Positions 1-64,000 of a stretch of DNA of 64,000 bases are shown piece by piece. How positions within the stretch are numbered: position 1 is the first letter of the stretch; every line of letters starts with the position of its first letter. The stretch covers positions 939 to 64,938 of the forward strand of contig CAYTDO010000003.1 of the NCBI GenBank assembly GCA_964436645.1, given 5' to 3'. The DNA comes from an uncultured Methanosarcinales archaeon. GTDB lineage: Archaea; Nanobdellota; Nanobdellia; Woesearchaeales; GW2011-AR4. The position numbers were made by a program, and so were the translations under genes. Below the pieces are notes generated by a model that saw only the letters and a list, made by a program, of their open reading frames with translations, was not told where the DNA came from and did no database searches.

Positions 1-51
1 AAACAGATAGAAGCCAAGAAAGAGAAACCATTGAGCAAGTTTTTTGTTTAA
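1..51 (+). CDS. 3' end of a gene that begins upstream of the window (partial: 16 codons plus stop)
   Basis: Open frame from position 1 to the TAA at 49-51. Too short to assign a function. Confidence 0.2.
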   Translation, partial: KQIEAKKEKPLSKFFV

Positions 52-122
52 GGCGTGAGAAGTATAATAACCCTGATTTACAATCAATTAAACGTTTCAT
101 TAATAAAAATTCAAAGACTAGA

Positions 123-338
123 ATGATGGAAAACCGATTAAAAATGGATAAAAACAAATCTTTATTGGTTGCTTCGGCAATTTTTGGAATTATTGCGCTT
201 TTGCACTTACTGAGGTCTGTTTTTGGCTGGGAAGCTGCAATTGGCGGATTTAGCATTCCGTTGTATTTCAGCTATATTGCGGTTGTTGTTGCCGGGTATT
301 TATCGTGGCATATGCATAAGGCAGGTACAATGAAATAG
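123..338 (+). CDS. small hypothetical membrane protein (71 aa)
   Basis: ORF with two hydrophobic helices (LLVASAIFGIIALLHLL and YFSYIAVVVAGYL). No recognisable family. Confidence 0.3.
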   Translation: MMENRLKMDKNKSLLVASAIFGIIALLHLLRSVFGWEAAIGGFSIPLYFSYIAVVVAGYLSWHMHKAGTMK

Positions 339-465
339 GGACATTACAATAAAAAGACCACAATAATAAAATAAAAAAAATCCGACAAAAATAATTCAAA
401 AAAATGATAAAAAGTAGAAATTAATAATAATAAAGTTTTTAATTGCCGTTGTTTTCTAATGTTTT

Positions 466-1434
466 ATGAAAGCTACAGTACTGCATGAATATGGAAATGC
501 TGAGGTTCTTAGGTATGAAGATACTAAAAAGCCTGAGGCAAAAGAGGATGACGCAAGGATTAAACTGGAAGCCATTGGGGTAAATTTCATCGATATATAC
601 CATAGAAAAGGCCTGTATTCAAATAAATTGCCATTTATTCCAGGGATGGAAGGCGCCGGGATTGTTGATAAAGTTGGAAAAAACGGTTTCGGGATAAAAG
701 AAGGAGACAGGGTAGCATATGCAATGAATATTGGCTCTTATGCTGAATATGCAACAATTCCGGCATGGAAATTAGTCAAGGTTCCTGATGAAATTGATAT
801 GAAAACTGCTGCTTCCTTGATGCTGCAGGGAATGACTGCACATTACTTAACGCATAGCACATTTCCACTTAAAAAAAATGATACGGTTTTATTGCATGCG
901 GCTGCCGGAGGGGTTGGATTATTATTAGTACAGATGGCTAAAATAATTGGGGCTAAAGTCATTGGAACTATATCGACAGAAGAGAAAGCAAGGCTTGCAA
1001 AAGATGCTGGTGCTGATTATGTAATTATTTACACAAAAGACGATTTTGAGGAAAAAACAAAAAAAATAACTGGTGGAAAAGGCGTTGATGCTGCCTATGA
1101 TTCTGTTGGAAAAAATACTTTTGAAAAAAGCCTGAATTGCTTAAAGCCAAGGGGCATGCTTGCTTCATTTGGGCAATCGTCCGGGCCAATTGAGAATTTT
1201 GATCCGAGGATTCTTTTAGAAAAGGGCTCATTGTTCCTGACAAGGCCTACTTTATCAAATTATTGCGCTAACAGGGAGGAATTGCTTTGGAGGGCTAATG
1301 CACTGTTCGAGTGGGTAAAAAATAAGAAATTGAAGGTAAAAATCTATAAAACATTCAAGCTATCAGAGGCAAGAAAAGCCCATGAAGAATTGGAAGGAAG
1401 AAAAAGCTCGGGCAAGATTCTAATGGCTCCTTAA
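466..1434 (+). CDS. NADPH:quinone oxidoreductase / zinc-type alcohol dehydrogenase-like (MDR superfamily)
   Basis: 322-aa product with an MDR N-terminal catalytic domain (VLHEYG..., GVNFIDIY) and a Rossmann motif LLHAAAGGVGLLLVQ, typical of Qor-like quinone reductases. Confidence 0.8.
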   Translation: MKATVLHEYGNAEVLRYEDTKKPEAKEDDARIKLEAIGVNFIDIYHRKGLYSNKLPFIPGMEGAGIVDKVGKNGFGIKEGDRVAYAMNIGSYAEYATIPAWKLVKVPDEIDMKTAASLMLQGMTAHYLTHSTFPLKKNDTVLLHAAAGGVGLLLVQMAKIIGAKVIGTISTEEKARLAKDAGADYVIIYTKDDFEEKTKKITGGKGVDAAYDSVGKNTFEKSLNCLKPRGMLASFGQSSGPIENFDPRILLEKGSLFLTRPTLSNYCANREELLWRANALFEWVKNKKLKVKIYKTFKLSEARKAHEELEGRKSSGKILMAP

Positions 1435-1842
1435 TCACTTAATTTTTACCATCTCTAAAGCTGATTCGACTGCCCTTTGCGCATATTCTTTCGCTCTTTT
1501 TTTTGCCTGCGCCCATGTCACTCTTGGCCCTATTACCCCGAAGCCGATTGGCTTATTGTATTTTAATGACATATCTATCAGCTTTGAAGAAATTGCGTTG
1601 CCAATGATAAGATCGTGCTGTGTTTCTCCCTCAGCAATCACTCCCAAGACCGCAAGAGCATTTATTTTTTTGTTTTTTAATAATTTATTTGCGGCAAAAG
1701 GTATCTCAAAAGCTCCAGGGACATGGATTGTTCCTGTTATTTCTGCATTCAATGAGTTTGCTATTTTTGCGGCGTGTTTTTCCATGACTGACGTTATTTC
1801 CTTGTTAAAGTCAGAAACTACCATGCCTAATTTTATTTTCAT
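1435..1842 (-). CDS. ribH: 6,7-dimethyl-8-ribityllumazine synthase (archaeal RibH)
   Basis: 135-aa product aligns along its whole length with archaeal lumazine synthases (VPGAFEIP, GVIAEGETQHDLI, GPRVTWAQAKKRA). First gene of a riboflavin operon. Confidence 0.85.
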   Translation of the reverse strand: MKIKLGMVVSDFNKEITSVMEKHAAKIANSLNAEITGTIHVPGAFEIPFAANKLLKNKKINALAVLGVIAEGETQHDLIIGNAISSKLIDMSLKYNKPIGFGVIGPRVTWAQAKKRAKEYAQRAVESALEMVKIK

Positions 1843-2084
1843 TTTTTCGTTTATTGGTTATTTACTTGTTTTTTTATTATTATGATTTTATTATAGTAAA
1901 TTGTAGGGATTATATGGCTATCAAAAAGCAATTTACCATATTAGAATTGCGCTCAAATGCAATATAATCAGCGCAACTCCCTATATCTTTATTGAGTTTC
2001 TTTATTTAATAGGTTTTTTATTATTGAATTTTATGTTTTATTGAGTTTTTAGCAATGCTTCTTTTTTAATGGAAAAAATATGCT

Positions 2085-2549
2085 TCAAAGTTTAATTGGG
2101 CCTTCGTCTTCTTTTCCCTGCCTTCTTCCGCTTCCAGAATATTCTGCCAGGGCTGTTTTGCTTTCTAAGAGATCGAGGGCATTCAGCGTATGCTTTTCCG
2201 CGCGGCTCTTTGCTATCTGGAACAGTTCCTTGGCATTCTTTGCTTCGTCCGGATGGATGAATATTTCAAGTATATGCGTGCTGGTCATCAATTGCACAGT
2301 CTGCAGGCCTAAAGAAGCTTCATGGCTGCACTGCTTGTCTATAGGCATTGTCCCGGCCATGCCAAATGCCAGTACAATGCCGCATTTATATTTGTTAATC
2401 AGAATCTTGCATGCTACTGGAAGATCCTTGAAACCAGGAACTGTATACCTCTCTATGGCATGTTTTGAGTTTTTCTTGATTGCATCTATTGCAAACTGGG
2501 CCATGTCAATCCTTGCAAAAGTGGTGTCTGCGATTCCTATTTTTGCCAT
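2085..2549 (-). CDS. ribC: archaeal-type riboflavin synthase (RibC; lumazine-synthase-like fold)
   Basis: 154-aa product with the N-terminus MAKIGIADTTFARIDM and the motifs VPGFKDLPVACK and CSHEASLGL. These match the MJ1184-type archaeal riboflavin synthase. Confidence 0.8.
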   Translation of the reverse strand: MAKIGIADTTFARIDMAQFAIDAIKKNSKHAIERYTVPGFKDLPVACKILINKYKCGIVLAFGMAGTMPIDKQCSHEASLGLQTVQLMTSTHILEIFIHPDEAKNAKELFQIAKSRAEKHTLNALDLLESKTALAEYSGSGRRQGKEDEGPIKL

Positions 2550-2557
2550 TTTGTTTT

Positions 2558-2941
2558 TTAATTCTCCCCTAGTTCAATTTTTATTTTATCTCCATCTTTG
2601 AGATTTAACTTTGACCTCAAATTTATTGGAGCTATTATTTCAAGTATATCTTGATTGTGGATGGTTAAGTCGGGAACGATAACTGCAGCGGGAATGCCTT
2701 TTATGGCTGCTGGATAGCAATTAGCGCCTCCATATATTTTGCCTCCTTTGTTAATTCCATCAATTCTTATTTTTGACAGCGTTTTTAGTATTAAAGTTTT
2801 ATTTTTTAAAGTGCTTATGTTAAAGGTGCCGGGGTAAGGAACAAAATCTAATTTTTCTTTTATTTGATCCTTATAATAATCCAATGCTAAAAAACTTGCA
2901 CCTTTTCCCAGGCCGCCGGTTACAACACCTTCCAGCATCAT
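2558..2941 (-). CDS. ribK: CTP-dependent riboflavin kinase (archaeal RibK, MJ0056 family)
   Basis: Conserved GGLGKGASFL, PYPGTFNISTL, IIAPINLRSKLNLKDGDKIKIEL. The start is placed at the internal MM at 2941. The longer ORF to 3049 would overlap the downstream divergent gene. Confidence 0.75.
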   Translation of the reverse strand: MMLEGVVTGGLGKGASFLALDYYKDQIKEKLDFVPYPGTFNISTLKNKTLILKTLSKIRIDGINKGGKIYGGANCYPAAIKGIPAAVIVPDLTIHNQDILEIIAPINLRSKLNLKDGDKIKIELGEN

Positions 2942-3066
2942 CTCTTCACAGAGGCTTATTTTGCTTATAAAGCTTTGCCACAAGGTTTCACAAAATTCGA
3001 TAAAGATATTACTTGTATCATAAGGTATTATCTTTTTGCCCCAAAACATTTTTAAGCATAAACATC

Positions 3067-4287
3067 ATGGAGTTTTTAGAAGAAATGAGCGAAAAAAGGC
3101 TGATTATTGCGGGGATAGATCCAGGGACAACTACGGGGTATGCTATCCTTGATCTCCAAGGAAACATTGTTTCTTTAAAATCTTCGAAAAATCTAGGATT
3201 GAATAGTTTGCTTGAGGAAGTGTTCAAGGAAGGCAAGGTCATTTGCGTTGGAACTGACAGGGCAAAGGTTCCTAATCTTATAGAACTTTTTTCTGCAAAA
3301 ACTGGAGCAAAAATACTTTTCCCGAAAGAGGACTTAAGAGTGGAAGAAAAAAGGGAGATTGTAAGGAAATTCAGTGCAAAGAACGGCCATGAAAGCGATG
3401 CGCTTGCTGCTGCTTTATTTGCTTTTGGCAGGATACGCAGCATCTTGGACAGGATAGAGAACTATGCTAGAGAAAACAATAAAATTGCAATAAAGGCAAA
3501 GATAGCTGACCTTGTTATTACGAAAGAGATTAGCATTAGGGAGGCTGCAGATATAATAGAGAATCCCGGCAAAGAAGAAAGCCAGATAATAAATAAGGTA
3601 ATTGAAAAGGATCAGCTAAGGCAAAAAGATTTCTTGAGGCTTTACCGCATAATAAAAATGCAGGAAAATGAGCTTGCTCTCTTGAAAAGGCAAAACCACA
3701 ATCTAAAGAACTACTCAAGATCTTTGGAAAGGAAGCACATCGGCGTTCAACAAAAAGAGGAATATGAGATTGATAAGAAGATACAAAAAAATCTTTCATT
3801 CAAGAACAAGAGCATCAATTTTCTGGAAGGAAGAGTATTTGAAAAAGACAAAGAGATAGGCATGCTGAAGAAGGCAGTGGCGGAATTTAACAGCCTGCTT
3901 GCCAATATACCTCAATCTACAATATTGAAAAAACTCGACAATCTTGGGAGCGCTGAATTCAGCAAAAAATTCCGTGAATTGAATATAAGCCAAGGCGATA
4001 TTTTGCTTGTCAAGAATCCTAATATAACAAGCACAGGTGTCATCCAGTTTCTCAAGGATAAAGTTGATATAATAGTTACCAAAGATGCCCCAAGCAAAAA
4101 GATAAAGGAAGATTTCAATTTTACATTTCTTGAGGCTGAAGCTCTTAACATCAAAGATCATGGAAAATTTGCATCTGCCCCTAAAATGGAGATAGCTAAA
4201 GCCCTGGAAAGCAAGACTCTCTTGAAATCAGTTATAGAAAGCTATAAGCAGAAAAAGAAAGAGGAGATTACTTCATTAAATCCCTGA
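3067..4287 (+). CDS. DUF460-family protein (predicted RNase-H-fold / Holliday-junction-resolvase-like nuclease) with a coiled-coil C-terminal half
   Basis: The N-terminus (RLIIAGIDPGTTTGYAILD...GKVICVGTDRAKVP...HESDALAAALFAFGRI) matches the archaeal DUF460 signature. The start is chosen at MEFLEEM to avoid overlap with ribK. Confidence 0.55.
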   Translation: MEFLEEMSEKRLIIAGIDPGTTTGYAILDLQGNIVSLKSSKNLGLNSLLEEVFKEGKVICVGTDRAKVPNLIELFSAKTGAKILFPKEDLRVEEKREIVRKFSAKNGHESDALAAALFAFGRIRSILDRIENYARENNKIAIKAKIADLVITKEISIREAADIIENPGKEESQIINKVIEKDQLRQKDFLRLYRIIKMQENELALLKRQNHNLKNYSRSLERKHIGVQQKEEYEIDKKIQKNLSFKNKSINFLEGRVFEKDKEIGMLKKAVAEFNSLLANIPQSTILKKLDNLGSAEFSKKFRELNISQGDILLVKNPNITSTGVIQFLKDKVDIIVTKDAPSKKIKEDFNFTFLEAEALNIKDHGKFASAPKMEIAKALESKTLLKSVIESYKQKKKEEITSLNP

Positions 4288-4702
4288 AGCTAAGGTTTAG
4301 CTTTCTTCCGGTTTTTATTTCCTTGGCCAATACTTTTTTATGCATTTGGATGATCTGAATTTTTTCGCCTTTATGTTCTATAATGTCGCCTTTCTTGAAG
4401 TATGGAAGCTTGAATAAAAGATTGACGCGATGAAGGTCCCTGCTCGTCTGCCTGCTCCTGGTGTGTATCCTGGTGCTTACAAGAATCTGGCCGCCAAAGC
4501 GATTTTGAAGCTTATTGCCAAGGCTCCTCAGTATTTTTTGCCTGGTGATATAGACATCGAACCCATCTCCAATTTCCTTCACTTTGGATATTGCCCCTGC
4601 TGGATCTTTCTCGATTTCGCTTACAACGAAGTTTACTACTTCTTCGTTTGCGTTCCTTAATTGCAAAATGCCTTCGTAATAATTGCTGTGGCGGGCTTCC
4701 AT
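4268..4702 (-). CDS. hypothetical protein, possible NMD3-like / RNA-binding OB domain
   Basis: 144-aa ORF containing GFDVYITRQKILRSLG. Only a weak resemblance to NMD3-like ribosome-biogenesis factors and no Cys cluster. Confidence 0.3.
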   Translation of the reverse strand: MEARHSNYYEGILQLRNANEEVVNFVVSEIEKDPAGAISKVKEIGDGFDVYITRQKILRSLGNKLQNRFGGQILVSTRIHTRSRQTSRDLHRVNLLFKLPYFKKGDIIEHKGEKIQIIQMHKKVLAKEIKTGRKLNLSFRDLMK

Positions 4703-4745
4703 TCTTCAGTTGAATATTATGCCCTTATTAAAGTTTGTCAAAAAC

Positions 4746-4970
4746 TAGCTTCGTGTAAAATGCAGGTTAGCAGCCTTGAGGTCGAATCTCTTTTATTATT
4801 CCAGCCAACTGACAAGGGGAGGTGCCACCTACGGGGAAAGTTAGTCTTTATGCAAAACACGAGAAAATTTCTTTGAAATTTTCTGTGTCCCGGAAATTGC
4901 AAAGCAATTTCCAAGGACATTAAAGATTCTAAGCCACTAACCCAAACGAAGTGAGTTTGTACACAACACT
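4746..4970 (+). mobile_element. decayed copy of a ~210-bp structured MITE-like element (paralog of the element at 52301-52509)
   Basis: Its first 25 nt (aaaatgcaggttagcagccttgagg) are identical to copy B. The 3' end is homologous (taaccc...gag) and internal differences are mostly transitions. Terminal inverted repeats are degenerate: agcttcgtgtaaaat at the left and tttgtacacaacact at the right. An approximate direct repeat tcaaaa(a)c flanks the element. Confidence 0.5.
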
Positions 4971-5014
4971 TCAAAAACAAAACCTTTTTATTCTGTTTGG
5001 AACTTTAAAAAAGG

Positions 5015-5734
5015 ATGAACAGAAAGACCAAAAAATTTGCCAAGAGAATATGGCATTTCATATGGGAGGATGACAGCGCCTGGAGCTGGATTGTTAACAT
5101 AGCCCTGGCTTTTATACTTATCAAGTTTGTAGTTTATCCTGGCCTTGCCTTTGTTCTTGGAACAAGCCACCCCGTTGTTGCAGTGGTTTCAAGCAGCATG
5201 GAGCATAACAGCATTAAATCCTGCGCAAACAATGGCATCAAGGATGTGCTTAGCGGGAATGCCGGCAAATGTGAATCGTATAAATTCACTATGTGCGGCA
5301 ATGTTTATGATGAAAAAAAGAATTTTAGCTTGGATGAATACTGGCAGGAATGCGGAGCATGGTATGAAAATTTAGATATTTCCAAAGAAGAATTTTTGAT
5401 TTTTCCATATAAGAATGGATTTAACAAGGGAGACATCATGGTTTTGAAAGGGGTTGAACCAGAAAAAATTTCTCAAGGAGACATACTGGTTTTCTTCAGC
5501 AACAGGAATGACCCAATAATTCATAGGGTTGTAAGCAAAAACGAAAGTAATGGGGGGATCATCATACATACGAAAGGAGATAATAATGAGGGTTCTATAA
5601 AAAGCAGCGCGCTTGATGAGACCAGGATTAATGAGGATGCAGTTATAGGTAAGGCAGTAATCAGGATTCCCCTTCTCGGCTATATCAAAATATGGTTTGT
5701 CGATGTGCTAAGATTTCTTGGTTTTCCTATTTAG
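5015..5734 (+). CDS. signal peptidase I (archaeal/eukaryal Sec11-type, S26 family)
   Basis: N-terminal TM anchor, then a catalytic Ser motif SSSMEH, box GDIMVLKG, and ...IIHRVV...HTKGDNN, typical of archaeal type I signal peptidases. Confidence 0.65.
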   Translation: MNRKTKKFAKRIWHFIWEDDSAWSWIVNIALAFILIKFVVYPGLAFVLGTSHPVVAVVSSSMEHNSIKSCANNGIKDVLSGNAGKCESYKFTMCGNVYDEKKNFSLDEYWQECGAWYENLDISKEEFLIFPYKNGFNKGDIMVLKGVEPEKISQGDILVFFSNRNDPIIHRVVSKNESNGGIIIHTKGDNNEGSIKSSALDETRINEDAVIGKAVIRIPLLGYIKIWFVDVLRFLGFPI

Positions 5735-5795
5735 ATAAAATTGGCTAATCAAAAGCCATACTTATGGGCAAATATAATTGAGTAATTGTTGCCCG

Positions 5796-5830
5796 TTCGT
5801 AATACTTACAATTTTGTTGTAAGCTACGAA
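5796..5830. other. near-perfect 14-bp stem hairpin (ttcgtaatacttacaa / ttgtaagctacgaa)
   Basis: Inverted repeat with a 5-nt loop, downstream of the signal peptidase gene. Possible terminator or structured element. Confidence 0.3.
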
Positions 5831-5975
5831 TAAAATGAGTATGAGCAAAGGCAATAATTTATGATTAATTATTTGTTGCCTTTACTGTAGCGGCGGAATT
5901 TAATATCCGTAAAAATTTGTTAAAGTCCGCCTGATATAGGCGAGGGCACTAATTTTCGTAAATAAACTTCCTTGC

Positions 5976-5987
5976 CTATATATTTAA
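5976..5987 (+). promoter_or_regulatory. TATA-box-like element upstream of tfs
   Basis: ctatatattta lies about 45 nt upstream of the TFS start codon, with A-rich BRE-like flanks. Weak evidence in an AT-rich genome. Confidence 0.25.
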
Positions 5988-6029
5988 AAACGAAAAGGTT
6001 ATTAAATAAGCTGGAAAAATGCTAATAAA

Positions 6030-6350
6030 ATGTTCTGTCCGAAATGCAGCTCTATATTACTGCCAAAGAAAGAGGGCAGCAAAAAGGTCATGGTATGCAG
6101 CTGCGGCTATAAAAGCAGCAATATGCAGCAGACTAAATTAACCGAGAACGTGGCCAAAAAAGAAAAAGAAATTGAGATTGTAGAAAGGGGCGCTGCTTTG
6201 AATACTTTGCCTAAAACCAAGGTTGAATGCGAGAAGTGCGGAAACAAAGAGGCGTATTTCTGGACCTTGCAGACAAGAGCGGGGGATGAGCCGGAAACTA
6301 AATTCTTGAAATGCACCAAGTGCGGATCTACTTCTAGAGATTATGATTGA
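6030..6350 (+). CDS. tfs: transcription factor S (TFS) / RNA polymerase subunit M-like
   Basis: 106 aa. N-terminal Zn ribbon CPKC...CSCG. C-terminal TFIIS-type Zn ribbon CEKCG...RAGDEPETKFLKCTKCG with the catalytic acidic hairpin. Confidence 0.85.
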   Translation: MFCPKCSSILLPKKEGSKKVMVCSCGYKSSNMQQTKLTENVAKKEKEIEIVERGAALNTLPKTKVECEKCGNKEAYFWTLQTRAGDEPETKFLKCTKCGSTSRDYD

Positions 6351-6778
6351 TTGTGTTTGTTCCCATACGCCTGAATTCTTATTTGTTCAATAATACTTTC
6401 TATTTGACCATCACCCCAAGGCTTCGGTATAATTCCATCTGGATTCAAAGCGGTTAGTCCAGAGGCAAGAGAGGAATATTGGGGGGTTCTTTCAGCAGCA
6501 GTAACCACATAAACAGGTATATTTGGATCTTGGGTTTTAACATGTCGGACTACATCTAGTCCAGATAAGCCTTCTTCCCCCGTATTCAGATCTGTTAGAA
6601 CTCCATAGAAAGGCGTGCCCGCTTTTTTTCTTTGATCGTATAATTCAATTCCTTCCCTTACACCAGAAGCAGAGGTTGGACGTGCATCTGCAATCTCGAT
6701 TAAGGCCTCTAGAGCCAATCTAATATCTGCGCGGTCATCTATTACTAAAATATCCAGCGGTTTAGGTTCATTTGCCAT
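6341..6778 (-). CDS. single-domain response regulator (CheY-like receiver)
   Basis: LVIDDRADIRLALEALI...GVLTDLNTG...PVYVVTA fits the receiver-domain acidic pocket and phospho-Asp position. The locus is GC-richer than its surroundings. Confidence 0.55.
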   Translation of the reverse strand: MANEPKPLDILVIDDRADIRLALEALIEIADARPTSASGVREGIELYDQRKKAGTPFYGVLTDLNTGEEGLSGLDVVRHVKTQDPNIPVYVVTAAERTPQYSSLASGLTALNPDGIIPKPWGDGQIESIIEQIRIQAYGNKHNQS

Positions 6779-7157
6779 TTTAATCTTAAAATAAGAAGAA
6801 AACTTCCTTTATAAACTTTTCTATTTTTGTTATCTTTAAGTAGTAAAAATATTATTTAAAGCCTGCGCCTCTAATCAAAATATGGAGATTGATAAGGATA
6901 TATTTAAAGCAATAATAAAGCCAAATAGCAGGAAAAATGAATAAGGTGTTTTGACAACAATAAAGGCGCTTATATTATACATATTAAGGAAAAAGCAGAG
7001 GGCAACAAGGCAAACATTGAACTTATAAGATTCTTATCAAAGGATTTAGGTAAAAGGGCAAGAATAAAATCAGGCCTTAAATCCAAAATAAAGATTATAG
7101 AAACTTATAAATAATAAACATTTAAATATTGATATCCTTAAGTATTGTAAAAAAGAG

Positions 7158-8531
7158 GTGTTTGATTCGTTGGTTAGCAGATTCCCTATAATAGCAGTTT
7201 CTGGTATTTTTAGCAGCAAATATGAAGATATTGATATTTTGCCCCCTCCGCCACCCTTCCCTAAAATAAAGTCCAAGACAGAGGATGCCAAGGCGACAGA
7301 GAAAGCTGCAAAAGAAGAGCAAAGAAGGCGCAAGGAAGAAGAAAAAGCTCTCAAGCTACAGGAGAAAGATAGGCTTAGAGTAAAGGATCAGCAAAGGAAA
7401 GGGAGGAAGGAAAAGCTGTTTAATCTGCTGCATGGAGCTGGCTTAGTCAAGACTGAGGAAGAAAAGGCGCAGATTCGCAAGGAAAAGGAAAATTATAGAA
7501 ATTTTAAGCTGCAAGGAAAAAAGAAACGAGAAGAAACGTGGATAAAAGCAGAACAGGAAAGGATAGAACAAAAAGCGCTGGAAAAGCCCGGAAAAGAAAA
7601 AGCCTCAGAAAGGCTGCAAAAAGAAAAAGGAGGGCAAAAACCAGCAGATCAAATGGCCAATGAGAAAGAAAGATTAAGGCTTGAAAAGCTAGAAAAACAC
7701 GAGCAGGAGAAAAACGGGAAAAGAGAAAGGCGCGGATTGGATTTGTCTAAAATACAAACTTTAAAGATTCCAGAAAAGAAACAACTTTCCATAAAAGAGC
7801 AATTTTCCGGGCTTTTCCCAAAAATCGGCTTTGGGAGCAAGGAAGATGCTCCGGAACAGTATCCAATCATAACTAAAGAGTGGGGCATCTCTATTCCTAC
7901 TACTAGAACTAAGAAGATTAAGGGTATCCCTACACAAAATTTCCCGGAAGTGCGGGAGCTGAATTCAAAACAAAAAACAGGCTTCAAGAATTTCCCTGCA
8001 TCATCATTAAGCAAAAAGAAGGGAAAACAATTAGAGGAAGAACTTAAAGATTTAGATACGTTTAATGAAGGCAGAATCAAGACTGGAAAGAGTTTGGAGT
8101 TAAAAGATGATTGGGCAGAAAATACCAATGAGATTATTGTGGCGGAGAAAGAGATACAAGATGCTGTCGACGGCCTTAAAGCTGATGTGAAAAGGCCTTT
8201 CTTGAGCAGGATTTTCACGAAAAAGAAAAAAATCGAGACAGATGCCGGAGCTGAACCTCAAGTTGAAATGCCCCATATAATGCCAAGGACTTATGATAAA
8301 ATAGACTTTGTAGAAATGGCAGAGGCAAAGATACACAAGGCAAGGATGGCATTGATGGACTTCAATTTTGAAGATGCCAAAAGAATATATATCGAGGTGA
8401 TGGGGCTCTACAACAAAATGGAGCTTAAGGATAAGCATGATGTTTATGAAGATATAAAGGACCTGTATTATGAAAGGAAGAATGCGGAAAAGTTTGCAAA
8501 AAAAAGCAATGATATTTTAAAAAAATTCTAA
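7158..8531 (+). CDS. Lys/Glu-rich low-complexity coiled-coil protein (hypothetical)
   Basis: 457 aa. A PPPPPFP stretch is followed by about 250 aa of KEKE-type charged repeats and a more ordinary C-terminal domain. Confidence 0.45.
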   Translation: MFDSLVSRFPIIAVSGIFSSKYEDIDILPPPPPFPKIKSKTEDAKATEKAAKEEQRRRKEEEKALKLQEKDRLRVKDQQRKGRKEKLFNLLHGAGLVKTEEEKAQIRKEKENYRNFKLQGKKKREETWIKAEQERIEQKALEKPGKEKASERLQKEKGGQKPADQMANEKERLRLEKLEKHEQEKNGKRERRGLDLSKIQTLKIPEKKQLSIKEQFSGLFPKIGFGSKEDAPEQYPIITKEWGISIPTTRTKKIKGIPTQNFPEVRELNSKQKTGFKNFPASSLSKKKGKQLEEELKDLDTFNEGRIKTGKSLELKDDWAENTNEIIVAEKEIQDAVDGLKADVKRPFLSRIFTKKKKIETDAGAEPQVEMPHIMPRTYDKIDFVEMAEAKIHKARMALMDFNFEDAKRIYIEVMGLYNKMELKDKHDVYEDIKDLYYERKNAEKFAKKSNDILKKF

Positions 8532-8594
8532 AATTCTGGATTGTTATATTTATTTCCGCAAACTTAATAAATTTGCCGAAATTCTAAAAATGCA

Positions 8595-9209
8595 ATGAAG
8601 AATGGAATCTTTATAGTTTTTGACGGGCTGGATGGGAGCGGGAAAAGCACCATAGCAAAAATGCTGCAAGAATATCTTTCCTCTAAAAAACACTGCGATG
8701 TCCTTTTGACGAGAGAGCCTACAGGCGGGCAATATGGCAGGGAGATAAGGAATATTCTTTCTCATGAAGAAAATCCAAATGCTAATGCGGAAAAAATGCT
8801 CGGGCTTTTCCTCAAAGACAGGAAAGAGCACCTTAAAAACGAGATAGTTCCGTTTTTAAGCAAAAAGGGCGGAAAGAAAAATGTGGTAATATGCGACAGG
8901 TATTATTATTCCACAATATCTTTTCAATCTACGCAGGGGATAGATGTTGAGCTTCTAATAGAGAAAAATAAGGGGTTTCTTAAGCCAGATATAGCATTCA
9001 TAATGGATATAACGCCTGAGGATGCCCTTGAAAGGATAAAAAACCGAAAAAAGGAAAAGTTTGAGCAATATAATTTCATGAAAGAATTAAGAGAGAAATT
9101 CCTCCAGCTTCCGGATATTATTAATGACAACATTAAGGTTATTGATGCTTCTGCAAGCAGCAAGGAAGTCCTTGAGCAGGTTAAAAAAGAGATAGAAAAA
9201 ATAATTTAA
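8595..9209 (+). CDS. tmk: thymidylate kinase
   Basis: P-loop FIVFDGLDGSGKST, LTREPTGG, DRYYYS (DRY motif) and a lid region. Confidence 0.85.
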   Translation: MKNGIFIVFDGLDGSGKSTIAKMLQEYLSSKKHCDVLLTREPTGGQYGREIRNILSHEENPNANAEKMLGLFLKDRKEHLKNEIVPFLSKKGGKKNVVICDRYYYSTISFQSTQGIDVELLIEKNKGFLKPDIAFIMDITPEDALERIKNRKKEKFEQYNFMKELREKFLQLPDIINDNIKVIDASASSKEVLEQVKKEIEKII

Positions 9210-9586
9210 GGAGCCTTAAGGTGCTGCTGATGTTCTGGCTTAGCATGAGCATGCTCATCGCGGTCATGGCCATGATTTTGGCGTCTAGCCCCATTTTTTG
9301 ATTTAATTATGAAAGCCGCAGCCACTATTGCTATGCCAAGTATTAAAGAAGGCATAAGCAGGTTGTTTTCAGTAAGTGTTCTTTCAATAACTGGCATTTC
9401 GTGGCATGAAAAATCACTTCCACAGTAATAACCATATTGGCACTGAGAATTTGATTGGCATTCCTTTGAGCTAAAGGTTATGAACCATCCCAAGAAAACA
9501 GCCACTATGAGCACTATAAGCACTGTTGCAGTAAGCACTTCTGCGCGTTTTCCAGGAAAAAGCCCCATAAAGAACCAGTTATGCAA
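9206..9586 (-). CDS. small membrane protein with a Cys-rich ectodomain and a His-rich C-terminal tail (possible metal binding)
   Basis: Two TM helices, the motif CQSNSQCQYGYYCGSDFSC, and the tail HGHDRDEHAHAKPEHQQH. Confidence 0.4.
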   Translation of the reverse strand: MHNWFFMGLFPGKRAEVLTATVLIVLIVAVFLGWFITFSSKECQSNSQCQYGYYCGSDFSCHEMPVIERTLTENNLLMPSLILGIAIVAAAFIIKSKNGARRQNHGHDRDEHAHAKPEHQQHLKAP

Positions 9587-9784
9587 AATAATTTTTAAAT
9601 CTTTCTAATTTGACTACTTTAGAGTAAAAATTACTCTTCTTCTTCCTGGGCTTCTTCTACAATTTTAGTCTCGTATTCTGCGAGCTTCTTGTGCTTTTGC
9701 ATTGTCTTATAACTTACTGCCATCTTCTTACACCTCTTTTGAACATGCTGCCATAAATAAAGATAATGAATAAAATGATAAAAA

Positions 9785-10219
9785 TTATCCGAGGCCTGTG
9801 CTTCCAAAACCGCCTTCATTCCTGGTTGTCTCGCTTAATTTGCTGACTTCTTCAAATACAGCTTCTTCAACTCTTGCGAAAACAAGCTGGCCAATCTTTT
9901 TTCCCTTCTCGACCTTGTAGTCTTGATTGCTTAAGTTAATCAAAGGAACTTTAATTTCACCCCTATAACAGCTGTCTATGGTTCCAACACAATTCGCATG
10001 GCTTATTCCATGATTGATGGCTAGGCCGCTTTTTGGCCTTATCTGGCCTTCATAACCATAAGGTATTTCGAGTTTTAGGCCTGTAGATATCAGTTTTCTT
10101 TCCATAGGCTTCAATGTGCATTCCTCTGCTGCGTATAAGTCAACACCAGAGTCGCCTTTGTGCGCGTATGAAGGAGTGGGCACGTCTGCAAGCTTCTGTA
10201 TCTTTATTTTTAAGGCCAT
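9785..10219 (-). CDS. dut: dUTP diphosphatase
   Basis: dUTPase motifs AHKGDSGVDLYA, IRPKSGLAI, GTIDSCYRGEI and C-terminal RNEGGFGSTG. Confidence 0.9.
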   Translation of the reverse strand: MALKIKIQKLADVPTPSYAHKGDSGVDLYAAEECTLKPMERKLISTGLKLEIPYGYEGQIRPKSGLAINHGISHANCVGTIDSCYRGEIKVPLINLSNQDYKVEKGKKIGQLVFARVEEAVFEEVSKLSETTRNEGGFGSTGLG

Positions 10220-10307
10220 TTTAAAATTAAGTTATATTTCAAAGGGTCCTATTTAAAGAATGTTAAATTTGAAAGTATATGTTGGAGAATTATGTCGCTC
10301 ATAGAAA

Positions 10308-10500
10308 GGGTTGTTGCGGAAGTCGGTGCTTATGTGTATTTGCCACGCAGACAGCTCCGCAGGATTGGGAAAAGCGACCTGAGCACACTTTAGTGTGCGA
10401 GGTTGAGAGGCACTCAAAAACCAAAAAAGATTTTCGGTTTCCACTGCGTGGACAATGTTAAGGCCCCGCATAAGCACGAATTAGGTTTTCGCAACAATCC
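10308..10500 (+). ncRNA. GC-rich rod-like structured element (candidate ncRNA such as SRP RNA, or a MITE with ~30-bp imperfect terminal inverted repeats)
   Basis: The 5' end GGGTTGTTGCGGAAGTCGGTGCTTATGTG pairs with the 3' end CGCATAAGCAC...GGTTTTCGCAACAATCC. There are nested helices (CCACGCAG/CTGCGTGG) and internal hairpins (GCACACtttaGTGTGC, TTGAGaggcaCTCAA). No credible ORF. GC is far above the local background. Confidence 0.4.
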
Positions 10501-10508
10501 AAATAAAA

Positions 10509-11015
10509 TCAAGAATCTTGCCTGAAATTGAGCAAAGATTCTATATGATAATAGACAATCCTGCCGCTTTCCGCGCTCAGCTTCATGTTTAAGGCATTGA
10601 AAGAATGAGTTATGAGTGTAAGGTTCCAGATATCATCATAAGTATCCAGATTTTGGAGTATTGCAATTGTCTTTGATGCTGTTTCTCCGGGATATTTTTC
10701 TTTCTTGAACCTATTGGCCAGCTCCAAGATATCCTTAAATTCCAGATTTACATTCTCTAAGGATATATGCCTTACTTCTGTCTCTGGCCTTTTGAAGACC
10801 TCGTCTTCCTGCTCCATCCTGATGTTATCTCCATCTACTGTGAAAGAGACCATCTTCTCCTTTGATTTCAAGTAAAAGCCAAATTGCCACGGGTCTTCCG
10901 TTTTTTCTTCAAAAATTTTCAGGGCATATGAGAAAAAGTTTTCCGGATTTTGAGCATTCCATTCCTTGAAAGCGCCGCTTCCCTTTAATTTTTCGAATGT
11001 TTCTTTGAAGTCCAT
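10509..11015 (-). CDS. hypothetical protein (168 aa)
   Basis: Clean ORF with no recognisable motif. Confidence 0.4.
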   Translation of the reverse strand: MDFKETFEKLKGSGAFKEWNAQNPENFFSYALKIFEEKTEDPWQFGFYLKSKEKMVSFTVDGDNIRMEQEDEVFKRPETEVRHISLENVNLEFKDILELANRFKKEKYPGETASKTIAILQNLDTYDDIWNLTLITHSFNALNMKLSAESGRIVYYHIESLLNFRQDS

Positions 11016-11125
11016 AAAATCAAGGCTTATTGTAAAAATTTAAATAAGTTTGCATATTACATAGGGTTTAAATCGTTTAGTTTAGATATCATTAAAACCA
11101 ACAACAAGGGGGAAAACAAAATTAT

Positions 11126-12097
11126 ATGACAATCGCATTAAACATATTCCAGGAGCAGCAGGAGCTAAAGAACAAGAAAAGGCACGATGAGGGCTACCGC
11201 TTAGTTGGCAACCATTCTGCTGTCAAGATATGCGGCTACTGCAAAAAAGCAATAAAAGGCGAGGATGTCTGCTATAAGAATACATTCTACGGCATAGAAA
11301 GCTGGCGATGCGTCCAGATGAGCCCTACATTTTTCTGCGACCATAGATGCGTCTTCTGCTGGAGAGACATTGACTATGTATGGCCTAAATGGCAGGGCCC
11401 TGTTGATGATCCAAAGGATATTGTGGAAGGATGCATAAAGGCGCATGTTGAATTGTTGCAGGGATTCAAGGGAAGCTCTAAAGCTGTTGAAGAAAGGCTA
11501 AAGGAGATGGGAAAGCCGCTGCATTTCGCTATTTCTTTGACAGGAGAGCCAACAATGTATCCAAGGCTTCCGGAATTGATTGATTACATCAAGGAAAAGG
11601 GGATGACGGTTTTTTTAGTGACTAATGGAACCATCCCGGATATGGTTGAAAAACTGGTTGAGCACCAGCCTACTCAGCTGTATATCAGTACGTATGGAAG
11701 CAACAAGGAGATGCACCAAAGGACTGCCAATCCAATAACAAAAGATGCCTGGGAGAAATTAAACATGAGCTTATCCATGATTAATAAGTTCAAGAGAAAT
11801 GTCATGAGATTGACTTTGGTAAGAGGATTTAATTTCATGGATCCGGAAGGATATGCAAGATTAATTGAGCAGCATAAGCCTATGTTTGTGGAGGCCAAAG
11901 GGTTTAGTTATGTTGGGCACAGCCAGGAAAGATTAGAGGTAAATAATATGCCTTACCATCATGAAATCCTTGAGTTTGCAAAAAAAATAGAGGAGAATTC
12001 TTCATATAAGATTGTTGACAGCAAGCCGGAGAGCAAGGTAGCTTTATTGGCCAGGGAAGAATTTAAGGAGAGGAGAATGGATTTTGAGGGGTTGTGA
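11126..12097 (+). CDS. taw1: radical SAM tRNA 4-demethylwyosine synthase (TYW1/Taw1)
   Basis: Radical SAM cluster CDHRCVFCWR and a second upstream Cys cluster (CGYC...C). Size and layout are typical of archaeal Taw1. Confidence 0.7.
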   Translation: MTIALNIFQEQQELKNKKRHDEGYRLVGNHSAVKICGYCKKAIKGEDVCYKNTFYGIESWRCVQMSPTFFCDHRCVFCWRDIDYVWPKWQGPVDDPKDIVEGCIKAHVELLQGFKGSSKAVEERLKEMGKPLHFAISLTGEPTMYPRLPELIDYIKEKGMTVFLVTNGTIPDMVEKLVEHQPTQLYISTYGSNKEMHQRTANPITKDAWEKLNMSLSMINKFKRNVMRLTLVRGFNFMDPEGYARLIEQHKPMFVEAKGFSYVGHSQERLEVNNMPYHHEILEFAKKIEENSSYKIVDSKPESKVALLAREEFKERRMDFEGL

Positions 12098-12301
12098 TCT
12101 TTTTAAGTTTGATTAATTTTTTATATTTTAAAACAGCCTATTCAAGAATTATTCCTGACAATGCTGCTGTAAGACTGGTTGTTGAATGCTGCTTGCAATC
12201 TTTCTCTTCTTACTTGGCTCCAATCAGCACCTAAAGGCATTCTTTCGCCAGTTACTATATTTACATATTTTTGCTTAAGAACTCTTAATAAAAGCTCAAA
12301 A

Positions 12302-12670
12302 ATGATGAAATTTGGCAGCTCTATATTGTATTACCTCATAGAGGAGTTAGAAGACTTGGGAGACGAGTTTAAAGCGATTGGAGCCATTCTTGCGAAAAAC
12401 AAGCCGGACAAAGATGTCCTTGATATCATTGCAAAATTGAATGAATTGTTCAGGATTAGCTACGAATTCTTTTATGAGCCGAAGAAAGACAAGGCTGTGC
12501 GCGCATTTAAAATGAATCAGGAAATTAAATCCTTAATAGATAACGTAGTTGATAAGAAAAATAAGGATATGGTTAAAGTGTTAATCGGGCTGGAATTATC
12601 CAACAGAATAGTTTACCATCTGACAACAATGCGGCTTGATACTCTAAAGGAATTGTCAGGGAATATGTGA
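12302..12670 (+). CDS. hypothetical helical protein (122 aa)
   Basis: The ORF 12179-12670 begins at an unlikely start. The internal MMKFG start is preferred. No family recognised. Confidence 0.35.
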   Translation: MMKFGSSILYYLIEELEDLGDEFKAIGAILAKNKPDKDVLDIIAKLNELFRISYEFFYEPKKDKAVRAFKMNQEIKSLIDNVVDKKNKDMVKVLIGLELSNRIVYHLTTMRLDTLKELSGNM

Positions 12671-12730
12671 TTTCACAAAAACTCCGAAAGCATGCCTGCC
12701 TAGATGGCTTCATCGTTTGGGCTATTATTG

Positions 12731-12853
12731 GAATTTTACGCTCGCTCAATAGCTCGCATCACGCTCGAAAATCGTAGATTTTCGGTGTCCTGGAAATCTT
12801 TGATTTCCATGATTTTTGCCATTAAATGGGCGGAGGCACATTTTTTCCGCGCT
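12731..12853. repeat. ~125-bp hairpin-rich intergenic repeat, copy 1 of 3
   Basis: Shares gctcgcatcac...cgaaaatcgtagattttcg...ggaaatctttgatttcc...gccattaaatgggcggaggc...ttccgcgct with copies at 21204-21306 and 49867-49989. Three internal stem-loops. Confidence 0.65.
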
Positions 12854-12904
12854 TAATGCAGTAGCTGACAGAACTGAGTTTATTGCTACGGACTAATTTA
12901 GCAG

Positions 12905-13507
12905 TTATATCTCTATTATTTTTCCGTATGGGCCCGGATTTATTATTCTTGTCTTGTTTATCTTGTCTTCTTTCCCGAAGTTTTCATGCAGATGCCCGCA
13001 AATATGCAAGTCAACTTTATTTTTGGATATAAAGTTCCTTAAGGTCTTATTGCCGCAATGGCTTGTTACAATTAAATCCAGTTTTGTTCCGTATGGCGGG
13101 GCATGAGTTATAAATATTATTTTCTTAGCTTTGTTTTTCCTTATTATTTTGGCAAAGTTCTCCCCTATTCTGTAAAAGACTGGCTCTATCAAAGCAAATC
13201 CTGAGCCGCCATATCCCAAGAAGAGATATCCATTATGCCTGTATTGCTTTTTATGGATAAAGATTAAGTTTTTGTATTTTTTGCAAAGCCTTTTCATTAC
13301 GCTTCCGGTTTCATGATTTCCATGTATTAACAGTGTTTTTACGTTAAAGCTGTTTAATTTGCTTAGGATAAAATCGAGTCCGTGCTCAAATATTGTAAGG
13401 TCGCCAGCGCTTATTAATAAATCGGGCTTCTGCCTTTTTGCCTTTGACTTTATTTTTTTGAATGCTACTGAAGATAGGTGCAGATCGGTAAAGGCCAGGA
13501 GCTTCAT
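12905..13507 (-). CDS. metallophosphoesterase (calcineurin-like phosphoesterase)
   Basis: Motifs AFTDLH, ISAGDL, IHGNHE, GHLHE. Confidence 0.75.
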   Translation of the reverse strand: MKLLAFTDLHLSSVAFKKIKSKAKRQKPDLLISAGDLTIFEHGLDFILSKLNSFNVKTLLIHGNHETGSVMKRLCKKYKNLIFIHKKQYRHNGYLFLGYGGSGFALIEPVFYRIGENFAKIIRKNKAKKIIFITHAPPYGTKLDLIVTSHCGNKTLRNFISKNKVDLHICGHLHENFGKEDKINKTRIINPGPYGKIIEI

Positions 13508-13595
13508 TTTTTGAAATTTGGATTATAACTATTTAAATTTGTGTTTTTTGATAAAATTATAATAGGTTTTTAAATATACTAACATTACCAATCTT

Positions 13596-14579
13596 ATGAT
13601 TTCGAATATTTCTAGACCAGATGTGGTATTGATTGGAGTTATAAACCATGGTATTTCTTATCCATATTCTGAGCCCGAAACTGAGAAAAATAGTTGGGTG
13701 GACTACATCAGCTATGAGGCTGGTGGTCGAGTTTCAATAACGGCAACAGCACTTTCAAAGATGGGAGTACGGCCTTTGGTTGTAGGGTCAATTGGAGATG
13801 ATGATATAGGAGAAATAGTAAAGGCCCAGTTAAGAAGAAATGGAGTTGATTTTTCATTTGAAGTGCACAAAGGAGTAACAACTGATGCCGTTCTTTCTGA
13901 AGAATTTGCAGATGGAACTAAACGGCATAGGTCGACTGGCAATAGTGCCAGACTTTTAACTCCTGGTTACTTATCAGAGATGGAAGAAACTATTTACAAT
14001 GCTAAAGCAGTAATGTTTGCAGGTTATGAAAGAATGGAGCTTGTGAGAAAGCACATGGCCGATATTTTTGAACGATCAAGGAAAAAAGGGGTGGTTACCC
14101 TTATTGATTTAATTCCTTCCGAGGCTGAGGAAGCCCTTTTTTCCCAAATGAGAGGGCAAATTTTTCCAAATCTTGATGTGCTTTGCCTTAACTCTTACCA
14201 ACTTACTGATATTGGAAGGCGAGATTACCACGCGACAAAAAGAACTGGAGATGGGGCAACCAAGGAAGAGCTATTGTACTACGCTGCAAGACTATTAGAC
14301 GAGGGCATTAAGATGATAAATCTCCATTGGGGGAAGAATGGAACGATAATAGCAAGGAAAGGCAAAAACGTTCATGCCTTGCCACCTAAAGCTAAAAAAA
14401 TCGTCCTGTCAAACGGCACAGGAGATGTTCAGAATGCCGGTGTTATAAAATCAATTTTAGATGGAAAGGACGATCTTGAAACTGCTCGATTTGCAAATGC
14501 TGTTGGTGCATTGCGAGTTATGGGGAATAAGTATCCAGATTTGGATGAAATAGAACAGCTAGTTAAAGGAACTTATTAA
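13596..14579 (+). CDS. PfkB-family carbohydrate/nucleoside kinase (ribokinase-like)
   Basis: N-terminal GG-type substrate lid (EAGGRVSITATALSKMG) and a C-terminal anion-hole motif SNGTGDVQNAGV resembling the PfkB DTxGAGD motif. Confidence 0.6.
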   Translation: MISNISRPDVVLIGVINHGISYPYSEPETEKNSWVDYISYEAGGRVSITATALSKMGVRPLVVGSIGDDDIGEIVKAQLRRNGVDFSFEVHKGVTTDAVLSEEFADGTKRHRSTGNSARLLTPGYLSEMEETIYNAKAVMFAGYERMELVRKHMADIFERSRKKGVVTLIDLIPSEAEEALFSQMRGQIFPNLDVLCLNSYQLTDIGRRDYHATKRTGDGATKEELLYYAARLLDEGIKMINLHWGKNGTIIARKGKNVHALPPKAKKIVLSNGTGDVQNAGVIKSILDGKDDLETARFANAVGALRVMGNKYPDLDEIEQLVKGTY

Positions 14580-14589
14580 TTTTTAAAAA

Positions 14590-15819
14590 TCAAACCGAAT
14601 AATAATCCTCCAGCACAACCCTATCCACATTCTCAACATCTTTTACAACATAAAGCCTTCCGTGGCCCAATTCAACAAGCTTCTCAGCAAACTTCTTTCC
14701 TTTTTCGTTTAGGTTTATCCCAATTAAGGATATTGTAATGCCTTTGTTCCTGGCTACAGAAGCTTCTTTTAATGCATCTTCTTCCGGGGATTCTCCAGTT
14801 GTAGGCAAGGCATCTGTTATAAGTATCAGATGTTTTGTGACGTCTTCATTCGGAAATATTTCAATTGCTTTTCTTAAAGTAGATACTAAATCCGTTTCCC
14901 TGGAAGCCTTGGCCATAGTAATGCTTCTCAAAAGGTAAGCGAAATCGTGGGTTGGCTCTACTACTGTTCTGATTTCCGAGCCAAAAACTATCAAGCCTAC
15001 TTTGTCCCTTTCGCTTATTGCCTTGTAGGCCAGCGCAATTCCGGCGCGCTTGCATGCATCTATCTTGTTTCCTTTCATGCTTCCGGAGGAGTCTAAGGCG
15101 TAAATAATGTAGCTTTGGCCCCTTGATTGGCGCTCAAAAACCCTAAGGTCTTGCTCCTCCAACGATTTATGGCCTCTTCTTATCGCAACTTTTACGGATT
15201 GCTTTATTGCTATGTCCTTGTAACGGTCGCCTTTCTTGTAAAATTTTGTATCTTCCTTTGCGCCATAGGCGGAGATTTTTTTATGCAGCTTCTCGCCGAA
15301 AAGCCCTTTGGGAGTTATCTTATCAAGCTCCTCAAAATACATGACTAAAGAAGCTAATTCAATCCCTTTTTCTGTTATAAAACCGTCTTTACTGAGCAGG
15401 CCGTCTTCTTTTAACTTTTCCGTGGTTTTTTCAATCTTGAATTTGAGCTCTCTTTGAAATTCAGGAATTGTAATATTTTTCTTTATGTAGTCTGGATTGT
15501 AGCCAGTAGCTAATTTCAATAATGAAGGCCCGTAAATATGCTCGGCCATCGAATAATTCCTTACCATCTGCTGGTACATCAGGTCAGGAGTAAAAGAATT
15601 AAGGCCTTGGTTTATAGAATCACGAAGCAGCTTTCCCTTGTCTATAGCATCCTTATCATTCTCAAGAACTGAGTGCATCAGTTTTTTTTCTTCCTGCTGG
15701 GAAGAAAGTTTTCCAGTCAGCTCCTCTACAAAATCTTTTTCACTAATGTCCTGCTGCCTGTCAAAGTAAATCGCCACTTTTATCTTCTGAAAGCTCACTC
15801 CCAGATATATTCTTCTCAA
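14590..15819 (-). CDS. von Willebrand factor A (VWA) domain protein, partner of the adjacent MoxR-like ATPase
   Basis: MIDAS-containing VWA core YIIYALDSSGSMKGNKIDACKRAG...LIVFGSE. The first ATG overlaps the upstream ATPase by about 58 nt, so the true start may be internal. Confidence 0.65.
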   Translation of the reverse strand: MRRIYLGVSFQKIKVAIYFDRQQDISEKDFVEELTGKLSSQQEEKKLMHSVLENDKDAIDKGKLLRDSINQGLNSFTPDLMYQQMVRNYSMAEHIYGPSLLKLATGYNPDYIKKNITIPEFQRELKFKIEKTTEKLKEDGLLSKDGFITEKGIELASLVMYFEELDKITPKGLFGEKLHKKISAYGAKEDTKFYKKGDRYKDIAIKQSVKVAIRRGHKSLEEQDLRVFERQSRGQSYIIYALDSSGSMKGNKIDACKRAGIALAYKAISERDKVGLIVFGSEIRTVVEPTHDFAYLLRSITMAKASRETDLVSTLRKAIEIFPNEDVTKHLILITDALPTTGESPEEDALKEASVARNKGITISLIGINLNEKGKKFAEKLVELGHGRLYVVKDVENVDRVVLEDYYSV

Positions 15820-16693
15820 ATTGCATCCTGATATAATCTTCAGGTGTTTGCAGGTATTTTATAGAAGGCTTTAATCTTATCCTATGCGCTAGTACAGAGA
15901 TAACTGCGCCTTTCACGTCTTCAAGACTTACTGTTTTTCTTCCCCTTAACAGGGCATTTGATTGCGATCTTTCGTATAATCCCAGAGACGCCCTTACAGA
16001 TGGTTTTTTCTCAAGATTTTTGTCTTCTCTTAACATTCGTACAAAGTATATCATTGCTGTCAGGAGCTTATCGCCTATGCTTATGCCATCCAATTTTATG
16101 CCTTTTTTTGCCACAATCTGCTTTTCAAAATCTATTGTTTCAGGATAATGCATGTATACTAAATCAAACCTGTCTAATAAAACATCAGAAAGTTTCTCTG
16201 TTGAGGTATCTTCAGGGTTCATTGTTCCTATAAATATTAAGTCAATGTCAAAGTCAACATCATAGCTGCCAATAGTTGCTTTTTTTTCCTCTAAAACCTG
16301 CAATAAAGAGTTTTGGACTTTTTCAGGGCACCTGTTTAATTCGTCAAAAAACAAAATGCCTTTATCAGCTTTGAATATTTTTCCCTTGGTAAAGGCTTCA
16401 ATGCTTAAAGGGCCGTATTTTAATGCCTTAATCGGATCTATGTCGCCCAATAAGTCCTCAACAGTTAAGTCCGGGCTTCCCTGGACCCTGACAAAGGGAG
16501 TTTTTTTGCCAAGAATATCTGCAACATTTTTTGCCAATGTTGTCTTTCCTATTCCGGGAGAGCCTACAAGGATTATATGCCTTCCCGCCAATAATGCGGA
16601 TTTTACAGATTCCTTTACTGAATCCTGGCCTATTATGTCAGGGAAAGATTCTTTTTGGTCCAATAATGATTTTGCCAGGTCTTTTGATATCAT
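15761..16693 (-). CDS. AAA+ ATPase, MoxR / ChlI-BchI family
   Basis: Walker A ILVGSPGIGKTTLAK, Walker B ILFFDELNRC, sensor motifs, and the MoxR-type C-terminus. Confidence 0.8.
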   Translation of the reverse strand: MISKDLAKSLLDQKESFPDIIGQDSVKESVKSALLAGRHIILVGSPGIGKTTLAKNVADILGKKTPFVRVQGSPDLTVEDLLGDIDPIKALKYGPLSIEAFTKGKIFKADKGILFFDELNRCPEKVQNSLLQVLEEKKATIGSYDVDFDIDLIFIGTMNPEDTSTEKLSDVLLDRFDLVYMHYPETIDFEKQIVAKKGIKLDGISIGDKLLTAMIYFVRMLREDKNLEKKPSVRASLGLYERSQSNALLRGRKTVSLEDVKGAVISVLAHRIRLKPSIKYLQTPEDYIRMQFEKNISGSELSEDKSGDLL

Positions 16694-16965
16694 TTTTAAA
16701 GGTTCAAGGTAAGGGCTGAAGTTTTATAAAGGTTTGTTTTAAATAATTGGGCTAGGCATTTTTCAATAAATAACGATCATTAACGAAAAATCCAATAATT
16801 AAAAACATATTAAACAAAAACTCAGTTATAACAATAAGCCTCATTAGAGAATAAAAACACATTAAGAATAATAAAAGGCAATAATAAAAATAAATTTTAA
16901 AAAATAATAAATAAAAATAAATTAAAAATCATAGTAAAGGCAATTTTTATTCAAAAAACCAAAAA

Positions 16966-17550
16966 CTATCCCTTAAACTTCCCTGCCATCACTATTTCCT
17001 TCAATGGCTTTCTTTGAGAAGGTGTTTCTTTTTCCTGGAGCTCTTTTGACAGGCTTTCTTTTCCGCCTTTTTTGCCTATCACAATCATGGCTTCCACTGC
17101 ATAGCTGTCAGGAACTTCAAGATCCTTTTTCGCTTTTTCGTAATCAAAGCCCTGCATGCCATGCGCTACAAGCCCCATGGTCTCTGCCTGCAAGGCAATG
17201 TTTTCCCATGCAGATCCAGTATCGAAGCTGTGGGTTATAGAAGGCTGATTGTTATGGTCGAATGTTTTTTTGGATATTGCCAAAATCAACACTGCGGCAT
17301 TTTTTGCCCATGATTGATTGAATTCTACCATCAGATTAAATATAGTATCCCAATGCTGAGTATCTCTTTTCGCGTAAATAAAGCGCCAGGGCTGGTTGTT
17401 ATAGGATGACGGGGCCCATCTTGCAGCCTCAAATAAAGTCATCAGCTCTTCATCTGCTATTGTCTCTCCACTCATTGCCCTCGGAGACCATCTATTTGAT
17501 ATTAGTGGGTTAATATCATAATCTGGTTTCCTATTAGTAACGTTTTCCAT
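16966..17550 (-). CDS. nitroreductase-family NAD(P)H-flavin oxidoreductase
   Basis: RWSPRAMSGE...LFEAARWAPSSYNNQPWRFIY matches nitroreductase FMN-binding motifs. Confidence 0.8.
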   Translation of the reverse strand: MENVTNRKPDYDINPLISNRWSPRAMSGETIADEELMTLFEAARWAPSSYNNQPWRFIYAKRDTQHWDTIFNLMVEFNQSWAKNAAVLILAISKKTFDHNNQPSITHSFDTGSAWENIALQAETMGLVAHGMQGFDYEKAKKDLEVPDSYAVEAMIVIGKKGGKESLSKELQEKETPSQRKPLKEIVMAGKFKG

Positions 17551-17628
17551 TTTCTAATCACCTGTCAAAAGAATTGTTGCCAGATTAATAAACCTTGCCA
17601 TAATATATTATTAAGATTTAAAAATAAT

Positions 17629-18795
17629 TTAGAAAAGCCTCAAAAACCAGATAGTGGCGCCTGCTACCAAAGGTATCACCAGATTGTCATCAACTTCCTC
17701 TGCTCCAATCTTTAACTCGATGCCTTCTGCAATCATAGCTATTAATGATGCTATTAATGCTTCAGTCCATGATACAAAAAATAATGCGCCTAAAAATCCT
17801 GCAAGTATCCCTGCAATAGTTCCTTCTATGAATTTTTTGTCTGTCAGGGGATGCTTTATCTTGCCGAACTTCACTCCAAATATATGGCTGGTAGAGTCTC
17901 CAAGCGCAAGAATAATTATAGAGGCCAATGCTATATCTGGGGGAAACAACATTATTGATAAAAATGCGCCAACCAGGTAGAATAAAAGCCCTTTTGCGAC
18001 AAAGCCCTTGAGATGCTTTTCCCTCTCGAACACTGTAAGCATCGGATATATTATTGGCAGACGGTACTTTTTGCTGAACATCGAAAGCATGATGACTGCG
18101 ATTATCAAAAATACCAATTCAATTTTTCCAAGAACTTTTAGTTTTATCAGTGCTACCAGAACTATTCCCAGGACAGTATGGAAAGCCTTGCGCCTGAATT
18201 CAAATTCCTTTATCATCATTTCAAATTCTTTCGGAGTCATCGATTCTTTCTTCTCTTCCAAGTATATCATGAAAGCTCCTATAAAATAACCAAAGAGCGC
18301 TCCTGCAACTATGTCGCTAAAATAATGAAGGCCCAAATATAATCTGCTGGAGGAATATAACAAAGCGAAGGAAATCCATGCAATTTTAAGCCTTGGCAGG
18401 CTTTTATTTAGTATAGCCAATATGGAAAATGCAGCCATTGCATGCATGCTGGGGAAGGAATAGCTGATTATGTTCAAGAAAGTGTATAAAATTTCGCCGG
18501 ACGGCCTGGGGCGCAATACAATCAGCTTCAATAAGAAGGCTAAAACTAAAGAGATTATGAATGATGCCCATAAATATCCAACCCATTTTCTTTTTTTGCT
18601 GTCGAAAAAAAGCAATATTGTTGCGATGCCCATTACTGCTGCCATGACTGCTGGATTGGTGATTATGCCAAAAGCTGCATCAAAAAATGAATTGTTAATG
18701 TAGGATGCCAGATTAAAGGCATATTCATCCAAGAATAAAGATATGATTATGCCCAGCGAGACTGCAATCAATACCAGGGTATTTCTTTTTTCCAT
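17629..18795 (-). CDS. polytopic membrane protein: N-terminal PAP2 phosphatase domain fused to a C-terminal dolichol-kinase / CTP-transferase-like domain
   Basis: PAP2 motifs LRPRP (KX6RP), SFPSMHA (PSGH) and SSSRLYLGLHYFSDIV (SRX5HX3D). The C-terminal half (GDSTSHIFGVKFGKIKHPL...KFIEGTIAG) resembles dolichol kinase / CarS-type CTP-dependent enzymes. Confidence 0.55.
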   Translation of the reverse strand: MEKRNTLVLIAVSLGIIISLFLDEYAFNLASYINNSFFDAAFGIITNPAVMAAVMGIATILLFFDSKKRKWVGYLWASFIISLVLAFLLKLIVLRPRPSGEILYTFLNIISYSFPSMHAMAAFSILAILNKSLPRLKIAWISFALLYSSSRLYLGLHYFSDIVAGALFGYFIGAFMIYLEEKKESMTPKEFEMMIKEFEFRRKAFHTVLGIVLVALIKLKVLGKIELVFLIIAVIMLSMFSKKYRLPIIYPMLTVFEREKHLKGFVAKGLLFYLVGAFLSIMLFPPDIALASIIILALGDSTSHIFGVKFGKIKHPLTDKKFIEGTIAGILAGFLGALFFVSWTEALIASLIAMIAEGIELKIGAEEVDDNLVIPLVAGATIWFLRLF

Positions 18796-18808
18796 GGATT
18801 AGTTATTT

Positions 18809-19840
18809 TTATTCAACATCATTACTTATTTTTCCGGTTATTTTTTTACCTGGCCATATCTTGCAGCCAGGCATTATGGCCACATTTTCTGCTTTTACGT
18901 TATCTCCTATAATAGCTCCGAGAGTTCCTGCCGATATTGATTTTCCTTTTATTACGGAAACTGCATTATTTTTTGCTTTGGCTGTGCCTTTGAAATAAAC
19001 ATTTTCTCCAATTATGGAATTTTCTATTACTGAGTTTTTTTCTATGATTGAGTTGTCCATGATTATTGAGTTTTTAATGCTGCCCTTTATCCTGCAATTT
19101 TTTCCAATAGATGAATTTTCAGCCTCTCCGGAAATTTCTGAGCTGCTTTCAATTGAATTTTTCCCGTTTCTTATTTCCCTATCAGCTTCCAATAAATCCC
19201 AGGGGTAGCTTATCTGCAGGCATGAGGAGCTGTGGACGCAATGCACACTGCCACGATTAGCAAGATGCCTTATTGCGTCGGTTATCTCGTATTCATTCCT
19301 TTCTGATTTTTTCAGTTTCTTAAGAAGCTCGAATATTTTTTTATCTAATGAGTATAAGGCGCAGCTTGCTAAATCTGAAGGAGGATTTTTTGGCTTCTCC
19401 ATGATATTTTTTACCAGGCCATTTTTTTCAATGATAACGCCAAAAATCTCAGGGTTTTTTACTTTTTTTGCCAAGATTGAATATTTATGCTTTGAAACTT
19501 CTTTTATGTCTTGTTTTGAATAAATATTATCACCCATAAGGAGAAGGAACCTGCCATTGATGTGCTTCTCTAAGATTGAAACTGCATGGCCAGTCCCAAG
19601 CTGCTCTTTTTGCTCAATAAGCTTTATATTCAGGTTTTTGCAGTTTTCTTTGACGAACTTTTCCATCATCTCTTTTTTGTAGCCCACAACAATGATTATT
19701 TCGCCTGATACTTCTTTTAGGGCTTCAAGGTTATATTCAAGGATGGTTTTGTTTGCCGCCTTAAGCAGCGGCTTGGGCCTTGTCAAAGTCAAAGGGAATG
19801 TCCTTGTTGAGCTTCCTGCCGCAAGAATCACGGATTGCAT
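18809..19840 (-). CDS. sugar-1-phosphate nucleotidyltransferase with a C-terminal left-handed beta-helix (GlmU-like bifunctional architecture)
   Basis: N-terminal ILAAGSSTRTFPLTLTRPKPLL (GxGTR-type). The C-terminus has many hexapeptide repeats (IGKNCRIKGSIKNSIIMDNSIIEKNSVIENSIIG...). Confidence 0.7.
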   Translation of the reverse strand: MQSVILAAGSSTRTFPLTLTRPKPLLKAANKTILEYNLEALKEVSGEIIIVVGYKKEMMEKFVKENCKNLNIKLIEQKEQLGTGHAVSILEKHINGRFLLLMGDNIYSKQDIKEVSKHKYSILAKKVKNPEIFGVIIEKNGLVKNIMEKPKNPPSDLASCALYSLDKKIFELLKKLKKSERNEYEITDAIRHLANRGSVHCVHSSSCLQISYPWDLLEADREIRNGKNSIESSSEISGEAENSSIGKNCRIKGSIKNSIIMDNSIIEKNSVIENSIIGENVYFKGTAKAKNNAVSVIKGKSISAGTLGAIIGDNVKAENVAIMPGCKIWPGKKITGKISNDVE

Positions 19841-21091
19841 TCACATCAACTCTATTTTTTTAACATTGTCTTTAATATTGGCTGTCTTGAACAGATTTTT
19901 AAGAAATGACTCTGCATCTGCAAAGGGGCGGTTTTCAAGGGCATATACTTTGTTGCTTTTCATGAAAGTTTTTTTGTGCTTTTTCCTGAAAAAATCTACA
20001 TGCATCTTCATTTTCAGGGGAGGGCCTTGCAGCTCTATTGCCTTTGAAAGGTTTTTGCTTTCAAGGGCATAGTACAGCAAAGAGCTGCTTTTTCCGTTCC
20101 AAATCATATTGCTTTCAATTATTTTAAAGCCGTAATCTAAAAATTTTTGCTGAATAAAATTAAATGCCTTCAGCATCTTTGCTCCAGCTACATCATCTTT
20201 TTTATCTAAAGGAAATGCCATGATTAAAATTAAATTCTTTCCAAATTTTCCCCTTAAATCCTGCTCTGATGCATGCCTGATTTCAAAAAATTCCTTTGAG
20301 GGTTTTTTCATGAATTCCCTTGCCCTTTGCTTCAAGAGCTCGAATTTTTCGCCGTCAAGAGCAGCAGATGCATTCCTGTCTTTTTGCACAGGATCTATCA
20401 GGATTAATGGGCTGACAAGCTTCGATTTATTCAGCTCCATAAGGATGTTTTTTCCCTTATGGGAATTTTTAGGGTCAATTATCTCCTTGCCTTTCCATTG
20501 GGATGATGCTTTTATCAGGTTACGGAAAGAGCCGTAATGTATTGTCAATATCTCGCAGACATATCCGGAGAATCCTTTTATGTAACTTTCAGCGCCATAG
20601 ACTCTTGCAGCCTTGAAGAACTGCTTTGCAAGCCTCATCTCGTCAATGAGCTTCTTGTGCTTTAGGACAAAATCTGCATGCAAAGGGCTTACATCAGTTA
20701 TGTTTTTTGCTTCCTCTGCTTTTTTAATTTCCAGGATTGGCACGATCTCAAAAGTAAAATCCTCCTGCCTTATCTGAAAATAATCTCTTGAACCGTGCAA
20801 TCTTGTTATCTTGAAATGCTTCTTTAGGAATTTTTCGAGAATTTCTGAGAGCTGAGAGTCCTTGTTTTTGTATTTCGCATAATTGAATTTGACAAAAATG
20901 TCAGCATCAAATGATTTTAGCCATGTTCCTTTCGCTCCAGAGCCCCCAAGGATTGCTTTTGCATCTTTTATTCCTTTGTTTATTGCTTTGATTATTTTGG
21001 AAGCTTTTTCAAGTATTTCCTGCTCATATCCTTTGTTGGGCCTTATGTCTTCCAGCACTTCTGAAAGAAGGTTTTTCATGTCGTTTTGCAT
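19841..21091 (-). CDS. cca: CCA-adding tRNA nucleotidyltransferase, archaeal class I
   Basis: GGSGAKGTWLKSFDADIFV matches the archaeal Cca GS...GT...D.D motif. Size 416 aa. Confidence 0.8.
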   Translation of the reverse strand: MQNDMKNLLSEVLEDIRPNKGYEQEILEKASKIIKAINKGIKDAKAILGGSGAKGTWLKSFDADIFVKFNYAKYKNKDSQLSEILEKFLKKHFKITRLHGSRDYFQIRQEDFTFEIVPILEIKKAEEAKNITDVSPLHADFVLKHKKLIDEMRLAKQFFKAARVYGAESYIKGFSGYVCEILTIHYGSFRNLIKASSQWKGKEIIDPKNSHKGKNILMELNKSKLVSPLILIDPVQKDRNASAALDGEKFELLKQRAREFMKKPSKEFFEIRHASEQDLRGKFGKNLILIMAFPLDKKDDVAGAKMLKAFNFIQQKFLDYGFKIIESNMIWNGKSSSLLYYALESKNLSKAIELQGPPLKMKMHVDFFRKKHKKTFMKSNKVYALENRPFADAESFLKNLFKTANIKDNVKKIELM

Positions 21092-21203
21092 ATGGGGCCA
21101 TGGTTTGAGAGTATATAAAAAGATTTAGGTTTTAGATTGGTTTAGTATTTTTTAATTTTGTAAATGTTTCTTTTTTATTGAAAAATATGCTTTGCAAAAT
21201 ATA

Positions 21204-21306
21204 GGCTCGCATCACGCTCGAAAATCGTAGATTTTCGGTGTCCTGGAAATCTTTGATTTCCATGATTTTTGCCATTAAATGGGCGGAGGCAGCATTTTAC
21301 CGCGCT
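21204..21306. repeat. ~125-bp hairpin-rich intergenic repeat, copy 2 of 3
   Basis: Near-identical to 12752-12853 and 49888-49989. Lies in the divergent promoter region between cca and the antiporter gene. Confidence 0.65.
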
Positions 21307-21398
21307 GACTTAATTTAAAAACTTCCTAAGAGGGAGCAAGTAACTTGGGCGATAACTATTTATACTTGTTTTAAGAGGTTTTTATCAAAAGAGGTTAT

Positions 21399-22553
21399 AT
21401 GGCTAGCGAAGTCTTATTGTACCTGGGCTATTTGGCAATTGTATTGCTGATAGGGCTTTTGACTTCTGCTTTAAGCCAAAAATTTAGAATTCCTAATATC
21501 TTGCTGCTTCTGCTTATAGGCTTTGGGATTGGAAGGATTAAGTATAATGGAATTCATTTAATCCAGTTTCCTGATAGTTTCATTTTAAGCATAAGCATAC
21601 TTGCTTTAGTTATGATTGTATTTGATTCTACATCTCGGCTTAAGCCTTTGAAGTTTGATTACTTTTCTATGCATACATTATGGCTGTCTTTCGTTTTCTT
21701 GTTATTTAACCTGATTTTTCTTACAATCATTGCGCGATGGATTTTTGGCATTAGCTGGATTAGTGCAGTTATATTTGGGGCTTTGATGTCTGGGACTGAC
21801 TTTAATTCGGTCTTGTCATTTTTTAGGGGAGCAAAGAATCAGGTGTTTGAATTTTTGGAGATGGAATCGTGGTTCAGCACAATATTTGTGAGTTTATTGC
21901 CTTTTCTTATTTTAGATTTTAGCGAGGCTTTAGGGGCTGCTAATGGCTTGTGGCTTTTTATTCAAAACATTACCATGAGCATTGCTGTTGGAGTGCTTAT
22001 AGGATTTGTAATGTTCAAGTTTATAGGGAGAAAATATTCTTCTGTGTCAAGCCCGCTTGCACTTATTTTATGCGCTTTGCTGGCCTATATTGTTGCGGAG
22101 AAGTTCAATGGAAACGGTGTTGTGGCTGCTGCGGCTTTAGGGCTTCTGTTTGGGAATGTTCATTTGAACCATAAAGAGCAACTGCATTCTTTTTCATCTG
22201 TTTTTTCCAGCTCTTTGGAAATTTTAGTGTTTGTTTTTATAGGCTTGATTGCACCTATTGATTTTTCACTTCGATTTTTTATCAATTCCCTGCTATTGTT
22301 TATTGCTTATGTTGGAATAAGGCTTTTTGCCATGCTTTTCTCTTTAAGGGGGATGCACTTTAGATTTAAAGATAAATTATTTATGGCATTGAATGCACAG
22401 AAAGGCGCAGTGGTTGGAGTGATTATCTTTGCATTTGCCAGCATGAAAATTAGCGGAATTAGCGGGATTTTGGGATTAAGCGTTATGTTTATGACTTATT
22501 CTTTGGTTTTGTCTTTTTTCTCCATGAGAATTGCAAAATCTTTTAGGTCGTAG
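21399..22553 (+). CDS. cation:proton antiporter (CPA/NhaP-Kef-like) membrane protein
   Basis: 384 aa with about 11 TM helices. N-terminal helix pattern YLGYLAIVLLIGLLTSALSQKFRIPNILLLLLIGFGIG is typical of Na+/H+ exchangers. Confidence 0.5.
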   Translation: MASEVLLYLGYLAIVLLIGLLTSALSQKFRIPNILLLLLIGFGIGRIKYNGIHLIQFPDSFILSISILALVMIVFDSTSRLKPLKFDYFSMHTLWLSFVFLLFNLIFLTIIARWIFGISWISAVIFGALMSGTDFNSVLSFFRGAKNQVFEFLEMESWFSTIFVSLLPFLILDFSEALGAANGLWLFIQNITMSIAVGVLIGFVMFKFIGRKYSSVSSPLALILCALLAYIVAEKFNGNGVVAAAALGLLFGNVHLNHKEQLHSFSSVFSSSLEILVFVFIGLIAPIDFSLRFFINSLLLFIAYVGIRLFAMLFSLRGMHFRFKDKLFMALNAQKGAVVGVIIFAFASMKISGISGILGLSVMFMTYSLVLSFFSMRIAKSFRS

Positions 22554-22653
22554 ATTATAGCGAGCAAATTAGAATGGCAGTTATTTTTTTTAGTTTTGAG
22601 AGCAAGAGACTTATTATGGAACTTATGGGGAACTAGATAAATAAACTAATTTT

Positions 22654-25122
22654 TCATTCTTTCACAATCTTAGCCATGCCAACTAATTTATCCCCGTCAT
22701 CCAGCTTTATCAGCCTTACTCCCTGGGTATTTCTTCCTATTATAGAAATCTGGGAAACTGATGTCCTTATGGTTATGCCTTTCTTTGTCACTAACATTAT
22801 CTCATCATCATCCAGGACGGAAGCTATAGAGGATACTTTGCCGTTCCTGTCAGAGCATAATATATTAATTACTCCAGAACCGCCTCGGCTTATGAGCCTG
22901 TATTCAGAGATTGCAGTTCTTTTGCCATAGCCGTTTTCCGTTACGGTAAGCAGAGCCTTGTCATCTTTGGCAACTACCATGCCAACTACATAATCATCTT
23001 TTGAAAGCCTTATGCCCCTTACACCTTGAGACGATCTTCCTGTAGGCCTTACATCGTTTTCATTGAACCGCACTGCGTTTCCATTTCTGGTAGCCACAAT
23101 TATTTCTTGATTGCCGTCAGTAAGCTTGACCTCTATCAAACTATCGCCTTCATCCAAGGATATTGCAATTATTCCCCCATTTCTTGGATTGGAGTATGAT
23201 GCAAGGCTTGTTTTTTTTATTGTTCCATTTTTAGTGGCCATAATCAAATAATGGGTGCCGTCAAAAGCTTTTATTGGGATGCGGGCAGTTACTTTTTCCC
23301 CTTCCTGCAAATTTACAAGATTTACAATTGCTTTTCCCATAGCTTGGCGGGAGGCCTCCGGAATATCATAGACCCTTATCCAATGCACTCTGCCCATGCT
23401 CGTGAACAACAGCAAGTAATCGTGAGTGTTTGCAATGAAAATATCGCTTACAAAGTCTTCCTCCCTGGTTGTGGTTGCAATCAGCCCCTTGCCCCCCCTA
23501 TTTTGCTGCTTGTAGACTTCGACAGCCTGCCTTTTTATGTAGCCGGAATGAGACACTGTAACAACACATTCACTTTGCGCAATCATGTCTTCCATTTCGA
23601 AATTTTCTGCTTCGCTCTCTATAACCTCTGTTTTTCTCTTGTCGCCATAAGCCTGCTTAAGCTCCATAAGCTCCTGCTTGATTATATCCAGGATTTTTTG
23701 AGGAGATTGCAAAATCTCTTTTAATTGGGATATTAGTTTTAACAAGCCGCTATGCTCCTGCTTAACCTTATCCTGTTCCAAAGAAGTCAATCTTTGCAGC
23801 TTCATTTCAAGGATAGCGACGCTTTGCTCCTCTGAGAGCTCAAAATTTGAGATTAATGCTGCCTTTGCGTCTTCAACTGATTTGCTTTCCTTTACCAATT
23901 TTATGGTTTTATCAATATTATTCAAGGCTATGATAAGCCCTTCTAAAATATGTGCTCTCGTCTGGGCTTTGTGCAAATCAAAAAGAGCCCTTTTTTTTAC
24001 TATATCTTTCCTGTGCTCAATATAATAATAAATCATCTGATTAAGATTGAGGGTCTTGGGAATATTATTTACCAGAGCGACCATGGTTATTCCAAAAGTG
24101 GTTTGCAATCTGGAATGCGAGTAAAGCTGGTTAAGGAGAACATCCGGGTTTGCGTCTTTTTTCATCTCAATCACTACTCGAATGCCGTCCCTGTCAGATT
24201 CATCCCGTATATCGCTTATGCCCTGAATTTTTTTATCCCTAACTAGGTCGGCTATATGAGTTATCATCTCTGATTTATTGACCATATAAGGAATTTCAGT
24301 AATCACAATTTTCTTATTTCCCTTGGACTCTTCCACACTAGCTTTTGCCCTTACAATAAGTTTTCCTCTTCCAGTTTTGTAAGCGCTTAATATTCCGCTT
24401 CTTCCGCATATTGTAGCTCCAGTAGGGAAATCGGGGCCTTTGATGTGCTCCATAAGCTCCTGCAAAGAAATTGCTGGATTATCTATCTGGGCTATTACTC
24501 CCCCTATTATTTCAGCCATATTATGAGGGGGGATATTTGTGGCCATGCCTACTGCAATTCCCGAGCTGCCATTCACCAATAAATTAGGGAATTTGGAAGG
24601 CATGACAGCTGGCTCCTGAGCAGTATTGTCAAAATTAGGCGAAAATTTTACAGTTCTTTTGTCAATATCCTGCAGCATCTCTTCTGCGAGTTTTGTCAAT
24701 CTTGCCTCGGTATATCTCATTGCGGCGGCATTATCTCCATCCACAGAGCCAAAATTACCCTGACCATCAACTAGAAGATAACGCATTGAGAAATTCTGCG
24801 CTAACCTGACCAAAGTATCATAAATGGCTGCATCTCCATGAGGGTGAAATTTTGCCATGCAGTTTCCGACAACATTTGCAGATTTTCTGAAAGGCTTGTT
24901 ATGCAATAATCCTGATTCCCACATTGTAAAAAGAACTCGCCTATGAACTGGTTTAAGCCCATCCCTTACATCAGGAAGCGCTCTTCCAACAATGACTGAC
25001 ATAGAATAATCCAGGTAAGATTGCTTCATCTCATCTTCGATGATTCGCTGGATTATTATAGTGCCGGAGGAGGTATTTTGGTCTTTTTCCGCGCTGTTGC
25101 TCTGGCTGTTTTTTTCGTCCAT
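22654..25122 (-). CDS. gyrA: DNA gyrase subunit A
   Basis: 822 aa. N-terminal [25 protein letters not shown], the active-site region [10 protein letters not shown], and C-terminal beta-pinwheel repeats. Confidence 0.95.
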
Positions 25123-25239
25123 TTTTTAATTAAGAAAATTATAGTTTTCCGTCGATAAATAGTATTTTTTTATGTTTATAAGGGTTGCGGTTTTGGGTAT
25201 TTATTTTCTATATAGAATAGAATATATAAAATCTGGTGA

Positions 25240-25386
25240 TTATTTGGCTTCGCTTACGATGCTTGAACAGACAGTGTAAGACTTCCCGCAATAAACGCAT
25301 CTTTTCTTATTTTTTTCAGATAGAGGCTTCATATTCTGATATTTCATTTTATGCTTGCATTGAGGGCATTGTAAAAGCAGCATCAT
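25240..25386 (-). CDS. unannotated small zinc-ribbon protein (48 aa, C-x2-C-x19-C-x2-C)
   Basis: Hand translation gives MMLLLQCPQCKHKMKYQNMKPLSEKNKKRCVYCGKSYTVCSSIVSEAK. It falls below the ORF-track size cutoff and sits in the gyrA-scpB spacer. Confidence 0.3.
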   Translation of the reverse strand: MMLLLQCPQCKHKMKYQNMKPLSEKNKKRCVYCGKSYTVCSSIVSEAK

Positions 25387-25449
25387 TTTTTAGATTATTT
25401 TTTTATTTTTGTGATTTTTATTATAGTATATTTTTGTTTTTGCCCAGGT

Positions 25450-26502
25450 TTATTGGATTTTCTTTTTCTTCTTTGTTTTGTTGTCTTCCTGCTCTTCTTC
25501 CATTGCAGCTTCCAGAAGGTCCTTTTCTTCGCTTCCATATTTTTCCTGCTCAATTGAATCCAATTCGCCATCATTACCTGAACTTTCTTTTTTTTCTTTT
25601 TCTTGATTGGATTCTCCTTTTGGATGCAGAATATTTTCAACGCGCTCATCTACCATTCTTTCCTCTTCAGAGCTTAGTTCTATGCCGCCTTCCAAGGGCT
25701 CTTCCTCTTGCGGTTCTTTTTCTTCTGCTGCTTTTTGAACTTCTTCCTTGATATGCTGGAGCCTTTCCCGGTCTTTCTCGAGCTCTTCCTCGGAAGGCTC
25801 ATCTACAACTTCAAGGCTTCCGAGCTTCCCTTCAAAAATTGATTGAGATGCTGTTGCAGGCTTTTCTTCTGCCTTTTTTTGCCCCTCCTGGCCATAAGGC
25901 TCAAGATCTATGCCTTTTTCCATCTGCTCCTTCATTTTCTTTTCTTCTTCTGCACTTACTTTTTGCTGTTCCCTTATTCTTTTAACTTCGGACTCCTTTT
26001 CTTCTATGGCTTTTGCTATTGTTGAGAAATCGTGGAAGACTTCCTTCAGCTTCTCTTCCGGAAGGTCAAAATATTCGAAGAATTTTTGAGAGAGCTTTAT
26101 CAGATTGGTCCTTCCATGCTTCTGACGGGTAATATAGCCCATCTCCTCAAGCTCTTTAAGATGATCATATGCCTTGTTTGTCCTGATTTTAATTAGTTCA
26201 GATTGCTTTATTGGATACTTAAATGCTATTACTGCCAAAGTCTCAAGAATAGTCCTGCTTAATTCAGTTTCTGTCACTATCTTGCTGACTATGGGAAGGA
26301 AGGGCTCCCTCACTGTAAGTTTCCAGGAATCTCCTTCATTCACGAGCATGATGCTTGAGTTCTTTTCATCATATTCCATTTTGAGCTCTGCTAATGCAGA
26401 CTTTATATCTTCAGCCTTGGATTTAGTAATCTGAGAAAATTCCCCTACGCCCATCTTCCTTCCTGAAGAAAATAGCAGAGCTTCAATATCTTTCTTAAGC
26501 AT
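25450..26502 (-). CDS. scpB: segregation and condensation protein B (ScpB) with a ~200-aa acidic disordered C-terminal extension
   Basis: The N-terminal 150 aa show the two winged-helix repeats of ScpB (IEALLFSSGRKMGVGEFSQIT..., ILETLAVIAFKYPIKQSELIKIR). The rest is an E/K/D-rich tail. Confidence 0.7.
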   Translation of the reverse strand: MLKKDIEALLFSSGRKMGVGEFSQITKSKAEDIKSALAELKMEYDEKNSSIMLVNEGDSWKLTVREPFLPIVSKIVTETELSRTILETLAVIAFKYPIKQSELIKIRTNKAYDHLKELEEMGYITRQKHGRTNLIKLSQKFFEYFDLPEEKLKEVFHDFSTIAKAIEEKESEVKRIREQQKVSAEEEKKMKEQMEKGIDLEPYGQEGQKKAEEKPATASQSIFEGKLGSLEVVDEPSEEELEKDRERLQHIKEEVQKAAEEKEPQEEEPLEGGIELSSEEERMVDERVENILHPKGESNQEKEKKESSGNDGELDSIEQEKYGSEEKDLLEAAMEEEQEDNKTKKKKKIQ

Positions 26503-26532
26503 GCAAACCTCTTTATTAAATTTTTATATAGA

Positions 26533-27120
26533 TTATATTATCAAACTATAGAGCTCTTCTTCCTTTTTAATCTTGTTTTCTTTTTCCAGGTTTTCCAAAA
26601 ATATTTCCAGCTCTTTTTCGTGTATTCCGGTAAGCTTTGAAAGAGACTCCTTTGTCATTTTTCCTCTTGACAATGAGATTAGTATGACATTCTGGGCTGC
26701 TTTTGCAAGATTTTGCCTTAAGAAATCATTTTCATTTTTCTGTTTCTTTACTACCATGTCGACAGTATGCAGCCTTGCCTGCAGGTCATTTATGAGGTTT
26801 TCAACTGTGGAGTTCTGCACTATCAGCTCTTCAGGCTTGGATATCTCAACAGAGGAAGGCATATAATCAAAACAGAATGCAATAAGCTTCGGTAGACCCT
26901 TGATAACCATATCAAGCTCAACAAATGTGGTCCACAGGCCGTCTTTTTCCTGCGCATCGGCAAAATCTGAACCCATCACTATAAAGCCTGAGTCTTTCTT
27001 TATGCTTTCAACATAATCCTTTATAGTTTTCTCTACATGCTCCTTCGGCTTGCCAAGTATCTCTATAATTATTTTGCACCTTAAATGTGTTTTTTCAGCT
27101 ATTAATTTTTCATCTGGCAT
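26533..27120 (-). CDS. hypothetical protein with a C-terminal winged-helix domain
   Basis: 195 aa. The C-terminus NVILISLSRGKMTKESLSKLTGIHEKELEIFLENLEK looks like a wHTH. Adjacent to scpB. Confidence 0.4.
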   Translation of the reverse strand: MPDEKLIAEKTHLRCKIIIEILGKPKEHVEKTIKDYVESIKKDSGFIVMGSDFADAQEKDGLWTTFVELDMVIKGLPKLIAFCFDYMPSSVEISKPEELIVQNSTVENLINDLQARLHTVDMVVKKQKNENDFLRQNLAKAAQNVILISLSRGKMTKESLSKLTGIHEKELEIFLENLEKENKIKKEEELYSLII

Positions 27121-27189
27121 AAAATGATAGAGCCTTGTTTTGTTTAAAAAGGTTTTGGCAAAGAATTGTGCAAAGTTAATGAAATCTAG

Positions 27190-27205
27190 GCGCCAACGTT
27201 GGCGC
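27190..27205. promoter_or_regulatory. perfect 16-bp palindrome GCGCCAACGTTGGCGC in a divergent intergenic region
   Basis: A GC-rich palindrome in an otherwise AT-rich spacer between divergently transcribed genes. Candidate operator. Confidence 0.3.
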
Positions 27206-27280
27206 TGGGTTATTTTTGTTCATTTAATTTCCTCAAGTGGATATATTTAAATACAGTTATTGATTGCGAATATATAGAAA

Positions 27281-28117
27281 ATGGCAGAATCAATCAAAGA
27301 ATTAAGGAAGATATGCTATGAAGGCTCGGACAAGAAAAGGCCCTTGTATATGGAGCTTTTTACCATGAAGGTTTCCATCTATGTGACTAAGCTATTGATT
27401 TATACTCCAATCCATGCTGACCAGGTAACTATGCTTATGGTGCTGCTTGCAATTATAGGCTCCGGAATGATGGCTTTTGGCAGCATCTGGACGATGTTTA
27501 TCGGGATAACTATAATACATTTTACAGTGGTTTTAGATAATGTAAACGGGGAAGTTGCAAGGTACAGGAAGGAGGGGAGCCTGATGGGGACTTTCCTTGA
27601 GGAGTTTTACCATACACTGTCGATTCCATTTATTTTTTTCTCATTGGGCTATGGAATTTTCAACCAGACCGGGATAAAATATGCACTTATATCTGGATTT
27701 TTGGCTGCAATATTTGCCAGCCCTATCGTGCTTACTTCAATAAAGACTGCGGTTGTGAAAAAGGGAATGGACAGGCTTAAAGCCAAAAAAGGGATGCTGC
27801 CCAAGAAATATACTATGCTTAAATCGGCAATCAATGTGAAAGGGGGAAGCACAGAAACTGGAAGGGAGCTTTATTCTCTGTATGATAATATAAAAGAGTT
27901 ATGGGGATTTCCTTTCAATATACTGCACATCCAGATAGTTTTGGCTTTGGAATTAGCCAATTACTATTATCATTTTATGCCTGCGTTTATTTTATCATTA
28001 ATTTACATTATTTTGTATGGATCGGTTTCGGTTTTGAGGCAGATAATATCTTTTGTTGTGCATTACAAAGGAAAGACCGTTTTCCATTACTATAACGCAT
28101 TATTTAATAAAAAATAA
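27281..28117 (+). CDS. membrane protein, divergent CDP-alcohol phosphatidyltransferase-like
   Basis: Multi-TM protein with LDNVNGEVARYRKEGSLMGTFLEEFYH. This resembles the D-x2-DG-x2-AR-x8-G-x3-G-x3-D-x3-D motif but has N/E/H substitutions. Confidence 0.35.
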   Translation: MAESIKELRKICYEGSDKKRPLYMELFTMKVSIYVTKLLIYTPIHADQVTMLMVLLAIIGSGMMAFGSIWTMFIGITIIHFTVVLDNVNGEVARYRKEGSLMGTFLEEFYHTLSIPFIFFSLGYGIFNQTGIKYALISGFLAAIFASPIVLTSIKTAVVKKGMDRLKAKKGMLPKKYTMLKSAINVKGGSTETGRELYSLYDNIKELWGFPFNILHIQIVLALELANYYYHFMPAFILSLIYIILYGSVSVLRQIISFVVHYKGKTVFHYYNALFNKK

Positions 28118-28190
28118 TAACAATAATAATAAAACATATCCAAAATAACATTATTAAAATTTTATAAAATAACTCTAAAAATCAACTACC

Positions 28191-29612
28191 ATGAATACAG
28201 CAAGAAGATTAACTGCAAATTTTTTGGTCCTTGCATTCTCTGAGTTCTTTTCTAAGGCAATGCAGCTGGTGGTTTTTGTTTACATTGCAAGAATCCTTGG
28301 GAAAGAAAGCTTCGGCCTTTTCAGTTTTGGGCTTGCTTTTGGGCTGTTAGCAGCTATAATCGCGGACTTTGGATTGAGCTCCCTGATTGTAAGGGAGATA
28401 AGCAGGAGCAGGAAAGACGCGGAAAAATATCTTTCCAATGCTATTGCAATAAAAATTGCGCTTTCACTAATCACTGTAGGCTTATCTTTTCTGATATTAA
28501 ATATAATTGGCTATGGCAGCCAGGAAAAAACTATTGCATATGTGATGCTAGCTTTCGCAATATTGCAGACTTTTACAGACATCTATTGCTCGATATTCAG
28601 GGCATTTGAGCGGATGCACTATGATGCGTCAATAAAAATACTGAGGATGGTGCTGCTGGCTGGAATTGTATTTTTTGCTCTTAGCGGCAATTCTTCTTTG
28701 GTAACTTTATCCTCATCTTTCCTTTTAGCGGAGATTATAGTTTTGGTGGTAGCTATTATATTGGTTTATTTTAAATTTGTAAAGATAAGCCTGGATTTTA
28801 ATCTTTTGTTGCTGAAAAAACTGCTTAATGAAGGGATGTTTTTTTTCCTGTCAATTGCGTTTGCAGGTCTTTTCCTGTATATTGATATAATCATGCTTTC
28901 GAAACTTGGTTCGTCATCTGAGGTTGGAGTTTATGCCGCTGCATCAAATATAGTCCTTGCATTGCTTTCAATACCTATGATGTATGGGAATGCAATTTAT
29001 CCGGTTATATCACGATTTTACATAAATTCTAAAGAAAGCCTAAGGTTTGTTTACGAGCGCTCGTTCAAGTACATGCTCATCCTTGGAATTGCAGTTTCAG
29101 CAGGAATTTTCGCAACTTCAGATAAAATAATAGGGGTTTTTTATGGAAGTGAATACGCAGCTTCTGCAATTGTGTTGTCAATAATAGCCTGGCAATTATG
29201 CCTCAGGTTCCCAAATATCATATCTGGAGTGACTTTATCTTCGACAGACAAGCAGCGCTCCAGGGTTTTAAGCCAGGGGCTCATTGTACTGGTAAAAGTG
29301 GCGCTTAATTTGCTGCTTATACCCATATATGGAATCGTAGGCGCTGCACTTGCGACATTGCTAACAGAAGCAGTATTTTTTGTCGCATACAACTTCTTTA
29401 TTTCAAGATATGGAATAAGGATAGACTACATAAAGCCAGTCATCAAGCCTGCAATAGCTGCATTAATCATGATAGCAGTACTTTATTTTATAGGAGATTT
29501 TTTTATTTCGGTTGTTTTGGGGGCAATTATTTACATCTCGGCAATTCTTTTATTGAAAACATTTGATGCAGAAGATAGAAAGATGATAGATAAGATAGTA
29601 AAGAATTCTTAG
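28191..29612 (+). CDS. polysaccharide/oligosaccharide flippase (Wzx-like, MOP superfamily)
   Basis: 473 aa with about 12-14 TM helices and a Wzx-like N-terminus. Confidence 0.75.
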   Translation: MNTARRLTANFLVLAFSEFFSKAMQLVVFVYIARILGKESFGLFSFGLAFGLLAAIIADFGLSSLIVREISRSRKDAEKYLSNAIAIKIALSLITVGLSFLILNIIGYGSQEKTIAYVMLAFAILQTFTDIYCSIFRAFERMHYDASIKILRMVLLAGIVFFALSGNSSLVTLSSSFLLAEIIVLVVAIILVYFKFVKISLDFNLLLLKKLLNEGMFFFLSIAFAGLFLYIDIIMLSKLGSSSEVGVYAAASNIVLALLSIPMMYGNAIYPVISRFYINSKESLRFVYERSFKYMLILGIAVSAGIFATSDKIIGVFYGSEYAASAIVLSIIAWQLCLRFPNIISGVTLSSTDKQRSRVLSQGLIVLVKVALNLLLIPIYGIVGAALATLLTEAVFFVAYNFFISRYGIRIDYIKPVIKPAIAALIMIAVLYFIGDFFISVVLGAIIYISAILLLKTFDAEDRKMIDKIVKNS

Positions 29613-29972
29613 AATGTGTTTAGCAGCTTCAAATCTAATTAGAGAATACCATTCAGATTTGTATTGCCTTGCCTTAAAGTCATGTAGCTTTGTGGTTTTG
29701 TCATATTCTTTGCCAGTATAATCAAATCTAGTTGTTTCTCCTCCCTGTATCGGCTCGCCAAACGGCGAATAAAGACTCTCCTCAACCACATCCCCATTCT
29801 GGTCAGTAATCAAAGAAGTTGAACCCAAGTGATCAGCATGGTAGAAATACTTTGTTTCCCTTAATTTTTCATTATTGGAATTGAACAATAAATACCATGA
29901 AGCTTTATCAAGAATGTTTAATGATTTATTGTAAACAAACGAATAATTCTCGTATTTTTCATCCGCTGAAAT
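29550..29972 (-). pseudogene. remnant of an RHS/YD-repeat protein (RHS repeat-associated core only; 5'-truncated, no ATG; toxin domain absent)
   Basis: The translation ...NYSFVYNKSLNILDKASWYLLFNSNNEKLRETKYFYHADHLGSTSLITDQNGDVVEESLYSPFGE...RFDYTGKEYDKTTKLHDFKARQYKSEWY matches the conserved C-terminal RHS core. The frame opens after a stop with no ATG. The ORF track begins at a TTG. The protein ends about 25 aa after the core. Confidence 0.6.
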
Positions 29973-30000
29973 GAGAACATTTTATGTAATCAATTTTACC

Positions 30001-30225
30001 CTAATTTAAATATTGCCTAATATCTATCTTTTTTATTTTAATAATCAAAAAAATTAGAAAATTGAAGACAATAACAAAACTCAAGCTTCTAATGAATAGA
30101 AATAAAGTAGAGTCATTAGTTTCTTCCTCAATTAAGAATAGTGTATGATAATAAGGAGCAATAAACACCATAATATTCAATAAAACATAGATTAAGATTA
30201 CACTGTATTTCTTAATTTTGCTCAT
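30001..30225 (-). CDS. small hypothetical membrane protein (74 aa)
   Basis: Two TM helices. Adjacent to the RHS remnant. Confidence 0.3.
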   Translation of the reverse strand: MSKIKKYSVILIYVLLNIMVFIAPYYHTLFLIEEETNDSTLFLFIRSLSFVIVFNFLIFLIIKIKKIDIRQYLN

Positions 30226-30339
30226 ATTAAACTACTAAAAGGCTCTATTTATAAAATTTTTTAAATTTTAATATTCTTTAAACAAGAAAAGTTGAAAATA
30301 ATTCACCGTCCACTTATGCCCTTTTCTTCCCCAATATTC

Positions 30340-30684
30340 TTATTTTTTACCTCCTTTTTTTGCTGCCTGTCGTTGCTTATTAATAATTTTAGCAGCTAAT
30401 GCCTCGCTTGCTGCCCTTTGTTCAGATGTTTTTAAAGTGCTACCTCCTGCTGACTTGATGACTTGTTGTATAGAATTGCTACCGAGAGTGCTTGTACCCC
30501 CTCCGCTTCCGCTTGAAGACCAACTATTACTTGCAACCATTGCTTTATTACTATTATCTACTCCATTATTAAAGACATTTTGCAGATAATAATTAGCACC
30601 TATACTAGCAATTTGTTGCCCAATAAATTTTATGTTATTAATGGTAGTAAGACTATTCCCCATAAACATCCTGAGTTTTATCAT
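30340..30684 (-). CDS. small Gly/Ser/Asn-rich hypothetical protein with a basic C-terminus
   Basis: 114-aa ORF. The adjacent upstream ORF (30653-30847) carries a signal peptide, so the two may be one frameshifted secreted protein. Confidence 0.3.
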   Translation of the reverse strand: MIKLRMFMGNSLTTINNIKFIGQQIASIGANYYLQNVFNNGVDNSNKAMVASNSWSSSGSGGGTSTLGSNSIQQVIKSAGGSTLKTSEQRAASEALAAKIINKQRQAAKKGGKK

Positions 30685-30847
30685 AAAATGAAGTCATGCA
30701 AGTATCTTTCTCTTCAAGGCTTATGGAAGGAGTTACTTGTGTATTCTTAGAGATAATATTAGTAAACGAGCTTAACTGGCTTAATGCCGTTATAGAGAGC
30801 AAAATGGCAATAACTGACATAGCTATAACTAAATTTATCTTTTTCAT
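30653..30847 (-). CDS. small signal-peptide-bearing hypothetical protein (64 aa)
   Basis: The N-terminus MKKINLVIAMSVIAILLSITALSQ is signal-peptide-like. Confidence 0.3.
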   Translation of the reverse strand: MKKINLVIAMSVIAILLSITALSQLSSFTNIISKNTQVTPSISLEEKDTCMTSFYDKTQDVYGE

Positions 30848-31014
30848 ATAATTACCCCCGCGTTAAATTTTAAAGTTTTATCGAGATAGATATGACTAAG
30901 AACGCAAAATAGATCGTTGCTAAAACTCACTTTTTTTTAGTTAAATCCGCCCACCAAATGGATTCCTGAGAAAACCTCTATTAAAATCTTTTTATTTTCA
31001 AAATATGCACTTGA

Positions 31015-31947
31015 TTAACTTTTAGAAGCAAACCATTCAATCGTCTTGTTAATGCCGTCTTCCAATTGGACTTTCGGCTCCCAGCCAAGCTCTTTCCTTG
31101 CTTTTGAAATATCGGGCCTTCTGACTTTTGGATCATCAGTTGGCAGATTCTCATAAATTATCCTGCTTGTGCTTTTGGCAAGTTTTTTTATTATTCCTGC
31201 AAACTCACCTATAGTATGCTCTTCCGGATTTCCCAGGTTTACCGGGTCATTTATTTTTGAGAGCATTAGCTTGTAGATTCCATTTATCAAATCATCAACA
31301 TAACAAAAGCTCCTGGTCTGGTTTCCATCGCCATAGACGGTTATTGGGCTGTTATTCAGGGCCTGGGTAATGAAATTAGGAACAACTCTTCCATCGTTCT
31401 TTCTCATCCTCGGGCCATAGGTGTTGAAAATTCTCGCGATTCTTGTATCAACTTTATGTATCCTATGGTAGGCCATGACGAGCGCTTCCGCAAACCTTTT
31501 TGCTTCATCATAGCAGCCCCTTATTCCGACAGGATTTACATTGCCCCAATAGGTTTCAGGCTGAGGGTTTACAAGAGGATCACCATAAACCTCGGATGTT
31601 GATGCTAAGAGGTATTTTGCTTTTTTTGCCAAAGCCAACCCCAAAGTGTTATGTGTTCCAAGGCTTCCAGCTTTCAATGTCTGTATTGGAATCTTTTGAT
31701 AATCGATAGGAGATGCTGCACTTGCAAAATGAAGGATATAGTCAATTTTTTCTTCTATAGAAATATGCTTGGAGATATCATGGCTGATAAATGCAAAGTT
31801 CTTATTTATTTCGAGATGCTCTATATTTTTTTTATTTCCAGTAATAAGGTTGTCCATACATAGAACTCGGAAACCTTTGCTCAGCAAGAATTCGCATAAA
31901 TGGCTTCCTATGAAGCCTGCGCCGCCTGTTACTAAAACTATTGCCAT
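31015..31947 (-). CDS. UDP-glucuronate decarboxylase (UDP-xylose synthase) / NAD-dependent epimerase-dehydratase
   Basis: [13 protein letters not shown], a YxxxK catalytic motif and an extended SDR fold. Closest to UXS-type enzymes. Confidence 0.75.
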
Positions 31948-31949
31948 TT

Positions 31950-32714
31950 TTATCGGTTGAATGTCTTGTCTGCTTTTTCGAGCTGCTCTAAAGTGCCTAT
32001 GTCATACCATTCTTTATCTATTTCATGGGCATAGACCTGTTCTTTTTTGTGGAGCCACTCTATAAAGCTGCCGCTTTTATCAGGATTGCTGCCTTCATCA
32101 ATATATTTTTGCATCAATCGAAGAGTTTTTTTTTGAAACATGTAAATGCCAGTGGATATTAGAGTAGATTCCGGGTTTTGCGGCTTCTCAACAAATTTGG
32201 CTATTATCCCGTTTTTTACTGAAACTACGCCATAGTTTTTGGCTAATTCCTTATTGTTGACATCATAAAGCGCGATGACATCTGATTTTGTATTTTTGAA
32301 TATGCCAAGCATTTCCTTTAGGGAAAAATCAAAAATATTATCGCCAGCAACAACTAAAATATCGTCGCTTATTTTTTTGTTTTTTATGGCAAATTGTATG
32401 TCTCCAATTGATCCTAAACGGTCGTCGTTGCTGCTTGTTCCGTCATTTATTATATTTATCTGGAATCTTGAGCTATACTTTTTTTCCCAATCCAGAAAGT
32501 TCTTTGTAAATTTGTTGTTTGTGATTATATAAATCTTAGAGATCTCTTTTAGCTCTTCTATCTTGTCCAGTATATGCTCTATCATTACCTTGCCAGCTAC
32601 TTCAAGCAATGGCTTGGGTGTGTTTTCCGTCAATGGGTAAAGCCTTGTTGCGTACCCAGCTGCAAGCACTAAAGCTTCAATTTTTATCACCTTTGAAGAC
32701 TGGGTTCCTGCCAA
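31950..32714 (-). CDS. sugar-1-phosphate nucleotidyltransferase (short form)
   Basis: [23 protein letters not shown] matches GxGTRLxPLT. 254 aa. Confidence 0.75.
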
Positions 32715-33993
32715 TGCTTATGTAAGTAAAGCCTTCATTTTTCATTTCTTCTGGATTGTAAATATTACGGCCGTCAATTATTATTGGAGCTTTTAGGAGA
32801 TATTTTATTTTTTTCATATCAATTTCCTTGAATTCGTTCCATTCTGTCAATATAAGCATGGCATCTGCATTCTTGCATGCTTCGTAAGCATCCCTGCAAA
32901 ATTTTATGTCTTTAAAAAGGGAATTTGCCTTTCCCATGGATGCAGGATCATATGCATTTATTTTTGCCCCTGATTTCTGCAATTCATTGATTATGTAAAC
33001 GCTAGGGGCAAATCGCATATCATCAGTGTTAGGCTTGAATGCCAATCCCAATGCTGCGAGGGTTTTTCCTTTAAGGTCTCCTAAATTGTTTTTTACTTTT
33101 TCAGCAAAATCTTTTTTTTGCTCATCATTTATGTCATTTGTTGCCTTAAGGAGCTTGTAGTCATAGCCATAATCCTCTGCTATCTTTATGAAAGCCTGCG
33201 AGTCTTTTGGAAAGCATGAACCTCCATACCCTATCCCAGCATTAAGAAAAGATCTCCCTATTCTTTTATCGTAGCCCATCCCTTCGGCAACTTTTTCGAC
33301 ATCTGCGCCGGAGAATTCACAGATTTTTGCGACTGAATTAATAAAAGATATTTTAGTTGCTAAAAATGCATTTGAAGCGTGTTTTATCAGCTCTGCACTT
33401 TTTATGTCCGTGATTATTAGGGGGGATTTTATAGGGCTGTAGAGATTTTTCATTATCTCAATTGATTTATTGCTTTCTGCCCCTATAACAATCCTGTCCG
33501 GCTCTAGAGTGTCTTTTATTGCAGTCCCTTCCCTTAAAAATTCCGGGTTGCTTACGACATCAAATGATATGCCGGGCTTAATGTTATTTTTGATGATTTT
33601 TTTTACTTTTTCTCCAGTCTCTACCGGCACGGTGCTTTTATGCACTATTACTTTGTAAGAATCCATGTTTTGAGCTACTTCTAATGCAACAGCTTCCACA
33701 TATTTCAGCTCAGTTTGCCAGTTTTCCTTTGGAGGAGTGCCTACACATATGAAAATAATATCACCATGCCCTATTACTTCCTTGTTATCTGCGGTAAAAA
33801 TAAGCCTTTTTTCCTTGACATTCCTGTCTACAATTTCCTTTAGCCCAGGCTCGTATATTGGCATTATCCCATGCTTTAGGCCCTCTATCTTCTTTTTGTC
33901 TGCATCTGCAGCCATGACATCATTGCCTAGCTCTGCGAGTACTGCTGCAGTGGATAATCCTACATATCCTGTCCCTATCACTGAAATCTTCAT
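32677..33993 (-). CDS. ugd: UDP-glucose 6-dehydrogenase
   Basis: MKISVIGTGYVGLSTAAVLA, a catalytic Cys region (GGSCFPKD) and the UDPGDH C-terminal domain. Confidence 0.9.
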   Translation of the reverse strand: MKISVIGTGYVGLSTAAVLAELGNDVMAADADKKKIEGLKHGIMPIYEPGLKEIVDRNVKEKRLIFTADNKEVIGHGDIIFICVGTPPKENWQTELKYVEAVALEVAQNMDSYKVIVHKSTVPVETGEKVKKIIKNNIKPGISFDVVSNPEFLREGTAIKDTLEPDRIVIGAESNKSIEIMKNLYSPIKSPLIITDIKSAELIKHASNAFLATKISFINSVAKICEFSGADVEKVAEGMGYDKRIGRSFLNAGIGYGGSCFPKDSQAFIKIAEDYGYDYKLLKATNDINDEQKKDFAEKVKNNLGDLKGKTLAALGLAFKPNTDDMRFAPSVYIINELQKSGAKINAYDPASMGKANSLFKDIKFCRDAYEACKNADAMLILTEWNEFKEIDMKKIKYLLKAPIIIDGRNIYNPEEMKNEGFTYISIGRNPVFKGDKN

Positions 33994-34090
33994 TTTATAG
34001 CTAAAAAAGCAAAATTATTTAAATATCTTACCATTATCCTACTTTATACTACTAAATATTAGTTAATTTTTAAAGAACTACACCAACACT

Positions 34091-34888
34091 ATGCCAAAAA
34101 CAAAAATCTCAATAACAATAAATGAAAAGACTTTGCAGGATATAGACTCCATAGTGGACAATATCTACATCCGGAACAGGTCGCAAGCTATTGAGCATCT
34201 TGCAAAGTATGCCCTTGGCGAGAATAAGACTGCAGTAATACTGCTTGGCGGGGATGAAGAGCATCTCAAGGCGGCAAAAGATGTCTTTAGGCCTACTGTC
34301 AAAATAAATAATTCTACAGTTATCGGACTAGCTGTCAAGAAACTGAGGGAGAACAATTTTAGGTCAATATATATTGTGGCGAGGCATAATCTCCTTACAA
34401 AAATTTTTGAAATTTTGAAGGATGGAACTGATTATGGGGTCAAGATAAGCTATGTAGAGGAAAAGGCTTCAAATGGCTCTGCAGATTCCTTAAGGCTGCT
34501 TAAGGGCAAAATAAAAAATAATTTCCTCATTGTATATGGAGACATAATATTCAACAAGATAAATATCGAAGGATTATGGAATGACCATATAAAGCAGAAT
34601 GCAGCCGCTACAATAATGCTTACAACTTCTCCAAGGCCAAGCGAGAAAGGCACTGTCAAGGTTGAGGGCAATAAGGTTTTGTCATTTACCCAAAAACCAA
34701 AGGAGTCTGACATCTATCTTGTATTTTCTCCGATATTTGTGGCGGATCCCCAGATACTGGAATACTCGGGAAAAAGCCTTGAATTTGATGTTTTCCCTGA
34801 GCTGGCGCAGAAAGGGCTGCTAAATGGCCACTTGAGCAGCGAGAAAGAAGTGCATGTGCATACATTGAAGAATTTGCCTAAAAATTAG
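34091..34888 (+). CDS. ribbon-helix-helix (CopG-like) DNA-binding domain fused to a nucleotidyltransferase-like domain with a degenerate GxGTR motif
   Basis: N-terminal KISITINEKTLQDIDSIVDNIYIRNRSQAIEHLAKYAL is an RHH. The remainder has an NTP_transferase fold (AVILLGG...DGTDYGVKISYVEE...IVYGDII), but the GxGTRL motif is replaced by GGDEEHLK. Confidence 0.55.
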   Translation: MPKTKISITINEKTLQDIDSIVDNIYIRNRSQAIEHLAKYALGENKTAVILLGGDEEHLKAAKDVFRPTVKINNSTVIGLAVKKLRENNFRSIYIVARHNLLTKIFEILKDGTDYGVKISYVEEKASNGSADSLRLLKGKIKNNFLIVYGDIIFNKINIEGLWNDHIKQNAAATIMLTTSPRPSEKGTVKVEGNKVLSFTQKPKESDIYLVFSPIFVADPQILEYSGKSLEFDVFPELAQKGLLNGHLSSEKEVHVHTLKNLPKN

Positions 34889-34898
34889 TAAAAAAGGT

Positions 34899-35010
34899 GG
34901 ACAGCTTCCCTAGTTTCCCATGCATTAACACAGTACAGCTAGGAACGGAGGCTTGTTTAACTTCGGAGTTCGGAATGGGATCCGGTGGAACCATGCCCCT
35001 ATGGCCGTCC
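34899..35010 (-). rRNA. 5S ribosomal RNA
   Basis: The minus-strand sequence GGACGGCCAUAGGGGCAUGGUUCCACCGGAUCCCAUUCCGAACUCCGAAGUUAAAC...GGGAAGCUGUCC shows 5S hallmarks (CCGAAC, AGUUAA loop region, helix I pairing GGACGGC/GCUGUCC). Confidence 0.85.
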
Positions 35011-35033
35011 AGCAAATAAGGAGTAATTCTTGC

Positions 35034-35042
35034 TTTAAAAAG
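35034..35042 (-). promoter_or_regulatory. TATA-like box about 24-32 nt upstream of the 5S rRNA 5' end
   Basis: The minus-strand sequence cTTTTTAAAgcaagaattactccttatttgct is immediately followed by the 5S start. Confidence 0.35.
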
Positions 35043-35075
35043 CTTACGGTCAATTCGTTTAAAAAATCGCCGATA

Positions 35076-35495
35076 TTAAGAAGCCTTGTTCTTTTTACTT
35101 TTTTGTTTCGGTTTATTCTTAATTACCCTACCTATTTGCCTACCAATAGGCTTAAATTCACTTGGTGAAAAAACATCACTCTTTGCGTTATTACACCAAT
35201 AACATATTAACCCACAATTTCCTTCTGTATATCTTTGTTTAGATTCTTTTTTGTCAATCTCTAAAACATATCCCCTTTTTCGCTTGGTTTTATCATAATT
35301 TACTCTAAATTTTTTTGATTCTTCCTTAGTAATGCCGCAAATATAGCATTTCTTATATGTTTTATACCATTCAATGAATTTTTTTCTGCCCCAATGCTTA
35401 TCTAAGTCCTTGTCTCTCTGTTTTATAGAGCTATACCGCTTCGAAATATGTTTCTCTTCTTCAGAATATTTCTTAGACATTGACATAACTTTCAA
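35076..35495 (-). CDS. HNH endonuclease-family protein (basic, 139 aa)
   Basis: C-terminal LEIDKKESKQRYTEGNCGLICYWCNNAKSD fits the HNH/beta-beta-alpha-Me pattern (E-x-D...N...C-x2-C-N). There is an additional upstream CYIC pair. Confidence 0.5.
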   Translation of the reverse strand: MKVMSMSKKYSEEEKHISKRYSSIKQRDKDLDKHWGRKKFIEWYKTYKKCYICGITKEESKKFRVNYDKTKRKRGYVLEIDKKESKQRYTEGNCGLICYWCNNAKSDVFSPSEFKPIGRQIGRVIKNKPKQKSKKNKAS

Positions 35496-36820
35496 ACTTC
35501 CCTTAAATAGCCCCAGTTATGCAGCTTATCAGAATCCTCAGACCATCTGTCTCCAATGTCTTTTCTATAGTACATATTAGGAATCAGTATATTGTCAATC
35601 TTTTTATACACATTCTTCTTTGCTTCCCTCATTGTGGAGCCGATGCCTACAACTATTAAAATAACTCCAGTATCGCCAGTTATAAGCCATTCATCATCAA
35701 CCATCTTGACATCCTCAATATGAATTCCTTCCATGTTGGGCTTTTTGAAAAGGACTACTGCATCTTTTGAGTGTATCTCAAACATGTTCCTGTCATCATA
35801 GGGGAAAGGGGGGACGACAATCCTAACTCCAATCTGGAATCCGGATTTCGTCTTAAAATTCTTCAGTTCTCCTGTGGCAAGATCGTAAAGAAATTCTCCA
35901 ATTGGGCTTGTTATGCCTTCCTGCTGTATTGAGATAGTTGGATACCCAAATCTTGCAGTAAATTCAAGAGGATAAATGCCGTTGGTGTTCACGATGCAGT
36001 TAAGATCAAAATATCCCACATAATGCTCCGCCCTCAGAGTCTCTTCCATCTTTTTGATTGTAGCATTAAATAACCTGTTTGGGCCTGACCAGAACATGAG
36101 CGTTCCCATTTCGCCGGTGCTCGGCCCTATGTTTCCAGGGAAAAGCTTCTTATGCTCGAAGTTTACATTTATTGGGTAAACGAATTCATGCCCGTTAAAA
36201 AAAGCACCAACTGCCACTTCAACTCCAACGACCCTTTTTTGGAGCTGGAAAATCATAGCTTTTTTCCAAGCTTTCTTGTAAGCTTCCAAGACCTGAATTA
36301 CGTCATGGCCGTCTTCCTGCTCTCCGACAAAGAGCATATTTTTTATGTTCTGGACTTCTCCGGAAGGTTTTATCACATACCTGGATGGATTTAATTTTAC
36401 AAATTCCATGGCATCATCAAAATTATTGAAATTCCAGCTTGGCATTGTCCCTATATCATGCCTTTTCAGCTCTTCCTGGCCAAATTGACGGTCATCTTCA
36501 AGCTTATCAGTATATGCAGTCCCGCCGATGACAAGCTTCCCTTCTTTTCTTAATTTAGCGGCTTTCTTGCCATGCCCTAAAACATCGTCGAATACAATAA
36601 TGTCTGCCCACGAAACTTCTTTTTCCCAATCGGTTACTTTTGGAACAAATCCATCCGCAACTTCTTTTTCAGCAGGATCTTCTATGAAATACTTGGCTTC
36701 ATGCCCTTCTTTAAGGACTTGCCACGCTATATCGCTTATCAAAGCGTCAATAGAAACAAAAAGGAATTTTTTCTTTGAGCCATTTCCATTATTTTTCTGC
36801 ATTTTTTTATGAATATTCAA
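35492..36820 (-). CDS. purD: phosphoribosylamine--glycine ligase
   Basis: ATP-grasp enzyme with GPSTGEMG (compare GPNTGGMG) and PurD-like N- and C-terminal domains. Confidence 0.8.
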   Translation of the reverse strand: MNIHKKMQKNNGNGSKKKFLFVSIDALISDIAWQVLKEGHEAKYFIEDPAEKEVADGFVPKVTDWEKEVSWADIIVFDDVLGHGKKAAKLRKEGKLVIGGTAYTDKLEDDRQFGQEELKRHDIGTMPSWNFNNFDDAMEFVKLNPSRYVIKPSGEVQNIKNMLFVGEQEDGHDVIQVLEAYKKAWKKAMIFQLQKRVVGVEVAVGAFFNGHEFVYPINVNFEHKKLFPGNIGPSTGEMGTLMFWSGPNRLFNATIKKMEETLRAEHYVGYFDLNCIVNTNGIYPLEFTARFGYPTISIQQEGITSPIGEFLYDLATGELKNFKTKSGFQIGVRIVVPPFPYDDRNMFEIHSKDAVVLFKKPNMEGIHIEDVKMVDDEWLITGDTGVILIVVGIGSTMREAKKNVYKKIDNILIPNMYYRKDIGDRWSEDSDKLHNWGYLREV

Positions 36821-36903
36821 ATTGATATTTATATGTTTCTTTAATTCGCATCATTTATAATAATGCAGTTTAAATAAAAGGAAGAAGATTTATTTGAATA
36901 AGA

Positions 36904-38016
36904 TTAAATTTCTATAGAAATCTTTCTTTCCCTAGAGTCTATCTCTTTTATTATCTTATGGCCTTTAAGCTTATCTTTTATGTCTTCCCAGGAATATTTT
37001 TCCTTTGCCTTGTTTATTTCCGCCAATATCTCCTTGACAAGCTGGTAATTATTATAAATAATTTCACCTTTGAGCCTTATCTCTTCTTCTTCTGAGTGCA
37101 GGGTTTTGATTGACATTTCCTGTTCCCCTATGATTCTTTTGAGTTCGTTTATTTTTTTAGAATATGGGGACTCTTTTTTAGACAGTTTTGCCTCATTGTT
37201 GAAATAATGCTCCAAAGCGCTGCTAAAATTGGAAAAATCCTTAGTTCCATAATCCTTGCAGGATTCCAGCTTGATTGGAACGACATCTAAGGCCTGATTG
37301 TCTTTGTATATAATTTTTGCATTTATTTTGCTTTTTATCATTTTTTTGATAGAGCTTGCTAATTTTTTGGCTTGCTGCGGCTTGATGTCTTTTGGCGCTA
37401 TGTTTTTATCAACATCTGCAATTATGGAGATTTCTTCAGAATAAACTCCGCCTAATCCGAGCTCGGTTGCCAGGCTTGTGACTAATTTGTCTTTTTTTGA
37501 GTTTTTAAACAATTCTGAAAGCTTTTTTTCAGTTATATCAAGAAAATTATATGCCATCACCGGGTATCGATAGTTTTCCTTAGGTATTATTGAGCGATCC
37601 TTGAACTGCTGGTGCACTAAAGCGTCTATTATCAGCCCATCTTCATTGCATAATATTGAATTGCCTTTGCCAAAAAACTCAAGATAAAGAATTTTTATGC
37701 CTTCCTTTGACTTAAATATCAGCTTAGCTATTCTTTCCGGCTCTATCTGCCCTATTGAACCAAAGAATTTTCCTTCCAAATGCTTTCTTAAAAGCATGCA
37801 GAAGCCAGAGGGATTTTCATCGGCAGTTTTAGTTTCAGCAGCAAAGATTGCTTTTCCAATAACTACTCTTATTATCTTTTTTCCTTCATTGCTCTTATGC
37901 AGCTGAACATATAGGTCTTCCTTTCCGTTTAGATAAATCCGGTCTACCCTCGAGCCTTCCAGCTGCTTAAGCTCTTTAACCAAGAAATGCAGTTCCAGGG
38001 ATGAAATTTGCTTCAT
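36904..38016 (-). CDS. NFACT-N (FbpA/Rqc2-like N-terminal domain) protein, short archaeal form
   Basis: The N-terminus LELHFLVKELKQLEGSRVDRIYLNGKEDLYVQLHK matches the NFACT-N domain. 370 aa, with a coiled-coil C-terminus. Confidence 0.5.
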   Translation of the reverse strand: MKQISSLELHFLVKELKQLEGSRVDRIYLNGKEDLYVQLHKSNEGKKIIRVVIGKAIFAAETKTADENPSGFCMLLRKHLEGKFFGSIGQIEPERIAKLIFKSKEGIKILYLEFFGKGNSILCNEDGLIIDALVHQQFKDRSIIPKENYRYPVMAYNFLDITEKKLSELFKNSKKDKLVTSLATELGLGGVYSEEISIIADVDKNIAPKDIKPQQAKKLASSIKKMIKSKINAKIIYKDNQALDVVPIKLESCKDYGTKDFSNFSSALEHYFNNEAKLSKKESPYSKKINELKRIIGEQEMSIKTLHSEEEEIRLKGEIIYNNYQLVKEILAEINKAKEKYSWEDIKDKLKGHKIIKEIDSRERKISIEI

Positions 38017-38091
38017 AAGTAAAAATAAAGCATAATAGTATTTAAAATTATACCTGATAACTTTGAGATTATTTTATGAGATTAGGCTTAA

Positions 38092-39564
38092 TTAACCCAA
38101 AAAGCCCCTAATAAATCCCGCTCTGGCAATATTTTCCGTAAGGAGCCTGTGGTCTTTCTTTTTGAAATTATCAACTATTATAGAAGTAACTTTCTTATGC
38201 TTTTCATCTGAATCATAGATTGTCATTTTTTCCATACTTTCCACTAATTTTCGGATCTCATTTGGAAATAAAGATAGATTATCTTTGTTTAAGTATTGCA
38301 GGGAATCCCTTAAATCATTATCAAAATTGGCATAAATCTGCCGTATATAATCTAAATCTTTAGTGTCTAGAGCATTTAGCCCTAAAATTTCTGGCGGCAG
38401 CCCATAAGAGTAAAGTGCTGCGCAAAAGGTAATTGCTCTTGGTAGCTTTAGGCCTGAAACGTTCCTTGAATATCCAAAAAGACCAATATGTAATTTTCTT
38501 TTTCTCCTTGGAGGCACATAAGGAGCTAAATCATTAATGTACGTTTCTAGCAGCTTTACCTGTTTTTGGTATTCAGCTGTAAGCTTTTCCACTATTGCAA
38601 GGCATTTTTGCTCCTCTACATATATGGGTTTTTTAGGCATAGTTTCATTCAAATGCTTTACAGCCTTCTGAACCTGCCCGATATCATAATCGTACTTAAA
38701 AGCGGACTGCAATGTAAAAGTATAAACACTTGGGAATCCCGCCAAACAATTATCTATGTTGGCTGGCTTAAAATTTCCCCTGAAAGGGGAAGAGCCGCAG
38801 CCTAATATTGGCAGTATATCTGCAGAAAGCTTTTCCTGCATATCCCACAACTTTTGCAGCGCTATTTTTAGTATCAAAACAGTTGCCAAGCTTCCATAAT
38901 TCAAAGCTGGATCGCTTCTTGCCAGCCATACTCTTTGATAATCCCCGATTTTTTCTTCCTGCAAGAATTCTTGAACGATTTTATCAGCATTTAAAATTGA
39001 AGCCTTATCCTCTATCAATGGGATTACCCTAATGCTTTCAGGCTTAAAGTCCCCTATCCATTCTGCGACTGTTGTGCCATTGTGCAGATTATGGTGCTTT
39101 TTTCCGACGACATGCTTTTTGTAATATTGTGCAACCCTTATAATTTCTTTTGCATCTGTTGTCATCGGCAATGCCACTTCAAAAATAGGAGCTGCTTCCT
39201 CTCCATAAAATATTTTGGCTGCGTCAAAATTCCTCGGTATGCTCTCTAAAGTTTCTAATAAAATTTTCGCCTCGCCTTTGTCAACAGCAGGGTTTGGGAC
39301 CCTCACAGTAAGAAATATTTCCTTGCCAAGCTTATGATTGCTAAAATACGGCTCGTATTTAGTAAAGAGCTTTTTGACAACAAAATTATCAACTTCTTTT
39401 CCTTCACAATCCCACAATTGCTCCCTGCAATGAATATGGGAATATGCATAGAAAGCTTCTTTTATCTCATCGTCTCCGGAAAGTTCCGGATGGTCTGCAA
39501 AGAAGGGGGTATGCACATTATCAGGATGCTGCGTAGACATTGCTCTTGAGACATTATGATTCAT
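38092..39564 (-). CDS. ppcA: archaeal-type phosphoenolpyruvate carboxylase
   Basis: The N-terminal MSTQHPDN signature and about 490 aa are typical of PepcA. Confidence 0.85.
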   Translation of the reverse strand: MNHNVSRAMSTQHPDNVHTPFFADHPELSGDDEIKEAFYAYSHIHCREQLWDCEGKEVDNFVVKKLFTKYEPYFSNHKLGKEIFLTVRVPNPAVDKGEAKILLETLESIPRNFDAAKIFYGEEAAPIFEVALPMTTDAKEIIRVAQYYKKHVVGKKHHNLHNGTTVAEWIGDFKPESIRVIPLIEDKASILNADKIVQEFLQEEKIGDYQRVWLARSDPALNYGSLATVLILKIALQKLWDMQEKLSADILPILGCGSSPFRGNFKPANIDNCLAGFPSVYTFTLQSAFKYDYDIGQVQKAVKHLNETMPKKPIYVEEQKCLAIVEKLTAEYQKQVKLLETYINDLAPYVPPRRKRKLHIGLFGYSRNVSGLKLPRAITFCAALYSYGLPPEILGLNALDTKDLDYIRQIYANFDNDLRDSLQYLNKDNLSLFPNEIRKLVESMEKMTIYDSDEKHKKVTSIIVDNFKKKDHRLLTENIARAGFIRGFLG

Positions 39565-39669
39565 AATTTTGCTGGATTAGAATTTTCTTTATATAGGTTA
39601 TGTTGCAATGATAACATATAGTATATTATTCCATAGTAACAGCTATATTCACCGTAGAAATCCTTATTT

Positions 39670-40830
39670 TTATCTTATTTTACCCTTAACCCATTTTTTT
39701 ATCCTATCCATTCCCTGTTCAATATCCTTCATAGAGGCTGCATAGCTCAATCTAATATAGCCCTCTAATCCAAATGCTGTTCCTGGAACGACAGCAACCA
39801 AGGCCTCATCTAAAAGTTTGGCAGAAAAATCCATGGAACTCATTTCTGTTCCATTAATATCCGGGAATGCATAGAAGGCTCCTTCCGGCTCGCTGCACTT
39901 AATTCCAGGAATTTCATTAAGCCTCTTATGCATGAATTTCCTTCTTTGGTCGAATGCTTTTATCATCTCTTTAATGCTATTCTGGGGGCCTTTTATTGCT
40001 TCCAGGGCAGCCATCTGAGAAATATTGGATACATTGCCGGATGCGTGGCTCTGGAAATTTTCCATCGCTTTTATCACTTCCCTGCTTGCGCCGCAGTAGC
40101 CTACTCTCCATCCAGTCATTGCATAAGTCTTTGAAAAAGAGTTGGCAGTTATTGTAAGATTTTTTATTTTGTTGTTGAGCGAGGCTATGCTTACTCTTTC
40201 CTTATTTCCATATGTAAAATGCTCGTAAACTTCATCAGATACTACATAAAAATTATGCTCTACAGCCAGCTTTGCAATCTTTTCCACTTCTTTTCTTTCA
40301 ACTATTGCGCCGCTCGGGTTGCTTGGGCTGTTCAGGATAAGCATTTTTGTTTTAGAGGTTATCTTTTTTTTGACATCTTCTGCTGTAAGCCTAAAGGTTT
40401 CATCAGTCTTGCAAAAAATCGGCTTTGCGCCTGCCAGCTTGACCATTTCCCCAAAGCTAACCCAGTAAGGTACTGGAAGTATTGCTTCATCTCCATCATT
40501 AAGTATGCTTGCTGCAATATTATAGAGGCCGTGCTTTCCGCCGGAGCTTACCATAACTTCAGAAGAATCGTAGTTTATCTTGTTATAGTATTGAAATTTT
40601 TTTGCTATCGCTTCCCTTAGCTCCGGAATGCCGCCAACAGGGGTGTATCTTGTGATATTGTTGTCTATTGCTTTCTTTGCAGCATCCTTGATGTTTTGAG
40701 GAGTGTTAAAGTCCGGCTCTCCAGCTCCAAAATTCAGAACGTCCTTGCCCTCTTTCTTAAGCTGCTTTGCCTTGGAATCAATTGCCAAAGTAGCGCTCGG
40801 GGTTATATTTTTAACTCTGCCGGATACCAA
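39670..40830 (-). CDS. aspartate/aromatic aminotransferase (class I PLP aminotransferase)
   Basis: PLP-lysine region SFSKTYAMTGWRVGY. Fold-type I aminotransferase, about 386 aa. Confidence 0.85.
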   Translation of the reverse strand: MVSGRVKNITPSATLAIDSKAKQLKKEGKDVLNFGAGEPDFNTPQNIKDAAKKAIDNNITRYTPVGGIPELREAIAKKFQYYNKINYDSSEVMVSSGGKHGLYNIAASILNDGDEAILPVPYWVSFGEMVKLAGAKPIFCKTDETFRLTAEDVKKKITSKTKMLILNSPSNPSGAIVERKEVEKIAKLAVEHNFYVVSDEVYEHFTYGNKERVSIASLNNKIKNLTITANSFSKTYAMTGWRVGYCGASREVIKAMENFQSHASGNVSNISQMAALEAIKGPQNSIKEMIKAFDQRRKFMHKRLNEIPGIKCSEPEGAFYAFPDINGTEMSSMDFSAKLLDEALVAVVPGTAFGLEGYIRLSYAASMKDIEQGMDRIKKWVKGKIR

Positions 40831-41377
40831 TCAAACCACCAACTTTCTCTGATATTTTGCTTATATCAATGCCTTTTGTTGTATCAACAATTAAAAGAAT
40901 ATGCTTGTTTTCCTTTGCCTCATTTAAGCAGATATCAAATATCTCAGCATCGAGATTTTCCCTTATTTTATCCTTCCTGTATTTTTTCTTTTTTAATCTT
41001 TTTTGCAGGATTTTCAGATTGCACTTTGCAACGATGCATAGATCTGCGTATTTTTTTGGAAGGTAATGAGATAGGTGGGAGTCTATTATTATTCCGTCAG
41101 GTTTTTTTGTTTTTAGGTTATTTTTTGCCGATTTTTTTGAAGTTTTAATATTGCTGGAGTTTTTATTGTAATTGCTTATTTCTTTAATTATTGCTTTGTT
41201 TAGTTTTTTTGTGTCTATAATTTTCGTTTCTCTTTTTTTATCGTAACCTTCAGAAAGATTATATTTTTTAATCATTAGGTTAACATCCAAATAATGAAGA
41301 TTGAGGGATTGGGCTAATCTTTTAGACAAAGTTGTTTTGCCGGTTCCAGGGGTCCCCGTTACTATGATTGTTTTCAT
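40811..41377 (-). CDS. Fap7/AK6-like adenylate kinase (P-loop NTPase) with a Lys-rich insertion
   Basis: IIVTGTPGTGKTTLSKRLA, a downstream IIDSHL motif, and an insertion rich in K/N/S. Confidence 0.6.
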   Translation of the reverse strand: MKTIIVTGTPGTGKTTLSKRLAQSLNLHYLDVNLMIKKYNLSEGYDKKRETKIIDTKKLNKAIIKEISNYNKNSSNIKTSKKSAKNNLKTKKPDGIIIDSHLSHYLPKKYADLCIVAKCNLKILQKRLKKKKYRKDKIRENLDAEIFDICLNEAKENKHILLIVDTTKGIDISKISEKVGGLIGIRQS

Positions 41378-41476
41378 TGAAGCATAATAAGCATTTATTT
41401 ATGGATTTTTAAAGGTGTCCATTTTATTTACTCAAAACAAAAATATTTTTAAATAAAATAAGATTAATTCCGGAAG

Positions 41477-41878
41477 ATGCAGGAAGTAATTTCTATAACA
41501 ACCTCAAAAAAACAGGAAATGATAGATATAACTAATAAGGTTTATTCTATAGTTAAAAAATCAAAAATCAGGGAAGGAGTATGCAACATCTTTGTCATGC
41601 ACACCAGCGCAGCAATAATTATAAATGAGAACTATGACCCAAACATATGCCTTGATATAATAGATGCACTGAATGGCATGGTGCCTAAACTGGAATGGAG
41701 GCATAACAAGGTTGATGGGAATGCTGAGGCGCATATAAAGGCGGCAATATTAGGGCCGCATGAGATAATACCCTTAAAAGACGGCAAGATGCAGCTGGGA
41801 AAATGGCAAAGCCCGATGCTGGTGGAGCTTGACGGCCCAAGGAAAAGAGAGATTATTATACAAATAACAGGTGATTGA
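41477..41878 (+). CDS. YjbQ-family (UPF0047) secondary thiamine-phosphate synthase-like enzyme
   Basis: 133 aa with NIFVMHTSAAIIINENYDP, EAHIKAAILGP and the C-terminal LVELDGPRKR, characteristic of YjbQ. Confidence 0.75.
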   Translation: MQEVISITTSKKQEMIDITNKVYSIVKKSKIREGVCNIFVMHTSAAIIINENYDPNICLDIIDALNGMVPKLEWRHNKVDGNAEAHIKAAILGPHEIIPLKDGKMQLGKWQSPMLVELDGPRKREIIIQITGD

Positions 41879-42337
41879 ATGATATGCGACATGTGCAGCG
41901 CCAAAGGGAGATTGTATAAGGTTAAAGTAGAGGGCGCTGAGCTGACTTTATGCAAGGATTGCAGCAAATTTGGGGAAGTTATCGGGCAGGTGCAGCAGGA
42001 AAGCGAGAGTTTCAATAAAAAGCAAAAAACAATAATCAATGAAGGCCCGGAATTAATAGAGATACTATCCGAGGATTACGCTGACAAAATAAAGAAGAAA
42101 AGAGAAAGCCTAGGGCTTAGCCAGAAAGATTTTGCAGAAAAGCTCAATGAGAAAGAGTCCATTATCCAAAAACTTGAGAACTGGCATCTTGAGCCTTCTA
42201 TAGATCTTGCAAAGAAAATAGAAAAGTCACTTGGACTAAAAATTTTGGAGCAGTATGAAGAAAAGCATGAGAAGCAGAACAATAAAGGGAGTATGGGCAC
42301 CTTTACAATAGGAGATTTCATAAAAATCAAGAAGTGA
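41879..42337 (+). CDS. mbf1: archaeal multiprotein-bridging factor 1 (Zn-ribbon + HTH XRE)
   Basis: N-terminal CDMC...C..C ribbon and a C-terminal HTH (LSQKDFAEKLNEKESIIQKLE). Confidence 0.8.
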   Translation: MICDMCSAKGRLYKVKVEGAELTLCKDCSKFGEVIGQVQQESESFNKKQKTIINEGPELIEILSEDYADKIKKKRESLGLSQKDFAEKLNEKESIIQKLENWHLEPSIDLAKKIEKSLGLKILEQYEEKHEKQNNKGSMGTFTIGDFIKIKK

Positions 42338-43718
42338 AGATGCTATATTCGCAATTGCCTTCTTTCTCGCTTAACTCTGGCTTAAAATTTTTTGATAAAA
42401 AATCCTTAAATTCCTCATGCTCCATTGCGCATGCCCCTTCATAAGGCGGGCATGGCAGCAGGTCGCAGCTATTTATCAGCACATATTTTGCCTTGGTTAT
42501 TTTTCCATTTAAATCCCGAATCTTATCAGCATTATACAGCGGATAATAGATGATCTCATCTGCTTTTGAGTCGCCATAAGCTATAAATGATGGATTTGAA
42601 ATCCACAGGCCATCCTTGATATTTTGATTTTCCATGAATTTGTAGAATGGATCCAGTTTATCATCATATTTATCCAGCCTTAGCTGCGGAGCTATGCTTA
42701 AAATTCCGATAATCAATATTAAAAAAAGCGCAATTTTCCTGTATTTTCCAAAATACCCAGAAAACTTGACAATCCCATAGCCAGCCATTATTGAAAGCAA
42801 AGGCAAAATAAATATCAGAAACCTCATTTCCTTGTGGGGTGTAAAAATATGAGGGATAAATCCGGATAAGAATATTAAAGGGATAAGGGCTTGCATTTTT
42901 TTTTTGCTCCTAAAAATTAATATCATCCCCAGAATGGAGAATATTGACAAGATATTTTCCTTTGCCAGGCCTATAAAATAAAATCTAAATGGCTGATTAA
43001 ATGCCCATCCTGTAAATTTAGCCATCCATGCCTGCAATAAAAATGGGTAGAACGGGTTTTTGTAAAGTATAATGTTTAATATTAAAAATGGCAGCACTGG
43101 AATTAAAAAAAATAATAATGAGGCTACCAGCTGGTTTTTTGCGGCTTTCTTCTTATATGTTAAGTAAATAAAAAAAATGTACATTGGAGCTATAAGAAAT
43201 ATCTGGAAAAACCTTGCCATGAAAGCTAATCCTAAAATCAAGCCTCCAAGGTTATATTTTTCATTTATAAAAAAATACATGCCAAGCATGATAAAAAATG
43301 TTGATGGTATTTCTGTGAATAGTATATTATTGAAAAGAAAAAATGTCGGAAAAAACATAAGCAAAAAAGATGAGACTATAGCTGTTTTTTTTCCAAATAA
43401 TTTAGCTGCGATAGAATAAGTTAATATTACAATGCCAATCCAAAATAATAAAACTGATAATTTACCGAAAAAAATTGCGTCCAATCCTATTTTCCAGAAA
43501 AATCCCAAAATCAATGGCCAGGCTAAAGGCCTGGAAGCCTCGTACAATCCGGATTGCCCGGAGGAGTAAATGTATTTCCCCATGCCAAGATAAACAGAAG
43601 AATCCCACCATAAATCTGCATCAGCATTAAGATTATAGGCAAAAGAAAGGATAAAAAGGATTAATATTCCTATTATAGCCCCATGTTCTTTCAGTGATTT
43701 TGTTGTTAGACTATTCAT
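42327..43718 (-). CDS. GT-C-fold membrane glycosyltransferase (PMT/ArnT, GT39/GT83-like)
   Basis: About 12 TM helices and an N-terminal loop with an acidic motif (NADADLWWDSSVY), typical of GT-C enzymes. Cys-rich C-terminus CDLLPCPPYEGAC. Confidence 0.55.
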   Translation of the reverse strand: MNSLTTKSLKEHGAIIGILILFILSFAYNLNADADLWWDSSVYLGMGKYIYSSGQSGLYEASRPLAWPLILGFFWKIGLDAIFFGKLSVLLFWIGIVILTYSIAAKLFGKKTAIVSSFLLMFFPTFFLFNNILFTEIPSTFFIMLGMYFFINEKYNLGGLILGLAFMARFFQIFLIAPMYIFFIYLTYKKKAAKNQLVASLLFFLIPVLPFLILNIILYKNPFYPFLLQAWMAKFTGWAFNQPFRFYFIGLAKENILSIFSILGMILIFRSKKKMQALIPLIFLSGFIPHIFTPHKEMRFLIFILPLLSIMAGYGIVKFSGYFGKYRKIALFLILIIGILSIAPQLRLDKYDDKLDPFYKFMENQNIKDGLWISNPSFIAYGDSKADEIIYYPLYNADKIRDLNGKITKAKYVLINSCDLLPCPPYEGACAMEHEEFKDFLSKNFKPELSEKEGNCEYSIFTS

Positions 43719-44967
43719 TCTTCTTCCAAATATTGTATTGGCTTTTCCTAAAATAATCCGGCAGCATAAGAATGTAAATTGCCATTATAAGGAGCCAAAA
43801 GGGGAACATGAAGCAAATAGGTATTATATGCCATAAGTCAATTTTCCTATCAAATTTTATTATTGCCATTATAAATAACGGGTAGGATAGCAGAGTTGCT
43901 GTTATTCCTGTTATTGTTGCTGCTGTAAGGGGAGTTGCTCCGCTTATTACGCTGGCAGTCCATTTTATAAAGCCTATAATTGAGAGCCAGTCGAAGAAGA
44001 ATCTCAGCATGTCAAAGCTAAAATAAATTGATTTGGATGCAAAATAAGTTATGTAACCGGAAACTATCTGGTATATTGTAAAAGACCCCAAAATAACTGC
44101 TTGTATATAGGAAAACAAAAACAATGGCAAAGTGTAGAGGTCAATAATTTTGTTATTGAGCTGCAGGTGTTTCCTGAAGATTTTTAAAATTCCTCTTGCA
44201 AATCTTGCGCGCTGCCTCAAAAATCCCCTTATATCGGAAGGCATGTTTGTTTCTGCCACTGCTTTTTCTGAAAAACCTATCTTATAGCCTTTTCTTATCA
44301 GCCTTATAGCAACATCAATATCCTCAGAAAATCCCTGGACGCTAAAACCGCGAGCTTCGATAAGCTCTTTTTTTCTGTATATGCTTAATGGGCCAGGGGT
44401 CACAATGTTTGCATTTATTTTTGAGAGAAGCAATCTCATCAATGAGTTATAAAGCTGCTCAATATGCACCCACATGCATATGAATTTTTTCCTGTTCTTT
44501 ACTTTTATAACTCCGGTTGCAGCCGCTATATTTTCGCGCTCAACTTCTTCCTTCAGTTCATTCAATGCATTCTTGTGGATTATACTATCTCCGTCAACCA
44601 CTGCAATAAGGTCTCCTTTTGAAATCAATAATGCTTTGTTTAAAGAAGAGGCTTTTCCGGAATGAACCGTTTTAATTAGCTCAATATTTGGCTTGTATCT
44701 TAATGCAATTTCGTAAGTCTTGTCTTTACTGCCATCATCGACAACAATTATTTGCCTGTCTCCATTGAAATCTGCATTTAAAACTGATTCTATTGCATCC
44801 GCAATATATTTTTCCTCATTGTGGGCTGGTATTATTATGGTTATACTTGAGAATTCATGCTCTTTTGCTGGCTTTTTTATTTTTATAAATATTAGGGCAT
44901 AGTAGGAAATTATAGTTATTAAAAATATGAAAGTAATCAAAGCCGGCAGATATTCTAAAAGAGCCAT
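43711..44967 (-). CDS. family 2 glycosyltransferase with a C-terminal multi-TM domain
   Basis: IIIPAHNEEKYI...IVVDDGSKDKT...DGDS (DXD), followed by TM helices. Confidence 0.8.
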   Translation of the reverse strand: MALLEYLPALITFIFLITIISYYALIFIKIKKPAKEHEFSSITIIIPAHNEEKYIADAIESVLNADFNGDRQIIVVDDGSKDKTYEIALRYKPNIELIKTVHSGKASSLNKALLISKGDLIAVVDGDSIIHKNALNELKEEVERENIAAATGVIKVKNRKKFICMWVHIEQLYNSLMRLLLSKINANIVTPGPLSIYRKKELIEARGFSVQGFSEDIDVAIRLIRKGYKIGFSEKAVAETNMPSDIRGFLRQRARFARGILKIFRKHLQLNNKIIDLYTLPLFLFSYIQAVILGSFTIYQIVSGYITYFASKSIYFSFDMLRFFFDWLSIIGFIKWTASVISGATPLTAATITGITATLLSYPLFIMAIIKFDRKIDLWHIIPICFMFPFWLLIMAIYILMLPDYFRKSQYNIWKKNE

Positions 44968-45050
44968 TTAAATCATAGTAGGGATATGGGTTAGAATTCT
45001 TATATATTGCGGTTAAATTTAGAAAATTAAAATATTTATCAAAAACTATA

Positions 45051-45158
45051 GGAAATAACTTCAATATTTGTATGTCAAAATATTTGTAAAGTTATTTCCT
45101 AATAAGCAAATCACTCATTAAGGATGGGGCAAAATTTCTATTATTAAAGTGATTTGCT
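45051..45158. other. two 11-bp inverted-repeat pairs (ggaaataactt/aagttatttcc; agcaaatcact/agtgatttgct) in the spacer between two GT2 genes
   Basis: Seen directly in the sequence. The second pair brackets the stop codon of the upstream GT2 gene. Possible terminators or operators. Confidence 0.3.
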
Positions 45159-46400
45159 ATAAACAAGCTTTGAATTTGCCTGTTTCGGGGTGCAGAACCA
45201 GGAGAGCTGCTGCTTGGAAGCTGCCTTAAAGAATGCTATGCTGTTCGCAACAGCAAGGACAAGCCCTATTGTAAGAGATGTAAGGATTAAGTAAGGCAAT
45301 TCCTTGAGCAGCCTATTTTTGTAAAAAGTCATTGTTCCGATAACAAGAAAACCGGCTGTGAGAGAGAATCTTACTGCCATGTCCACTAAATCGCTGAAGC
45401 TAAAAAGCTTAGGATCTCCTAAAAACCAGCCGCTGAAGCCAGCTATCGTCATGATAAAGACAAAAGGAGCAATTATATTCCCCAAAGTGATATAGAGGAT
45501 CATCACTCTTTGCTTAAAGGTAATGCCTTTCTTGAGGAGTATCTTAAATGCGTTGTCGAAAAAAACACGGGCATTGCCATAACACCATCTCATCTGCTGT
45601 TTTATGAAGCTTTCAAAAGTAGCAGGAACTTCGCTTGGAGTCTCAAAATTAAGATAAACGGTCTTATATCCCTTAAGCAGCAGATTAACTGTCAAATCCG
45701 AGTCTTCTGTCAAACTATTAAGGTTCCATCCACCTACTTTCTCAAATGCTGATTTTCTTATTGCCCCGGCAGTTCCGCAGAAAAATACGCAGTTTATCCT
45801 ATTATTAATAGGCATGATAATTGTATGGTAAATCATCAAAAGGTAGGAAGCGCTCCTTGTTATTAAATTTGAGTCTTTATTGTAAAAGCCCTGCCTTGTC
45901 TGGACAATAGCGACTTTTGGATCAGAAAAAGGCTTTATGACTTTAGCCAGGAAATCTTTTTGAGGCATCCAGTCAGAATCAAATATCACAATAAATTCCC
46001 CTTTGGCATGCTTCATGCTGTTTTTCAATGCCCCTGCCTTGAAACCTTGCCTATGGCCTCTATGAACATATTTTACAAATCCTGGATTTTGTTCGGCAAA
46101 TTTTGCTAATATATGCTGTGTTTCAATATGAGTGCTGTCATCTGCAATAATTATCTTATACTTATCCTTAGGATAATCGAAGTCAATGCAGTGCCTTATG
46201 CATCTCTCTGCAATAGGATCATTGTATGTAGGTATCTGAACTGTTATAAATGGAAGCTTTTTAAGCTCTTTGAATTCTTTCTTCTCTTGTTTATACAACA
46301 GGAGATTAAGGAGGGCAAGCATCATAAATAGGACCGAGAAAAAAACTATGGGAAGTAAAGTAAGGTTATAAACAAATAATGCGATGTCTTGCGGTGCCAT
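45144..46400 (-). CDS. processive family 2 glycosyltransferase (cellulose/chitin/hyaluronan-synthase-like)
   Basis: VQIPTYNDP, DDSTH, FDSDW (DXD) and QQMRWCYG (QxxRW), flanked by TM helices. Confidence 0.8.
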   Translation of the reverse strand: MAPQDIALFVYNLTLLPIVFFSVLFMMLALLNLLLYKQEKKEFKELKKLPFITVQIPTYNDPIAERCIRHCIDFDYPKDKYKIIIADDSTHIETQHILAKFAEQNPGFVKYVHRGHRQGFKAGALKNSMKHAKGEFIVIFDSDWMPQKDFLAKVIKPFSDPKVAIVQTRQGFYNKDSNLITRSASYLLMIYHTIIMPINNRINCVFFCGTAGAIRKSAFEKVGGWNLNSLTEDSDLTVNLLLKGYKTVYLNFETPSEVPATFESFIKQQMRWCYGNARVFFDNAFKILLKKGITFKQRVMILYITLGNIIAPFVFIMTIAGFSGWFLGDPKLFSFSDLVDMAVRFSLTAGFLVIGTMTFYKNRLLKELPYLILTSLTIGLVLAVANSIAFFKAASKQQLSWFCTPKQANSKLVYSKSL

Positions 46401-46402
46401 TT

Positions 46403-47113
46403 TTAGTTCCCTATTTTTATTTCACTCTGCCTTATTGCCTGCTGGAATTCTGCATAAGGCCGGACGCCATCCAGGATTATGTTTTCTCTTCCCGACAAGC
46501 CTATATAAAATCTCTGGTTTATGCCGACAATGCCCAATCCTTCAATCTCCAGCGCATTTTTGTATAAAGTGTCTAGGATTTCAGTCCCATACATGCATTC
46601 GTTGTAGCTGCCAACATCTATCTGGTAATTTTCGAGCATTTTTCTTATTGTTATGTCGTTTGACAGCATTTCGAAATATATGGAGTAGTATTCTTCGCTT
46701 TTAAGTGTTTTGATGCATTCCAGCATCATTGCATCCTCAAAGTTGCCATTCCTTTCCACTATATCCTGAAAAGTTATGTAAGGCTTGTGGTAAAACTTAA
46801 GCAAGCCCTGACCAATATAATCCTTATCCAACAACGGAAAAATATCCTGCACAAAACTCCCTGAGGCCTTAGAGCTTGCATCTGTAAAGGCTATGAGGGT
46901 TATGCCTGCTTTTTCATTCCCATAAACTGGGCCTTCCATGCCGGGGTTTGAGGTCAAAAAAAACCTGGAAGCATAGGCTGCATCTTTAATGTGTTCTTTA
47001 AGAGTATCCCTATTATGCTGCATCCTGTAAAAAACAAAGCTGAAGGCCATCAGTAAGGAGATAATTAAAATTGTATAGAATATCATGATTTTTTTATGGT
47101 TTATCTTTTTCAT
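46403..47113 (-). CDS. membrane-anchored DsbA/thioredoxin-fold protein lacking the CxxC active site (SSKAS in place of CxxC)
   Basis: N-terminal TM helix, then ITLIAFTDASSKASGSF in the position of the DsbA F-x-D-CPYC motif. Confidence 0.45.
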   Translation of the reverse strand: MKKINHKKIMIFYTILIISLLMAFSFVFYRMQHNRDTLKEHIKDAAYASRFFLTSNPGMEGPVYGNEKAGITLIAFTDASSKASGSFVQDIFPLLDKDYIGQGLLKFYHKPYITFQDIVERNGNFEDAMMLECIKTLKSEEYYSIYFEMLSNDITIRKMLENYQIDVGSYNECMYGTEILDTLYKNALEIEGLGIVGINQRFYIGLSGRENIILDGVRPYAEFQQAIRQSEIKIGN

Positions 47114-47856
47114 TTTTTAGAAATTGCAGTATTTGAAGCTTTAAGCAGCTCGTCAGAAGTAAAAAGTCTTCCCTGCATGACCCGGTCATTGATTATTATT
47201 GCTGGTGTCGAGTTGATATTGTAGTATTTCTTGAGATTCTCGACTATCGGCTCTTTCATGTAAAAATCTATTGGAAACATTATCATTTCCCTACCCTGCT
47301 GCTTGATTTTGTTCCCTAAAATGTCCAACTGCTCGCCTTGACTGATGCACTCTTCGCAATCGGCAGAATAGAAATACAATCCGTGAACAATGTCCATCTG
47401 GCATTGCTGGTATTGGTTCCTTGCAAGTATCCACGTCCTTATAGAGACATGAGCATATTCTTTCTTAAGGAGAATGTAGTTAGGGGAGAGCTTATTGTAT
47501 TTCTCATACTCCTCAATCCTGTATGGAAGCTTGCTCCAGTAATAGCTAAGCTGGGAGAAAAGCTCATTTAACGATATTTTTGAGAAATTGCACATTTGGC
47601 CCTTGCTTAAGGTTTCGATAAAAGTCTGCTCAAGCTGCATATTTTTAAGGTTGCCGTCCAGGAAATCTATGTAGTTCTGGAGCAGCTCAAGGTCTTTTGA
47701 TGTTTCTGTCTTGAAGTCAAATATGTCTTTTGAGGTTGATTCCTTTACAACCTTATTAGCATAAAGCCCGCTGAATACACCTGCAAAGTACAGGATTATG
47801 GAGATAAGTATTGCAAAAAATATGATATATTTTCTTTTTGGGCTTTGCTCGGTCAT
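47110..47856 (-). CDS. membrane-anchored thioredoxin-fold thiol:disulfide oxidoreductase (CxxC)
   Basis: N-terminal TM helix, active site YFYSADCEECIS, and cis-Pro STPAIIIND. Overlaps the downstream gene by 4 nt (operon). Confidence 0.55.
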   Translation of the reverse strand: MTEQSPKRKYIIFFAILISIILYFAGVFSGLYANKVVKESTSKDIFDFKTETSKDLELLQNYIDFLDGNLKNMQLEQTFIETLSKGQMCNFSKISLNELFSQLSYYWSKLPYRIEEYEKYNKLSPNYILLKKEYAHVSIRTWILARNQYQQCQMDIVHGLYFYSADCEECISQGEQLDILGNKIKQQGREMIMFPIDFYMKEPIVENLKKYYNINSTPAIIINDRVMQGRLFTSDELLKASNTAISKK

Positions 47857-48362
47857 TCTCTCCTCTCTATTGAGTCCTTATCTATTTGGGCGTATTTATG
47901 TGTTTTTATTCCTGTAAACAGCAAAAACATGCTCCATACAGACAATGGCAGGGGGTTTACCAAAACCCAGCCAAAAAGCAGCATGGGGGCCAAGGAATAG
48001 AATGATATTTTCAGCAATGAAGTGTACTTTATTTTTCTTAGGAATATTTTCAAGATAAGGCTTGCAAAGAATAATAAAAAAGTGCCTGCAAATAGGTAAA
48101 GGAATATTAAGGATGTTGATTTTCCTATTGAATAGTTTATCATCCTAAAGTATTGGATACTGATATTTACAGATATATCGAGATAGAGGGCTTGCAATAA
48201 TGAGAATATAAAATTAAAAACACCGGCAAGCAAAGCTGCTGCAATTAATAGGTACATGTAATCTGCTATCACTGATTCAAAGCTTCTCTTATTTAAAGCT
48301 TCGAACTCCCGCTTAGGATTCAATAACAGATTTAATGATTTTTTAATTGGCTCTTTAAACAT
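47853..48362 (-). CDS. integral membrane protein (Yip1-like, 5 TM)
   Basis: Hydrophobicity pattern only. Confidence 0.35.
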   Translation of the reverse strand: MFKEPIKKSLNLLLNPKREFEALNKRSFESVIADYMYLLIAAALLAGVFNFIFSLLQALYLDISVNISIQYFRMINYSIGKSTSLIFLYLFAGTFLLFFASLILKIFLRKIKYTSLLKISFYSLAPMLLFGWVLVNPLPLSVWSMFLLFTGIKTHKYAQIDKDSIERRE

Positions 48363-48412
48363 GTATTAGAGTTATTGAATTCCTTATTTAAATGATGGGG
48401 TTTTGAGGGGGT

Positions 48413-49759
48413 TTATGCTTTGATATAATCGGTTATGAATTCTGCTGCTTTCAGATCGCATTTTCGGCAATTGCAGCTTATTTTATTTATTTCTTCAATA
48501 TCAGAAGTTTTGTATTTTTCCATGGCTGATTCTATATTTCTTAGCCTGTATTGGTATGGCATCCCATAATCTCCATTTATGCATTCGTTATTTTTTTGGA
48601 AATTAAGGAATTTGATGTCAAAATTGATCTGGTAGGCTAGAATCAGCAAAATGAGGATTATTATCAGGTTTTTTGCAATTTTTGGAAAGGCTTCCATCAA
48701 TAATGCAATTGCGGTTCCTATCATTATGAAATAAAGCGGGAAAAATGACACAAAATAATGCGAGTCTATTGTTTGGACTTTGCTTATGGCAAGGAAAAAA
48801 GTTCCGACTAGAAGCCATAAAACCAGGATTATAGACTTTTTTTTGTATGCCAATAAAAAAGCTATTGATAAGAATAATATTGACATTGCTAAAATATCAA
48901 AGAATTTTATTGTTAATGTTTGGCTTTCAAATTTATTGTAATCTTCTCCGAATAGAGCTTCAAAGCCGTTTGTAGTCATTAAACTAAAAGGCATTAAAAA
49001 GGTATTTGTATGAAAGTTTGATTCTGTGTTTTTTAGATTTATGATAGTTTTAATGTCAACAAAATCATTGTTTATTTGAAATATAAAGTAGGGTATGAAA
49101 GTTATAAGAAATAAAATAATTCCAATGCTTAGGTATTTTTTATTGATGTTTTTCCAGTATAGAGCTATAGCTATTATTGCTACAAGGAGGAAGTACAATG
49201 CTGAGAGGTGTGTTTGAATCAAAAGGCCTAATGTTATTAAAGCATAAATTAAATGCAATTTGTTTTTATCGTAGATTGCATTGTAAAGGAAGTAAATGAA
49301 TATTATTGCGAATAATGGCAATAAATCCTGCGACCATATCTTTCTTGAGAATAAAATCTGCCAGGGATTTACTGCGTATAATGCAGAGGCTATTATTGCT
49401 GCTGTTCTATTGTAGAATTTTTTAATGAACGAGTAGAGCAAAAATATTGCGAATACGTTTAGTATTGCAATGAATGCCGCTGCCATTACTGGATTTTTTG
49501 AGATTAAGTATTGGATTGCCAATAAGTATATGAATATTGGGGGCTCATGGATTCCTGTTGTGCCTATAGAGGCCGTCAATGGAAATTCTTTTCCCCCTGC
49601 AAGATTTGATGCTTTAATTGAGTTAAAGGCCTCGTCTCCCTTGAATTCCATGTATTGGATGTTGTGCAATCTTAGGAAGAGGGCTATCAAGATGATGATT
49701 ATTATTGGCAAATAATTTTTTATTTTGGATATTAGCGGTTTTTTATCTGTTTTTCCCAT
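48413..49759 (-). CDS. GT-C-fold membrane glycosyltransferase-like protein (second copy in the locus)
   Basis: 448 aa, about 12 TM helices, and an N-terminal periplasmic loop with MEFKGDEAFN. Cys-rich C-terminus CNCRKCD. Confidence 0.5.
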   Translation of the reverse strand: MGKTDKKPLISKIKNYLPIIIIILIALFLRLHNIQYMEFKGDEAFNSIKASNLAGGKEFPLTASIGTTGIHEPPIFIYLLAIQYLISKNPVMAAAFIAILNVFAIFLLYSFIKKFYNRTAAIIASALYAVNPWQILFSRKIWSQDLLPLFAIIFIYFLYNAIYDKNKLHLIYALITLGLLIQTHLSALYFLLVAIIAIALYWKNINKKYLSIGIILFLITFIPYFIFQINNDFVDIKTIINLKNTESNFHTNTFLMPFSLMTTNGFEALFGEDYNKFESQTLTIKFFDILAMSILFLSIAFLLAYKKKSIILVLWLLVGTFFLAISKVQTIDSHYFVSFFPLYFIMIGTAIALLMEAFPKIAKNLIIILILLILAYQINFDIKFLNFQKNNECINGDYGMPYQYRLRNIESAMEKYKTSDIEEINKISCNCRKCDLKAAEFITDYIKA

Positions 49760-49866
49760 TGGATTATTTTTACTTTAGTTTTTTAAAAGCTTGATTTTTA
49801 ATTATTCTCTTTATGGGTTTTAATGAGTTTATTAGTGGAAATTTAATATTGAGCCATATTATCTTC

Positions 49867-49989
49867 GAATTTTACGCTTGCACAGTGGCTCGCATCACAC
49901 GCGAAAATCGTAGATTTTCGGTGGCCTGGAAATCTTTGATTTCCATGATTTTTGCCATTAAATGGGCGGAGGCGCATTTTTTCCGCGCT
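49867..49989. repeat. ~125-bp hairpin-rich intergenic repeat, copy 3 of 3
   Basis: Same element as 12731-12853. Shares the 5' extension gaattttacgct with copy 1. The listed ORFs 49813-50022 (+) and 49843-50034 (-) are translations of this repeat. Confidence 0.65.
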
Positions 49990-50093
49990 CGGTATCTTAC
50001 TAACACGATAATACCTTACTAATATCCCTTTCATTTGTTCTGTTTATTATTTTATTGCTAAAATTAATAAAGCCTGTTCTATAACTGCTGCTT

Positions 50094-50789
50094 ATGGAGA
50101 AATTGCCGACAGGCAGCAAGGTGCTGGATACGATGCTGGAAGGAGGGTATGAGAAAGATGTCATTACCACAGTTTACGGTCCTGCCGGAGCTGGAAAGAG
50201 CAACCTATGCATACTTTGCGCGATGAATACTGCGCGCTCAGGGAAAAAAGTCATTTACATCGATACTGAGAATAATTTCTCCATTGAAAGGTTCAGGCAG
50301 ATGTGCAGCGCCATAAAGCTCAATTACGCCAAATTGCTCAATAATATTGTTTTTCTCAAGCCAGCTTCATTTGAAGAGCAGAAAAAAACTTTTGAGAAAT
50401 TAAGGGATCATATCAACGACAAGATAGGTCTGATTGTTTTTGATTCGATTGCAATGCTTTACAGGCTGGAGCTCGGGAAGACAGAGGATGTGTATGAGAC
50501 AAATAGGGAATTGGGGAAGCAGCTTGCTCATCTTAAAGAGATTGCCTCCAGGAAGCAGATTCCTGTTTTGATAACCAACCAGGTCTATGCTGATTTTGAG
50601 GAGAAAGACCATGTGAATATTGTTGGAGGAGATTTGTTAAAGTATGGGAGCAAATGCCTGATGGAACTGCAGATAACTCCTTCCGGAAACCGCAGGATTA
50701 TCATTAAAAAGCACAGGCACATTCCAGCAAACAGGGAAATAATCTTCAAGATTGTGGAAGGTGGGATTATTGGGACGAAGGAAGGGTAA
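50094..50789 (+). CDS. radB: RadB / KaiC-like RecA-superfamily ATPase
   Basis: Walker A GPAGAGKSN and Walker B LIVFDS. About 230 aa, lacking the RadA N-terminal domain. Confidence 0.7.
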   Translation: MEKLPTGSKVLDTMLEGGYEKDVITTVYGPAGAGKSNLCILCAMNTARSGKKVIYIDTENNFSIERFRQMCSAIKLNYAKLLNNIVFLKPASFEEQKKTFEKLRDHINDKIGLIVFDSIAMLYRLELGKTEDVYETNRELGKQLAHLKEIASRKQIPVLITNQVYADFEEKDHVNIVGGDLLKYGSKCLMELQITPSGNRRIIIKKHRHIPANREIIFKIVEGGIIGTKEG

Positions 50790-50808
50790 GTGGTTTTTGG
50801 TTCGTTTC

Positions 50809-51087
50809 TTAACAGTTTGCACTGGAAATGACTTCATATTGCACCGGACATTCGCGCGTAAGGCTTATAAATAAAAAATCCTGCCCAATCTTTTGCAGAT
50901 ATAAATCTGAGGGCAATAATCCATCATGACCAACCAATGGAATAACCTGGAAAGCCAAGGACAGGAAAGCAAACAGATAGATGAAGCCAATAAGCCTCAG
51001 AAAAACAAATCGTGTGTGCCAATAGCCAGAGGTTAGCTTGGACCGCCCCCACATTGTTTTAATGGTTTTCTCAATCAAATAAAACAC
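50809..51087 (-). pseudogene. N-terminal fragment of an HTTM-domain (vitamin-K carboxylase / LMF1-like) membrane protein, truncated after ~90 aa
   Basis: GYWHTRFVFLRLIGFIYLFAFLSLAFQVIPLVGHDGLLP matches the start of the HTTM domain. The frame ends at 50809 against the radB stop. Confidence 0.3.
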
Positions 51088-51238
51088 CTTTTTTGGAAAT
51101 GAATGTTAAGCTATTTAAGTTTTGCACTGACCCCCTAGCTTAAAAACTTTTTTCAAAAGATATTTAATGAAAGAAAGAAGAAAAGAAATCCCAACAAGGA
51201 ACTAAAATTTACATAATTTAACCGGCGCAACCGAACTT

Positions 51239-52120
51239 TTATTTCTTAAACTCGTACATAGGCTCTGAATCAAAATTCCAGAGCTCTTTCCAGCTGGATT
51301 CTATTGATAAAAAATCTATTTCTTTGCATTTGTGAATTATCGCGCTCTTAATTTGCTCAGATATAATCAGCTTCCCGATATTTTTTATTTTAGTATTTCT
51401 GCCTGAAGCAAGCACATAGTAAGTGCCATTGTATATCACTCCAAATCCAGCTGCCTCAACATTGCTGCCAATACTAACGCTTACAAAATCCGCCATTTCT
51501 TTGATTAACGCAATATTAGCAGCTTTTTTCATACTGCTGGCAAATTGCTTATCCCTAAAATTTGACTCTTTGCCAAACATAGCTTTATTCATGGCTATAA
51601 GCCTGTCAAAAACCTGCAATTTATTTTTTTCAATTGAATAATTTAATTCTTTCAGCTTCTTAAGGTCATAGTTCAGGTTTTTCCTGTGTTTTTTGTTAAA
51701 AAATTTCAAATAATTATCAAAGCTATTACCATATTTTTGCAGATTAAGAAAATATCTTTTATCTCCAAGCTCAAAATCATAGTATTTTGCTTCCTCCGAG
51801 GATATATAATAAATCTGAGTATCTTTAGGGCAGTTCTCAAAAAAAAGCTCAGCATTTTTTTTATCTTCAATCAAAAGCTTGTTCTGCTCAGGAAAATCAT
51901 CGCCAAAATAGGTAAAACTTCCATCGGACTTAGAGGAAACTAAAGGTAAAACCCCTATGGGCTTTCCATTCTCAGCCCCTAAAATAAAATTAAGCTTAAA
52001 ATCCTTAGTATGGAAGCATGATCTGAACTCCCATAAATCCCAAAGAGTCCGATTCTCACTGTATTTTTCCCAAATAGCTTTGCACTTGCTCTCTTCGGTA
52101 ATAACTTTAAACTTGGCCAT
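51239..52120 (-). CDS. FemAB/CelD-like GNAT-fold acyltransferase (hypothetical)
   Basis: 293 aa with a layout similar to BioF2/FemAB-family N-acyltransferases. Weak assignment. Confidence 0.4.
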   Translation of the reverse strand: MAKFKVITEESKCKAIWEKYSENRTLWDLWEFRSCFHTKDFKLNFILGAENGKPIGVLPLVSSKSDGSFTYFGDDFPEQNKLLIEDKKNAELFFENCPKDTQIYYISSEEAKYYDFELGDKRYFLNLQKYGNSFDNYLKFFNKKHRKNLNYDLKKLKELNYSIEKNKLQVFDRLIAMNKAMFGKESNFRDKQFASSMKKAANIALIKEMADFVSVSIGSNVEAAGFGVIYNGTYYVLASGRNTKIKNIGKLIISEQIKSAIIHKCKEIDFLSIESSWKELWNFDSEPMYEFKK

Positions 52121-52300
52121 CTAATCTCTATCGTTTGCTCCTGACAATAGAAAAAGTGTATGTTTATAAACTCTCTCAGGCCTGAATTTCTTCTTGAAAT
52201 TGAGCAAAATTGCCTGAACCTCCAAAATCAGTGCAATCATAGCCTACTCCTGTAAGCCGATAATTCAGTTTTTAGGTATTTTAAATATTTTGCATAGATG

Positions 52301-52509
52301 GGCTTCCATGAAAATGCAGGTTAGCAGCCTTGAGGCCGAGCCCCTTGCTAAGCACATCTAAAGAGTCCGAGGGGCCGCTCCGTGAGATGCGACGAGCGGC
52401 TTTTTAGCTCGCCGCCCGCAATTCACCGGACCTGACCGATGCTTTCAGCCCAGATGCAATGGGCTCGAAGCTGCTAACCCGTAGCGTAGCGGAGATTTTC
52501 ATGGAAGCC
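52301..52509 (+). mobile_element. intact ~209-bp GC-rich structured MITE-like element: perfect 15-bp terminal inverted repeats and perfect 9-bp target-site duplication
   Basis: TIR ggcttccatgaaaat (52301-52315) and attttcatggaagcc (52495-52509). TSD gcatagatg at 52292-52300 and again at 52510-52518. The interior is about 58% GC with a nested terminal helix GGTTAGCAGC/GCTGCTAACC and further helices (CCGAGCCC/GGGCTCG, CATCT/AGATG, CCGCTC/GAGCGG). A second copy lies at about 4746-4970. Confidence 0.7.
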
Positions 52510-52614
52510 GCATAGATGAGAACAAAGCCTAGTTACGGAGATTTTAAACAAACTTTTCCACAACCTTTTTAAACCGCTATTCGTAACTTTATACTCTAAC
52601 TAAAGGTAAGTTTC

Positions 52615-54123
52615 ATGCCTAAAGATACTGCTAAGGAAGAGAAGGAAGCAATCAAAACCCAGCACGACAAAGGTAAATTGACGGCTAGGGAAAGAATAGC
52701 TCTTTTGCTGGACAAAGGGAACTTCGTAGAGCTTGATGCCGGGGTAGAGTTGAGGAGTACTAATTTCGGATTGCAGGAAAAAAAGAAGCCCGGAGATGGA
52801 GTAATAACCGGCTTTGGAAAGATAAATGACAGGCCAGTATGCATTTTTGCCCAGGATTTTATATTCATGGGCGGCTCGATGGGAGAGATGCACAACAAAA
52901 AGATATCGGCCATCCAGGAGCATGCCTTGAAGATAGGATGCCCAATAATAGGAATATTTGATTCAGGGGGGGCTAGAATCCAGGAAGGCATTAATTCTCT
53001 TGATGCCGGCGGCTTAATTTTCAAAAACAACACTTTAGCTTCCGGAGCAATACCGCAGATTTCCATTATTCTAGGGCCATGCGCTGGAATTGCTGTTTAT
53101 TCTCCAGCGTTGACTGATTTTATTTTCATGACCAAGAAGATAAGCTACATGTTTATTACCGGCCCTAATGTTATAAAGACAATTACCGGGGAGAATATTG
53201 ATTTCGACGGTTTAGGTGGGCCAATTGCTCATTCTGAAAAAAGCGGAGTGGCGCATTTTATAAGCGAAGACGAGAAAGACTGTTTTGAGACAGTAAAACT
53301 GCTCCTAAGCTACCTTCCGCAAAACAATTTAGAAAATTCTCCTTATATGTCTGTGCAGGATAATGCTGAAAGGCAGAATACAAAATTAAAAAATATAATT
53401 CCAAAAGAAGACAAGAAGAGCTATGACGTCAATGATGTAATTAATGAGGTTGTGGACAAAAATACATTTTTAGAGGTGCAGCCGTTATACGCGCAGAATG
53501 CAGTCACTGGGTTGGCAAGATTAAATGGGCTATCTATTGGCATAGTTGCAAACCAGCCAAAGATTCTTGCTGGATGCCTGGACATAAACAGCTCTGATAA
53601 GATTGCAAGATTTGTAAGGCTATGTGATGCATTTAATATTCCTATTATCAATTTTGTGGACGTAACAGGATATTTGCCTGGAGTCAGCCAGGAGCATAAT
53701 GGAATAATAAGGCATGGGGCAAAAATACTTTATGCTTATTCGGAAGCAGTTGTCCCTAAGATCAGCCTTATCATGAGGAAGGCTTATGGCGGCGCTTATA
53801 TTGCTTTGGCATCCAAGCAGATGGGATATGACAAGGTCATAGCATGGCCTAATTCTGAGATTGCGGTAATGGGGGCGGAGCAGGCTGTAAATATTATTTA
53901 TAAAAAAGATATTGATGCTGACAAGAGCGGGAAAGTAAAGAAGGAAAAAATAGCTGAATATTCTGAAAAATTCCTAAATCCGGACGAGGCCGTAAAACAT
54001 GGCCAAGTCGATTTAATTATCGAGCCAAAGGACACCAGGAAGATACTAATCCGGTGCCTTGAGATGATTATTACCAAGAGAGAAAGAAGGCCGGCAAAAA
54101 AACATGGCAATATTCCGTTATAA
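52615..54123 (+). CDS. acyl-CoA carboxylase carboxyltransferase subunit (PccB / methylmalonyl-CoA carboxyltransferase family)
   Basis: 502-aa product with N- and C-terminal crotonase-fold CT domains and motifs matching propionyl-CoA carboxylase beta. Confidence 0.9.
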   Translation: MPKDTAKEEKEAIKTQHDKGKLTARERIALLLDKGNFVELDAGVELRSTNFGLQEKKKPGDGVITGFGKINDRPVCIFAQDFIFMGGSMGEMHNKKISAIQEHALKIGCPIIGIFDSGGARIQEGINSLDAGGLIFKNNTLASGAIPQISIILGPCAGIAVYSPALTDFIFMTKKISYMFITGPNVIKTITGENIDFDGLGGPIAHSEKSGVAHFISEDEKDCFETVKLLLSYLPQNNLENSPYMSVQDNAERQNTKLKNIIPKEDKKSYDVNDVINEVVDKNTFLEVQPLYAQNAVTGLARLNGLSIGIVANQPKILAGCLDINSSDKIARFVRLCDAFNIPIINFVDVTGYLPGVSQEHNGIIRHGAKILYAYSEAVVPKISLIMRKAYGGAYIALASKQMGYDKVIAWPNSEIAVMGAEQAVNIIYKKDIDADKSGKVKKEKIAEYSEKFLNPDEAVKHGQVDLIIEPKDTRKILIRCLEMIITKRERRPAKKHGNIPL

Positions 54124-54237
54124 AAATTGATGAATAAATCGCGAGGCGAGATTAGTGGCAAGACAATTTCGCCAAGCACTATATGTTGCCGCGAAGCGAC
54201 ATATTGAAGTTTAGAATTACTAAAATTTTTACTCCAA

Positions 54238-54627
54238 ATGGAAGATCTAACCATCAAAGTTGACGGCAAGGAATATAGCGTTAAGGTAGAGGAGACTGAA
54301 GATGGCAAGCTTCTGGTGCACTGCAATGGCGATGTCTATGAGGTTGAAACTCCATATAATAAGCAGGCGGCAATCTTCAGCAGGGCAAAGAGACAGGACA
54401 TAGAAGAAACCGGGAAATCTGCCATCACTGCTCCCTTGCCAGGTACAATATTCGAGGTCAAGATTAAGAAAGGGGATAAAGTCAAAGAAGGGGATTCCTT
54501 AATCAAACTTATTGCGATGAAAATGGAGAATGACATCACTGCCAAAAAATCCGGAGTGGTGCAGGAAGTAAGGGTCAAGAAGAATGATACTGTCAATAAG
54601 GATGATATTTTGGCCATTATAGAATAA
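54238..54627 (+). CDS. biotin carboxyl carrier protein (biotin-requiring domain)
   Basis: C-terminal LIKLIAMKMENDI contains the biotinyl-lysine AMKM motif. Confidence 0.85.
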   Translation: MEDLTIKVDGKEYSVKVEETEDGKLLVHCNGDVYEVETPYNKQAAIFSRAKRQDIEETGKSAITAPLPGTIFEVKIKKGDKVKEGDSLIKLIAMKMENDITAKKSGVVQEVRVKKNDTVNKDDILAIIE

Positions 54628-54809
54628 AAGGAGCATTATTAAGAAAACAGTAAATATAAATTCAATTAAAAATAATAAGAACCAATAGAAAAAAAATCAA
54701 TAACTAATGGAATATAATAAAATTAATATCATAACAATAAAAACACTTAAAATAAAATTTAAAAAATAAATTTAATTGAAAATTGACAAAATGAAGCGGA
54801 GGTAATCTC

Positions 54810-55388
54810 ATGGCGAAGAAAAAAACAGAGACTGGCGATAGAAAAAAACAGCAATCAAATCTGAAACTTTTGGTCTTCTCGGCTTTGTTTGCCGCTTTGA
54901 CGGCTGCAATAGCGCCTTTCAAGATACCTCTTTGGTTTACACCTGTTCCAATTACTTTGCAAACTTTAGCTGTCCTGATGTCTGGAGCAATGCTCGGGCC
55001 TTATTATGGAGCCCTGGCAATGATACTCTATGTTGTTGTCGGAGCATTGGGCCTTCCTGTGTTTGCTGGAGGGGGTTCTGGAATAGGAGCTCTTCTTGGG
55101 CCAACTGGCGGATATCTGATAAGCTATTTCATAGCAGCATTTGTAATTGGAAAAGTTGTGCAGATGAGAAAAGAGCCTAAGTATGTTGATTATGTTGTTG
55201 CAATGGTAGCTGGAACGCTTATAATCTATTTGCTTGGCGCTGGGTGGGCAATGGTTGTGCTTCCAGAGCTGACTTTAACAGCAGTCCTTATAGGATGGGT
55301 GCTTCCGTTCATAATTGGAGATACAATAAAGCTGCTCATAGCTGCGCATATAGCAAATACTGTCAAATTAAAGCAGTATTTGAGATAA
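54810..55388 (+). CDS. bioY: biotin transporter BioY (ECF S component)
   Basis: 192 aa, six TM helices, with BioY-like motifs PVPITLQTLAVLMSG and GGYLISYF. Confidence 0.8.
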   Translation: MAKKKTETGDRKKQQSNLKLLVFSALFAALTAAIAPFKIPLWFTPVPITLQTLAVLMSGAMLGPYYGALAMILYVVVGALGLPVFAGGGSGIGALLGPTGGYLISYFIAAFVIGKVVQMRKEPKYVDYVVAMVAGTLIIYLLGAGWAMVVLPELTLTAVLIGWVLPFIIGDTIKLLIAAHIANTVKLKQYLR

Positions 55389-55406
55389 ATCCTTTTTTGA
55401 GGGAAA

Positions 55407-56279
55407 ATGAGTTCTGCAAAGATTGAGCTATTGGATATTTTCTCATATAGCTGCATGAACTGCTTGAGGTCTTTAGAGTATATTAAAAAACTCGATAAAA
55501 GATATGGAAAATTTGGATTAGCTACTATATTAGTCCATGTTCCTGAATGGGAATTTGAGAAGAATAAGTCCAATATACAAAAAGCAATAAAAAAATACAA
55601 AATAAAATTCCCAAAAATAATCGATAAAGACAGAAAATTGCTGGGGAGAATGAAGATTAATTTTTGGCCTGCGCAAATATTGCTAAAAGATGCTCGAACG
55701 GAAATTCGAACAGAGTTCGGCGTCCACTACATGGAGTTCGGCACCAACTACGTTGATGGTAAGGAAGTTTACAGGCATGTTGGGGAGGGCAACTATAAAT
55801 TATTAGAGAATAAGATAAGAACTGAACTTGGAATAAATAAAATTAGCAAATTATTGTTTAAAACTGAGCCAAAGTATTCAAAGCATCCTACAATATATGC
55901 CGGCAGCAGAAAAAATGGAAAGGTCTCGGGATCATATGATGCAGAAGACATGAAGTATGGAACTATTTACGCTAACGGGTCTTTTTTGCAAAAAAAGGAA
56001 TATTTGGAAAGTATTGGCAAAGGATCAATAAAAATAAAAACGAGATGCAAAATAATCAATATTGTTGCAGAATCGTTAACAAAAAAATCAATAATGATTA
56101 AAATATCTTCCAATAAAAGAAAAAAAAAAGGAAAAAATCATAAAAAAATCAATACAAAAGTTATCAGAATATGCAATCCGAGACTATATACACTTAATCA
56201 ATCAAAAAAAACTAATCCGCAAATTTTAGAGATTGAAACTAATAAAGGATTGGCAGTTTATTCATTTTCATTTCAATAA
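55407..56279 (+). CDS. thioredoxin-fold (redoxin/TlpA-like) protein with a Lys-rich low-complexity C-terminal half
   Basis: SYSCMNC (CxxC), FPKIIDKDRKLLGRMKINFWPAQILL (redoxin-like with cis-Pro), then a K/N-rich tail. Confidence 0.45.
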   Translation: MSSAKIELLDIFSYSCMNCLRSLEYIKKLDKRYGKFGLATILVHVPEWEFEKNKSNIQKAIKKYKIKFPKIIDKDRKLLGRMKINFWPAQILLKDARTEIRTEFGVHYMEFGTNYVDGKEVYRHVGEGNYKLLENKIRTELGINKISKLLFKTEPKYSKHPTIYAGSRKNGKVSGSYDAEDMKYGTIYANGSFLQKKEYLESIGKGSIKIKTRCKIINIVAESLTKKSIMIKISSNKRKKKGKNHKKINTKVIRICNPRLYTLNQSKKTNPQILEIETNKGLAVYSFSFQ

Positions 56280-56315
56280 ATAATTTCAATCATAAAATAT
56301 CAAATTTAAAAAACA

Positions 56316-57014
56316 ATGATAGAAGCAAAAAATCTCCATTTCCAGTATGAGGGAGAAGCAGTATTGCAAAAAATAAGCCTAAGCATAAGGGAAGGGAGCT
56401 ATACTGCTATTATAGGGGCCAATGGCTCGGGAAAGACTACTCTTGCAAAGCATTTCAATGCCTTGCTTACACCAACGAAAGGCGCCGTTTTTGTCGATAA
56501 TATTGACACAAAAAAAGATCCTTTTGCAGTCAGGAAAAAGGTTGGTTTTGTGTTCCAGAATCCAGAGGACCAGTTGGTTTATTCTATTGTAGAGGAAGAT
56601 ATTGCTTTCGGGCTGGAAAACATTGGCATGGAAACAAAAGCAATGAAGGAGAAAGTAAATTTTATCCTTAAAGAATTAGGGATAGGGCATCTTGCAAAGA
56701 AGAATGTCAATGCGCTTTCAATGGGGCAGAAGCAGCTTACCGCTCTTGCAGGTGTATTGGTTATGAGCCCAAAATATATAGTTTTTGATGAGCCAACTAC
56801 AATGCTGGACAGCCGCAATAAAAATAATATTATGTCGATAATAAATCACATAAATAAAAAAAATAATATTGGGATAATAATGGCCACTAATGTGCTTGAT
56901 GATACAAAATATGCAGAGAATGTGGTTGCATTAAAGAATGGAAAAATAATATTCAATGATAAAAAATCTAAATTAAATCGAAAAGTTATCAAGGGGGCTG
57001 GTTTGGATGCTTAA
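56316..57014 (+). CDS. ecfA: ECF transporter ATP-binding protein (EcfA/CbiO)
   Basis: Walker A GANGSGKTTL, signature LSMGQKQ, Walker B IVFDEPTTMLD. Confidence 0.85.
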   Translation: MIEAKNLHFQYEGEAVLQKISLSIREGSYTAIIGANGSGKTTLAKHFNALLTPTKGAVFVDNIDTKKDPFAVRKKVGFVFQNPEDQLVYSIVEEDIAFGLENIGMETKAMKEKVNFILKELGIGHLAKKNVNALSMGQKQLTALAGVLVMSPKYIVFDEPTTMLDSRNKNNIMSIINHINKKNNIGIIMATNVLDDTKYAENVVALKNGKIIFNDKKSKLNRKVIKGAGLDA

Positions 57015-57729
57015 GAGGCTTAGCTTCGGCCAATATACGCATAAGGATTCTTTAATCCATAAATTGGACCCCCGGATAAAGGTACTAGCGGTTGTTATTT
57101 TAAGCGCATCGGCATTTTTGATAAAATCTTACTACAATATGTCCATGCTTTCCTTTCTTGTTTTGCTGCTTGTGCTCATTGCAAAAATCAATTTTTCTTC
57201 CTTGATAATAAATCTAAGGCCTTTATCCCCGATAATGATATTTATCCTTATAATGTATCTTTTATTCTCGCCAAACCAATTAGATAAGGGTATATTATCC
57301 ATATGGAGGTTTTTATTGTTCGTCGCTATAGCGCTTATACTTACTTTTACCACAACAATTAATTCAATGGTCACTGGAATAGAAAAAATGATTGTGCCAT
57401 TGAAATTTTTTAGAGTAAATCCAAGGACATTTGCATTGCTTATTTCACTGACAATACGATTTATTCCTTCGTTTTTTCTTTACGCAGAGCGTATTAGAGA
57501 TGCAAGATTAGCCAGGTTAGGCAGCCTGAAGAAGGCAAAGCATATCAAATTGCTGTTTATCCAGTTGCTTGACAGAATTTTCAAAAGCGCATCAACTATG
57601 AGCGATGCCATGGTTGCAAGGAGCTATACTGCTGAAAGAAAATCTTATTTCAATAAAATACATTTAAGGGCTAATGATTATATCTCTCTTTTTGTTTTAA
57701 TGGCTGCAGTATTGATTATATTAATTTAA
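57007..57729 (+). CDS. ecfT: ECF transporter transmembrane component (EcfT/CbiQ)
   Basis: 240 aa, about 5 TM helices. The position after ecfA and an Arg-rich coupling helix region (ERIRDARLARLG) fit EcfT. Confidence 0.7.
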   Translation: MLKRLSFGQYTHKDSLIHKLDPRIKVLAVVILSASAFLIKSYYNMSMLSFLVLLLVLIAKINFSSLIINLRPLSPIMIFILIMYLLFSPNQLDKGILSIWRFLLFVAIALILTFTTTINSMVTGIEKMIVPLKFFRVNPRTFALLISLTIRFIPSFFLYAERIRDARLARLGSLKKAKHIKLLFIQLLDRIFKSASTMSDAMVARSYTAERKSYFNKIHLRANDYISLFVLMAAVLIILI

Positions 57730-57851
57730 TGAGTGTATTGATTAATTGATCCAATTTATTTAGCTAAAATTGATTTTATTGGATTATTTAGCCTACTTAA
57801 TTGATTTAATAAGTTAGGATTGTTTTTAGAACTGGCTGCTTAGTTGGTTAT

Positions 57852-58088
57852 TTACTGCCTTGGTGATTTCTGTCCGAATAATATTCCTGTCAGAACGTTA
57901 AGGGCCCATGCCTGCCAGACATTTATGGAATGCATGCTTCCAAAGACAAAGTTCCACAGCAATTTTACCGGGAATGCGAGGACTAGGCCTACAATGCCGC
58001 TTATCAGTATAACTAATAGAAGAGTGTAGCTCATCTCGAGCATCCTTTTCAAAAACGGCACATCATTCAAAAAGCCCATAGTTGTCAA
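57852..58088 (-). CDS. small hypothetical membrane protein (78 aa)
   Basis: One clear TM helix. Overlapped by an alternative plus-strand ORF, so uncertain. Confidence 0.25.
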   Translation of the reverse strand: MTTMGFLNDVPFLKRMLEMSYTLLLVILISGIVGLVLAFPVKLLWNFVFGSMHSINVWQAWALNVLTGILFGQKSPRQ

Positions 58089-58161
58089 TTCTATAGAAAA
58101 AGCAGCCCTTTTTAAAGATTTTGATGAAAAGTTTATAAATTACAGCCAGCTAAAAATCCAA

Positions 58162-58569
58162 ATGAGGGCCAATAGAACTGAGCAGAGGGTTTATTATTCT
58201 GATACTGACCATGTCGGAGTTGTTTATTACGCCAATTACCTTAAGTGGTTTGAAATAGGCAGGACAGAGATTCTTAGGGAAAATAAGCTTGATTATGATG
58301 AGTTCGAAAGGCAGGGATTAATAGCTCCTGTTGTTGAGGTAAAATGCACATTTAAGGATCCTGCGAAATATAATGACCGGATAATCATAGAAACCAAAGT
58401 CGAGCATGTTGGAAACAGCAGCATAAAGTTTGTTTATGGCATAATAAGAAAAAATGACAAGAAATTGCTGGCAGAAGGCTATACTGTAAATGTATTTGTA
58501 GGCATGAAGACTGGAAAGCCTGCAAGAATACCTGAGAGATTGAGGAAGATTTTTTATGGCAAGAATTAA
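58162..58569 (+). CDS. acyl-CoA thioesterase (YbgC/4HBT hot-dog family)
   Basis: YYSDTDHVGVVYYANYLKWFEIGRTE is the canonical 4HBT/YbgC N-terminal motif with catalytic Asp. Confidence 0.85.
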   Translation: MRANRTEQRVYYSDTDHVGVVYYANYLKWFEIGRTEILRENKLDYDEFERQGLIAPVVEVKCTFKDPAKYNDRIIIETKVEHVGNSSIKFVYGIIRKNDKKLLAEGYTVNVFVGMKTGKPARIPERLRKIFYGKN

Positions 58570-59285
58570 ACAACAAAAATGTCCGCTTCTGTTATTTTCT
58601 TGGTTTTTCCATTTTTTAATTTTAGTATGAGATTGCAGCCATCATCTACGTCTATTGCTTTGCCGACAAAATCTCCATTGAGGGTTTTTGCCTTTATATC
58701 TTTTCCAAGAGTATGCGAGGATTTTTTCCATAATGATATTATTTTTTTGTAGCTTTTAGATTCATAGCATTTGTATAATGATGAGAAGTTTTTAATGATG
58801 GATTTTGACATATTCTCTATGCTGAATGTTTTTTTTGATTCCAGTTTCAATGATGTAGCTTTGTTTTTTATAGAATTTGAAAACTTATCTATGTTTACGT
58901 TAACACCTATCCCAACCAAGGCGTAATTCTCTTTGCCGTGTATGGTTTCGGTCAATATCCCGCAAACTTTTTTATCGCTTATCAAAACATCGTTTGGCCA
59001 TTTTACCCTTGCATTTAACTGCGATATAGTTTTTATGGATTTTGCGACTGCAATCGAGGCAATAAGCGTAAGGTATTTTATCCTAGCTGGATGCTCTTCT
59101 TTTAAAATTATCGTCATGTAAAGACCGCCTAATTCCGAGTTCCATTTCCTTCCAAACCTGCCTTTGCCCCCTTCCTGCTTTTTTGCAGTTATTACCAAAT
59201 TATAGATGCCTTGGCCTGCAAATTCTTTTGCCTTGTCATTGGTTGATGAAATAGTTTCAAAATTGCAGAATTCAAAATTTAGCAT
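58566..59285 (-). CDS. birA: biotin--protein ligase (BirA catalytic domain, no HTH)
   Basis: GGKGRFGRKW matches the GRGRxGRxW biotin-binding loop. KWPNDVLI. Confidence 0.85.
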   Translation of the reverse strand: MLNFEFCNFETISSTNDKAKEFAGQGIYNLVITAKKQEGGKGRFGRKWNSELGGLYMTIILKEEHPARIKYLTLIASIAVAKSIKTISQLNARVKWPNDVLISDKKVCGILTETIHGKENYALVGIGVNVNIDKFSNSIKNKATSLKLESKKTFSIENMSKSIIKNFSSLYKCYESKSYKKIISLWKKSSHTLGKDIKAKTLNGDFVGKAIDVDDGCNLILKLKNGKTKKITEADIFVV

Positions 59286-61182
59286 TTAGCTCTTGCTCCA
59301 TCAAATCACGACGTCCTGCCATTGTCCACTGAGAATTAGATTGGACAAATTTTTTCTTCTCAAGATATCTGGATACTGATGTTGTTACAATTATAAGCCT
59401 TTGCTCCTTTGTAAGCTCCTTCTTCTGACCATAATAATTCTTGACTTCCTTGAGAATTTCATTTTTCTCTATAAAAGATGTTGTGACTCTTCCCCTAATA
59501 AAATTTGTATTGTTAAGGGCAGCAAGATGGAAGGGTATTGTGGTGCTAATCCCCTGGATTTTGTATTCCTTCAATGCTCCAATCATTCTTGCCAAAGCCT
59601 CTTGCCTAGTTTTGCCGTGGCATATCAGCAAGGCCAATAAGGAATCATAATGCGGCAGAACTTTATAGCCCTGATGGCAGATGCTGTTCAGCCTTATACC
59701 TGGGCCGCCAGGAGGAAGGTAGTTAGTTATTGTTCCTATCGAAGGGGTAAAGTCTCCCAACGGGTCTTCTGCATTTATCCTGCATTCAATTGCGCAGCCA
59801 TTCATCTTTATGTCTTCCTGGGTAAATGCCATTTTAGCCCCTGCTGCAATCTTTATCTGCTCCTTTACTAAGTCAACGCCAGTCACCATTTCTGTTACAC
59901 CGTGCTCTACCTGGATTCTTGTGTTAACTTCAATGAAATAGAAGTTTTTGTTTTTATCCAATAAGAATTCAACAGTCCCGGCGCCTTCATAATTTGCAGC
60001 GGAAATTACTTTTACAGCGGCATTGCCCATCTTTTCCCTTAACTCATCACTTAAAGCAGGGCTTGGGCTTTCCTCTATAAGCTTCTGGTGCTTCCTCTGT
60101 ACACTGCAATCTCTTTCTCCAAGATGGATTACGTTGCCATATTGATCTGCTAAAATCTGGAATTCTATATGTCTGGGATTCTCAATATATTTTTCCATGT
60201 ACAATGTCTTGTCCTTGAAAGAAAGCATTGCCTCAGCTTCCGCGCTTTCATAGAATTTTTCGACATCTTCTTCCTTCCTTACGATCCTCATCCCCTTCCC
60301 GCCGCCGCCGGCAGCAGCTTTAATGATAACAGGGAATCCTATAGTTTTTGCAAGCTTAAGGGCATGGCGCTTGTTTTTGAGAGACTTTATCGTCCCAATG
60401 ATTATAGTGACTCCTGCCTTCAAAACTGTCTTTTTTGCTTTTACTTTGTTTCCCAAAAGCCCTATTGTCCTGGAAGAAGGCCCTATAAACTTAATATTGT
60501 TCTTGGTGCATAATTTCGCAAACTTGGCATTTTCAGCCAAAAAGCCATATCCCGGATGGATTGCATCTGCCTCAATCTTTTTAGCGATTTGTATTATTTT
60601 TTTAATGTCGAGGTAGCTTGAGCCTTGGCCAATATAGTAAGATTTGTCTGCAAGCTTTACAGCCAGATTATCTTTATCATGATTGGAATAAACTAAAGCT
60701 GTTTCGATTCCCAGCTCTCTGCATGCCCTTATCACCCTTAAGGCTATCTCACCCCTATTTGCAATCAGAACTTTCTTGAACTGTTTTTCTTTTGCCAGCA
60801 GGGTGTATTCTTTTTCTTCCCCAACACTAAGCCCTTTTGCAATCATATCAATAAAGCTTTTTGAGGATTTGCTTTCAACTATTTTCTTCAACTCTTTATG
60901 GTCAACATGAGAAAACTTTCCAAGAAGCCTTGAGGTTATTGCCTCTCCGATATGCGCCAAGTGCTTTTTTTTGAAAGATGGATTATGCTTTCCAATCTGG
61001 ACTACATTGCTTTTGATAAAATGATCAATCTCTTGGTAGACTAAAGGAGCTGATTTTTGAACATGCTTTGCGGCTTTTTTCAAGGCCCTATAGGAATAAA
61101 CTACAGGGGTTAAGCTTTTGTTTAGGGCGGCTGCTAGGGTTTTTTTTAGTTTAAAGCGTATTCCTGATTCATTTACTGCCAT
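59272..61182 (-). CDS. biotin carboxylase (AccC/PycA-like) with an unusual ~112-aa basic N-terminal extension. An alternative start lies at 60846.
   Basis: KKVLIANRGEIALRVIRACRELGI..., an ATP-grasp core, and the C-terminal biotin-carboxylase domain. The conserved region begins at residue ~130 of the longest ORF. Confidence 0.85.
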   Translation of the reverse strand: MAVNESGIRFKLKKTLAAALNKSLTPVVYSYRALKKAAKHVQKSAPLVYQEIDHFIKSNVVQIGKHNPSFKKKHLAHIGEAITSRLLGKFSHVDHKELKKIVESKSSKSFIDMIAKGLSVGEEKEYTLLAKEKQFKKVLIANRGEIALRVIRACRELGIETALVYSNHDKDNLAVKLADKSYYIGQGSSYLDIKKIIQIAKKIEADAIHPGYGFLAENAKFAKLCTKNNIKFIGPSSRTIGLLGNKVKAKKTVLKAGVTIIIGTIKSLKNKRHALKLAKTIGFPVIIKAAAGGGGKGMRIVRKEEDVEKFYESAEAEAMLSFKDKTLYMEKYIENPRHIEFQILADQYGNVIHLGERDCSVQRKHQKLIEESPSPALSDELREKMGNAAVKVISAANYEGAGTVEFLLDKNKNFYFIEVNTRIQVEHGVTEMVTGVDLVKEQIKIAAGAKMAFTQEDIKMNGCAIECRINAEDPLGDFTPSIGTITNYLPPGGPGIRLNSICHQGYKVLPHYDSLLALLICHGKTRQEALARMIGALKEYKIQGISTTIPFHLAALNNTNFIRGRVTTSFIEKNEILKEVKNYYGQKKELTKEQRLIIVTTSVSRYLEKKKFVQSNSQWTMAGRRDLMEQELNAKF

Positions 61183-61250
61183 AGACTAAAGCATAGTTTT
61201 TTGTTTTATAAACGTTTCTACCAATTGGTTACGCGCGATTGATACGCAAT

Positions 61251-61320
61251 GAGGGGCATAAAGCCCCTCGCCGCAGCTTTCTTGCTGCTTGATAGCTGCG
61301 GTGTATGGCTTACAGCCATA
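61251..61320 (+). other. three tandem GC-rich stem-loops followed by a T-run (candidate small RNA, terminator or leader)
   Basis: Stem-loops gaggggc-ataaa-gcccctc, ccgcagct-(16 nt)-agctgcgg and gtatggct-taca-gccatac, then catccTTTTTT. Lies in the divergent spacer between the biotin carboxylase and fabZ-like genes. Confidence 0.35.
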
Positions 61321-61406
61321 CATCCTTTTTTGGCTCTTAGTGATTCAATTTTAGCCCTAAGATTCCAAGACGAAACCTTTTTAAACGACTTAGCATTAGA
61401 CGAGAC

Positions 61407-61904
61407 ATGCAGGAAATAGACAATTTCAAGGATAAAAACGGGGGCATTTCAAGGGAAAATATAAAGAAAATCATTCCTTATGACGACCCTTTTTTGCTTA
61501 TTGACCATATTTCAGGCTTATCAAAGAAGAAGGTAGTTGCGACAAAGGAAGTCAAAGCAGATGAATATTATCTTAAGGGGCATTTCAAGGATTTTCCAAT
61601 CATGCCAGGGGCTTTGATTGTTGAAGGGCTTGGCCAGGCAGCAACTTTGCTTATCCGATATAATATCCCTAATCATTGGGAAAAGGATGTTTTGGCATAT
61701 AAGATTAGAGGAGCTAAGTTTTTCAGGCCTGCATTTCCTGGGCATACTTTAACTTTTAAGGCTAAGCTCATATTAATGTTCAAAAAAATCGCTTTTGTGA
61801 ACGGAGAGGTTTTCAGGAATGAAAAGCTTGTTTCGAAAGTGAAGATGGTCTTGGCAATTGTTGATAAAAAGCAATTCCGCGAAAGATACAGCGGGAAAAT
61901 ATAA
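61407..61904 (+). CDS. FabZ-like 3-hydroxyacyl-thioester dehydratase (hot-dog fold)
   Basis: LLIDHI...YYLKGHFKDFPIMPGALIVEGLGQAA matches the FabZ/FabA active-site His and motif. Confidence 0.75.
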   Translation: MQEIDNFKDKNGGISRENIKKIIPYDDPFLLIDHISGLSKKKVVATKEVKADEYYLKGHFKDFPIMPGALIVEGLGQAATLLIRYNIPNHWEKDVLAYKIRGAKFFRPAFPGHTLTFKAKLILMFKKIAFVNGEVFRNEKLVSKVKMVLAIVDKKQFRERYSGKI

Positions 61905-61928
61905 TTTTAAGGTTCTATCGAGGGAAAA

Positions 61929-63056
61929 ATGTATATCAAAGGAGTAGGAATGACGAAATTCGGTGTGCATGCTGAAACCAGCCAGGAGATGTGCTATGAG
62001 GCTATTTCCGAGGCTCTTGAAGATGCAGATATGCCATTGGAAGAGATAGATGAAATCATAATAGCTAAAGGAGATTCCTCTGTTGATGGGGAAAGGCAAA
62101 GGCTTTTTTCAGCGGTTTTGAGCAGCATGCTGCAGGACAGGGGAATTCCAATCATCAGAGTTGTTGCTGCATGCAGCGGCGGAGGGGCTGCTGTATGGAA
62201 TGCTGTCAACTCAGAAGCTAGAAATATTTTGGCAGTTGGAGTTGAAAAGCTAACACCGCCTCCAACGAGGTTTGTAACTGATGACCTTATGATGGCCTCA
62301 GAGAGGATTTATGAGCAGACAGAAGGGATGAATTTTCCGGCGCAGAATGCGTTGATTGCGCAGCAATATATGATGAAATATAATGTTTCTCCTAAAGACC
62401 TATCTCTTGTTGCATTGAAAAATCATGAGAATGCTTTCAATAATCCTAAGGCGCGTTTTTTTGGAAAAAAAGTAACTTTGGATATGATAAATAAATCTCC
62501 CATTGTTGCTTCTCCCTTGAGGCTTTTTGACTGCAGCATATCTGTTGATGGGGCTGCAGCTGCGATAATAAGCAAGGATAAAACTGATATTGAGATTGCA
62601 GGGTCTTCATTGTACGCAGATAGATTGCCTGCTTTCGAAGCCAAGGATATGACATCATGGAATGGCAGCGTACTTGCTTCAAAAGATGCTTATGCTCAAG
62701 CCGGGATTAGTGCGAAAGATGTTGATTTTGCCGAGCTGCATGATGCCTTTACCTCAGTGGAATTGATGGCTTATGAAGATCTAGGATTTGCAGAAAAAGG
62801 AAAGGGCAAGGATTTGATTAGAAAAGGAAAGACAAGCATGAATGGTGAGCTTCCTGTGAATACCTCTGGCGGATTGAAAGCCAAAGGGCACCCTATCAGC
62901 GCTACCGGAATATCTCAAATTTATGAGATAGCAAGGCAGATGAGGAAGCAGGCTGATAAAAGACAGTTAGACAGGACGAAGATAGGATTAGCGCATAATG
63001 TAGGCGGAGTAGGAAGCACAGTTACTGTGCATATATTAAAATGTATAGGTGGTTAA
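61929..63056 (+). CDS. archaeal-type thiolase (acetyl-CoA C-acetyltransferase, SCP-x-like)
   Basis: 375 aa with N-terminal YIKGVGMTKFG and an active-site Cys region (VVAACSGGGAAV), typical of archaeal thiolases that pair with DUF35 proteins. Confidence 0.85.
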   Translation: MYIKGVGMTKFGVHAETSQEMCYEAISEALEDADMPLEEIDEIIIAKGDSSVDGERQRLFSAVLSSMLQDRGIPIIRVVAACSGGGAAVWNAVNSEARNILAVGVEKLTPPPTRFVTDDLMMASERIYEQTEGMNFPAQNALIAQQYMMKYNVSPKDLSLVALKNHENAFNNPKARFFGKKVTLDMINKSPIVASPLRLFDCSISVDGAAAAIISKDKTDIEIAGSSLYADRLPAFEAKDMTSWNGSVLASKDAYAQAGISAKDVDFAELHDAFTSVELMAYEDLGFAEKGKGKDLIRKGKTSMNGELPVNTSGGLKAKGHPISATGISQIYEIARQMRKQADKRQLDRTKIGLAHNVGGVGSTVTVHILKCIGG

Positions 63057-63058
63057 AA

Positions 63059-64000
63059 ATGATAATAAGATGGGTTTCTGAAGACGGAAAGAGAAAGTGG
63101 ATGTATCCAGTAAAGCAGGATTTGCATACTAAAGGCAGAGTAATCAAACAGGTAAGCAGGAAAGCTAAAATAATTGGAATCACCAAAGTGAATATACCCT
63201 CTCCATTGCATCCAATAGTTCCTTACAATATTCTATTGCTTGAAGATGAGTATGGAAATAGAATGCCTAAAAAAACTATGAAAGAGTACAGGATAGGGGG
63301 AACTTATGAAGTTATGCCGGCAAAGACGGATGGAGCTGTTGTTGTTACGAAAATAAAATATGATCTTTTGGAGTATCTTAAAGAATCTTTACGGCTGGTC
63401 CATGAGTATAATATAAGTGCTGAGGATAAAATTCTGATAAAGCCGAGCATAATTGAGCCTGCTTACGGCTACCAGGCTGTCAATACAAACCCCCAGATCC
63501 TTGATGCGCTTTTGGAGATACTTAAGGATAAAGGAGTAACGGATATTGTTGTTGCTGAGCAATCGATGCTTGGGAATGATACTATTGAAAGCGCAAAGAA
63601 ATCAGAGCTATTGGATGTGTGCAAGAAAAATGCTGTGAAGTTTGTTGATTTATCCAAATCTGAATTTGTTTCGAAGGAATTTGATGGGTTTAATTTTAAA
63701 ATTGCGAAAGAATTGTTTGAGAGGAAGGTTATTAATTTACCAGTCATGAAGACGAATTCCCAGATTGGAATTTCAGGCGCAATTGAAAATATGTTAAGGG
63801 TTGCGGATGCGGAAACCCAGAAAAGAATGTTTTCAGAGGATATAGAAAAAACACTGCCTAAGTTGCTTAAGGTCCTGCCTGAGTTTTTGACAATAGGAGA
63901 TGCTACTATCGGAATGCAGGCGCAAGGGCCTACATCATTAGGAGAGCCAGCTTTCCTGAATATGGTTTTTGTCAGCAGGGATGCCGTCGCTTTGGATGCT
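63059..64000 (+). CDS. DUF35-type OB-fold protein (thiolase partner) continuing without a stop into a DUF362-like domain. Partial: runs off the window end.
   Basis: Hand translation from the ATG at 63059 is open to position 64000. The N-terminal part (GRVIKQVSRKAKIIGITKVNIPSPLHPIVPYNILLLEDEYGNRMPKKTMKEYRIGGTYEV) matches the DUF35 OB-fold but has no Zn ribbon. Downstream, KILIKPSIIEPAYGYQAVNTNPQILDALLEILKDKGVTDIVVAE resembles DUF362. Confidence 0.5.
   Translation, partial: MIIRWVSEDGKRKWMYPVKQDLHTKGRVIKQVSRKAKIIGITKVNIPSPLHPIVPYNILLLEDEYGNRMPKKTMKEYRIGGTYEVMPAKTDGAVVVTKIKYDLLEYLKESLRLVHEYNISAEDKILIKPSIIEPAYGYQAVNTNPQILDALLEILKDKGVTDIVVAEQSMLGNDTIESAKKSELLDVCKKNAVKFVDLSKSEFVSKEFDGFNFKIAKELFERKVINLPVMKTNSQIGISGAIENMLRVADAETQKRMFSEDIEKTLPKLLKVLPEFLTIGDATIGMQAQGPTSLGEPAFLNMVFVSRDAVALDA

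Follow-up and report, generated by a model that had tools for sequence, protein, structure and literature searches.

MITEs are well known in archaea, and bacterial genomes carry intergenic fold-back repeats such as Correia/NEMIS, ERIC and RUP, which are short, palindromic and mobile, lie near promoters, can be co-transcribed and affect neighboring genes. The elements described here differ from these bacterial repeats in the length of the duplication and in their ends, and are known from sequence alone. A recent census found a Woesearchaeal genome to be among the most MITE-dense of archaea, with 105 per Mb (PMC11602168). Our elements come from a DPANN archaeon (Woesearchaeota/Nanoarchaeota, 37% GC) and its relatives, and resemble prokaryotic MITEs, including those of DPANN/Woesearchaeal genomes (PMC11602168), in being non-coding and 209-292 bp long, in having inverted repeats, a target-site duplication and a fold-back structure, and in being intergenic, lineage-restricted and represented by several families per genome. 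They depart from them in the strong GC enrichment of the interior relative to the host, in the mosaic nature of the cores, which share D1-like and AT-rich two-hairpin modules, and in that all insertions examined abut a core promoter. The element at the center of this analysis, element B, is hence of an ordinary kind, found in a lineage whose richness in MITEs was known before, and the interest of the case is modest, lying in the use of one and the same promoter spacer by three elements of different types and in the GC-rich modular cores.

The window, i.e. the entire 64-kb stretch of DNA analysed, has a GC content of 37.4% rather than the ~33% given for the genome by the first-pass annotation. 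The acyl-CoA carboxylase beta subunit encoded in it is most similar, at up to 93% identity, to proteins from metagenome bins of Nanoarchaeota/Woesearchaeota, the closest being P0001 at 93% identity. Among the other genes of the window are radB, an NMD3-like gene, a TFIIS-type zinc ribbon, an archaeal signal peptidase and a lone 5S rRNA. The last is a stand-alone gene on the minus strand (34896-35012, 80.8 bits), with 16S and 23S absent from the window. Element B is a 209-bp, non-coding element of the MITE type (52301-52509; longest ORF 32 aa), situated between two putative back-to-back promoters. Its left terminal inverted repeat, GGCTTCCATGAAAAT (52301-52315, plus strand), is the perfect reverse complement of the right one, ATTTTCATGGAAGCC (52495-52509, minus strand), with 15/15 positions matched, and the right arm recurs in a homologue from a metagenomic contig, L011. 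Identical copies of the 9-bp duplication GCATAGATG occupy 52292-52300 on the left and 52510-52518 on the right, and the element in its context reads TTTT-GCATAGATG-GGCTTCCATGAAAAT...[179 bp]...ATTTTCATGGAAGCC-GCATAGATG-AGAAC. The 179-bp interior (52316-52494) is a non-coding fold-back, which had been rightly described as GC-rich; the figure of ~58% attached to it needs amending, as the interior measures 60.9% and the whole element 57.9%. Within the interior GGTTAGCAGC (52319-52328) is matched by GCTGCTAACC (52470-52479), and CGAGCCC (52337-52343) by GGGCTCG (52461-52467). Each arm thus comprises three blocks, namely the end, GGTTAGCAGC and CGAGCCC, with spacers that differ between the two arms, which is the layout of a fold-back transposon. 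The family core sequence of B is GCAGGTTAGCAGCCTTGAGG.

One might attribute these repeats to chance, or regard them as the footprint of site-specific integration or of a local duplication. A/T-rich genomes do hold many short repeats, a consideration that is not specific to this locus. We scanned for 12-bp inverted arms with at most one mismatch, 60-1500 bp apart and adjoined by an exact 8-10-bp direct repeat: element B was the sole match in the window, and none of 40 first-order Markov surrogates (0/40) yielded such a structure, confirming the perfect 15-bp inverted repeats and 9-bp duplication reported previously. Further, independent elements of the same architecture with 8-9-bp duplications are found in relatives, and 209 bp is too small for an integrase-borne element, with no integrase nearby. 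We accordingly give a fortuitous or integrase-derived origin almost no credence.

Instead, B is very probably a MITE, i.e. a non-coding, non-autonomous DNA transposon, and one member of a small superfamily that occurs in DPANN archaea of the Woesearchaeota type. This reading draws on the ends, the duplications, the empty and filled orthologous sites, the different contexts of the copies and the lack of coding capacity, the contrast of empty and filled sites being seen for a second member in the window (copy A) and for an element of the related contig L015. The first-pass view of B as a non-autonomous element of the cut-and-paste type, with a true target-site duplication, is thereby supported, as is the mobility of the family, whose members sit in other contexts. 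In mechanistic terms, a transposase encoded outside the window would bind GGCTTCCATGAAAAT at both ends, mobilize the element by excision or copying, and integrate it at a staggered cut of 9 bp; repair of this cut would generate the GCATAGATG duplication. The interiors of the superfamily are GC-enriched fold-backs assembled from exchangeable hairpin modules. Since the inverted repeats and the duplication are both still perfect, the insertion of B is probably recent. Simple transposon biology does not account for the GC enrichment of the interiors.

A Pfam scan of the 40 window ORFs of at least 180 aa recovered housekeeping or unknown proteins and no transposase, which, together with the identity of the neighboring genes, bears out the earlier statement that the window lacks a transposase gene; nor did the window or the gene tables of the fetched loci reveal an autonomous partner with matching ends. 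The enzyme acting in trans may be a DDE transposase, possibly of the IS5/IS903 type. IS903B has the ends GGCTTTGTTGAATAAATC and generates 9-bp duplications (PMC10569121). Like the IS903 group (IS5 family, DDE transposase), the elements have ends that begin with GGC and duplications of 8-9 bp (9 bp in B). The ends begin GGCTTTGTGTAAAAA in L009, GGCCTTGTAGAAAAT in L011, GGCTTCCATGAAAAT in B and GGCTTCATCCAAAAAAT in L015; in L009, the first eight bases of the end, GGCTTTGTGTAAAAAGC, agree with those of IS903B, and the other ends are variants. However, this similarity, noted post hoc, extends over only ~8-13 of 17 bases, IS903 itself is bacterial, and no IS903-like transposase gene occurs in the window or the fetched loci. 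Hence, the similarity in the ends may serve as a lead and not as proof.

B lies 105 nt 5' of the carboxylase ATG and on the same strand, a placement that could also suggest a conserved cis-regulatory leader or promoter (e.g. riboswitch-like) of the acyl-CoA carboxylase operon. Comparison with relatives speaks against this. Eight related contigs (L001-L008; carboxylase 81-85% identical in amino acids) have the orthologous operon with no B ahead of it. In 3/8 of them, only 78 bp separate the end of radB from the carboxylase gene; the remaining contigs have other genes in the interval, such as HEPN/nucleotidyltransferase pairs or an LMF1-like gene. Moreover, the only stretch conserved upstream of the carboxylase in these relatives is the ~68 nt before the ATG (52547-52613, with CTTTTTAAACC), which is 85-90% conserved in L001-L008 and lies 3' of B. 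Thus the operon has its own promoter/leader (52547-52614, plus strand) independent of B, and the proposal that B supplies a promoter or leader function is not supported. Nor is the parallel proposal for copy A, given that the signal-peptidase promoter CAAAAACAAAACCTTTTTAT is conserved at the empty sites. Homologues of B also adjoin unrelated genes. A conserved single-copy locus with identical flanks, which would have spoken against transposition, was looked for, and B proved absent from the related carboxylase loci. A cis-regulatory leader is already refuted by this absence, and the chance of its being correct is, in our estimation, vanishingly small. The radB-carboxylase interval (50790-52614 in the window, compared with L001-L007) is a variable island, which here contains a 92-aa ORF and a GNAT-type gene. 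For this reason no precise empty site for B was found among the relatives, the comparison providing only its absence upstream of the orthologous operon.

Filled and empty states can be directly compared for copy A (4746-4970, plus strand), which has the termini of the family, in the form of the degenerate inverted ends TAGCTTCGTGTAAAAT / GTTTGTACACAACACT, around an unrelated interior. It is flanked on the left by GTCAAAAAC (4737-4745), which agrees at 8/9 positions, with the last eight identical, with TTCAAAAAC on the right (4970-4978); the flanking repeat is hence TCAAAAAC (8/8), or (G/T)TCAAAAAC (8/9) if taken as a 9-mer, and the right copy is followed by the conserved signal-peptidase promoter AAAACCTTTTTAT. 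The orthologous spacer between the divergent NMD3-like and signal peptidase genes is empty in about ten related contigs (L014, L019-L022 and L031-L036), with lengths ranging from 42 to 185 bp: 42 bp in L031-L034, 85 bp in L035/L036, 87 bp in L019-L022 and 185 bp in L014. In these empty spacers the motif duplicated around A is present in a single copy, NNNAAAAAC, after which comes the conserved peptidase-gene promoter, AAAAC(C/A)TTTTTAT. Copy A is therefore a true insertion, in agreement with its prior listing as a related insertion.

The relationship of A to B is less simple than that listing had it. A 25-nt block at the 5' end is identical in the two (4757-4781 = 52311-52335), and similarity is strong at the 5' ends (z = 11) and also present at the 3' ends (z = 3.5), so the identical block and the homologous 3' end stand. 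The 130-nt interiors show no detectable similarity (z = -0.06), and with this the description of A as a decayed copy of B falls. Within the alignable ends the changes are mostly transitions from G/C to A/T, as had been noted, and some preserve pairing: the counterpart in A of the B helix CGAGCCC/GGGCTCG is GAATCT/AGATTC, where both partners of three pairs have changed and complementarity is retained. Erosion of an old B copy by AT drift was considered as the origin of A and rejected, as only the termini are homologous and the interior holds a D1-like module. This is a double hairpin (4851-4915, plus strand), consisting of GAGAAAATTTC..GAAATTTTCT, then GTGTCCC, then GGAAATTGC..GCAATTTCC, which resembles the D1 repeat; blastn aligns it with the D1-like copy in L009 at 78% over 55 nt (E = 7e-4), and nhmmer with the D1 profile gives a weak match (E = 0.097). 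A is thus a second, older member with a different core, belonging to a different subfamily or being a chimera.

We scanned metagenomes with a 20-mer core common to A and B and recovered two true homologues, in contigs L011 and L009, with a third copy being found in L025. These homologues of what we term family 1 are 83-90% identical and occur in unrelated contexts, bringing the copy count to two in the 64-kb window (A and B) and three more in metagenome contigs. L011 contains a full copy (368-565), 83% identical to B over 202 nt, which keeps the 3' arm of B; its 5' arm (GGCCTTGTAGAAAAT) is degenerate, and the repeat flanking the copy has decayed. In L009 the first 57 nt of the family follow straight after the stop codon of pepA, and the contig ends inside the element; the stop codon TAG (58-60) overlaps the first G of the element end, placing the insertion exactly at the 3' end of the gene. 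In L025 the 3' part of the family (GGGCTCGAAGCTGCTAA) is found in reverse complement in the NMD3/signal-peptidase spacer, at the end of the contig. In all, six contigs (L006, L009, L016, L020, L021 and L025) end inside these elements or modules, as would be expected of multi-copy repeats. The 20-mer was absent from 185,579 species-representative genomes and from viral contigs, with no match in phage or plasmid records, from which it follows that the family is narrowly distributed. Other candidates were discarded: the hits to the 20-mer in L010, L012 and L013 are due to chance, and L023 and L024 are chance coding matches from four scans of viral contigs. A protein-based scan with the NMD3-like gene yielded no relative, and a 65-aa read-through ORF of L011 has no relatives among 5.8 billion proteins.

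Beyond family 1, L015 and L018 contain a different, 282-bp element at exactly the nucleotide position of A (L015 892-1173 = L018 871-1152). Its junctions read GCTAAAAAC|GTCTTCATCCAAAAAAT...ATTTTTTGGATGAAGCC|(T)GCTAAAAAC, i.e. a 9-bp duplication around ends matched at 16/17 positions. A second, partial copy lies at L015 55-120. L019 has a 292-bp relative of this element at another site (687-978), with ends GGCTCAGTAGAAATCC matched 16/16 and the duplication GTTTTTAT(G) of 8-9 bp; the two share the blocks GGGTTGCCA, GCTCGAAC..GTTCGGCACCA, CCCCGTAAGGGA and AATTGATGGCAACCTTCA. Together the L015/L018 and L019 elements constitute a sister family with GGCTTC...AAAAT-type ends and 8-9-bp duplications. 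The duplicated target differs from copy to copy, being GCATAGATG in B, (G/T)TCAAAAAC in A, GCTAAAAAC in L015 and GTTTTTAT(G) in L019. We define the superfamily by ends of the GGCTT/GGCTC...AAAAT type, 8-9-bp duplications and GC-enriched cores. The GC content of the cores is 47-61% against 37-39% in their contigs, and that of the interior in every family exceeds the host value by 10 to 23 points.

This enrichment is one of the features that could lead one to view B as a mobile gene for a structured non-coding RNA, with the inverted ends as its closing helix and the GC-rich core being transcribed by read-through or from the neighboring TATA box to yield a small RNA, terminator or insulator. GC enrichment is common to all related elements, the interior of B reaching 61% in a genome of 37%, and B, A, L009 and L011 share an almost unchanged 5' block of 25-29 nt. 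The folds of B and L011 also far exceed those of shuffled sequences (z = -5.0 and -4.3 respectively). Nevertheless, in 5/5 elements (B, L011, A, L015 and L019) the fold of the minus strand equals or surpasses that of the plus strand, as is expected of a DNA palindrome. When the best fold of B is read in L011, 56 pairs are unchanged, 7 are preserved through a one-sided change, none is compensated and 13 are broken; the best fold of L011 read in B gives one compensated and 13 broken pairs (71-78 pairs per fold), and RNAalifold on B and L011 finds one compensated pair, counts that come from two full sequences only and hence have low power. Neither are substitutions depleted at paired positions, with 24 of the 39 differences between B and L011 falling in paired columns, which make up 74% of columns. 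The helix shared by A and B, with its three pairs changed on both sides, is also expected if a single transposase binds the two arms.

Comparisons with known RNAs point the same way. In searches of Rfam 15 at gathering and E-value thresholds, the best match scores 17 bits against a cutoff of 60, which gives no support to a known RNA family, a possibility raised for checking in the first-pass annotation; the related elements retrieve nothing from Rfam at E <= 0.1, and ARAGORN detects no tRNA. Comparison by eye with RNase P, SRP and K-turn motifs gave helix topologies that did not fit. The elements have no internal A/T-rich promoter, and the T5 run in the middle of B is absent from L011. The idea of an RNA gene driven by the flanking TATA box is likewise weakened, the box appearing to serve the leftward gene and the orientation of the copies to the adjacent promoter being variable (B, L011 and L019 versus A and L015, with L025 reversed). 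Thus the proposed RNA-level constraint receives no support from covariation between B and L011, from strand asymmetry in folding or from Rfam, and the evidence points to a DNA palindrome rather than an RNA. An RNA role is distinctly unlikely, and we keep it as a minor alternative because the test on two copies is weak and the GC enrichment unexplained.

Returning to B as a transposon, its position and those of the other members relative to genes follow a common pattern. All insertions examined lie in a short spacer just upstream of the TATA box of a neighboring gene, and the junctions of B, L019, A, L015 and L011, when read toward the nearest gene, show the 9-bp target followed by an A-run and a TATA-like box. 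On the basis of sequence motifs we assign these boxes to promoters as follows. For B the junction is CATCTATGC|AAAATATTTAAAATA, directed toward a 39-aa ORF and then a GNAT-type gene (51239..52120); the A/T-rich TATA-like box beside the target, TTTTAAATATTTT (52279-52291, minus strand), is the putative promoter of this leftward pair and appears to face away from the element. The L019 junction, CATAAAAAC|AAAAATATTTTAAATA, would precede the TFIIS-type gene, those of A and L015, NNNAAAAAC|AAAAC(C/A)TTTTTAT, the signal peptidase gene, and that of L011, TTTTTATTA|GAAACATTTAAATATA, a leftward ORF. With respect to this promoter the elements can point either way. The 39-aa ORF (52121-52240, minus strand; MIALILEVQAILLNFKKKFRPERVYKHTLFLLSGANDRD) is unannotated and has a GGAG motif 8 nt upstream; immediately after its stop codon comes the ATG of the GNAT-type gene.

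The pattern of sites might reflect a target preference (often for NNNAAAAAC), survival where a compact genome tolerates insertion, or both. Survivorship may explain much of it, as spacers of 42-87 bp leave little other room. Some sequence preference is suggested by the fact that two unrelated members, A and the L015 element, sit at the same nucleotide position in different species, and by the recurrence of an AAAAAC motif. A stronger version, in which the family targets the upstream margin of core promoters in archaea and the GC-rich hairpin cores are possibly kept for an action there, is in our view tentative and rather unlikely. If true, promoter-directed insertion would explain the presence of three members in the same ~20-bp divergent-promoter spacer of different species, and the cores might act at the DNA or RNA level, e.g. 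as insulators or terminators between back-to-back promoters. The case puts on record a MITE that seems to have inserted recently into a very small DPANN genome, along with a clear contrast of filled and empty sites among related populations. Because elements of this kind fragment assemblies and can, by their GC content, pass for RNA genes, recognizing them is of value for annotation; they may also be used in tracking strain-level variation. The promoter-adjacent insertions and GC-rich cores provide modest leads on how transposons survive where intergenic spacers measure only 40-90 bp.

Several further repeats were encountered in these genomes. D1 is a third repeat family of ~105-126 nt, the copies of which are 93-96% identical; it occurs in the window at 12728-12853, 21181-21306 and 49864-49989, and also in L009 (1689-1743) and L025 (2153-2204). 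It consists of the two hairpins CGAAAATCGTAGATTTTCG and GGAAATCTTTGATTTCC joined by GTGTCC. The copies occupy intergenic spacers, of which two separate divergent genes, and show neither inverted ends nor a duplication; D1 has no match in Rfam. A D1-like module is also found inside the L015 element. Just upstream of the D1 copy at 12728, the segment GCCTAGATGGCTTCATCG (12694-12718) resembles the left junction of B, GCATAGATGGGCTTCCATG. We rejected it as a B-like end as it has no partner arm, and it may be a coincidence or a remnant end. L004 contains an unrelated 143-bp MITE-like element (3404-3546) with 12-bp perfect ends, GTATCTGCTAAC, and an exact flanking repeat of 8-10 bp. Finally, an AT-rich two-hairpin module of ~107 nt, with the paired segments AAAGGGCA..TGCCCTTT and CGGACAA..TTGTCCG, is free-standing upstream of the carboxylase in the Hainich population (L004 5727-5832 = L005 983-1088, and L006 1-66) and recurs inside the L019 element (L019 825-931) with 85% identity.

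What the first reader, a model, noticed from the sequence alone, without database searches (positions are those of the whole stretch)
52615..64000. Biotin-dependent acyl-CoA carboxylase genes clustered with biotin import/ligation and a FabZ-thioesterase-thiolase-DUF35 set in an archaeon
A contiguous 11-kb block encodes carboxyltransferase (PccB-like), BCCP, BioY-EcfA-EcfT biotin import, BirA, biotin carboxylase, an acyl-CoA thioesterase, a FabZ-like dehydratase, an archaeal thiolase and its DUF35 partner. Acyl-CoA carboxylases and thiolase-DUF35 pairs are each established in archaea. The tight co-localisation of carboxylation (malonyl-CoA or methylmalonyl-CoA supply), dehydration, thioester hydrolysis and Claisen condensation reads like a compact ACP-independent fatty-acid-like or polyketide-like module. 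Such a module has been proposed for archaea, but it is rarely seen as one locus. No ACP, KAS III or FabG/FabI gene is visible in the window.
Basis: partly seen in the sequence, partly recalled or inferred. Interest (0 to 1): 0.7.

Follow-up and report, generated by a model that had tools for sequence, protein, structure and literature searches.

The report
Fatty-acid synthesis gene island in DPANN archaeon
The block is the front part of a gene island conserved across Woesearchaeota (tiny DPANN archaea) that joins a biotin-dependent acyl-CoA carboxylase to thiolase-, FabZ- and FabG-type chain-building enzymes and, in relatives, to bacterial-style glycerol-3-phosphate acyltransferases, so these archaea probably make fatty-acid lipids without an acyl carrier protein.

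Summary
A thioredoxin-like gene sits inside the biotin transporter operon. A conserved 75-aa membrane protein gene was missed. The "DUF35 partner" is the N-terminal domain of a 489-aa fusion with a LarA-like DUF362 domain. The window is from a Woesearchaeota (DPANN) archaeon.

In 62 related loci the neighbourhood is conserved well beyond chance:
- Upstream of the fusion gene: a thiolase directly upstream in 52/52 loci, FabZ in 44/45, biotin carboxylase in 31/42.
- Downstream: a second thiolase in 34/34, FabG in 32/32, PlsC-type acyltransferases in 23/26, GpsA in 19/26.

The gene after the fusion is a second thiolase, not HMG-CoA synthase. Some relatives have a separate HMGCS–thiolase–DUF35 trio a few kb further on. 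The carboxyltransferase comes with an ATP-grasp biotin carboxylase, and no membrane pump subunit was seen. No ACP-like ORF occurs in the window or in any locus.

The best reading is an ACP-independent, CoA-based fatty-acid synthase feeding glycerol-3-phosphate ester lipids. It is a new variant of the archaeal thiolase/DUF35 system. Direction of flux, malonyl-CoA use, the enoyl reductase and the role of DUF362 are all inferred, not shown.

The parts
52615..54123 (+). Carboxyltransferase subunit of an acyl-CoA carboxylase (PccB/AccD5-like, 502 aa).
   Evidence: PF01039, 608 bits. The best solved relatives are PCC/ACC beta subunits 1VRG, 1XNW and 7W5U. The residue after GGAY is Ile, as in 7W5U (named acetyl-CoA carboxylase) and 1VRG. 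Found upstream of the thiolase operon in 26/38 loci.
54238..54627 (+). Biotin carboxyl carrier protein (129 aa).
   Evidence: PF00364, 69.7 bits. The AMKM biotinylation motif is visible in the translation.
54810..55388 (+). BioY, the biotin-specific S component of an ECF/BioMNY transporter.
   Evidence: PF02632, 144.5 bits.
55407..56279 (+). Thioredoxin-like protein with a CxxC motif (CMNC) embedded in the transporter operon. Its role is unknown.
   Evidence: PF17991 Thioredoxin_10, 43.8 bits. Found at the same position in at least 10 loci and in L067.
56316..57014 (+). Single ABC ATPase of the transporter (BioM/EcfA-like).
   Evidence: PF00005, 109 bits.
57007..57729 (+). T component of the transporter (BioN/EcfT, CbiQ family).
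   Evidence: PF02361, 82.7 bits.
57852..58079 (-). Conserved 75-aa protein with two predicted TM helices. Function unknown; it is not an ACP.
   Evidence: Translation. Orthologues found in 13 of the 23 loci examined. No Pfam hit.
58162..58569 (+). YbgC/FadM-family acyl-CoA thioesterase (hot-dog fold, 135 aa).
   Evidence: TIGR00051, 95.4 bits against a cut-off of 68.7. PF13279, 82.9 bits. Present in 16/38 loci.
58566..59285 (-). Biotin-protein ligase BirA (239 aa, ligase only, no repressor domain).
   Evidence: TIGR00121, 191 bits against a cut-off of 83. Present in 31/38 loci.
59272..61182 (-). Biotin carboxylase (636 aa) with a lineage-specific N-terminal extension of about 134 aa.
   Evidence: TIGR00514, 641.7 bits against a cut-off of 626.5, matched over residues 135-576. 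The extension is present and alignable in 37/37 cluster-linked orthologues.
61183..61406 (.). 224-bp divergent intergenic region between BC (-) and FabZ (+). Presumed shared promoter region.
   Evidence: Read from the coordinates. Not analysed further.
61407..61904 (+). FabZ-like (3R)-hydroxyacyl dehydratase (165 aa).
   Evidence: PF07977, 63.9 bits. The catalytic His and Glu of the GHF..PxMPG..xxE motif align with FabZ 8AYD. Found within 2 kb upstream of the fusion gene in 44/45 loci.
61929..63056 (+). Thiolase 1 (archaeal/SCP2 type, 375 aa).
   Evidence: NF004720, 366 bits. Best solved relatives are 7YVY and the 6ESQ thiolase. The nucleophilic Cys, HDAF, GHP and NVGG motifs are kept. Directly upstream of the fusion gene in 52/52 loci.
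63059..64000 (+). First 314 codons of a 489-aa DUF35::DUF362 (LarA-like) fusion protein. The ORF runs off the window.

Best explanation
The block is the upstream part of a roughly 20-25-kb lipid island that is conserved in Woesearchaeota (DPANN archaea). I read it as an ACP-independent, CoA-thioester-based fatty-acid synthase with its own biotin supply.

Proposed steps:
1. BioY, BioM and BioN import biotin, and BirA loads it onto BCCP.
2. BC, BCCP and the PccB-like CT carboxylate acetyl-CoA (or another short acyl-CoA) to malonyl-CoA.
3. Two paralogous thiolases (the one in the window, and a second just past the window end) are held by the DUF35 domain of the fusion protein and do the Claisen condensations.
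4. FabG (just downstream in relatives) reduces the 3-ketoacyl-CoA.
5. The FabZ-like enzyme dehydrates it.
6. An enoyl reductase that differs between clades finishes the cycle: acyl-CoA dehydrogenase with EtfAB in one clade, an MDR enzyme in another. It is unidentified for the window's clade and could be the LarA-like DUF362 domain.
7. Acyl-CoA is then either hydrolysed by the YbgC-type thioesterase or handed to two PlsC-type acyltransferases, which acylate glycerol-3-phosphate made by GpsA.

Shown by the tools: the gene identities, the catalytic motifs, the folds of the fusion protein, the conserved synteny, and the absence of an ACP-like ORF from the sequence examined.

Inferred: the biosynthetic direction, use of malonyl-CoA by the thiolases, the physical complex, chain length, and the lipid product.
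For: The organism is an archaeon of the Woesearchaeota:
- The same contig carries an archaeal CCA-adding enzyme, TYW1, archaeal PEPC, RadB and DUF460.
- All named homologues and loci are Woesearchaeota or Nanoarchaeota.

Synteny across 62 loci, with the fusion protein at 37-67% identity to the window's:
- Thiolase directly upstream of the fusion gene: 52/52.
- FabZ: 44/45.
- BC within 4.5 kb: 31/42.
- CT and BCCP: 26/38.
- Second thiolase downstream: 34/34.
- SDR: 32/32.
- PlsC-type acyltransferase: 23/26.
- GpsA: 19/26.

Enzyme identities and motifs:
- The SDR is a FabG equivalog (TIGR01830, 312-313 bits against a cut-off of 297.75).
- GpsA scores NF000942 399 bits against 257, and both PlsC-type proteins carry HX4D and PEG(T/K)RS motifs.
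- FabZ keeps its catalytic His and Glu.
- About 90 thiolase sequences keep the Cys, the HDxF His and the GHP His.
- The thioesterase belongs to the acyl-CoA (YbgC/FadM) family.
- The CT specificity position is Ile, as in the chain named acetyl-CoA carboxylase, 7W5U.

Other support:
- No ACP-like ORF in the window or in the 62 loci.
- The fusion protein has a DUF35 fold that matches known thiolase-scaffolding proteins.
- Lipid-related extras appear in the cluster in some clades: fatty-acid desaturase, patatin, VorB-type OFOR, and an acyl-CoA dehydrogenase with EtfAB closest to the AcrC (clostridial acryloyl-CoA reductase) model.
- Precedent: the Sulfolobus KT/DUF35 + SDR + dehydratase fatty-acid synthase complex (bioRxiv 10.1101/2024.07.05.601840).
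Against: - No experiment exists for any of these proteins.
- Thiolases normally use acetyl-CoA, not malonyl-CoA, so the need for a carboxylase is unexplained unless these thiolases condense decarboxylatively. The only hint is that both paralogues have HDAF where SCP2-type thiolases have the acid/base Cys in HDCF. That hint is weak: a paper on archaeal thiolase complexes writes the archaeal motif as HDxF (PMC12960953), and the solved chain 7YVY, named acetyl-CoA acetyltransferase, also has HDAF.
- No enoyl reductase is identifiable in the window's own clade.
- FabG, the second thiolase, GpsA and PlsC lie beyond the window end. They are inferred from relatives, the closest being 83% and 79% identical (L069, L067).
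- The same enzyme set (thiolase, 3-hydroxyacyl dehydrogenase-type SDR, dehydratase, ACAD/ETF, thioesterase, CoA-transferase) could run a fermentative or degradative pathway.
- ACP, AcpS or KAS genes could sit elsewhere in these genomes. Only about 20 kb per genome was examined.
- The carboxylase is missing from the neighbourhood in about a quarter of loci (11/42).
Confidence: 0.6

Rival explanations
1. The cluster runs reverse beta-oxidation-type fermentation. Acetyl-CoA or branched acyl-CoA made by 2-oxoacid:ferredoxin oxidoreductase is condensed, reduced, dehydrated and reduced again to short or medium-chain acyl-CoA. This is released as acid by the thioesterase or a CoA-transferase, for redox balance and energy conservation rather than for lipids.
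For: One clade carries VorB-type OFOR plus an acyl-CoA dehydrogenase closest to the AcrC model with EtfAB inside the cluster. A family III CoA-transferase occurs in 6 loci. A thioesterase is present. Woesearchaeota are described as fermenters (PMC10936187).
Against: An ATP-consuming carboxylase with a dedicated biotin importer and ligase is conserved next to the cluster (31/42), and fermentation has no use for it. FabG and FabZ are family types named for biosynthesis. GpsA, two HX4D acyltransferases, a desaturase and a patatin-like lipase co-localise. ACAD/Etf and OFOR were found in only 5 of the 23 loci whose ORFs were clustered.
Confidence: 0.12
2. The carboxylase and the two thiolases mainly supply acetoacetyl-CoA to the mevalonate pathway for isoprenoid lipids, by analogy with the malonyl-CoA-dependent NphT7 route. 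The HMGCS-associated thiolase has lost its activity.
For: HMGCS, a third thiolase and (where checked, in L034 and L067) a standalone DUF35 lie 3-5 kb downstream in L067, L034, L047, L055 and L063. In 4 of those 5 loci the third thiolase has Asp where the nucleophilic Cys aligns, so another enzyme must make the acetoacetyl-CoA.
Against: FabZ, FabG, GpsA, PlsC and the desaturase have no role in mevalonate synthesis. HMGCS is absent from the 10 kb downstream in most loci. This reading can coexist with the best explanation rather than replace it.
Confidence: 0.1
3. The carboxylase operon is functionally separate, for example propionyl-CoA carboxylation or anaplerosis. It is a neighbour of the thiolase-FabZ operon only through genome compaction or shared regulation.
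For: The CT scores best against the mmdA and PccB models. The carboxylase is absent from the neighbourhood in 11/42 loci. Thiolases do not need malonyl-CoA.
Against: The adjacency, with BC and FabZ transcribed divergently, persists down to 37-50% identity of the fusion protein. No methylmalonyl-CoA mutase or epimerase was seen in any locus. The CT specificity position is Ile, as in a chain named acetyl-CoA carboxylase, not the Asp that I recall for propionyl-specific PccB (for the Ile; the Asp rests on my own knowledge).
Confidence: 0.08
4. The cluster degrades scavenged fatty acids by beta-oxidation.
For: It contains thiolases, a crotonase in some loci, ACAD/ETF in one clade and a patatin-like lipase.
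Against: No acyl-CoA synthetase appeared among the recurrent cluster genes. The cluster has a carboxylase, GpsA and acyltransferases. Its dehydratase and reductase are FabZ/FabG types rather than FadB type.
Confidence: 0.05

Closest known systems
Sulfolobus acidocaldarius archaeal fatty-acid synthase: ketothiolase/DUF35 (Saci_1121/1120) + SDR ketoacyl-CoA reductase + MaoC dehydratase, with a separate MDR enoyl-CoA reductase (bioRxiv 10.1101/2024.07.05.601840)
   Same: CoA-based with no ACP. Condensation is by an archaeal-type thiolase paired with a DUF35-fold protein that scaffolds the following enzymes. An SDR reductase and a hot-dog-fold dehydratase follow.
   Different: - Here there are two thiolase paralogues flanking the DUF35 gene.
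- DUF35 is fused to a LarA-like DUF362 domain, and in the window protein it has lost its zinc-ribbon cysteines.
- The dehydratase is FabZ-type and the reductase is a FabG equivalog, both bacterial FAS II types, instead of MaoC and a different SDR.
- An acyl-CoA carboxylase with its biotin importer and ligase is part of the island.
- GpsA and PlsC-type acyltransferases follow.
- The MDR reductase is absent, except in L067.
Archaeal thiolase/HMG-CoA synthase/DUF35 complex of the mevalonate pathway (Methanothermococcus thermolithotrophicus, PDB 6ESQ/6ET9)
   Different: No HMGCS sits next to this thiolase pair. Some relatives carry a separate HMGCS–thiolase–DUF35 trio. The motif is HDAF instead of HDCF. 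DUF35 is fused to DUF362.
Bacterial type II fatty-acid synthesis (AccABCD, FabD, FabH/F, FabG, FabZ, FabI, ACP) with GpsA/PlsC phospholipid assembly
   Same: FabZ- and FabG-family enzymes, a biotin-dependent carboxylase, NAD(P)H-dependent G3P dehydrogenase and HX4D acyltransferases.
   Different: No ACP, FabD or KAS gene in the window or in the 62 loci. Thiolases stand where the condensing enzymes would be. The carboxylase is the three-subunit PccB-type rather than AccA/AccD. The thioesterase is of the acyl-CoA type.
LarA superfamily (nickel-pincer-nucleotide 2-hydroxyacid racemases; Pfam DUF2088, clan CL0471 together with DUF362)
   Different: Only 11-14% identity, and no sequence-level hit to any solved structure. 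Cofactor-binding residues were not assessed. No LarB/C/E genes were seen in the window. No DUF362 protein has a known function.
DUF35 fusions that dock thiolase-fold enzymes: ChsH2/Shy hydratase-DUF35 with Ltp2/Sal aldolase, BbsA-BbsB, PhlB-PhlC
   Different: The fusion partner here (DUF362) and the pathway context (carboxylase, FabZ, FabG, lipid genes) have not been described for those systems.

Membership tests
Biotin-dependent acyl-CoA carboxylase (three-subunit BC/BCCP/CT type) | Carboxyltransferase domain of the PccB/AccD5 type | tested here: met
   PF01039, 608 bits. E 1e-187 to 1VRG.
Biotin-dependent acyl-CoA carboxylase (three-subunit BC/BCCP/CT type) | ATP-grasp biotin carboxylase with all three BC domains | tested here: met
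   PF00289, PF02786 and PF02785 all hit. TIGR00514, 641.7 bits against a cut-off of 626.5.
Biotin-dependent acyl-CoA carboxylase (three-subunit BC/BCCP/CT type) | BCCP with a biotinyl-lysine (A/E)MKM motif, and a biotin ligase | tested here: met
   AMKM is present in the translation. PF00364 hits. BirA scores TIGR00121 191 bits against 83.
Biotin-dependent acyl-CoA carboxylase (three-subunit BC/BCCP/CT type) | Substrate (acetyl- versus propionyl-CoA) and carboxylation activity | not testable with these tools
   The only hint is Ile after GGAY, as in 7W5U and 1VRG. The rule that Asp at this position means propionyl-specific and Ile means broad specificity rests on my own knowledge of S. coelicolor PccB/AccB.
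Na+-translocating methylmalonyl-CoA/oxaloacetate decarboxylase | Membrane beta subunit (OadB/MmdB) present and no biotin carboxylase subunit | tested here: not met
   BC is present and adjacent. No OadB/MmdB family hit in any of the 47 window ORFs scanned. The CT score to TIGR01117 mmdA, 756 bits, is below its cut-off of 999.
Archaeal thiolase/DUF35 pair | SCP2/archaeal-type thiolase with nucleophilic Cys, HDxF and GHx motifs | tested here: met
   AAC, HDAF, GHP and NVGG motifs are present in the window protein and in about 90 orthologues and paralogues.
Archaeal thiolase/DUF35 pair | Adjacent protein with a zinc-ribbon plus OB-fold (DUF35, PF01796/PF12172) | tested here: inconclusive
Archaeal thiolase/DUF35 pair | Physical complex of thiolase and DUF35 | not testable with these tools
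   Needs co-purification.
Mevalonate entry complex (thiolase/HMGCS/DUF35) | HMG-CoA synthase encoded with the thiolase and DUF35 | tested here: not met
   The gene after the fusion is a second thiolase in 34/34 loci. HMGCS (NF003274, 490 bits) occurs only as a separate set in a few loci.
Bacterial type II FAS | Acyl carrier protein | tested here: not met
   The motif scan of all ORFs of 55-140 aa in the window and all loci held at that point (L001-L066) gave only four spurious antisense ORFs. The rest of each genome was not searched.
Bacterial type II FAS | Ketoacyl-ACP synthase (FabH/FabF/FabB) and FabD | tested here: not met
   None appeared among the recurrent cluster genes or in the precomputed Pfam lists for L001, L003, L067 and L069.
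Bacterial type II FAS | FabZ dehydratase with catalytic His and Glu | tested here: met
   PF07977 hits. The alignment to 8AYD keeps GHF..PxMPG and the Glu. NF000582 scores 96.8 bits, below its cut-off of 113, so this is a divergent member.
Bacterial type II FAS | FabG ketoreductase | tested here: met
   Not in the window. In relatives, TIGR01830 scores 312 and 313 bits against a cut-off of 297.75. Present downstream in 32/32 loci.
Sulfolobus-type archaeal FAS | MaoC dehydratase and MDR enoyl-CoA reductase | tested here: not met
   They are absent from the cluster except in L067, where MaoC and MDR follow the HMGCS trio. The window's MDR (466-1434) is only 31% identical to the L067 MDR and is quinone-reductase-like.
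LarA superfamily (for the DUF362 domain) | LarA-like two-lobed alpha/beta fold | tested here: met
LarA superfamily (for the DUF362 domain) | Nickel-pincer cofactor ligands and catalytic histidines; LarB/C/E cofactor synthesis genes | not tested
   No residue-level superposition was available. No sequence hit to solved LarA. No LarB/C/E families turned up in the window scans.
BioMNY-type ECF biotin transporter | BioY S component, one ATPase gene and one T component in a single operon | tested here: met
   PF02632, PF00005 and PF02361 hit in consecutive genes, interrupted by the thioredoxin-like gene.

The most novel reading that the evidence does not exclude
Woesearchaeota make bacterial-type glycerol-3-phosphate fatty-acyl ester lipids de novo, using a hybrid synthase. 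In it, a pair of thiolase-fold enzymes lacking the SCP2 acid/base cysteine condense malonyl-CoA decarboxylatively, with no ACP and no KAS. They are docked on a DUF35 domain whose fused LarA-like DUF362 module carries out a new catalytic step, such as enoyl reduction or hydride shuttling, possibly with a nickel-pincer-type cofactor. That would be a natural, lineage-wide crossing of the lipid divide in archaea, and the first function for DUF362.
Probability: 0.2. Interest if true: 0.92.

Novelty: new variant of a known kind. Interest (0 to 1): 0.74.

Why it matters
DPANN archaea are usually described as unable to make their own lipids, and archaea in general as lacking fatty-acid ester membranes.

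Individual FabG, FabZ, GpsA and PlsC genes have been noted in Woesearchaeota MAGs (PMC10936187, PMC6431249). I found no paper in the searched library that describes them as one conserved island, or that describes the DUF35::DUF362 fusion.

If the island works as read, it gives three things:
- A concrete set of about 15 genes to test for de novo fatty-acid and acyl-glycerol-3-phosphate lipid synthesis in an archaeal lineage, which bears on the "lipid divide" and on how membranes changed during early evolution.
- A second, differently built example of the ACP-independent thiolase/DUF35 fatty-acid synthase that was reconstituted only recently from Sulfolobus.
- The first functional context for DUF362, a widespread domain of unknown function related to nickel-pincer racemases.

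Tried and rejected
- **Window contig beyond position 64000.** Exact-sequence look-ups failed for the thiolase and for P0001. The look-up for FabZ P0270 gave only a 932-bp Logan contig. The window's genome is not among the GTDB species representatives. Downstream content is therefore inferred from relatives.
- **First impression that the carboxylase is not a conserved neighbour.** This came from L001 and L003 and was overturned by the 62-locus survey.
- **The 75-aa ORF as a possible ACP.** Rejected: it has two hydrophobic helices and no DSL-type motif.
- **HDAF as proof of decarboxylative condensation.** Downgraded: a paper on archaeal thiolase complexes gives the archaeal motif as HDxF, the solved chain 7YVY also has HDAF, and no paper on 7YVY was found.
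- **The window's MDR dehydrogenase (466-1434) as the missing enoyl reductase.** It is only 31% identical to the cluster-linked MDR of L067 and closest to NADPH:quinone reductase. Left open.
- **The methyltransferase as BioC or a cyclopropane synthase.** Only generic methyltransferase domains hit, with BioC at 43 bits against a cut-off of 185.
- **Homologues of the BC N-terminal extension.** None found by the word-index search.
- **Sequence-level match of the fusion protein to any solved structure.** None.
- **Clean Thl1/Thl2 split.** An NJ tree showed no clean reciprocal monophyly, so no claim is made about when the two paralogues duplicated.
- **Sodium-pump decarboxylase reading.** Rejected because BC is present and no membrane beta subunit was found.

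Full report
**1. What is in the sequence**

- CT, 52615-54123 +
- BCCP, 54238-54627 +
- BioY, 54810-55388 +
- a thioredoxin-like CxxC protein, 55407-56279 +
- ABC ATPase, 56316-57014 +
- CbiQ/EcfT, 57007-57729 +
- a 75-aa two-TM ORF, 57852-58079 -
- YbgC-type acyl-CoA thioesterase, 58162-58569 +
- BirA, 58566-59285 -
- biotin carboxylase, 59272-61182 -
- a 224-bp divergent intergenic region
- FabZ-like dehydratase, 61407-61904 +
- thiolase, 61929-63056 +
- an ORF starting at 63059 that runs off the window

The gaps FabZ–thiolase (24 nt) and thiolase–last ORF (2 nt), and the BirA/BC overlap, indicate operons. The thioredoxin-like gene interrupts the transporter. The small membrane ORF was missed. 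The last ORF has no Pfam DUF35 hit; residues 125-314 are DUF362.

**2. Whose genome**

The rest of the window carries archaeal markers: an archaeal CCA-adding enzyme, TYW1, archaeal-type PEP carboxylase, RadB and DUF460, together with gyrase A and a 5S rRNA. The last ORF is 100% identical to the start of a 489-aa protein, P0001, from a 71,963-bp NCBI contig. All named homologues are Candidatus Woesearchaeota or Nanoarchaeota, that is, DPANN. The same holds for the FabZ homologues.

**3. The fusion protein**

DUF362 and the LarA N-terminal family belong to one Pfam clan (PMC11770544). There is no sequence-level hit to any solved structure.

The DUF35 zinc-ribbon cysteines are kept, at least three of four, in 18 of 26 aligned relatives. 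They are all lost in the window protein and its nearest relatives.

Among 1.84 billion representative proteins, only 38 match at E ≤ 1e-30, and those listed mostly match from the N-terminus. Ordinary DUF362 proteins match only residues ~100-360. The fusion is therefore a small, lineage-restricted family.

**4. Synteny**

A scan of one genome per GTDB species with an alignment of the fusion protein returned 62 loci. All are Woesearchaeota or Nanoarchaeota MAGs, apart from a set labelled "uncultured Methanosarcinales" by their depositor (which I take to be a placeholder name) and one short contig binned as Nitrospinota. tblastn with the window proteins and with proteins from relatives gives this recurrent order:

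CT+ BCCP+ [BioY Trx ATPase EcfT]+ [75-aa ORF]- TE+ BirA- BC- | FabZ+ Thl1+ DUF35::DUF362+ [FabG+] Thl2+ [crotonase- Lpd-, or CoA-transferase+, or VorABG] methyltransferase+ FabG+ … GpsA, PlsC, PlsC.

Counts among loci with enough flank:

| Gene, relative to the fusion gene | Loci |
|---|---|
| Thiolase directly upstream | 52/52 |
| FabZ | 44/45 |
| BC within 4.5 kb | 31/42 |
| BirA | 31/38 |
| CT and BCCP | 26/38 |
| Thioesterase | 16/38 |
| Second thiolase downstream | 34/34 |
| SDR | 32/32 |
| Methyltransferase | 19/32 |
| PlsC-type acyltransferase | 23/26 |
| GpsA | 19/26 |

The two closest relatives with context have the same upstream genes as the window (apart from the transporter ATPase and T genes, absent from L069) and a second thiolase after the fusion gene. 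These are L069 at 83% identity and L067 at 79%. My first impression from L001 and L003, that the carboxylase is not a neighbour, was an artefact of looking at two exceptions.

**5. Identities of the extra genes**

- The SDRs are FabG equivalogs (TIGR01830, 312 and 313 bits against 297.75).
- GpsA is an NAD(P)H-dependent G3P dehydrogenase (NF000942, 399 bits against 257).
- Both acyltransferases carry HX4D and PEG(T/K)RS motifs.
- The flavoprotein next to Thl2 in the window's clade is a dihydrolipoyl dehydrogenase (TIGR01350, 572 bits against 409).
- One clade carries a VorB-type 2-oxoacid:ferredoxin oxidoreductase (NF005507, 544 bits against 399) between the fusion gene and Thl2. It also carries an acyl-CoA dehydrogenase, closest to the AcrC (clostridial acryloyl-CoA reductase) model, plus EtfB and EtfA between FabG and PlsC.
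- Single clades add a membrane fatty-acid desaturase, a patatin-like lipase, a family III CoA-transferase and a cytidylyltransferase-family protein.
- L067 has HMGCS–thiolase–DUF35–MaoC–MDR right after FabG. MaoC and MDR are the dehydratase and enoyl-reductase types of the Sulfolobus system.

**6.

HMG-CoA synthase (NF003274, 490 bits) exists in at least five loci. It is always a separate set, 3-5 kb beyond Thl2, with its own thiolase and, where checked (L034, L067), a standalone DUF35. It is never the neighbour of the fusion gene.

The CT is accompanied by a full biotin carboxylase, BCCP and BirA. No OadB/MmdB family appears in the window scans. Its mmdA score (756 bits) is below that model's cut-off (999). 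Its best solved relatives are carboxylase beta subunits. Neither refuting condition is met.

**7. Catalytic detail**

- FabZ keeps the His and Glu of the FabZ motif. Its best solved match is 8AYD, deposited as a FabZ.
- Both thiolase paralogues, in about 90 sequences, keep the nucleophilic Cys, the GHP His and NxGG. They invariably read HDAF where the M. thermolithotrophicus thiolase reads HDCF.
- In SCP2-type thiolases the HDCF cysteine is the acid/base, to my knowledge; PMC12329534 places a conserved Cys in that motif. Its absence would fit a decarboxylative, malonyl-CoA-driven condensation and would explain the attached carboxylase.
- This is weak evidence, because the archaeal motif is written HDxF (PMC12960953) and the solved 7YVY "acetyl-CoA acetyltransferase" is also HDAF.
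- The CT has Ile after GGAY, like 7W5U (named acetyl-CoA carboxylase) and 1VRG. To my knowledge, propionyl-specific PccB has Asp there.
- No ACP-like ORF exists in the window or in the 62 loci.
- The thioesterase is of the acyl-CoA family.

**8. Mechanism proposed**

1. Biotin is imported by BioY/M/N and attached by BirA.
2. Acetyl-CoA, or another short acyl-CoA, is carboxylated.
3. Condensation is done by the Thl1/Thl2 pair docked on DUF35.
4. FabG reduces and FabZ dehydrates.
5. Enoyl reduction differs by clade: ACAD with EtfAB, or MDR. It is unknown in the window's clade, where the DUF362 domain is a candidate.
6. Acyl-CoA goes to the two HX4D acyltransferases with G3P from GpsA, or is hydrolysed by the thioesterase.

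Identities, motifs, folds and synteny are shown by the tools. Direction of flux, substrates, complex formation and products are inferred. The precedent is the Sulfolobus ketothiolase/DUF35 + SDR + MaoC complex with an MDR reductase (bioRxiv 10.1101/2024.07.05.601840).

**9. Rivals**

- Reverse beta-oxidation-type fermentation fits the clade with Vor and ACAD/Etf, and the CoA-transferase. It does not explain the carboxylase, GpsA, the acyltransferases or the desaturase.
- Supplying acetoacetyl-CoA to the mevalonate pathway gains some support from a side observation. In 4 of 5 loci the HMGCS-associated thiolase has Asp at the nucleophile position. This rival does not explain FabZ, FabG or PlsC, and it is compatible with the main reading.
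- A functionally separate propionyl-CoA carboxylase, and beta-oxidation of scavenged lipids, are less likely for the reasons given in the rival entries.

**10. What is known and what is new**

Papers on Woesearchaeota MAGs mention FabG, FabI, FabZ and cyclopropane-fatty-acid genes (PMC10936187). An earlier survey notes GpsA in Woesearchaeota and PlsC in DPANN (PMC6431249). Other searches found nothing specific.

I found no description of the conserved island, of the carboxylase–thiolase linkage, or of the DUF35::DUF362 fusion. "DUF362" occurs in 14 papers in the library, and none gives it a function.

I therefore rate this a new variant of a known kind, the ACP-independent archaeal thiolase/DUF35 fatty-acid synthesis. 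It is built partly from bacterial-type FabZ and FabG, and it is coupled to a carboxylase and to G3P-lipid assembly genes.

**11. Limits**

- The window stops inside the fusion gene, so everything downstream is inferred from relatives.
- Only about 20 kb per genome was examined, so ACP or KAS genes elsewhere cannot be excluded.
- My ORF calls in the loci are mechanical.
- No activity has been measured for any protein of the island.

Noticed in passing
L067 16451-17602; L034 17562-18674; L055 14269-15519; L063 15679-16845; L047 4304-5410: The thiolase encoded next to HMG-CoA synthase (with a standalone DUF35 where that was checked, in L034 and L067) has Asp where the nucleophilic Cys of the 6ESQ thiolase aligns, in 4 of 5 Woesearchaeal loci. 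Only L047 keeps Cys. The 'mevalonate' thiolase may be catalytically dead, so acetoacetyl-CoA may come from the cluster thiolases.
   Followed up: partly
window 59272-61182 (-), codons 1-134: The biotin carboxylase has a ~125-145-aa N-terminal extension with conserved motifs (N..L.P, IT, SF..L..G, EK.YT.L) in all 37 cluster-linked orthologues. It has no Pfam hit, and the word-index search found no homologue.
   Followed up: partly
window 63059-63150 (+): All four zinc-ribbon cysteines of the DUF35 domain (C7, C10, C21, C24 in relatives) are replaced by S, G, D and T in the window protein and in 7 of its 25 aligned relatives. The OB fold is retained.
   Followed up: yes
window 55407-56279 (+): A thioredoxin-like protein with a CMNC motif and a Thioredoxin_10 C-terminal domain sits between BioY and the transporter ATPase. 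It holds that position in at least 10 related loci. Why a thiol-disulfide oxidoreductase belongs to a biotin importer operon is unexplained.
   Followed up: partly
window 57852-58079 (-): A conserved 75-aa protein with two hydrophobic helices lies between the transporter or BCCP and the thioesterase in 13 of the 23 loci examined. It has no family hit.
   Followed up: partly
L045 11317-13648 and 16712-19847; also L050, L053, L056, L057: One Woesearchaeal clade has a shorter fusion protein (~361 aa). It has inserted VorB-type 2-oxoacid:ferredoxin oxidoreductase genes after the fusion gene, and an acyl-CoA dehydrogenase (closest to the AcrC model) with EtfB and EtfA before the PlsC genes.
   Followed up: partly
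L067 15451-19366: The relative at 79% identity has HMGCS–thiolase–DUF35–MaoC dehydratase–MDR reductase directly after FabG. This puts Sulfolobus-type FAS parts next to the FabZ/FabG-type island.
   Followed up: no
L009 17435-18439; also a second locus, L041: A membrane fatty-acid desaturase (PF00487, 117 bits) lies between FabG and GpsA. Such enzymes need O2 as far as I know, which is unexpected for organisms described as anaerobic fermenters.
   Followed up: no
L009 12857-14278 (-); also L005, L010, L012, L029, L048, L067: A dihydrolipoyl dehydrogenase (TIGR01350, 572 bits in L009), sometimes with a crotonase, lies next to the second thiolase in the window's clade. No E1 or E2 gene is nearby.
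   Followed up: no
window 466-1434 (+): An MDR-family NADPH:quinone-reductase-like protein. It is only 31% identical to the cluster-linked MDR of L067, so it is an open candidate for the missing enoyl reductase.
   Followed up: partly
window 38092-40830 (-): An archaeal-type PEP carboxylase (PF14010, 614 bits) lies next to a class I/II aminotransferase. This is a second carboxylation route on the same contig.
   Followed up: no
window 50809-52120 (-): A 92-aa ORF and a 293-aa Acetyltransf_6 (GNAT-like) gene lie between RadB and the CT gene. They are absent from the relative at 83% identity, L069, where RadB abuts CT.
   Followed up: no
window 34896-35012 (-): A stand-alone 5S rRNA gene (80.8 bits). 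ARAGORN found no tRNA gene anywhere in the 64 kb.
   Followed up: no

What the first reader, a model, noticed from the sequence alone, without database searches (positions are those of the whole stretch)
63059..64000. DUF35 thiolase-partner OB-fold lacking its Zn ribbon and running on into a DUF362-like domain
DUF35 proteins that scaffold archaeal thiolase normally have a four-Cys Zn ribbon and are about 130 aa. Here the Cys are absent and the frame continues for more than 180 further residues with DUF362-like motifs (KILIKPSIIEP...TNPQIL) to the window edge. This is an unusual fusion that could link thiolase to an as yet unknown activity.
Basis: seen in the sequence. Interest (0 to 1): 0.5.

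Follow-up and report, generated by a model that had tools for sequence, protein, structure and literature searches.

The report
Thiolase-docking adaptor fused to DUF362
This is a real gene, conserved in Woesearchaeota, in which a shrunken, cysteine-free version of the DUF35 "thiolase partner" is fused to a lactate-racemase-like DUF362 domain; it sits at the centre of a fatty-acid and phospholipid gene cluster in archaea usually thought unable to make lipids.

Summary
An ORF starts at ATG 63059, two bases after the stop of a thiolase gene, and stays open to the window edge (314 codons). Residues 1-124 have no Cys, and residues 125-314 are DUF362 (Pfam E 6e-31). It is not a frameshift: a 100% identical 489-aa protein exists, over 120 protein clusters share the full architecture, and relatives occur in about 75 species-level genomes.

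The N-terminal roughly 90 residues are a truncated, divergent DUF35:
- The best structural matches are nearly all DUF35 chains.
- A broad family profile matches canonical DUF35 (hhalign 90%, E 1.5e-6).
- The gene always follows a thiolase.
- Relatives keep CxxC...CxxC.

The Cys ligands were lost stepwise (CCCC, then CDCC, then none), at least twice. The same adaptor is also found alone, or fused to 3-hydroxyacyl-CoA dehydrogenase or an SDR ketoreductase, always after a thiolase.

The neighbourhood is a conserved supercluster: acyl-CoA carboxylase, FabZ, thiolase, fusion, thiolase, SDR, GpsA and two PlsC.

Best reading: an adaptor that tethers a cargo module to thiolase in a CoA-based fatty-acid synthase. 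What the cargo does is not resolved. I class it as a new variant of a known kind.

The parts
63059..64000 (+). 5' 314 codons of the 489-codon fusion gene (mini-DUF35, DUF362 and a NuoB-like domain). The last 175 codons lie beyond the window.
   Evidence: Open frame. P0001 is 100% identical and 489 aa. AlphaFold2 model: pLDDT 91, pTM 0.89.
63059..63136 (+). Degenerate Zn-ribbon knuckles (residues 1-26). The ligand positions 7, 10, 21 and 24 are S, G, D and T instead of four Cys.
   Evidence: Census of 116 homologues: CCCC 32, CDCC 60, no Cys 24. hhalign aligns these positions to the CxxC...CxxC of canonical DUF35.
63137..63358 (+). Short OB-like beta-barrel of the mini-DUF35 (residues 27-100), carrying the invariant IPSP.HP..PY..LLLEDE.GN motif.
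63359..63421 (+). Linker helix (residues 101-121) that joins the adaptor to DUF362.
   Evidence: Helix 103-113 in both models. pLDDT is about 94 in the full-length model but 56-69 when the domain is modelled alone, which suggests that it packs on DUF362.
63431..64000 (+). DUF362 domain with the LarA fold (residues 125-314; Pfam places the end at residue 316, just past the window edge).
61929..63056 (+). Thiolase 1, of the SCP-x/archaeal type. It is the presumed docking partner, and its stop codon lies 2 nt before the fusion's ATG.
   Evidence: Pfam Thiolase_C_1 and Thiolase_N; NCBIfam PRK06064. Closest solved relatives are 7yvy_A (1e-67) and 6esq_A (3e-54), followed by BbsB, Ltp2 and PhlC. 6esq_A, BbsB, Ltp2 and PhlC come from entries solved together with a DUF35 protein.
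61407..61904 (+). FabZ-like 3-hydroxyacyl dehydratase.
   Evidence: Pfam FabA-like E 1.6e-17; NCBIfam FabZ E 1e-27, below that model's cutoff. It lies immediately upstream of thiolase 1 in nearly all loci.
59272..61182 (-). Biotin carboxylase subunit of an acyl-CoA carboxylase. It carries about 134 extra N-terminal residues.
   Evidence: Pfam Biotin_carb_N, CPSase_L_D2 and Biotin_carb_C. Conserved position in the cluster.
58566..59285 (-). Biotin-protein ligase (BirA-like).
   Evidence: Pfam BPL_LplA_LipB and BPL_C.
58162..58569 (+). 4HBT-family acyl-CoA thioesterase.
   Evidence: Pfam 4HBT_2 E 3e-23. Present at the same place in many loci.
52615..54123 (+). Carboxyltransferase subunit of the acyl-CoA carboxylase.
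   Evidence: Pfam Carboxyl_trans E 1e-182.
54238..54627 (+). Biotin carboxyl carrier protein.
   Evidence: Pfam Biotin_lipoyl E 2e-19.
54810..57729 (+). BioY (54810-55388) with an ECF-type ATPase (56316-57014) and T component (57007-57729): biotin uptake. The thioredoxin-like gene at 55407-56279 lies between them.
   Evidence: Pfam BioY, ABC_tran, CbiQ and Thioredoxin_10.

Best explanation
The gene is real and encodes a three-domain protein of 489 aa, of which the window holds the first 314.

Domain 1 (about 100 aa) is a truncated, highly divergent DUF35-type module, made of Zn-ribbon knuckles and a short OB barrel. In this sub-lineage all four zinc ligands have been replaced, but the fold is kept. 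Domain 2 is a DUF362 domain with the lactate-racemase (LarA) fold. Domain 3, beyond the window, is a NuoB / [NiFe]-hydrogenase-small-subunit-like alpha/beta domain. In ancestral-looking relatives it has four Cys in an Fe-S-type pattern; here it has none.

Proposed mechanism:
1. Inferred by analogy with solved DUF35 complexes: domain 1 docks on the dimer of the thiolase encoded immediately upstream, and possibly also on the second thiolase paralogue encoded immediately downstream.
2. Inferred: this holds domains 2-3 next to the thiolase's CoA site, so that the 3-oxoacyl-CoA made by the unfavourable Claisen condensation is passed straight on.
3. Shown by synteny, with function inferred: the assembly is the core of a CoA-based, ACP-free fatty-acid synthesis cluster. 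The cluster contains acyl-CoA carboxylase, FabZ, two thiolases, an SDR ketoreductase and a thioesterase. In relatives it also contains GpsA and two PlsC-type acyltransferases.
4. Inferred: in relatives with canonical motifs and Fe-S-type Cys, the DUF362 cargo is probably a redox enzyme that acts on the thiolase product. It occupies the same fused position as 3-hydroxyacyl-CoA dehydrogenase or an SDR ketoreductase does in other lineages.
5. Inferred: the window's lineage has lost the Fe-S-type Cys and the canonical His and Lys of DUF362, and a separate SDR is normally encoded in the cluster. The cargo therefore most likely now serves as a non-redox binding or scaffolding module.
For: Real gene and real fusion. 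Thirty-seven of the 38 loci from L007 to L044 have a complete ORF of 460-519 aa (L028 is cut by its contig end), and medium forms run 372-386 aa.

DUF35 identity of domain 1:
- Foldseek: the top 17 hits are all DUF35 chains, probability 0.99-1.00, TM 0.43-0.50.
- hhalign of a 59-sequence family profile against canonical DUF35 from the same lineage gives probability 90.2% and E 1.5e-6. It aligns both CxxC knuckles and the VPY motif.
- Distant members give co-linear sub-threshold Pfam hits to zf-ChsH2 and OB_ChsH2_C.

Thiolase partnership:
- The gene directly follows a thiolase in the window, in nearly all of the 80 loci, and for every other architecture examined.
- Among thiolase 1's closest solved relatives are the DUF35-partnered thiolases 6esq_A, BbsB, Ltp2 and PhlC.

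Adaptor-plus-cargo logic: an exhaustive HMMER search of 1.84 billion representatives finds only 120 proteins carrying this domain. In them it is fused to DUF362 (long, medium or short form), to 3HCDH, or to an SDR, or it stands alone.

Loss of ligands in the cargo: class A has KTH-x9-KNMKG and PCSGC...GNCAI...GCPP, whereas the window family has KTN-x9-EN and ANPYV...GNEAI...GSIP.

Supercluster.
Against: - No physical interaction was tested. Docking is inferred from synteny, fold and analogy.
- Pfam's DUF35 models do not detect the domain. PDB sequence searches find nothing.
- No member of DUF362 has a demonstrated function in the literature I could search, so any statement about the cargo's chemistry is inference.
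- The DUF362 domain of the window family is almost as conserved as the adaptor (0.71 against 0.77 mean column identity). It also has many invariant polar residues (R222, K231, Q235, E243, N244, R247, D313). That pattern would also fit a still-active enzyme with altered chemistry.
- The correspondence of the DUF362 KTH-x9-K motif to LarA's His174 and Lys184 comes from my memory of LarA. It could not be tested here.
Confidence: 0.6

Rival explanations
1. The DUF362 cargo of the window family is still an enzyme of the pathway rather than a scaffold. It could be a metal-independent 3-oxoacyl- or 3-hydroxyacyl-CoA oxidoreductase or epimerase, or the missing enoyl-CoA reductase of long-form clusters.
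For: - The DUF362 domain is strongly conserved, with many invariant polar residues.
- The LarA fold is one used for hydride shuttling at a secondary alcohol (PMC11770544).
- In other lineages the same adaptor carries true ketoreductases, either 3HCDH or SDR.
- None of 23 long-form loci with at least 8 kb downstream has ACAD/EtfAB in the cluster, against 8 of 15 medium-form loci. Long-form clusters therefore show no obvious enoyl reductase.
Against: - The family has lost the canonical DUF362 His and Lys (KTH to KTN, KN to EN) and all four Fe-S-type Cys of the C-terminal domain.
- A separate SDR is normally present, and several long-form clusters have two SDR genes, one of which could be FabI-like.
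- Medium-form proteins keep DUF362 even where ACAD/Etf is present.
- No cofactor is predictable.
Confidence: 0.25
2. This is an artefact: two ordinary genes, a DUF35 and a DUF362, were merged by a sequencing error or a missed stop near 63400.
For: None was found. It is only a prior possibility for an assembled metagenomic contig.
Against: - The frame is continuous.
- The same architecture occurs in more than 120 protein clusters from independent samples and sources and in 80 loci from different species-level genomes, with complete ORFs of matching length.
- The linker helix is conserved and modelled confidently as packing on DUF362.
Confidence: 0.01
3. The N-terminal module is not a thiolase adaptor but an unrelated small Zn-ribbon/OB nucleic-acid-binding domain, so the gene has a regulatory or RNA-related role.
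Against: - 6htj ranks among the DUF35 chains in both structure searches.
- The gene lies directly after a thiolase in every architecture and lineage examined.
- The fusion partners are acyl-CoA enzymes.
- The broad family profile matches canonical DUF35.
Confidence: 0.04

Closest known systems
DUF35 scaffold of the archaeal acetoacetyl-CoA thiolase/HMG-CoA synthase complex (PDB 6ESQ/6ET9, Methanothermococcus thermolithotrophicus)
   Same: - A Zn-ribbon plus OB fold.
- The gene lies directly after an SCP-x-type thiolase, and thiolase 1 matches 6esq_A at 3e-54.
- The gene sits between two thiolase-superfamily genes.
- Presumed role: pulling the unfavourable condensation by channelling.
   Different: - It is about 90 aa rather than about 130; in the alignment it lacks canonical DUF35's first 22 and last 24 residues.
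- Pfam models do not detect it.
- There is no Cys in the window protein.
- It is fused to two further domains.
- The partner on the other side is a second thiolase, not HMGCS.
- A canonical HMGCS-thiolase-DUF35 trio exists separately in some of the same genomes, so this is a paralogous system.
Sulfolobus acidocaldarius fatty-acid synthase complex: ketothiolase/DUF35 (Saci_1121/1120) binding ketoacyl-CoA reductase and MaoC dehydratase (bioRxiv 10.1101/2024.07.05.601840)
   Same: - CoA-based, ACP-free fatty-acid synthesis organised around a thiolase/DUF35 pair.
- The cluster here likewise has a thiolase, an SDR reductase and a dehydratase.
   Different: - There the DUF35 stands alone and partners bind non-covalently; here the adaptor is covalently fused to a DUF362 module.
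- The dehydratase here is FabZ-type, not MaoC.
- An acyl-CoA carboxylase and bacterial-type GpsA/PlsC genes are co-clustered here.
ChsH2(DUF35)-Ltp2 and Shy(DUF35)-Sal steroid side-chain aldolase complexes (PDB 6OK1, 9MYR)
   Same: This is the precedent for a DUF35 covalently fused to a pathway enzyme in order to dock it onto a thiolase-fold protein. Both are structural neighbours of the N-domain.
   Different: - There DUF35 is C-terminal to a MaoC hydratase and keeps its Cys4 ribbon; here it is N-terminal to DUF362.
- The partner here is a thiolase that keeps the aligned nucleophile Cys, HD.F and GHP motifs, not an aldolase.
PhlABC / MucABC multicomponent acyltransferases (PhlB = DUF35; PDB 5M3K, 9VBO/9VBT)
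   Same: A DUF35 bridges two different thiolase-fold proteins (PhlA and PhlC). This resembles the thiolase-fusion-thiolase gene order here. Both are structural neighbours.
   Different: PhlB stands alone with no DUF362, and the chemistry differs (Friedel-Crafts acyl transfer).
DUF362 (PF04015) and the LarA / DUF2088 lactate-racemase superfamily (Pfam clan CL0471)
   Different: - Sequence identity to LarA-family chains is only 12-14%.
- The window family has changed the canonical DUF362 motifs (KTH to KTN, KN to EN).
- There is no evidence of a nickel-pincer cofactor.
- The DUF362 family itself has no demonstrated function.

Membership tests
DUF35 (Pfam PF12172 zf-ChsH2 + PF01796 OB_ChsH2_C) | A match to the family's Pfam HMMs above the gathering cutoff. 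| tested here: not met
   - No hit, even at E <= 1, for the window protein or for the 4-Cys relative P0092.
- Only distant family members give co-linear sub-threshold hits: P0285 at E 0.0025 and 0.0057, and P0278 at E 0.013.
- Canonical DUF35 from the same lineage passes both models.
DUF35 | Homology detectable by profile-profile comparison. | tested here: met
   hhalign of the 59-sequence family profile A4 against three canonical DUF35: probability 90.2%, E 1.5e-6, 80 columns, aligning both knuckles and the VPY motif. The narrow profile A2 alone is not significant (E 0.079).
DUF35 | A rubredoxin-like Zn ribbon followed by an OB fold. | tested here: met
- Foldseek: the top 17 hits are all DUF35 chains, probability 0.99-1.00, TM 0.43-0.50.
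- The scores are modest. In the alignment the module lacks canonical DUF35's first 22 and last 24 residues.
DUF35 | Four Cys (CxxC...CxxC) that ligate zinc. | tested here: not met
   - In the window protein the four positions are S7, G10, D21 and T24.
- Across the family the counts are 32 CCCC, 60 CDCC and 24 with no Cys.
- All other clades have four Cys.
DUF35 | The gene is adjacent to, and the protein complexes with, an SCP-x/archaeal-type thiolase-fold protein. | tested here: met
   Adjacency holds in the window (2-nt spacer), in nearly all 80 loci and for all the other architectures. Physical complex formation cannot be tested with these tools.
DUF362 (PF04015) | A match to the Pfam HMM above the gathering cutoff. 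| tested here: met
   E 6e-31, 108.5 bits against a cutoff of 24, covering profile positions 1-196 of 200. For full-length P0001 the value is E 3e-31.
DUF362 (PF04015) | The motifs conserved in the best-scoring (class A) members: KPN, VTNP, KTH-x9-KNMKG and DG..LEGMGP. | tested here: inconclusive
   The motifs are partly kept (IKPS, NTNP, GDATIGMQAQGP). The His is Asn in the window protein (His or Asn across the family), and the Lys is an invariant Glu (E243). Whether these residues are catalytic is unknown.
LarA superfamily (nickel-pincer-nucleotide racemases, DUF2088) | The LarA fold. | tested here: met
LarA superfamily (nickel-pincer-nucleotide racemases, DUF2088) | The NPN-tethering Lys, the Ni-binding His and the catalytic His residues, together with LarB/C/E cofactor-synthesis genes in the genome. 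| not tested
   - No residue-level structural alignment was available.
- PDB sequence searches with A1 and A3 returned nothing.
- The larBCE genes were not searched for.
- I do not file the protein as a LarA-family enzyme.
NuoB / [NiFe]-hydrogenase small-subunit-like Fe-S domain (C-terminal domain, beyond the window) | A flavodoxin-like fold with four Cys (CxxC...C...GCPP) that bind a [4Fe-4S] cluster. | tested here: not met
- Class A relatives have PCSGC...GNCAI...GCPP.
- In P0001 all four positions are non-Cys (ANPYV, GNEAI, GSIP), and the whole protein has a single Cys, C188.

The most novel reading that the evidence does not exclude
The fusion is the organising subunit of a previously unrecognised, ACP-independent, thiolase-based fatty-acid synthase. 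The synthase is encoded in one supercluster with acyl-CoA carboxylase, FabZ, an SDR, NAD-dependent G3P dehydrogenase (GpsA) and two PlsC-type acyltransferases. That would let Woesearchaeota, and a few CPR bacteria, make bacterial-type ester phospholipids de novo. In its ancestral Fe-S-bearing form, DUF362 would be a new class of enzyme acting on 3-oxoacyl-CoA, an analogue of 3-hydroxyacyl-CoA dehydrogenase. That would give this large orphan family its first function.
Probability: 0.3. Interest if true: 0.8.

Novelty: new variant of a known kind. Interest (0 to 1): 0.6.

Why it matters
DUF35 proteins are the known glue of thiolase-based complexes in mevalonate synthesis, archaeal fatty-acid synthesis, steroid and aromatic degradation, and polyketide-like acylation. 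This locus adds three things.

First, it shows a minimal version of that glue, about 90 aa, which has escaped the family's HMMs. That version can be attached to different cargo enzymes and can do without its zinc site.

Second, it gives the first strong contextual handle on DUF362, a large orphan family related to lactate racemase. In glycan-modification clusters DUF362 occupies the position taken elsewhere by true 3-ketoacyl-CoA reductases.

Third, it marks a conserved supercluster that looks like a complete CoA-based route from acetyl-CoA to phosphatidic acid. The host is a DPANN archaeon, a group generally assumed to scavenge lipids from hosts, so the cluster bears on the archaeal/bacterial lipid divide. 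All three points are directly testable with recombinant proteins.

Tried and rejected
- **PDB sequence searches.** Searches with the full-length profile (A1), the N-domain profile (A2) and the class A profile (A3) found nothing at E <= 10. A residue-level comparison with LarA or with solved DUF35 by sequence was therefore impossible.
- **The search for homologous proteins with N-domain profiles.** A2 and A4 returned only short fragments of the same family and no canonical DUF35. The bridge to canonical DUF35 came instead from scanning the fetched loci for CxxC...CxxC ORFs next to thiolases.
- **The window's own contig.** The look-up of P0001 in the contig index found no record. No fetched locus matched P0001 above 67% identity. 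The downstream part of this contig therefore could not be read, and the nearest relatives (L007, L010) were used instead.
- **afdb50 fold library.** It was not available.
- **Frameshift or missed stop.** Considered and rejected (see the rival explanations).
- **Is the fusion simply the DUF35 of the mevalonate thiolase?** Rejected, because a canonical HMGCS-thiolase-DUF35 trio coexists with it in seven loci.
- **Is DUF362 the enoyl reductase?** ACAD/EtfAB turned up in medium-form clusters, which still keep DUF362. This weakens the idea but does not exclude it.
- **Mapping conserved residues onto a pocket.** Not possible, because model coordinates are not exposed.
Full report
**1. The observation**

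The thiolase ORF 61929-63056 ends in TAA. Two bases later, at 63059, an ATG opens a frame that stays open to base 64000, giving 314 codons. A GGTGG motif lies 9-13 nt upstream of the ATG. Residues 1-124 contain no Cys. Pfam places DUF362 (PF04015) on residues 125-314 at E 6e-31. Pfam's two DUF35 models do not hit the N-terminus even at E <= 1, so the DUF35 label needed independent testing.

**2. Not an artefact**

A search of 5.8 billion proteins returned 329 relatives. The best 120 clusters are nearly all about 480-490 aa and cover 100% of the query. One of them, P0001 (489 aa), is 100% identical to the window protein. A scan of one genome per species found relatives in 80 loci, almost all from Woesearchaeota or Nanoarchaeota, with complete ORFs of matching length. 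The fusion is an inherited architecture.

**3. What the N-terminal module is**

Relatives reveal what the window protein hides. At the positions of S7, G10, D21 and T24, 32 of 116 full-length homologues have CxxC...CxxC, 60 have CxxD...CxxC and 24 have no Cys.

I built a neighbour-joining tree on residues 30-355, which excludes the ribbon. In it the 4-Cys state is basal, the 3-Cys+Asp clade is nested within it, and the window's Cys-free group is nested within that. A second Cys-free lineage (P0089, L019, P0091) lies beside 4-Cys sequences. The ligands were therefore lost at least twice. The ribbon segment remains the most conserved part of the protein, with 0.78 mean column identity, and it is modelled confidently.

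The structural evidence is consistent:
- All of the top 17 Foldseek hits are DUF35 chains, with probability 0.99-1.00 and TM 0.43-0.50.
- The full-length model also finds 7pxp_A and 6ok1_D.

An exhaustive HMMER search of 1.84 billion representative proteins with the domain profile found only 120 proteins. A 59-sequence alignment of these (A4) was compared with three canonical DUF35 proteins that I found in Woesearchaeal loci; those three pass both Pfam models. The comparison gives hhalign probability 90.2% and E 1.5e-6 over 80 columns, aligning both knuckles and the VPY motif. The narrow Woesearchaeal profile alone does not reach significance.

Relative to canonical DUF35 (131-133 aa), the alignment leaves out its first 22 and last 24 residues. 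I therefore call the module a truncated, divergent DUF35 ("mini-DUF35"). It is homologous to the family, but it fails the family's HMMs, and in this lineage it also fails the Cys4 criterion.

**4. The adaptor-plus-cargo pattern**

The 120 proteins fall into five architectures:
- mini-DUF35 + DUF362 + a C-terminal domain (about 460-495 aa);
- mini-DUF35 + DUF362 only (about 335-386 aa);
- mini-DUF35 + 3-hydroxyacyl-CoA dehydrogenase (about 365 aa);
- mini-DUF35 + an SDR ketoreductase (331 aa);
- mini-DUF35 alone (80-90 aa).

In every case where I could see the upstream DNA, the gene directly follows a thiolase. Among the window thiolase's closest solved relatives are 6esq_A, BbsB, Ltp2 and PhlC, thiolase-fold proteins solved in complex with a DUF35 protein.

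Established work gives the mechanism for such pairs. DUF35 bridges thiolase and HMG-CoA synthase in 6ESQ. A ketothiolase/DUF35 pair binds the ketoacyl-CoA reductase and the dehydratase in S. acidocaldarius (10.1101/2024.07.05.601840). In ChsH2 and Shy, DUF35 is fused to a hydratase to dock it onto a thiolase-fold aldolase.

**5. The cargo**

Comparing the fusion proteins shows three grades:
- **Class A** (P0197, P0201, P0216, P0242, P0267, P0278) scores highest against Pfam DUF362. It has the motifs KPN, VTNP, KTH-x9-KNMKG and DG..LEGMGP. Its C-terminal domain has four conserved Cys, PCSGC...GNCAI...GCPP, which is the NuoB-type [4Fe-4S] pattern (my reading of the motif).
- **Class B**, the window's family, has KT(N/H)-x9-EN with an invariant Glu243. 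It has none of the four Cys (ANPYV, GNEAI, GSIP). P0001 has a single Cys in 489 residues.
- **Class C**, the short forms, lacks the third domain and has degenerate motifs.

Class A genes lie in glycan-modification clusters: thiolase, the fusion, a GNAT or hexapeptide acyltransferase, a polysaccharide deacetylase, glycosyltransferases and NeuB. The 3HCDH and SDR fusions lie in the same kind of cluster.

I infer from this that class A DUF362 acts on the thiolase product, most simply as an alternative 3-oxoacyl-CoA reductase. That is inference from context, not a demonstrated activity. No paper in the searchable library assigns DUF362 a function.

**6. The neighbourhood**

In the window, the genes upstream of the fusion are:
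- FabZ (61407-61904);
- a biotin carboxylase (59272-61182, minus strand);
- BirA (58566-59285, minus strand);
- a 4HBT thioesterase (58162-58569);
- an ECF biotin transporter with BioY;
- a biotin carboxyl carrier protein (BCCP) and a carboxyltransferase (52615-54627).

A tblastn census over the 80 loci shows nearly the same order throughout: carboxyltransferase, BCCP, (4HBT), BirA, biotin carboxylase, FabZ, thiolase, fusion, (SDR), thiolase, (CoA-transferase III), (methyltransferase-)SDR, GpsA, PlsC, PlsC. One Saccharibacteria contig (L078) carries a similar set.

No ACP, FabD or KAS gene appeared among the called genes of the clusters inspected.

Medium-form clusters often add an acyl-CoA dehydrogenase with EtfB and EtfA. 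This holds for 8 of 15 such loci with at least 8 kb downstream, against 0 of 23 long-form loci.

Seven loci also hold a canonical HMGCS-thiolase-DUF35 trio a few kb away. The fusion system is therefore paralogous to the mevalonate one.

The literature notes bacterial fatty-acid genes, GpsA and PlsC in Woesearchaeota (PMC8204110, PMC6431249). I found no description of this thiolase/DUF362 core.

**7. Verdict**

- Observation: confirmed.
The module is a DUF35-type thiolase partner with no Cys, truly fused to DUF362. However, the ribbon is degenerate rather than absent, and a frameshift is excluded.
- Best explanation (confidence 0.6): a thiolase-docking adaptor that covalently carries a LarA-fold module, at the core of a CoA-based fatty-acid synthesis cluster. 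In this lineage the cargo has lost its metal and cofactor ligands, so it probably acts as a scaffold.
- Main rival (0.25): the cargo is still catalytic.
- Novelty: a new variant of a known kind.
- Interest: 0.6.

Noticed in passing
window 52615-63056, and loci L007-L075: A conserved lipid supercluster. It holds acyl-CoA carboxylase (carboxyltransferase, BCCP, biotin carboxylase) with BirA and a BioY/ECF biotin importer, a 4HBT thioesterase, FabZ, two thiolases and one or more SDRs. In relatives it also holds NAD-dependent G3P dehydrogenase (GpsA) and two PlsC-type acyltransferases. It looks like a full ACP-free route to bacterial-type phosphatidic acid in a DPANN archaeon.
   Followed up: partly
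L036, L037 (13406-15990), L046, L050, L055, L071, L074: A canonical HMG-CoA-synthase-like gene, a third and more distant thiolase, and a 131-133 aa DUF35 that passes Pfam lie a few kb downstream of the fusion cluster. These genomes therefore carry two separate thiolase/DUF35 systems side by side.
   Followed up: partly
L053, L057, L059, L060 (13053-16180), L061, L062, L066, L073, L081: Clusters with the medium-length fusion (372-386 aa, no third domain) carry an acyl-CoA dehydrogenase with EtfB and EtfA between the SDR and the PlsC genes. This resembles a Bcd/Etf-type enoyl-CoA reductase. None of the 23 long-form loci with enough flank has it, so their enoyl reductase is unidentified.
   Followed up: partly
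L087-L089, L091, L093, L094, L097, L098: Outside Woesearchaeota, a thiolase followed by mini-DUF35 fused to 3HCDH, an SDR or Fe-S-bearing DUF362 sits in glycan-modification clusters. These contain GNAT or hexapeptide acyltransferases, a polysaccharide deacetylase, glycosyltransferases and NeuB. The setting suggests local synthesis of a 3-hydroxybutyryl or acetoacetyl donor for sugar N-acylation.
   Followed up: partly
window 59272-61182 (-): The biotin carboxylase is 636 aa. Pfam's Biotin_carb_N domain starts only at residue 135, and about 60 residues follow Biotin_carb_C, so there are unexplained terminal extensions.
   Followed up: no
L078 (Saccharibacteria), L077 (Paceibacterota), L080 (Patescibacteria): CPR bacteria carry short (about 342 aa) versions of the fusion after a thiolase. 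In L078 the fusion lies with an SDR, FabZ, two PlsC genes, a biotin carboxylase, BCCP and BirA. This points to gene sharing between DPANN archaea and CPR bacteria for this cluster.
   Followed up: no
L061 (fusion ORF of 743 aa): One locus has a much longer ORF containing the fusion (743 aa). It may be a further fusion or a mis-called start, and I did not examine it.
   Followed up: no
record titles of many loci (for example L008, L014, L017, L019): Many MAGs titled 'uncultured Methanosarcinales archaeon' (binchicken assemblies) carry this cluster, which is otherwise seen in Woesearchaeota and Nanoarchaeota records. Their fusion proteins also fall among those of Woesearchaeota records in the tree. 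The organism names in those records look unreliable.
   Followed up: no
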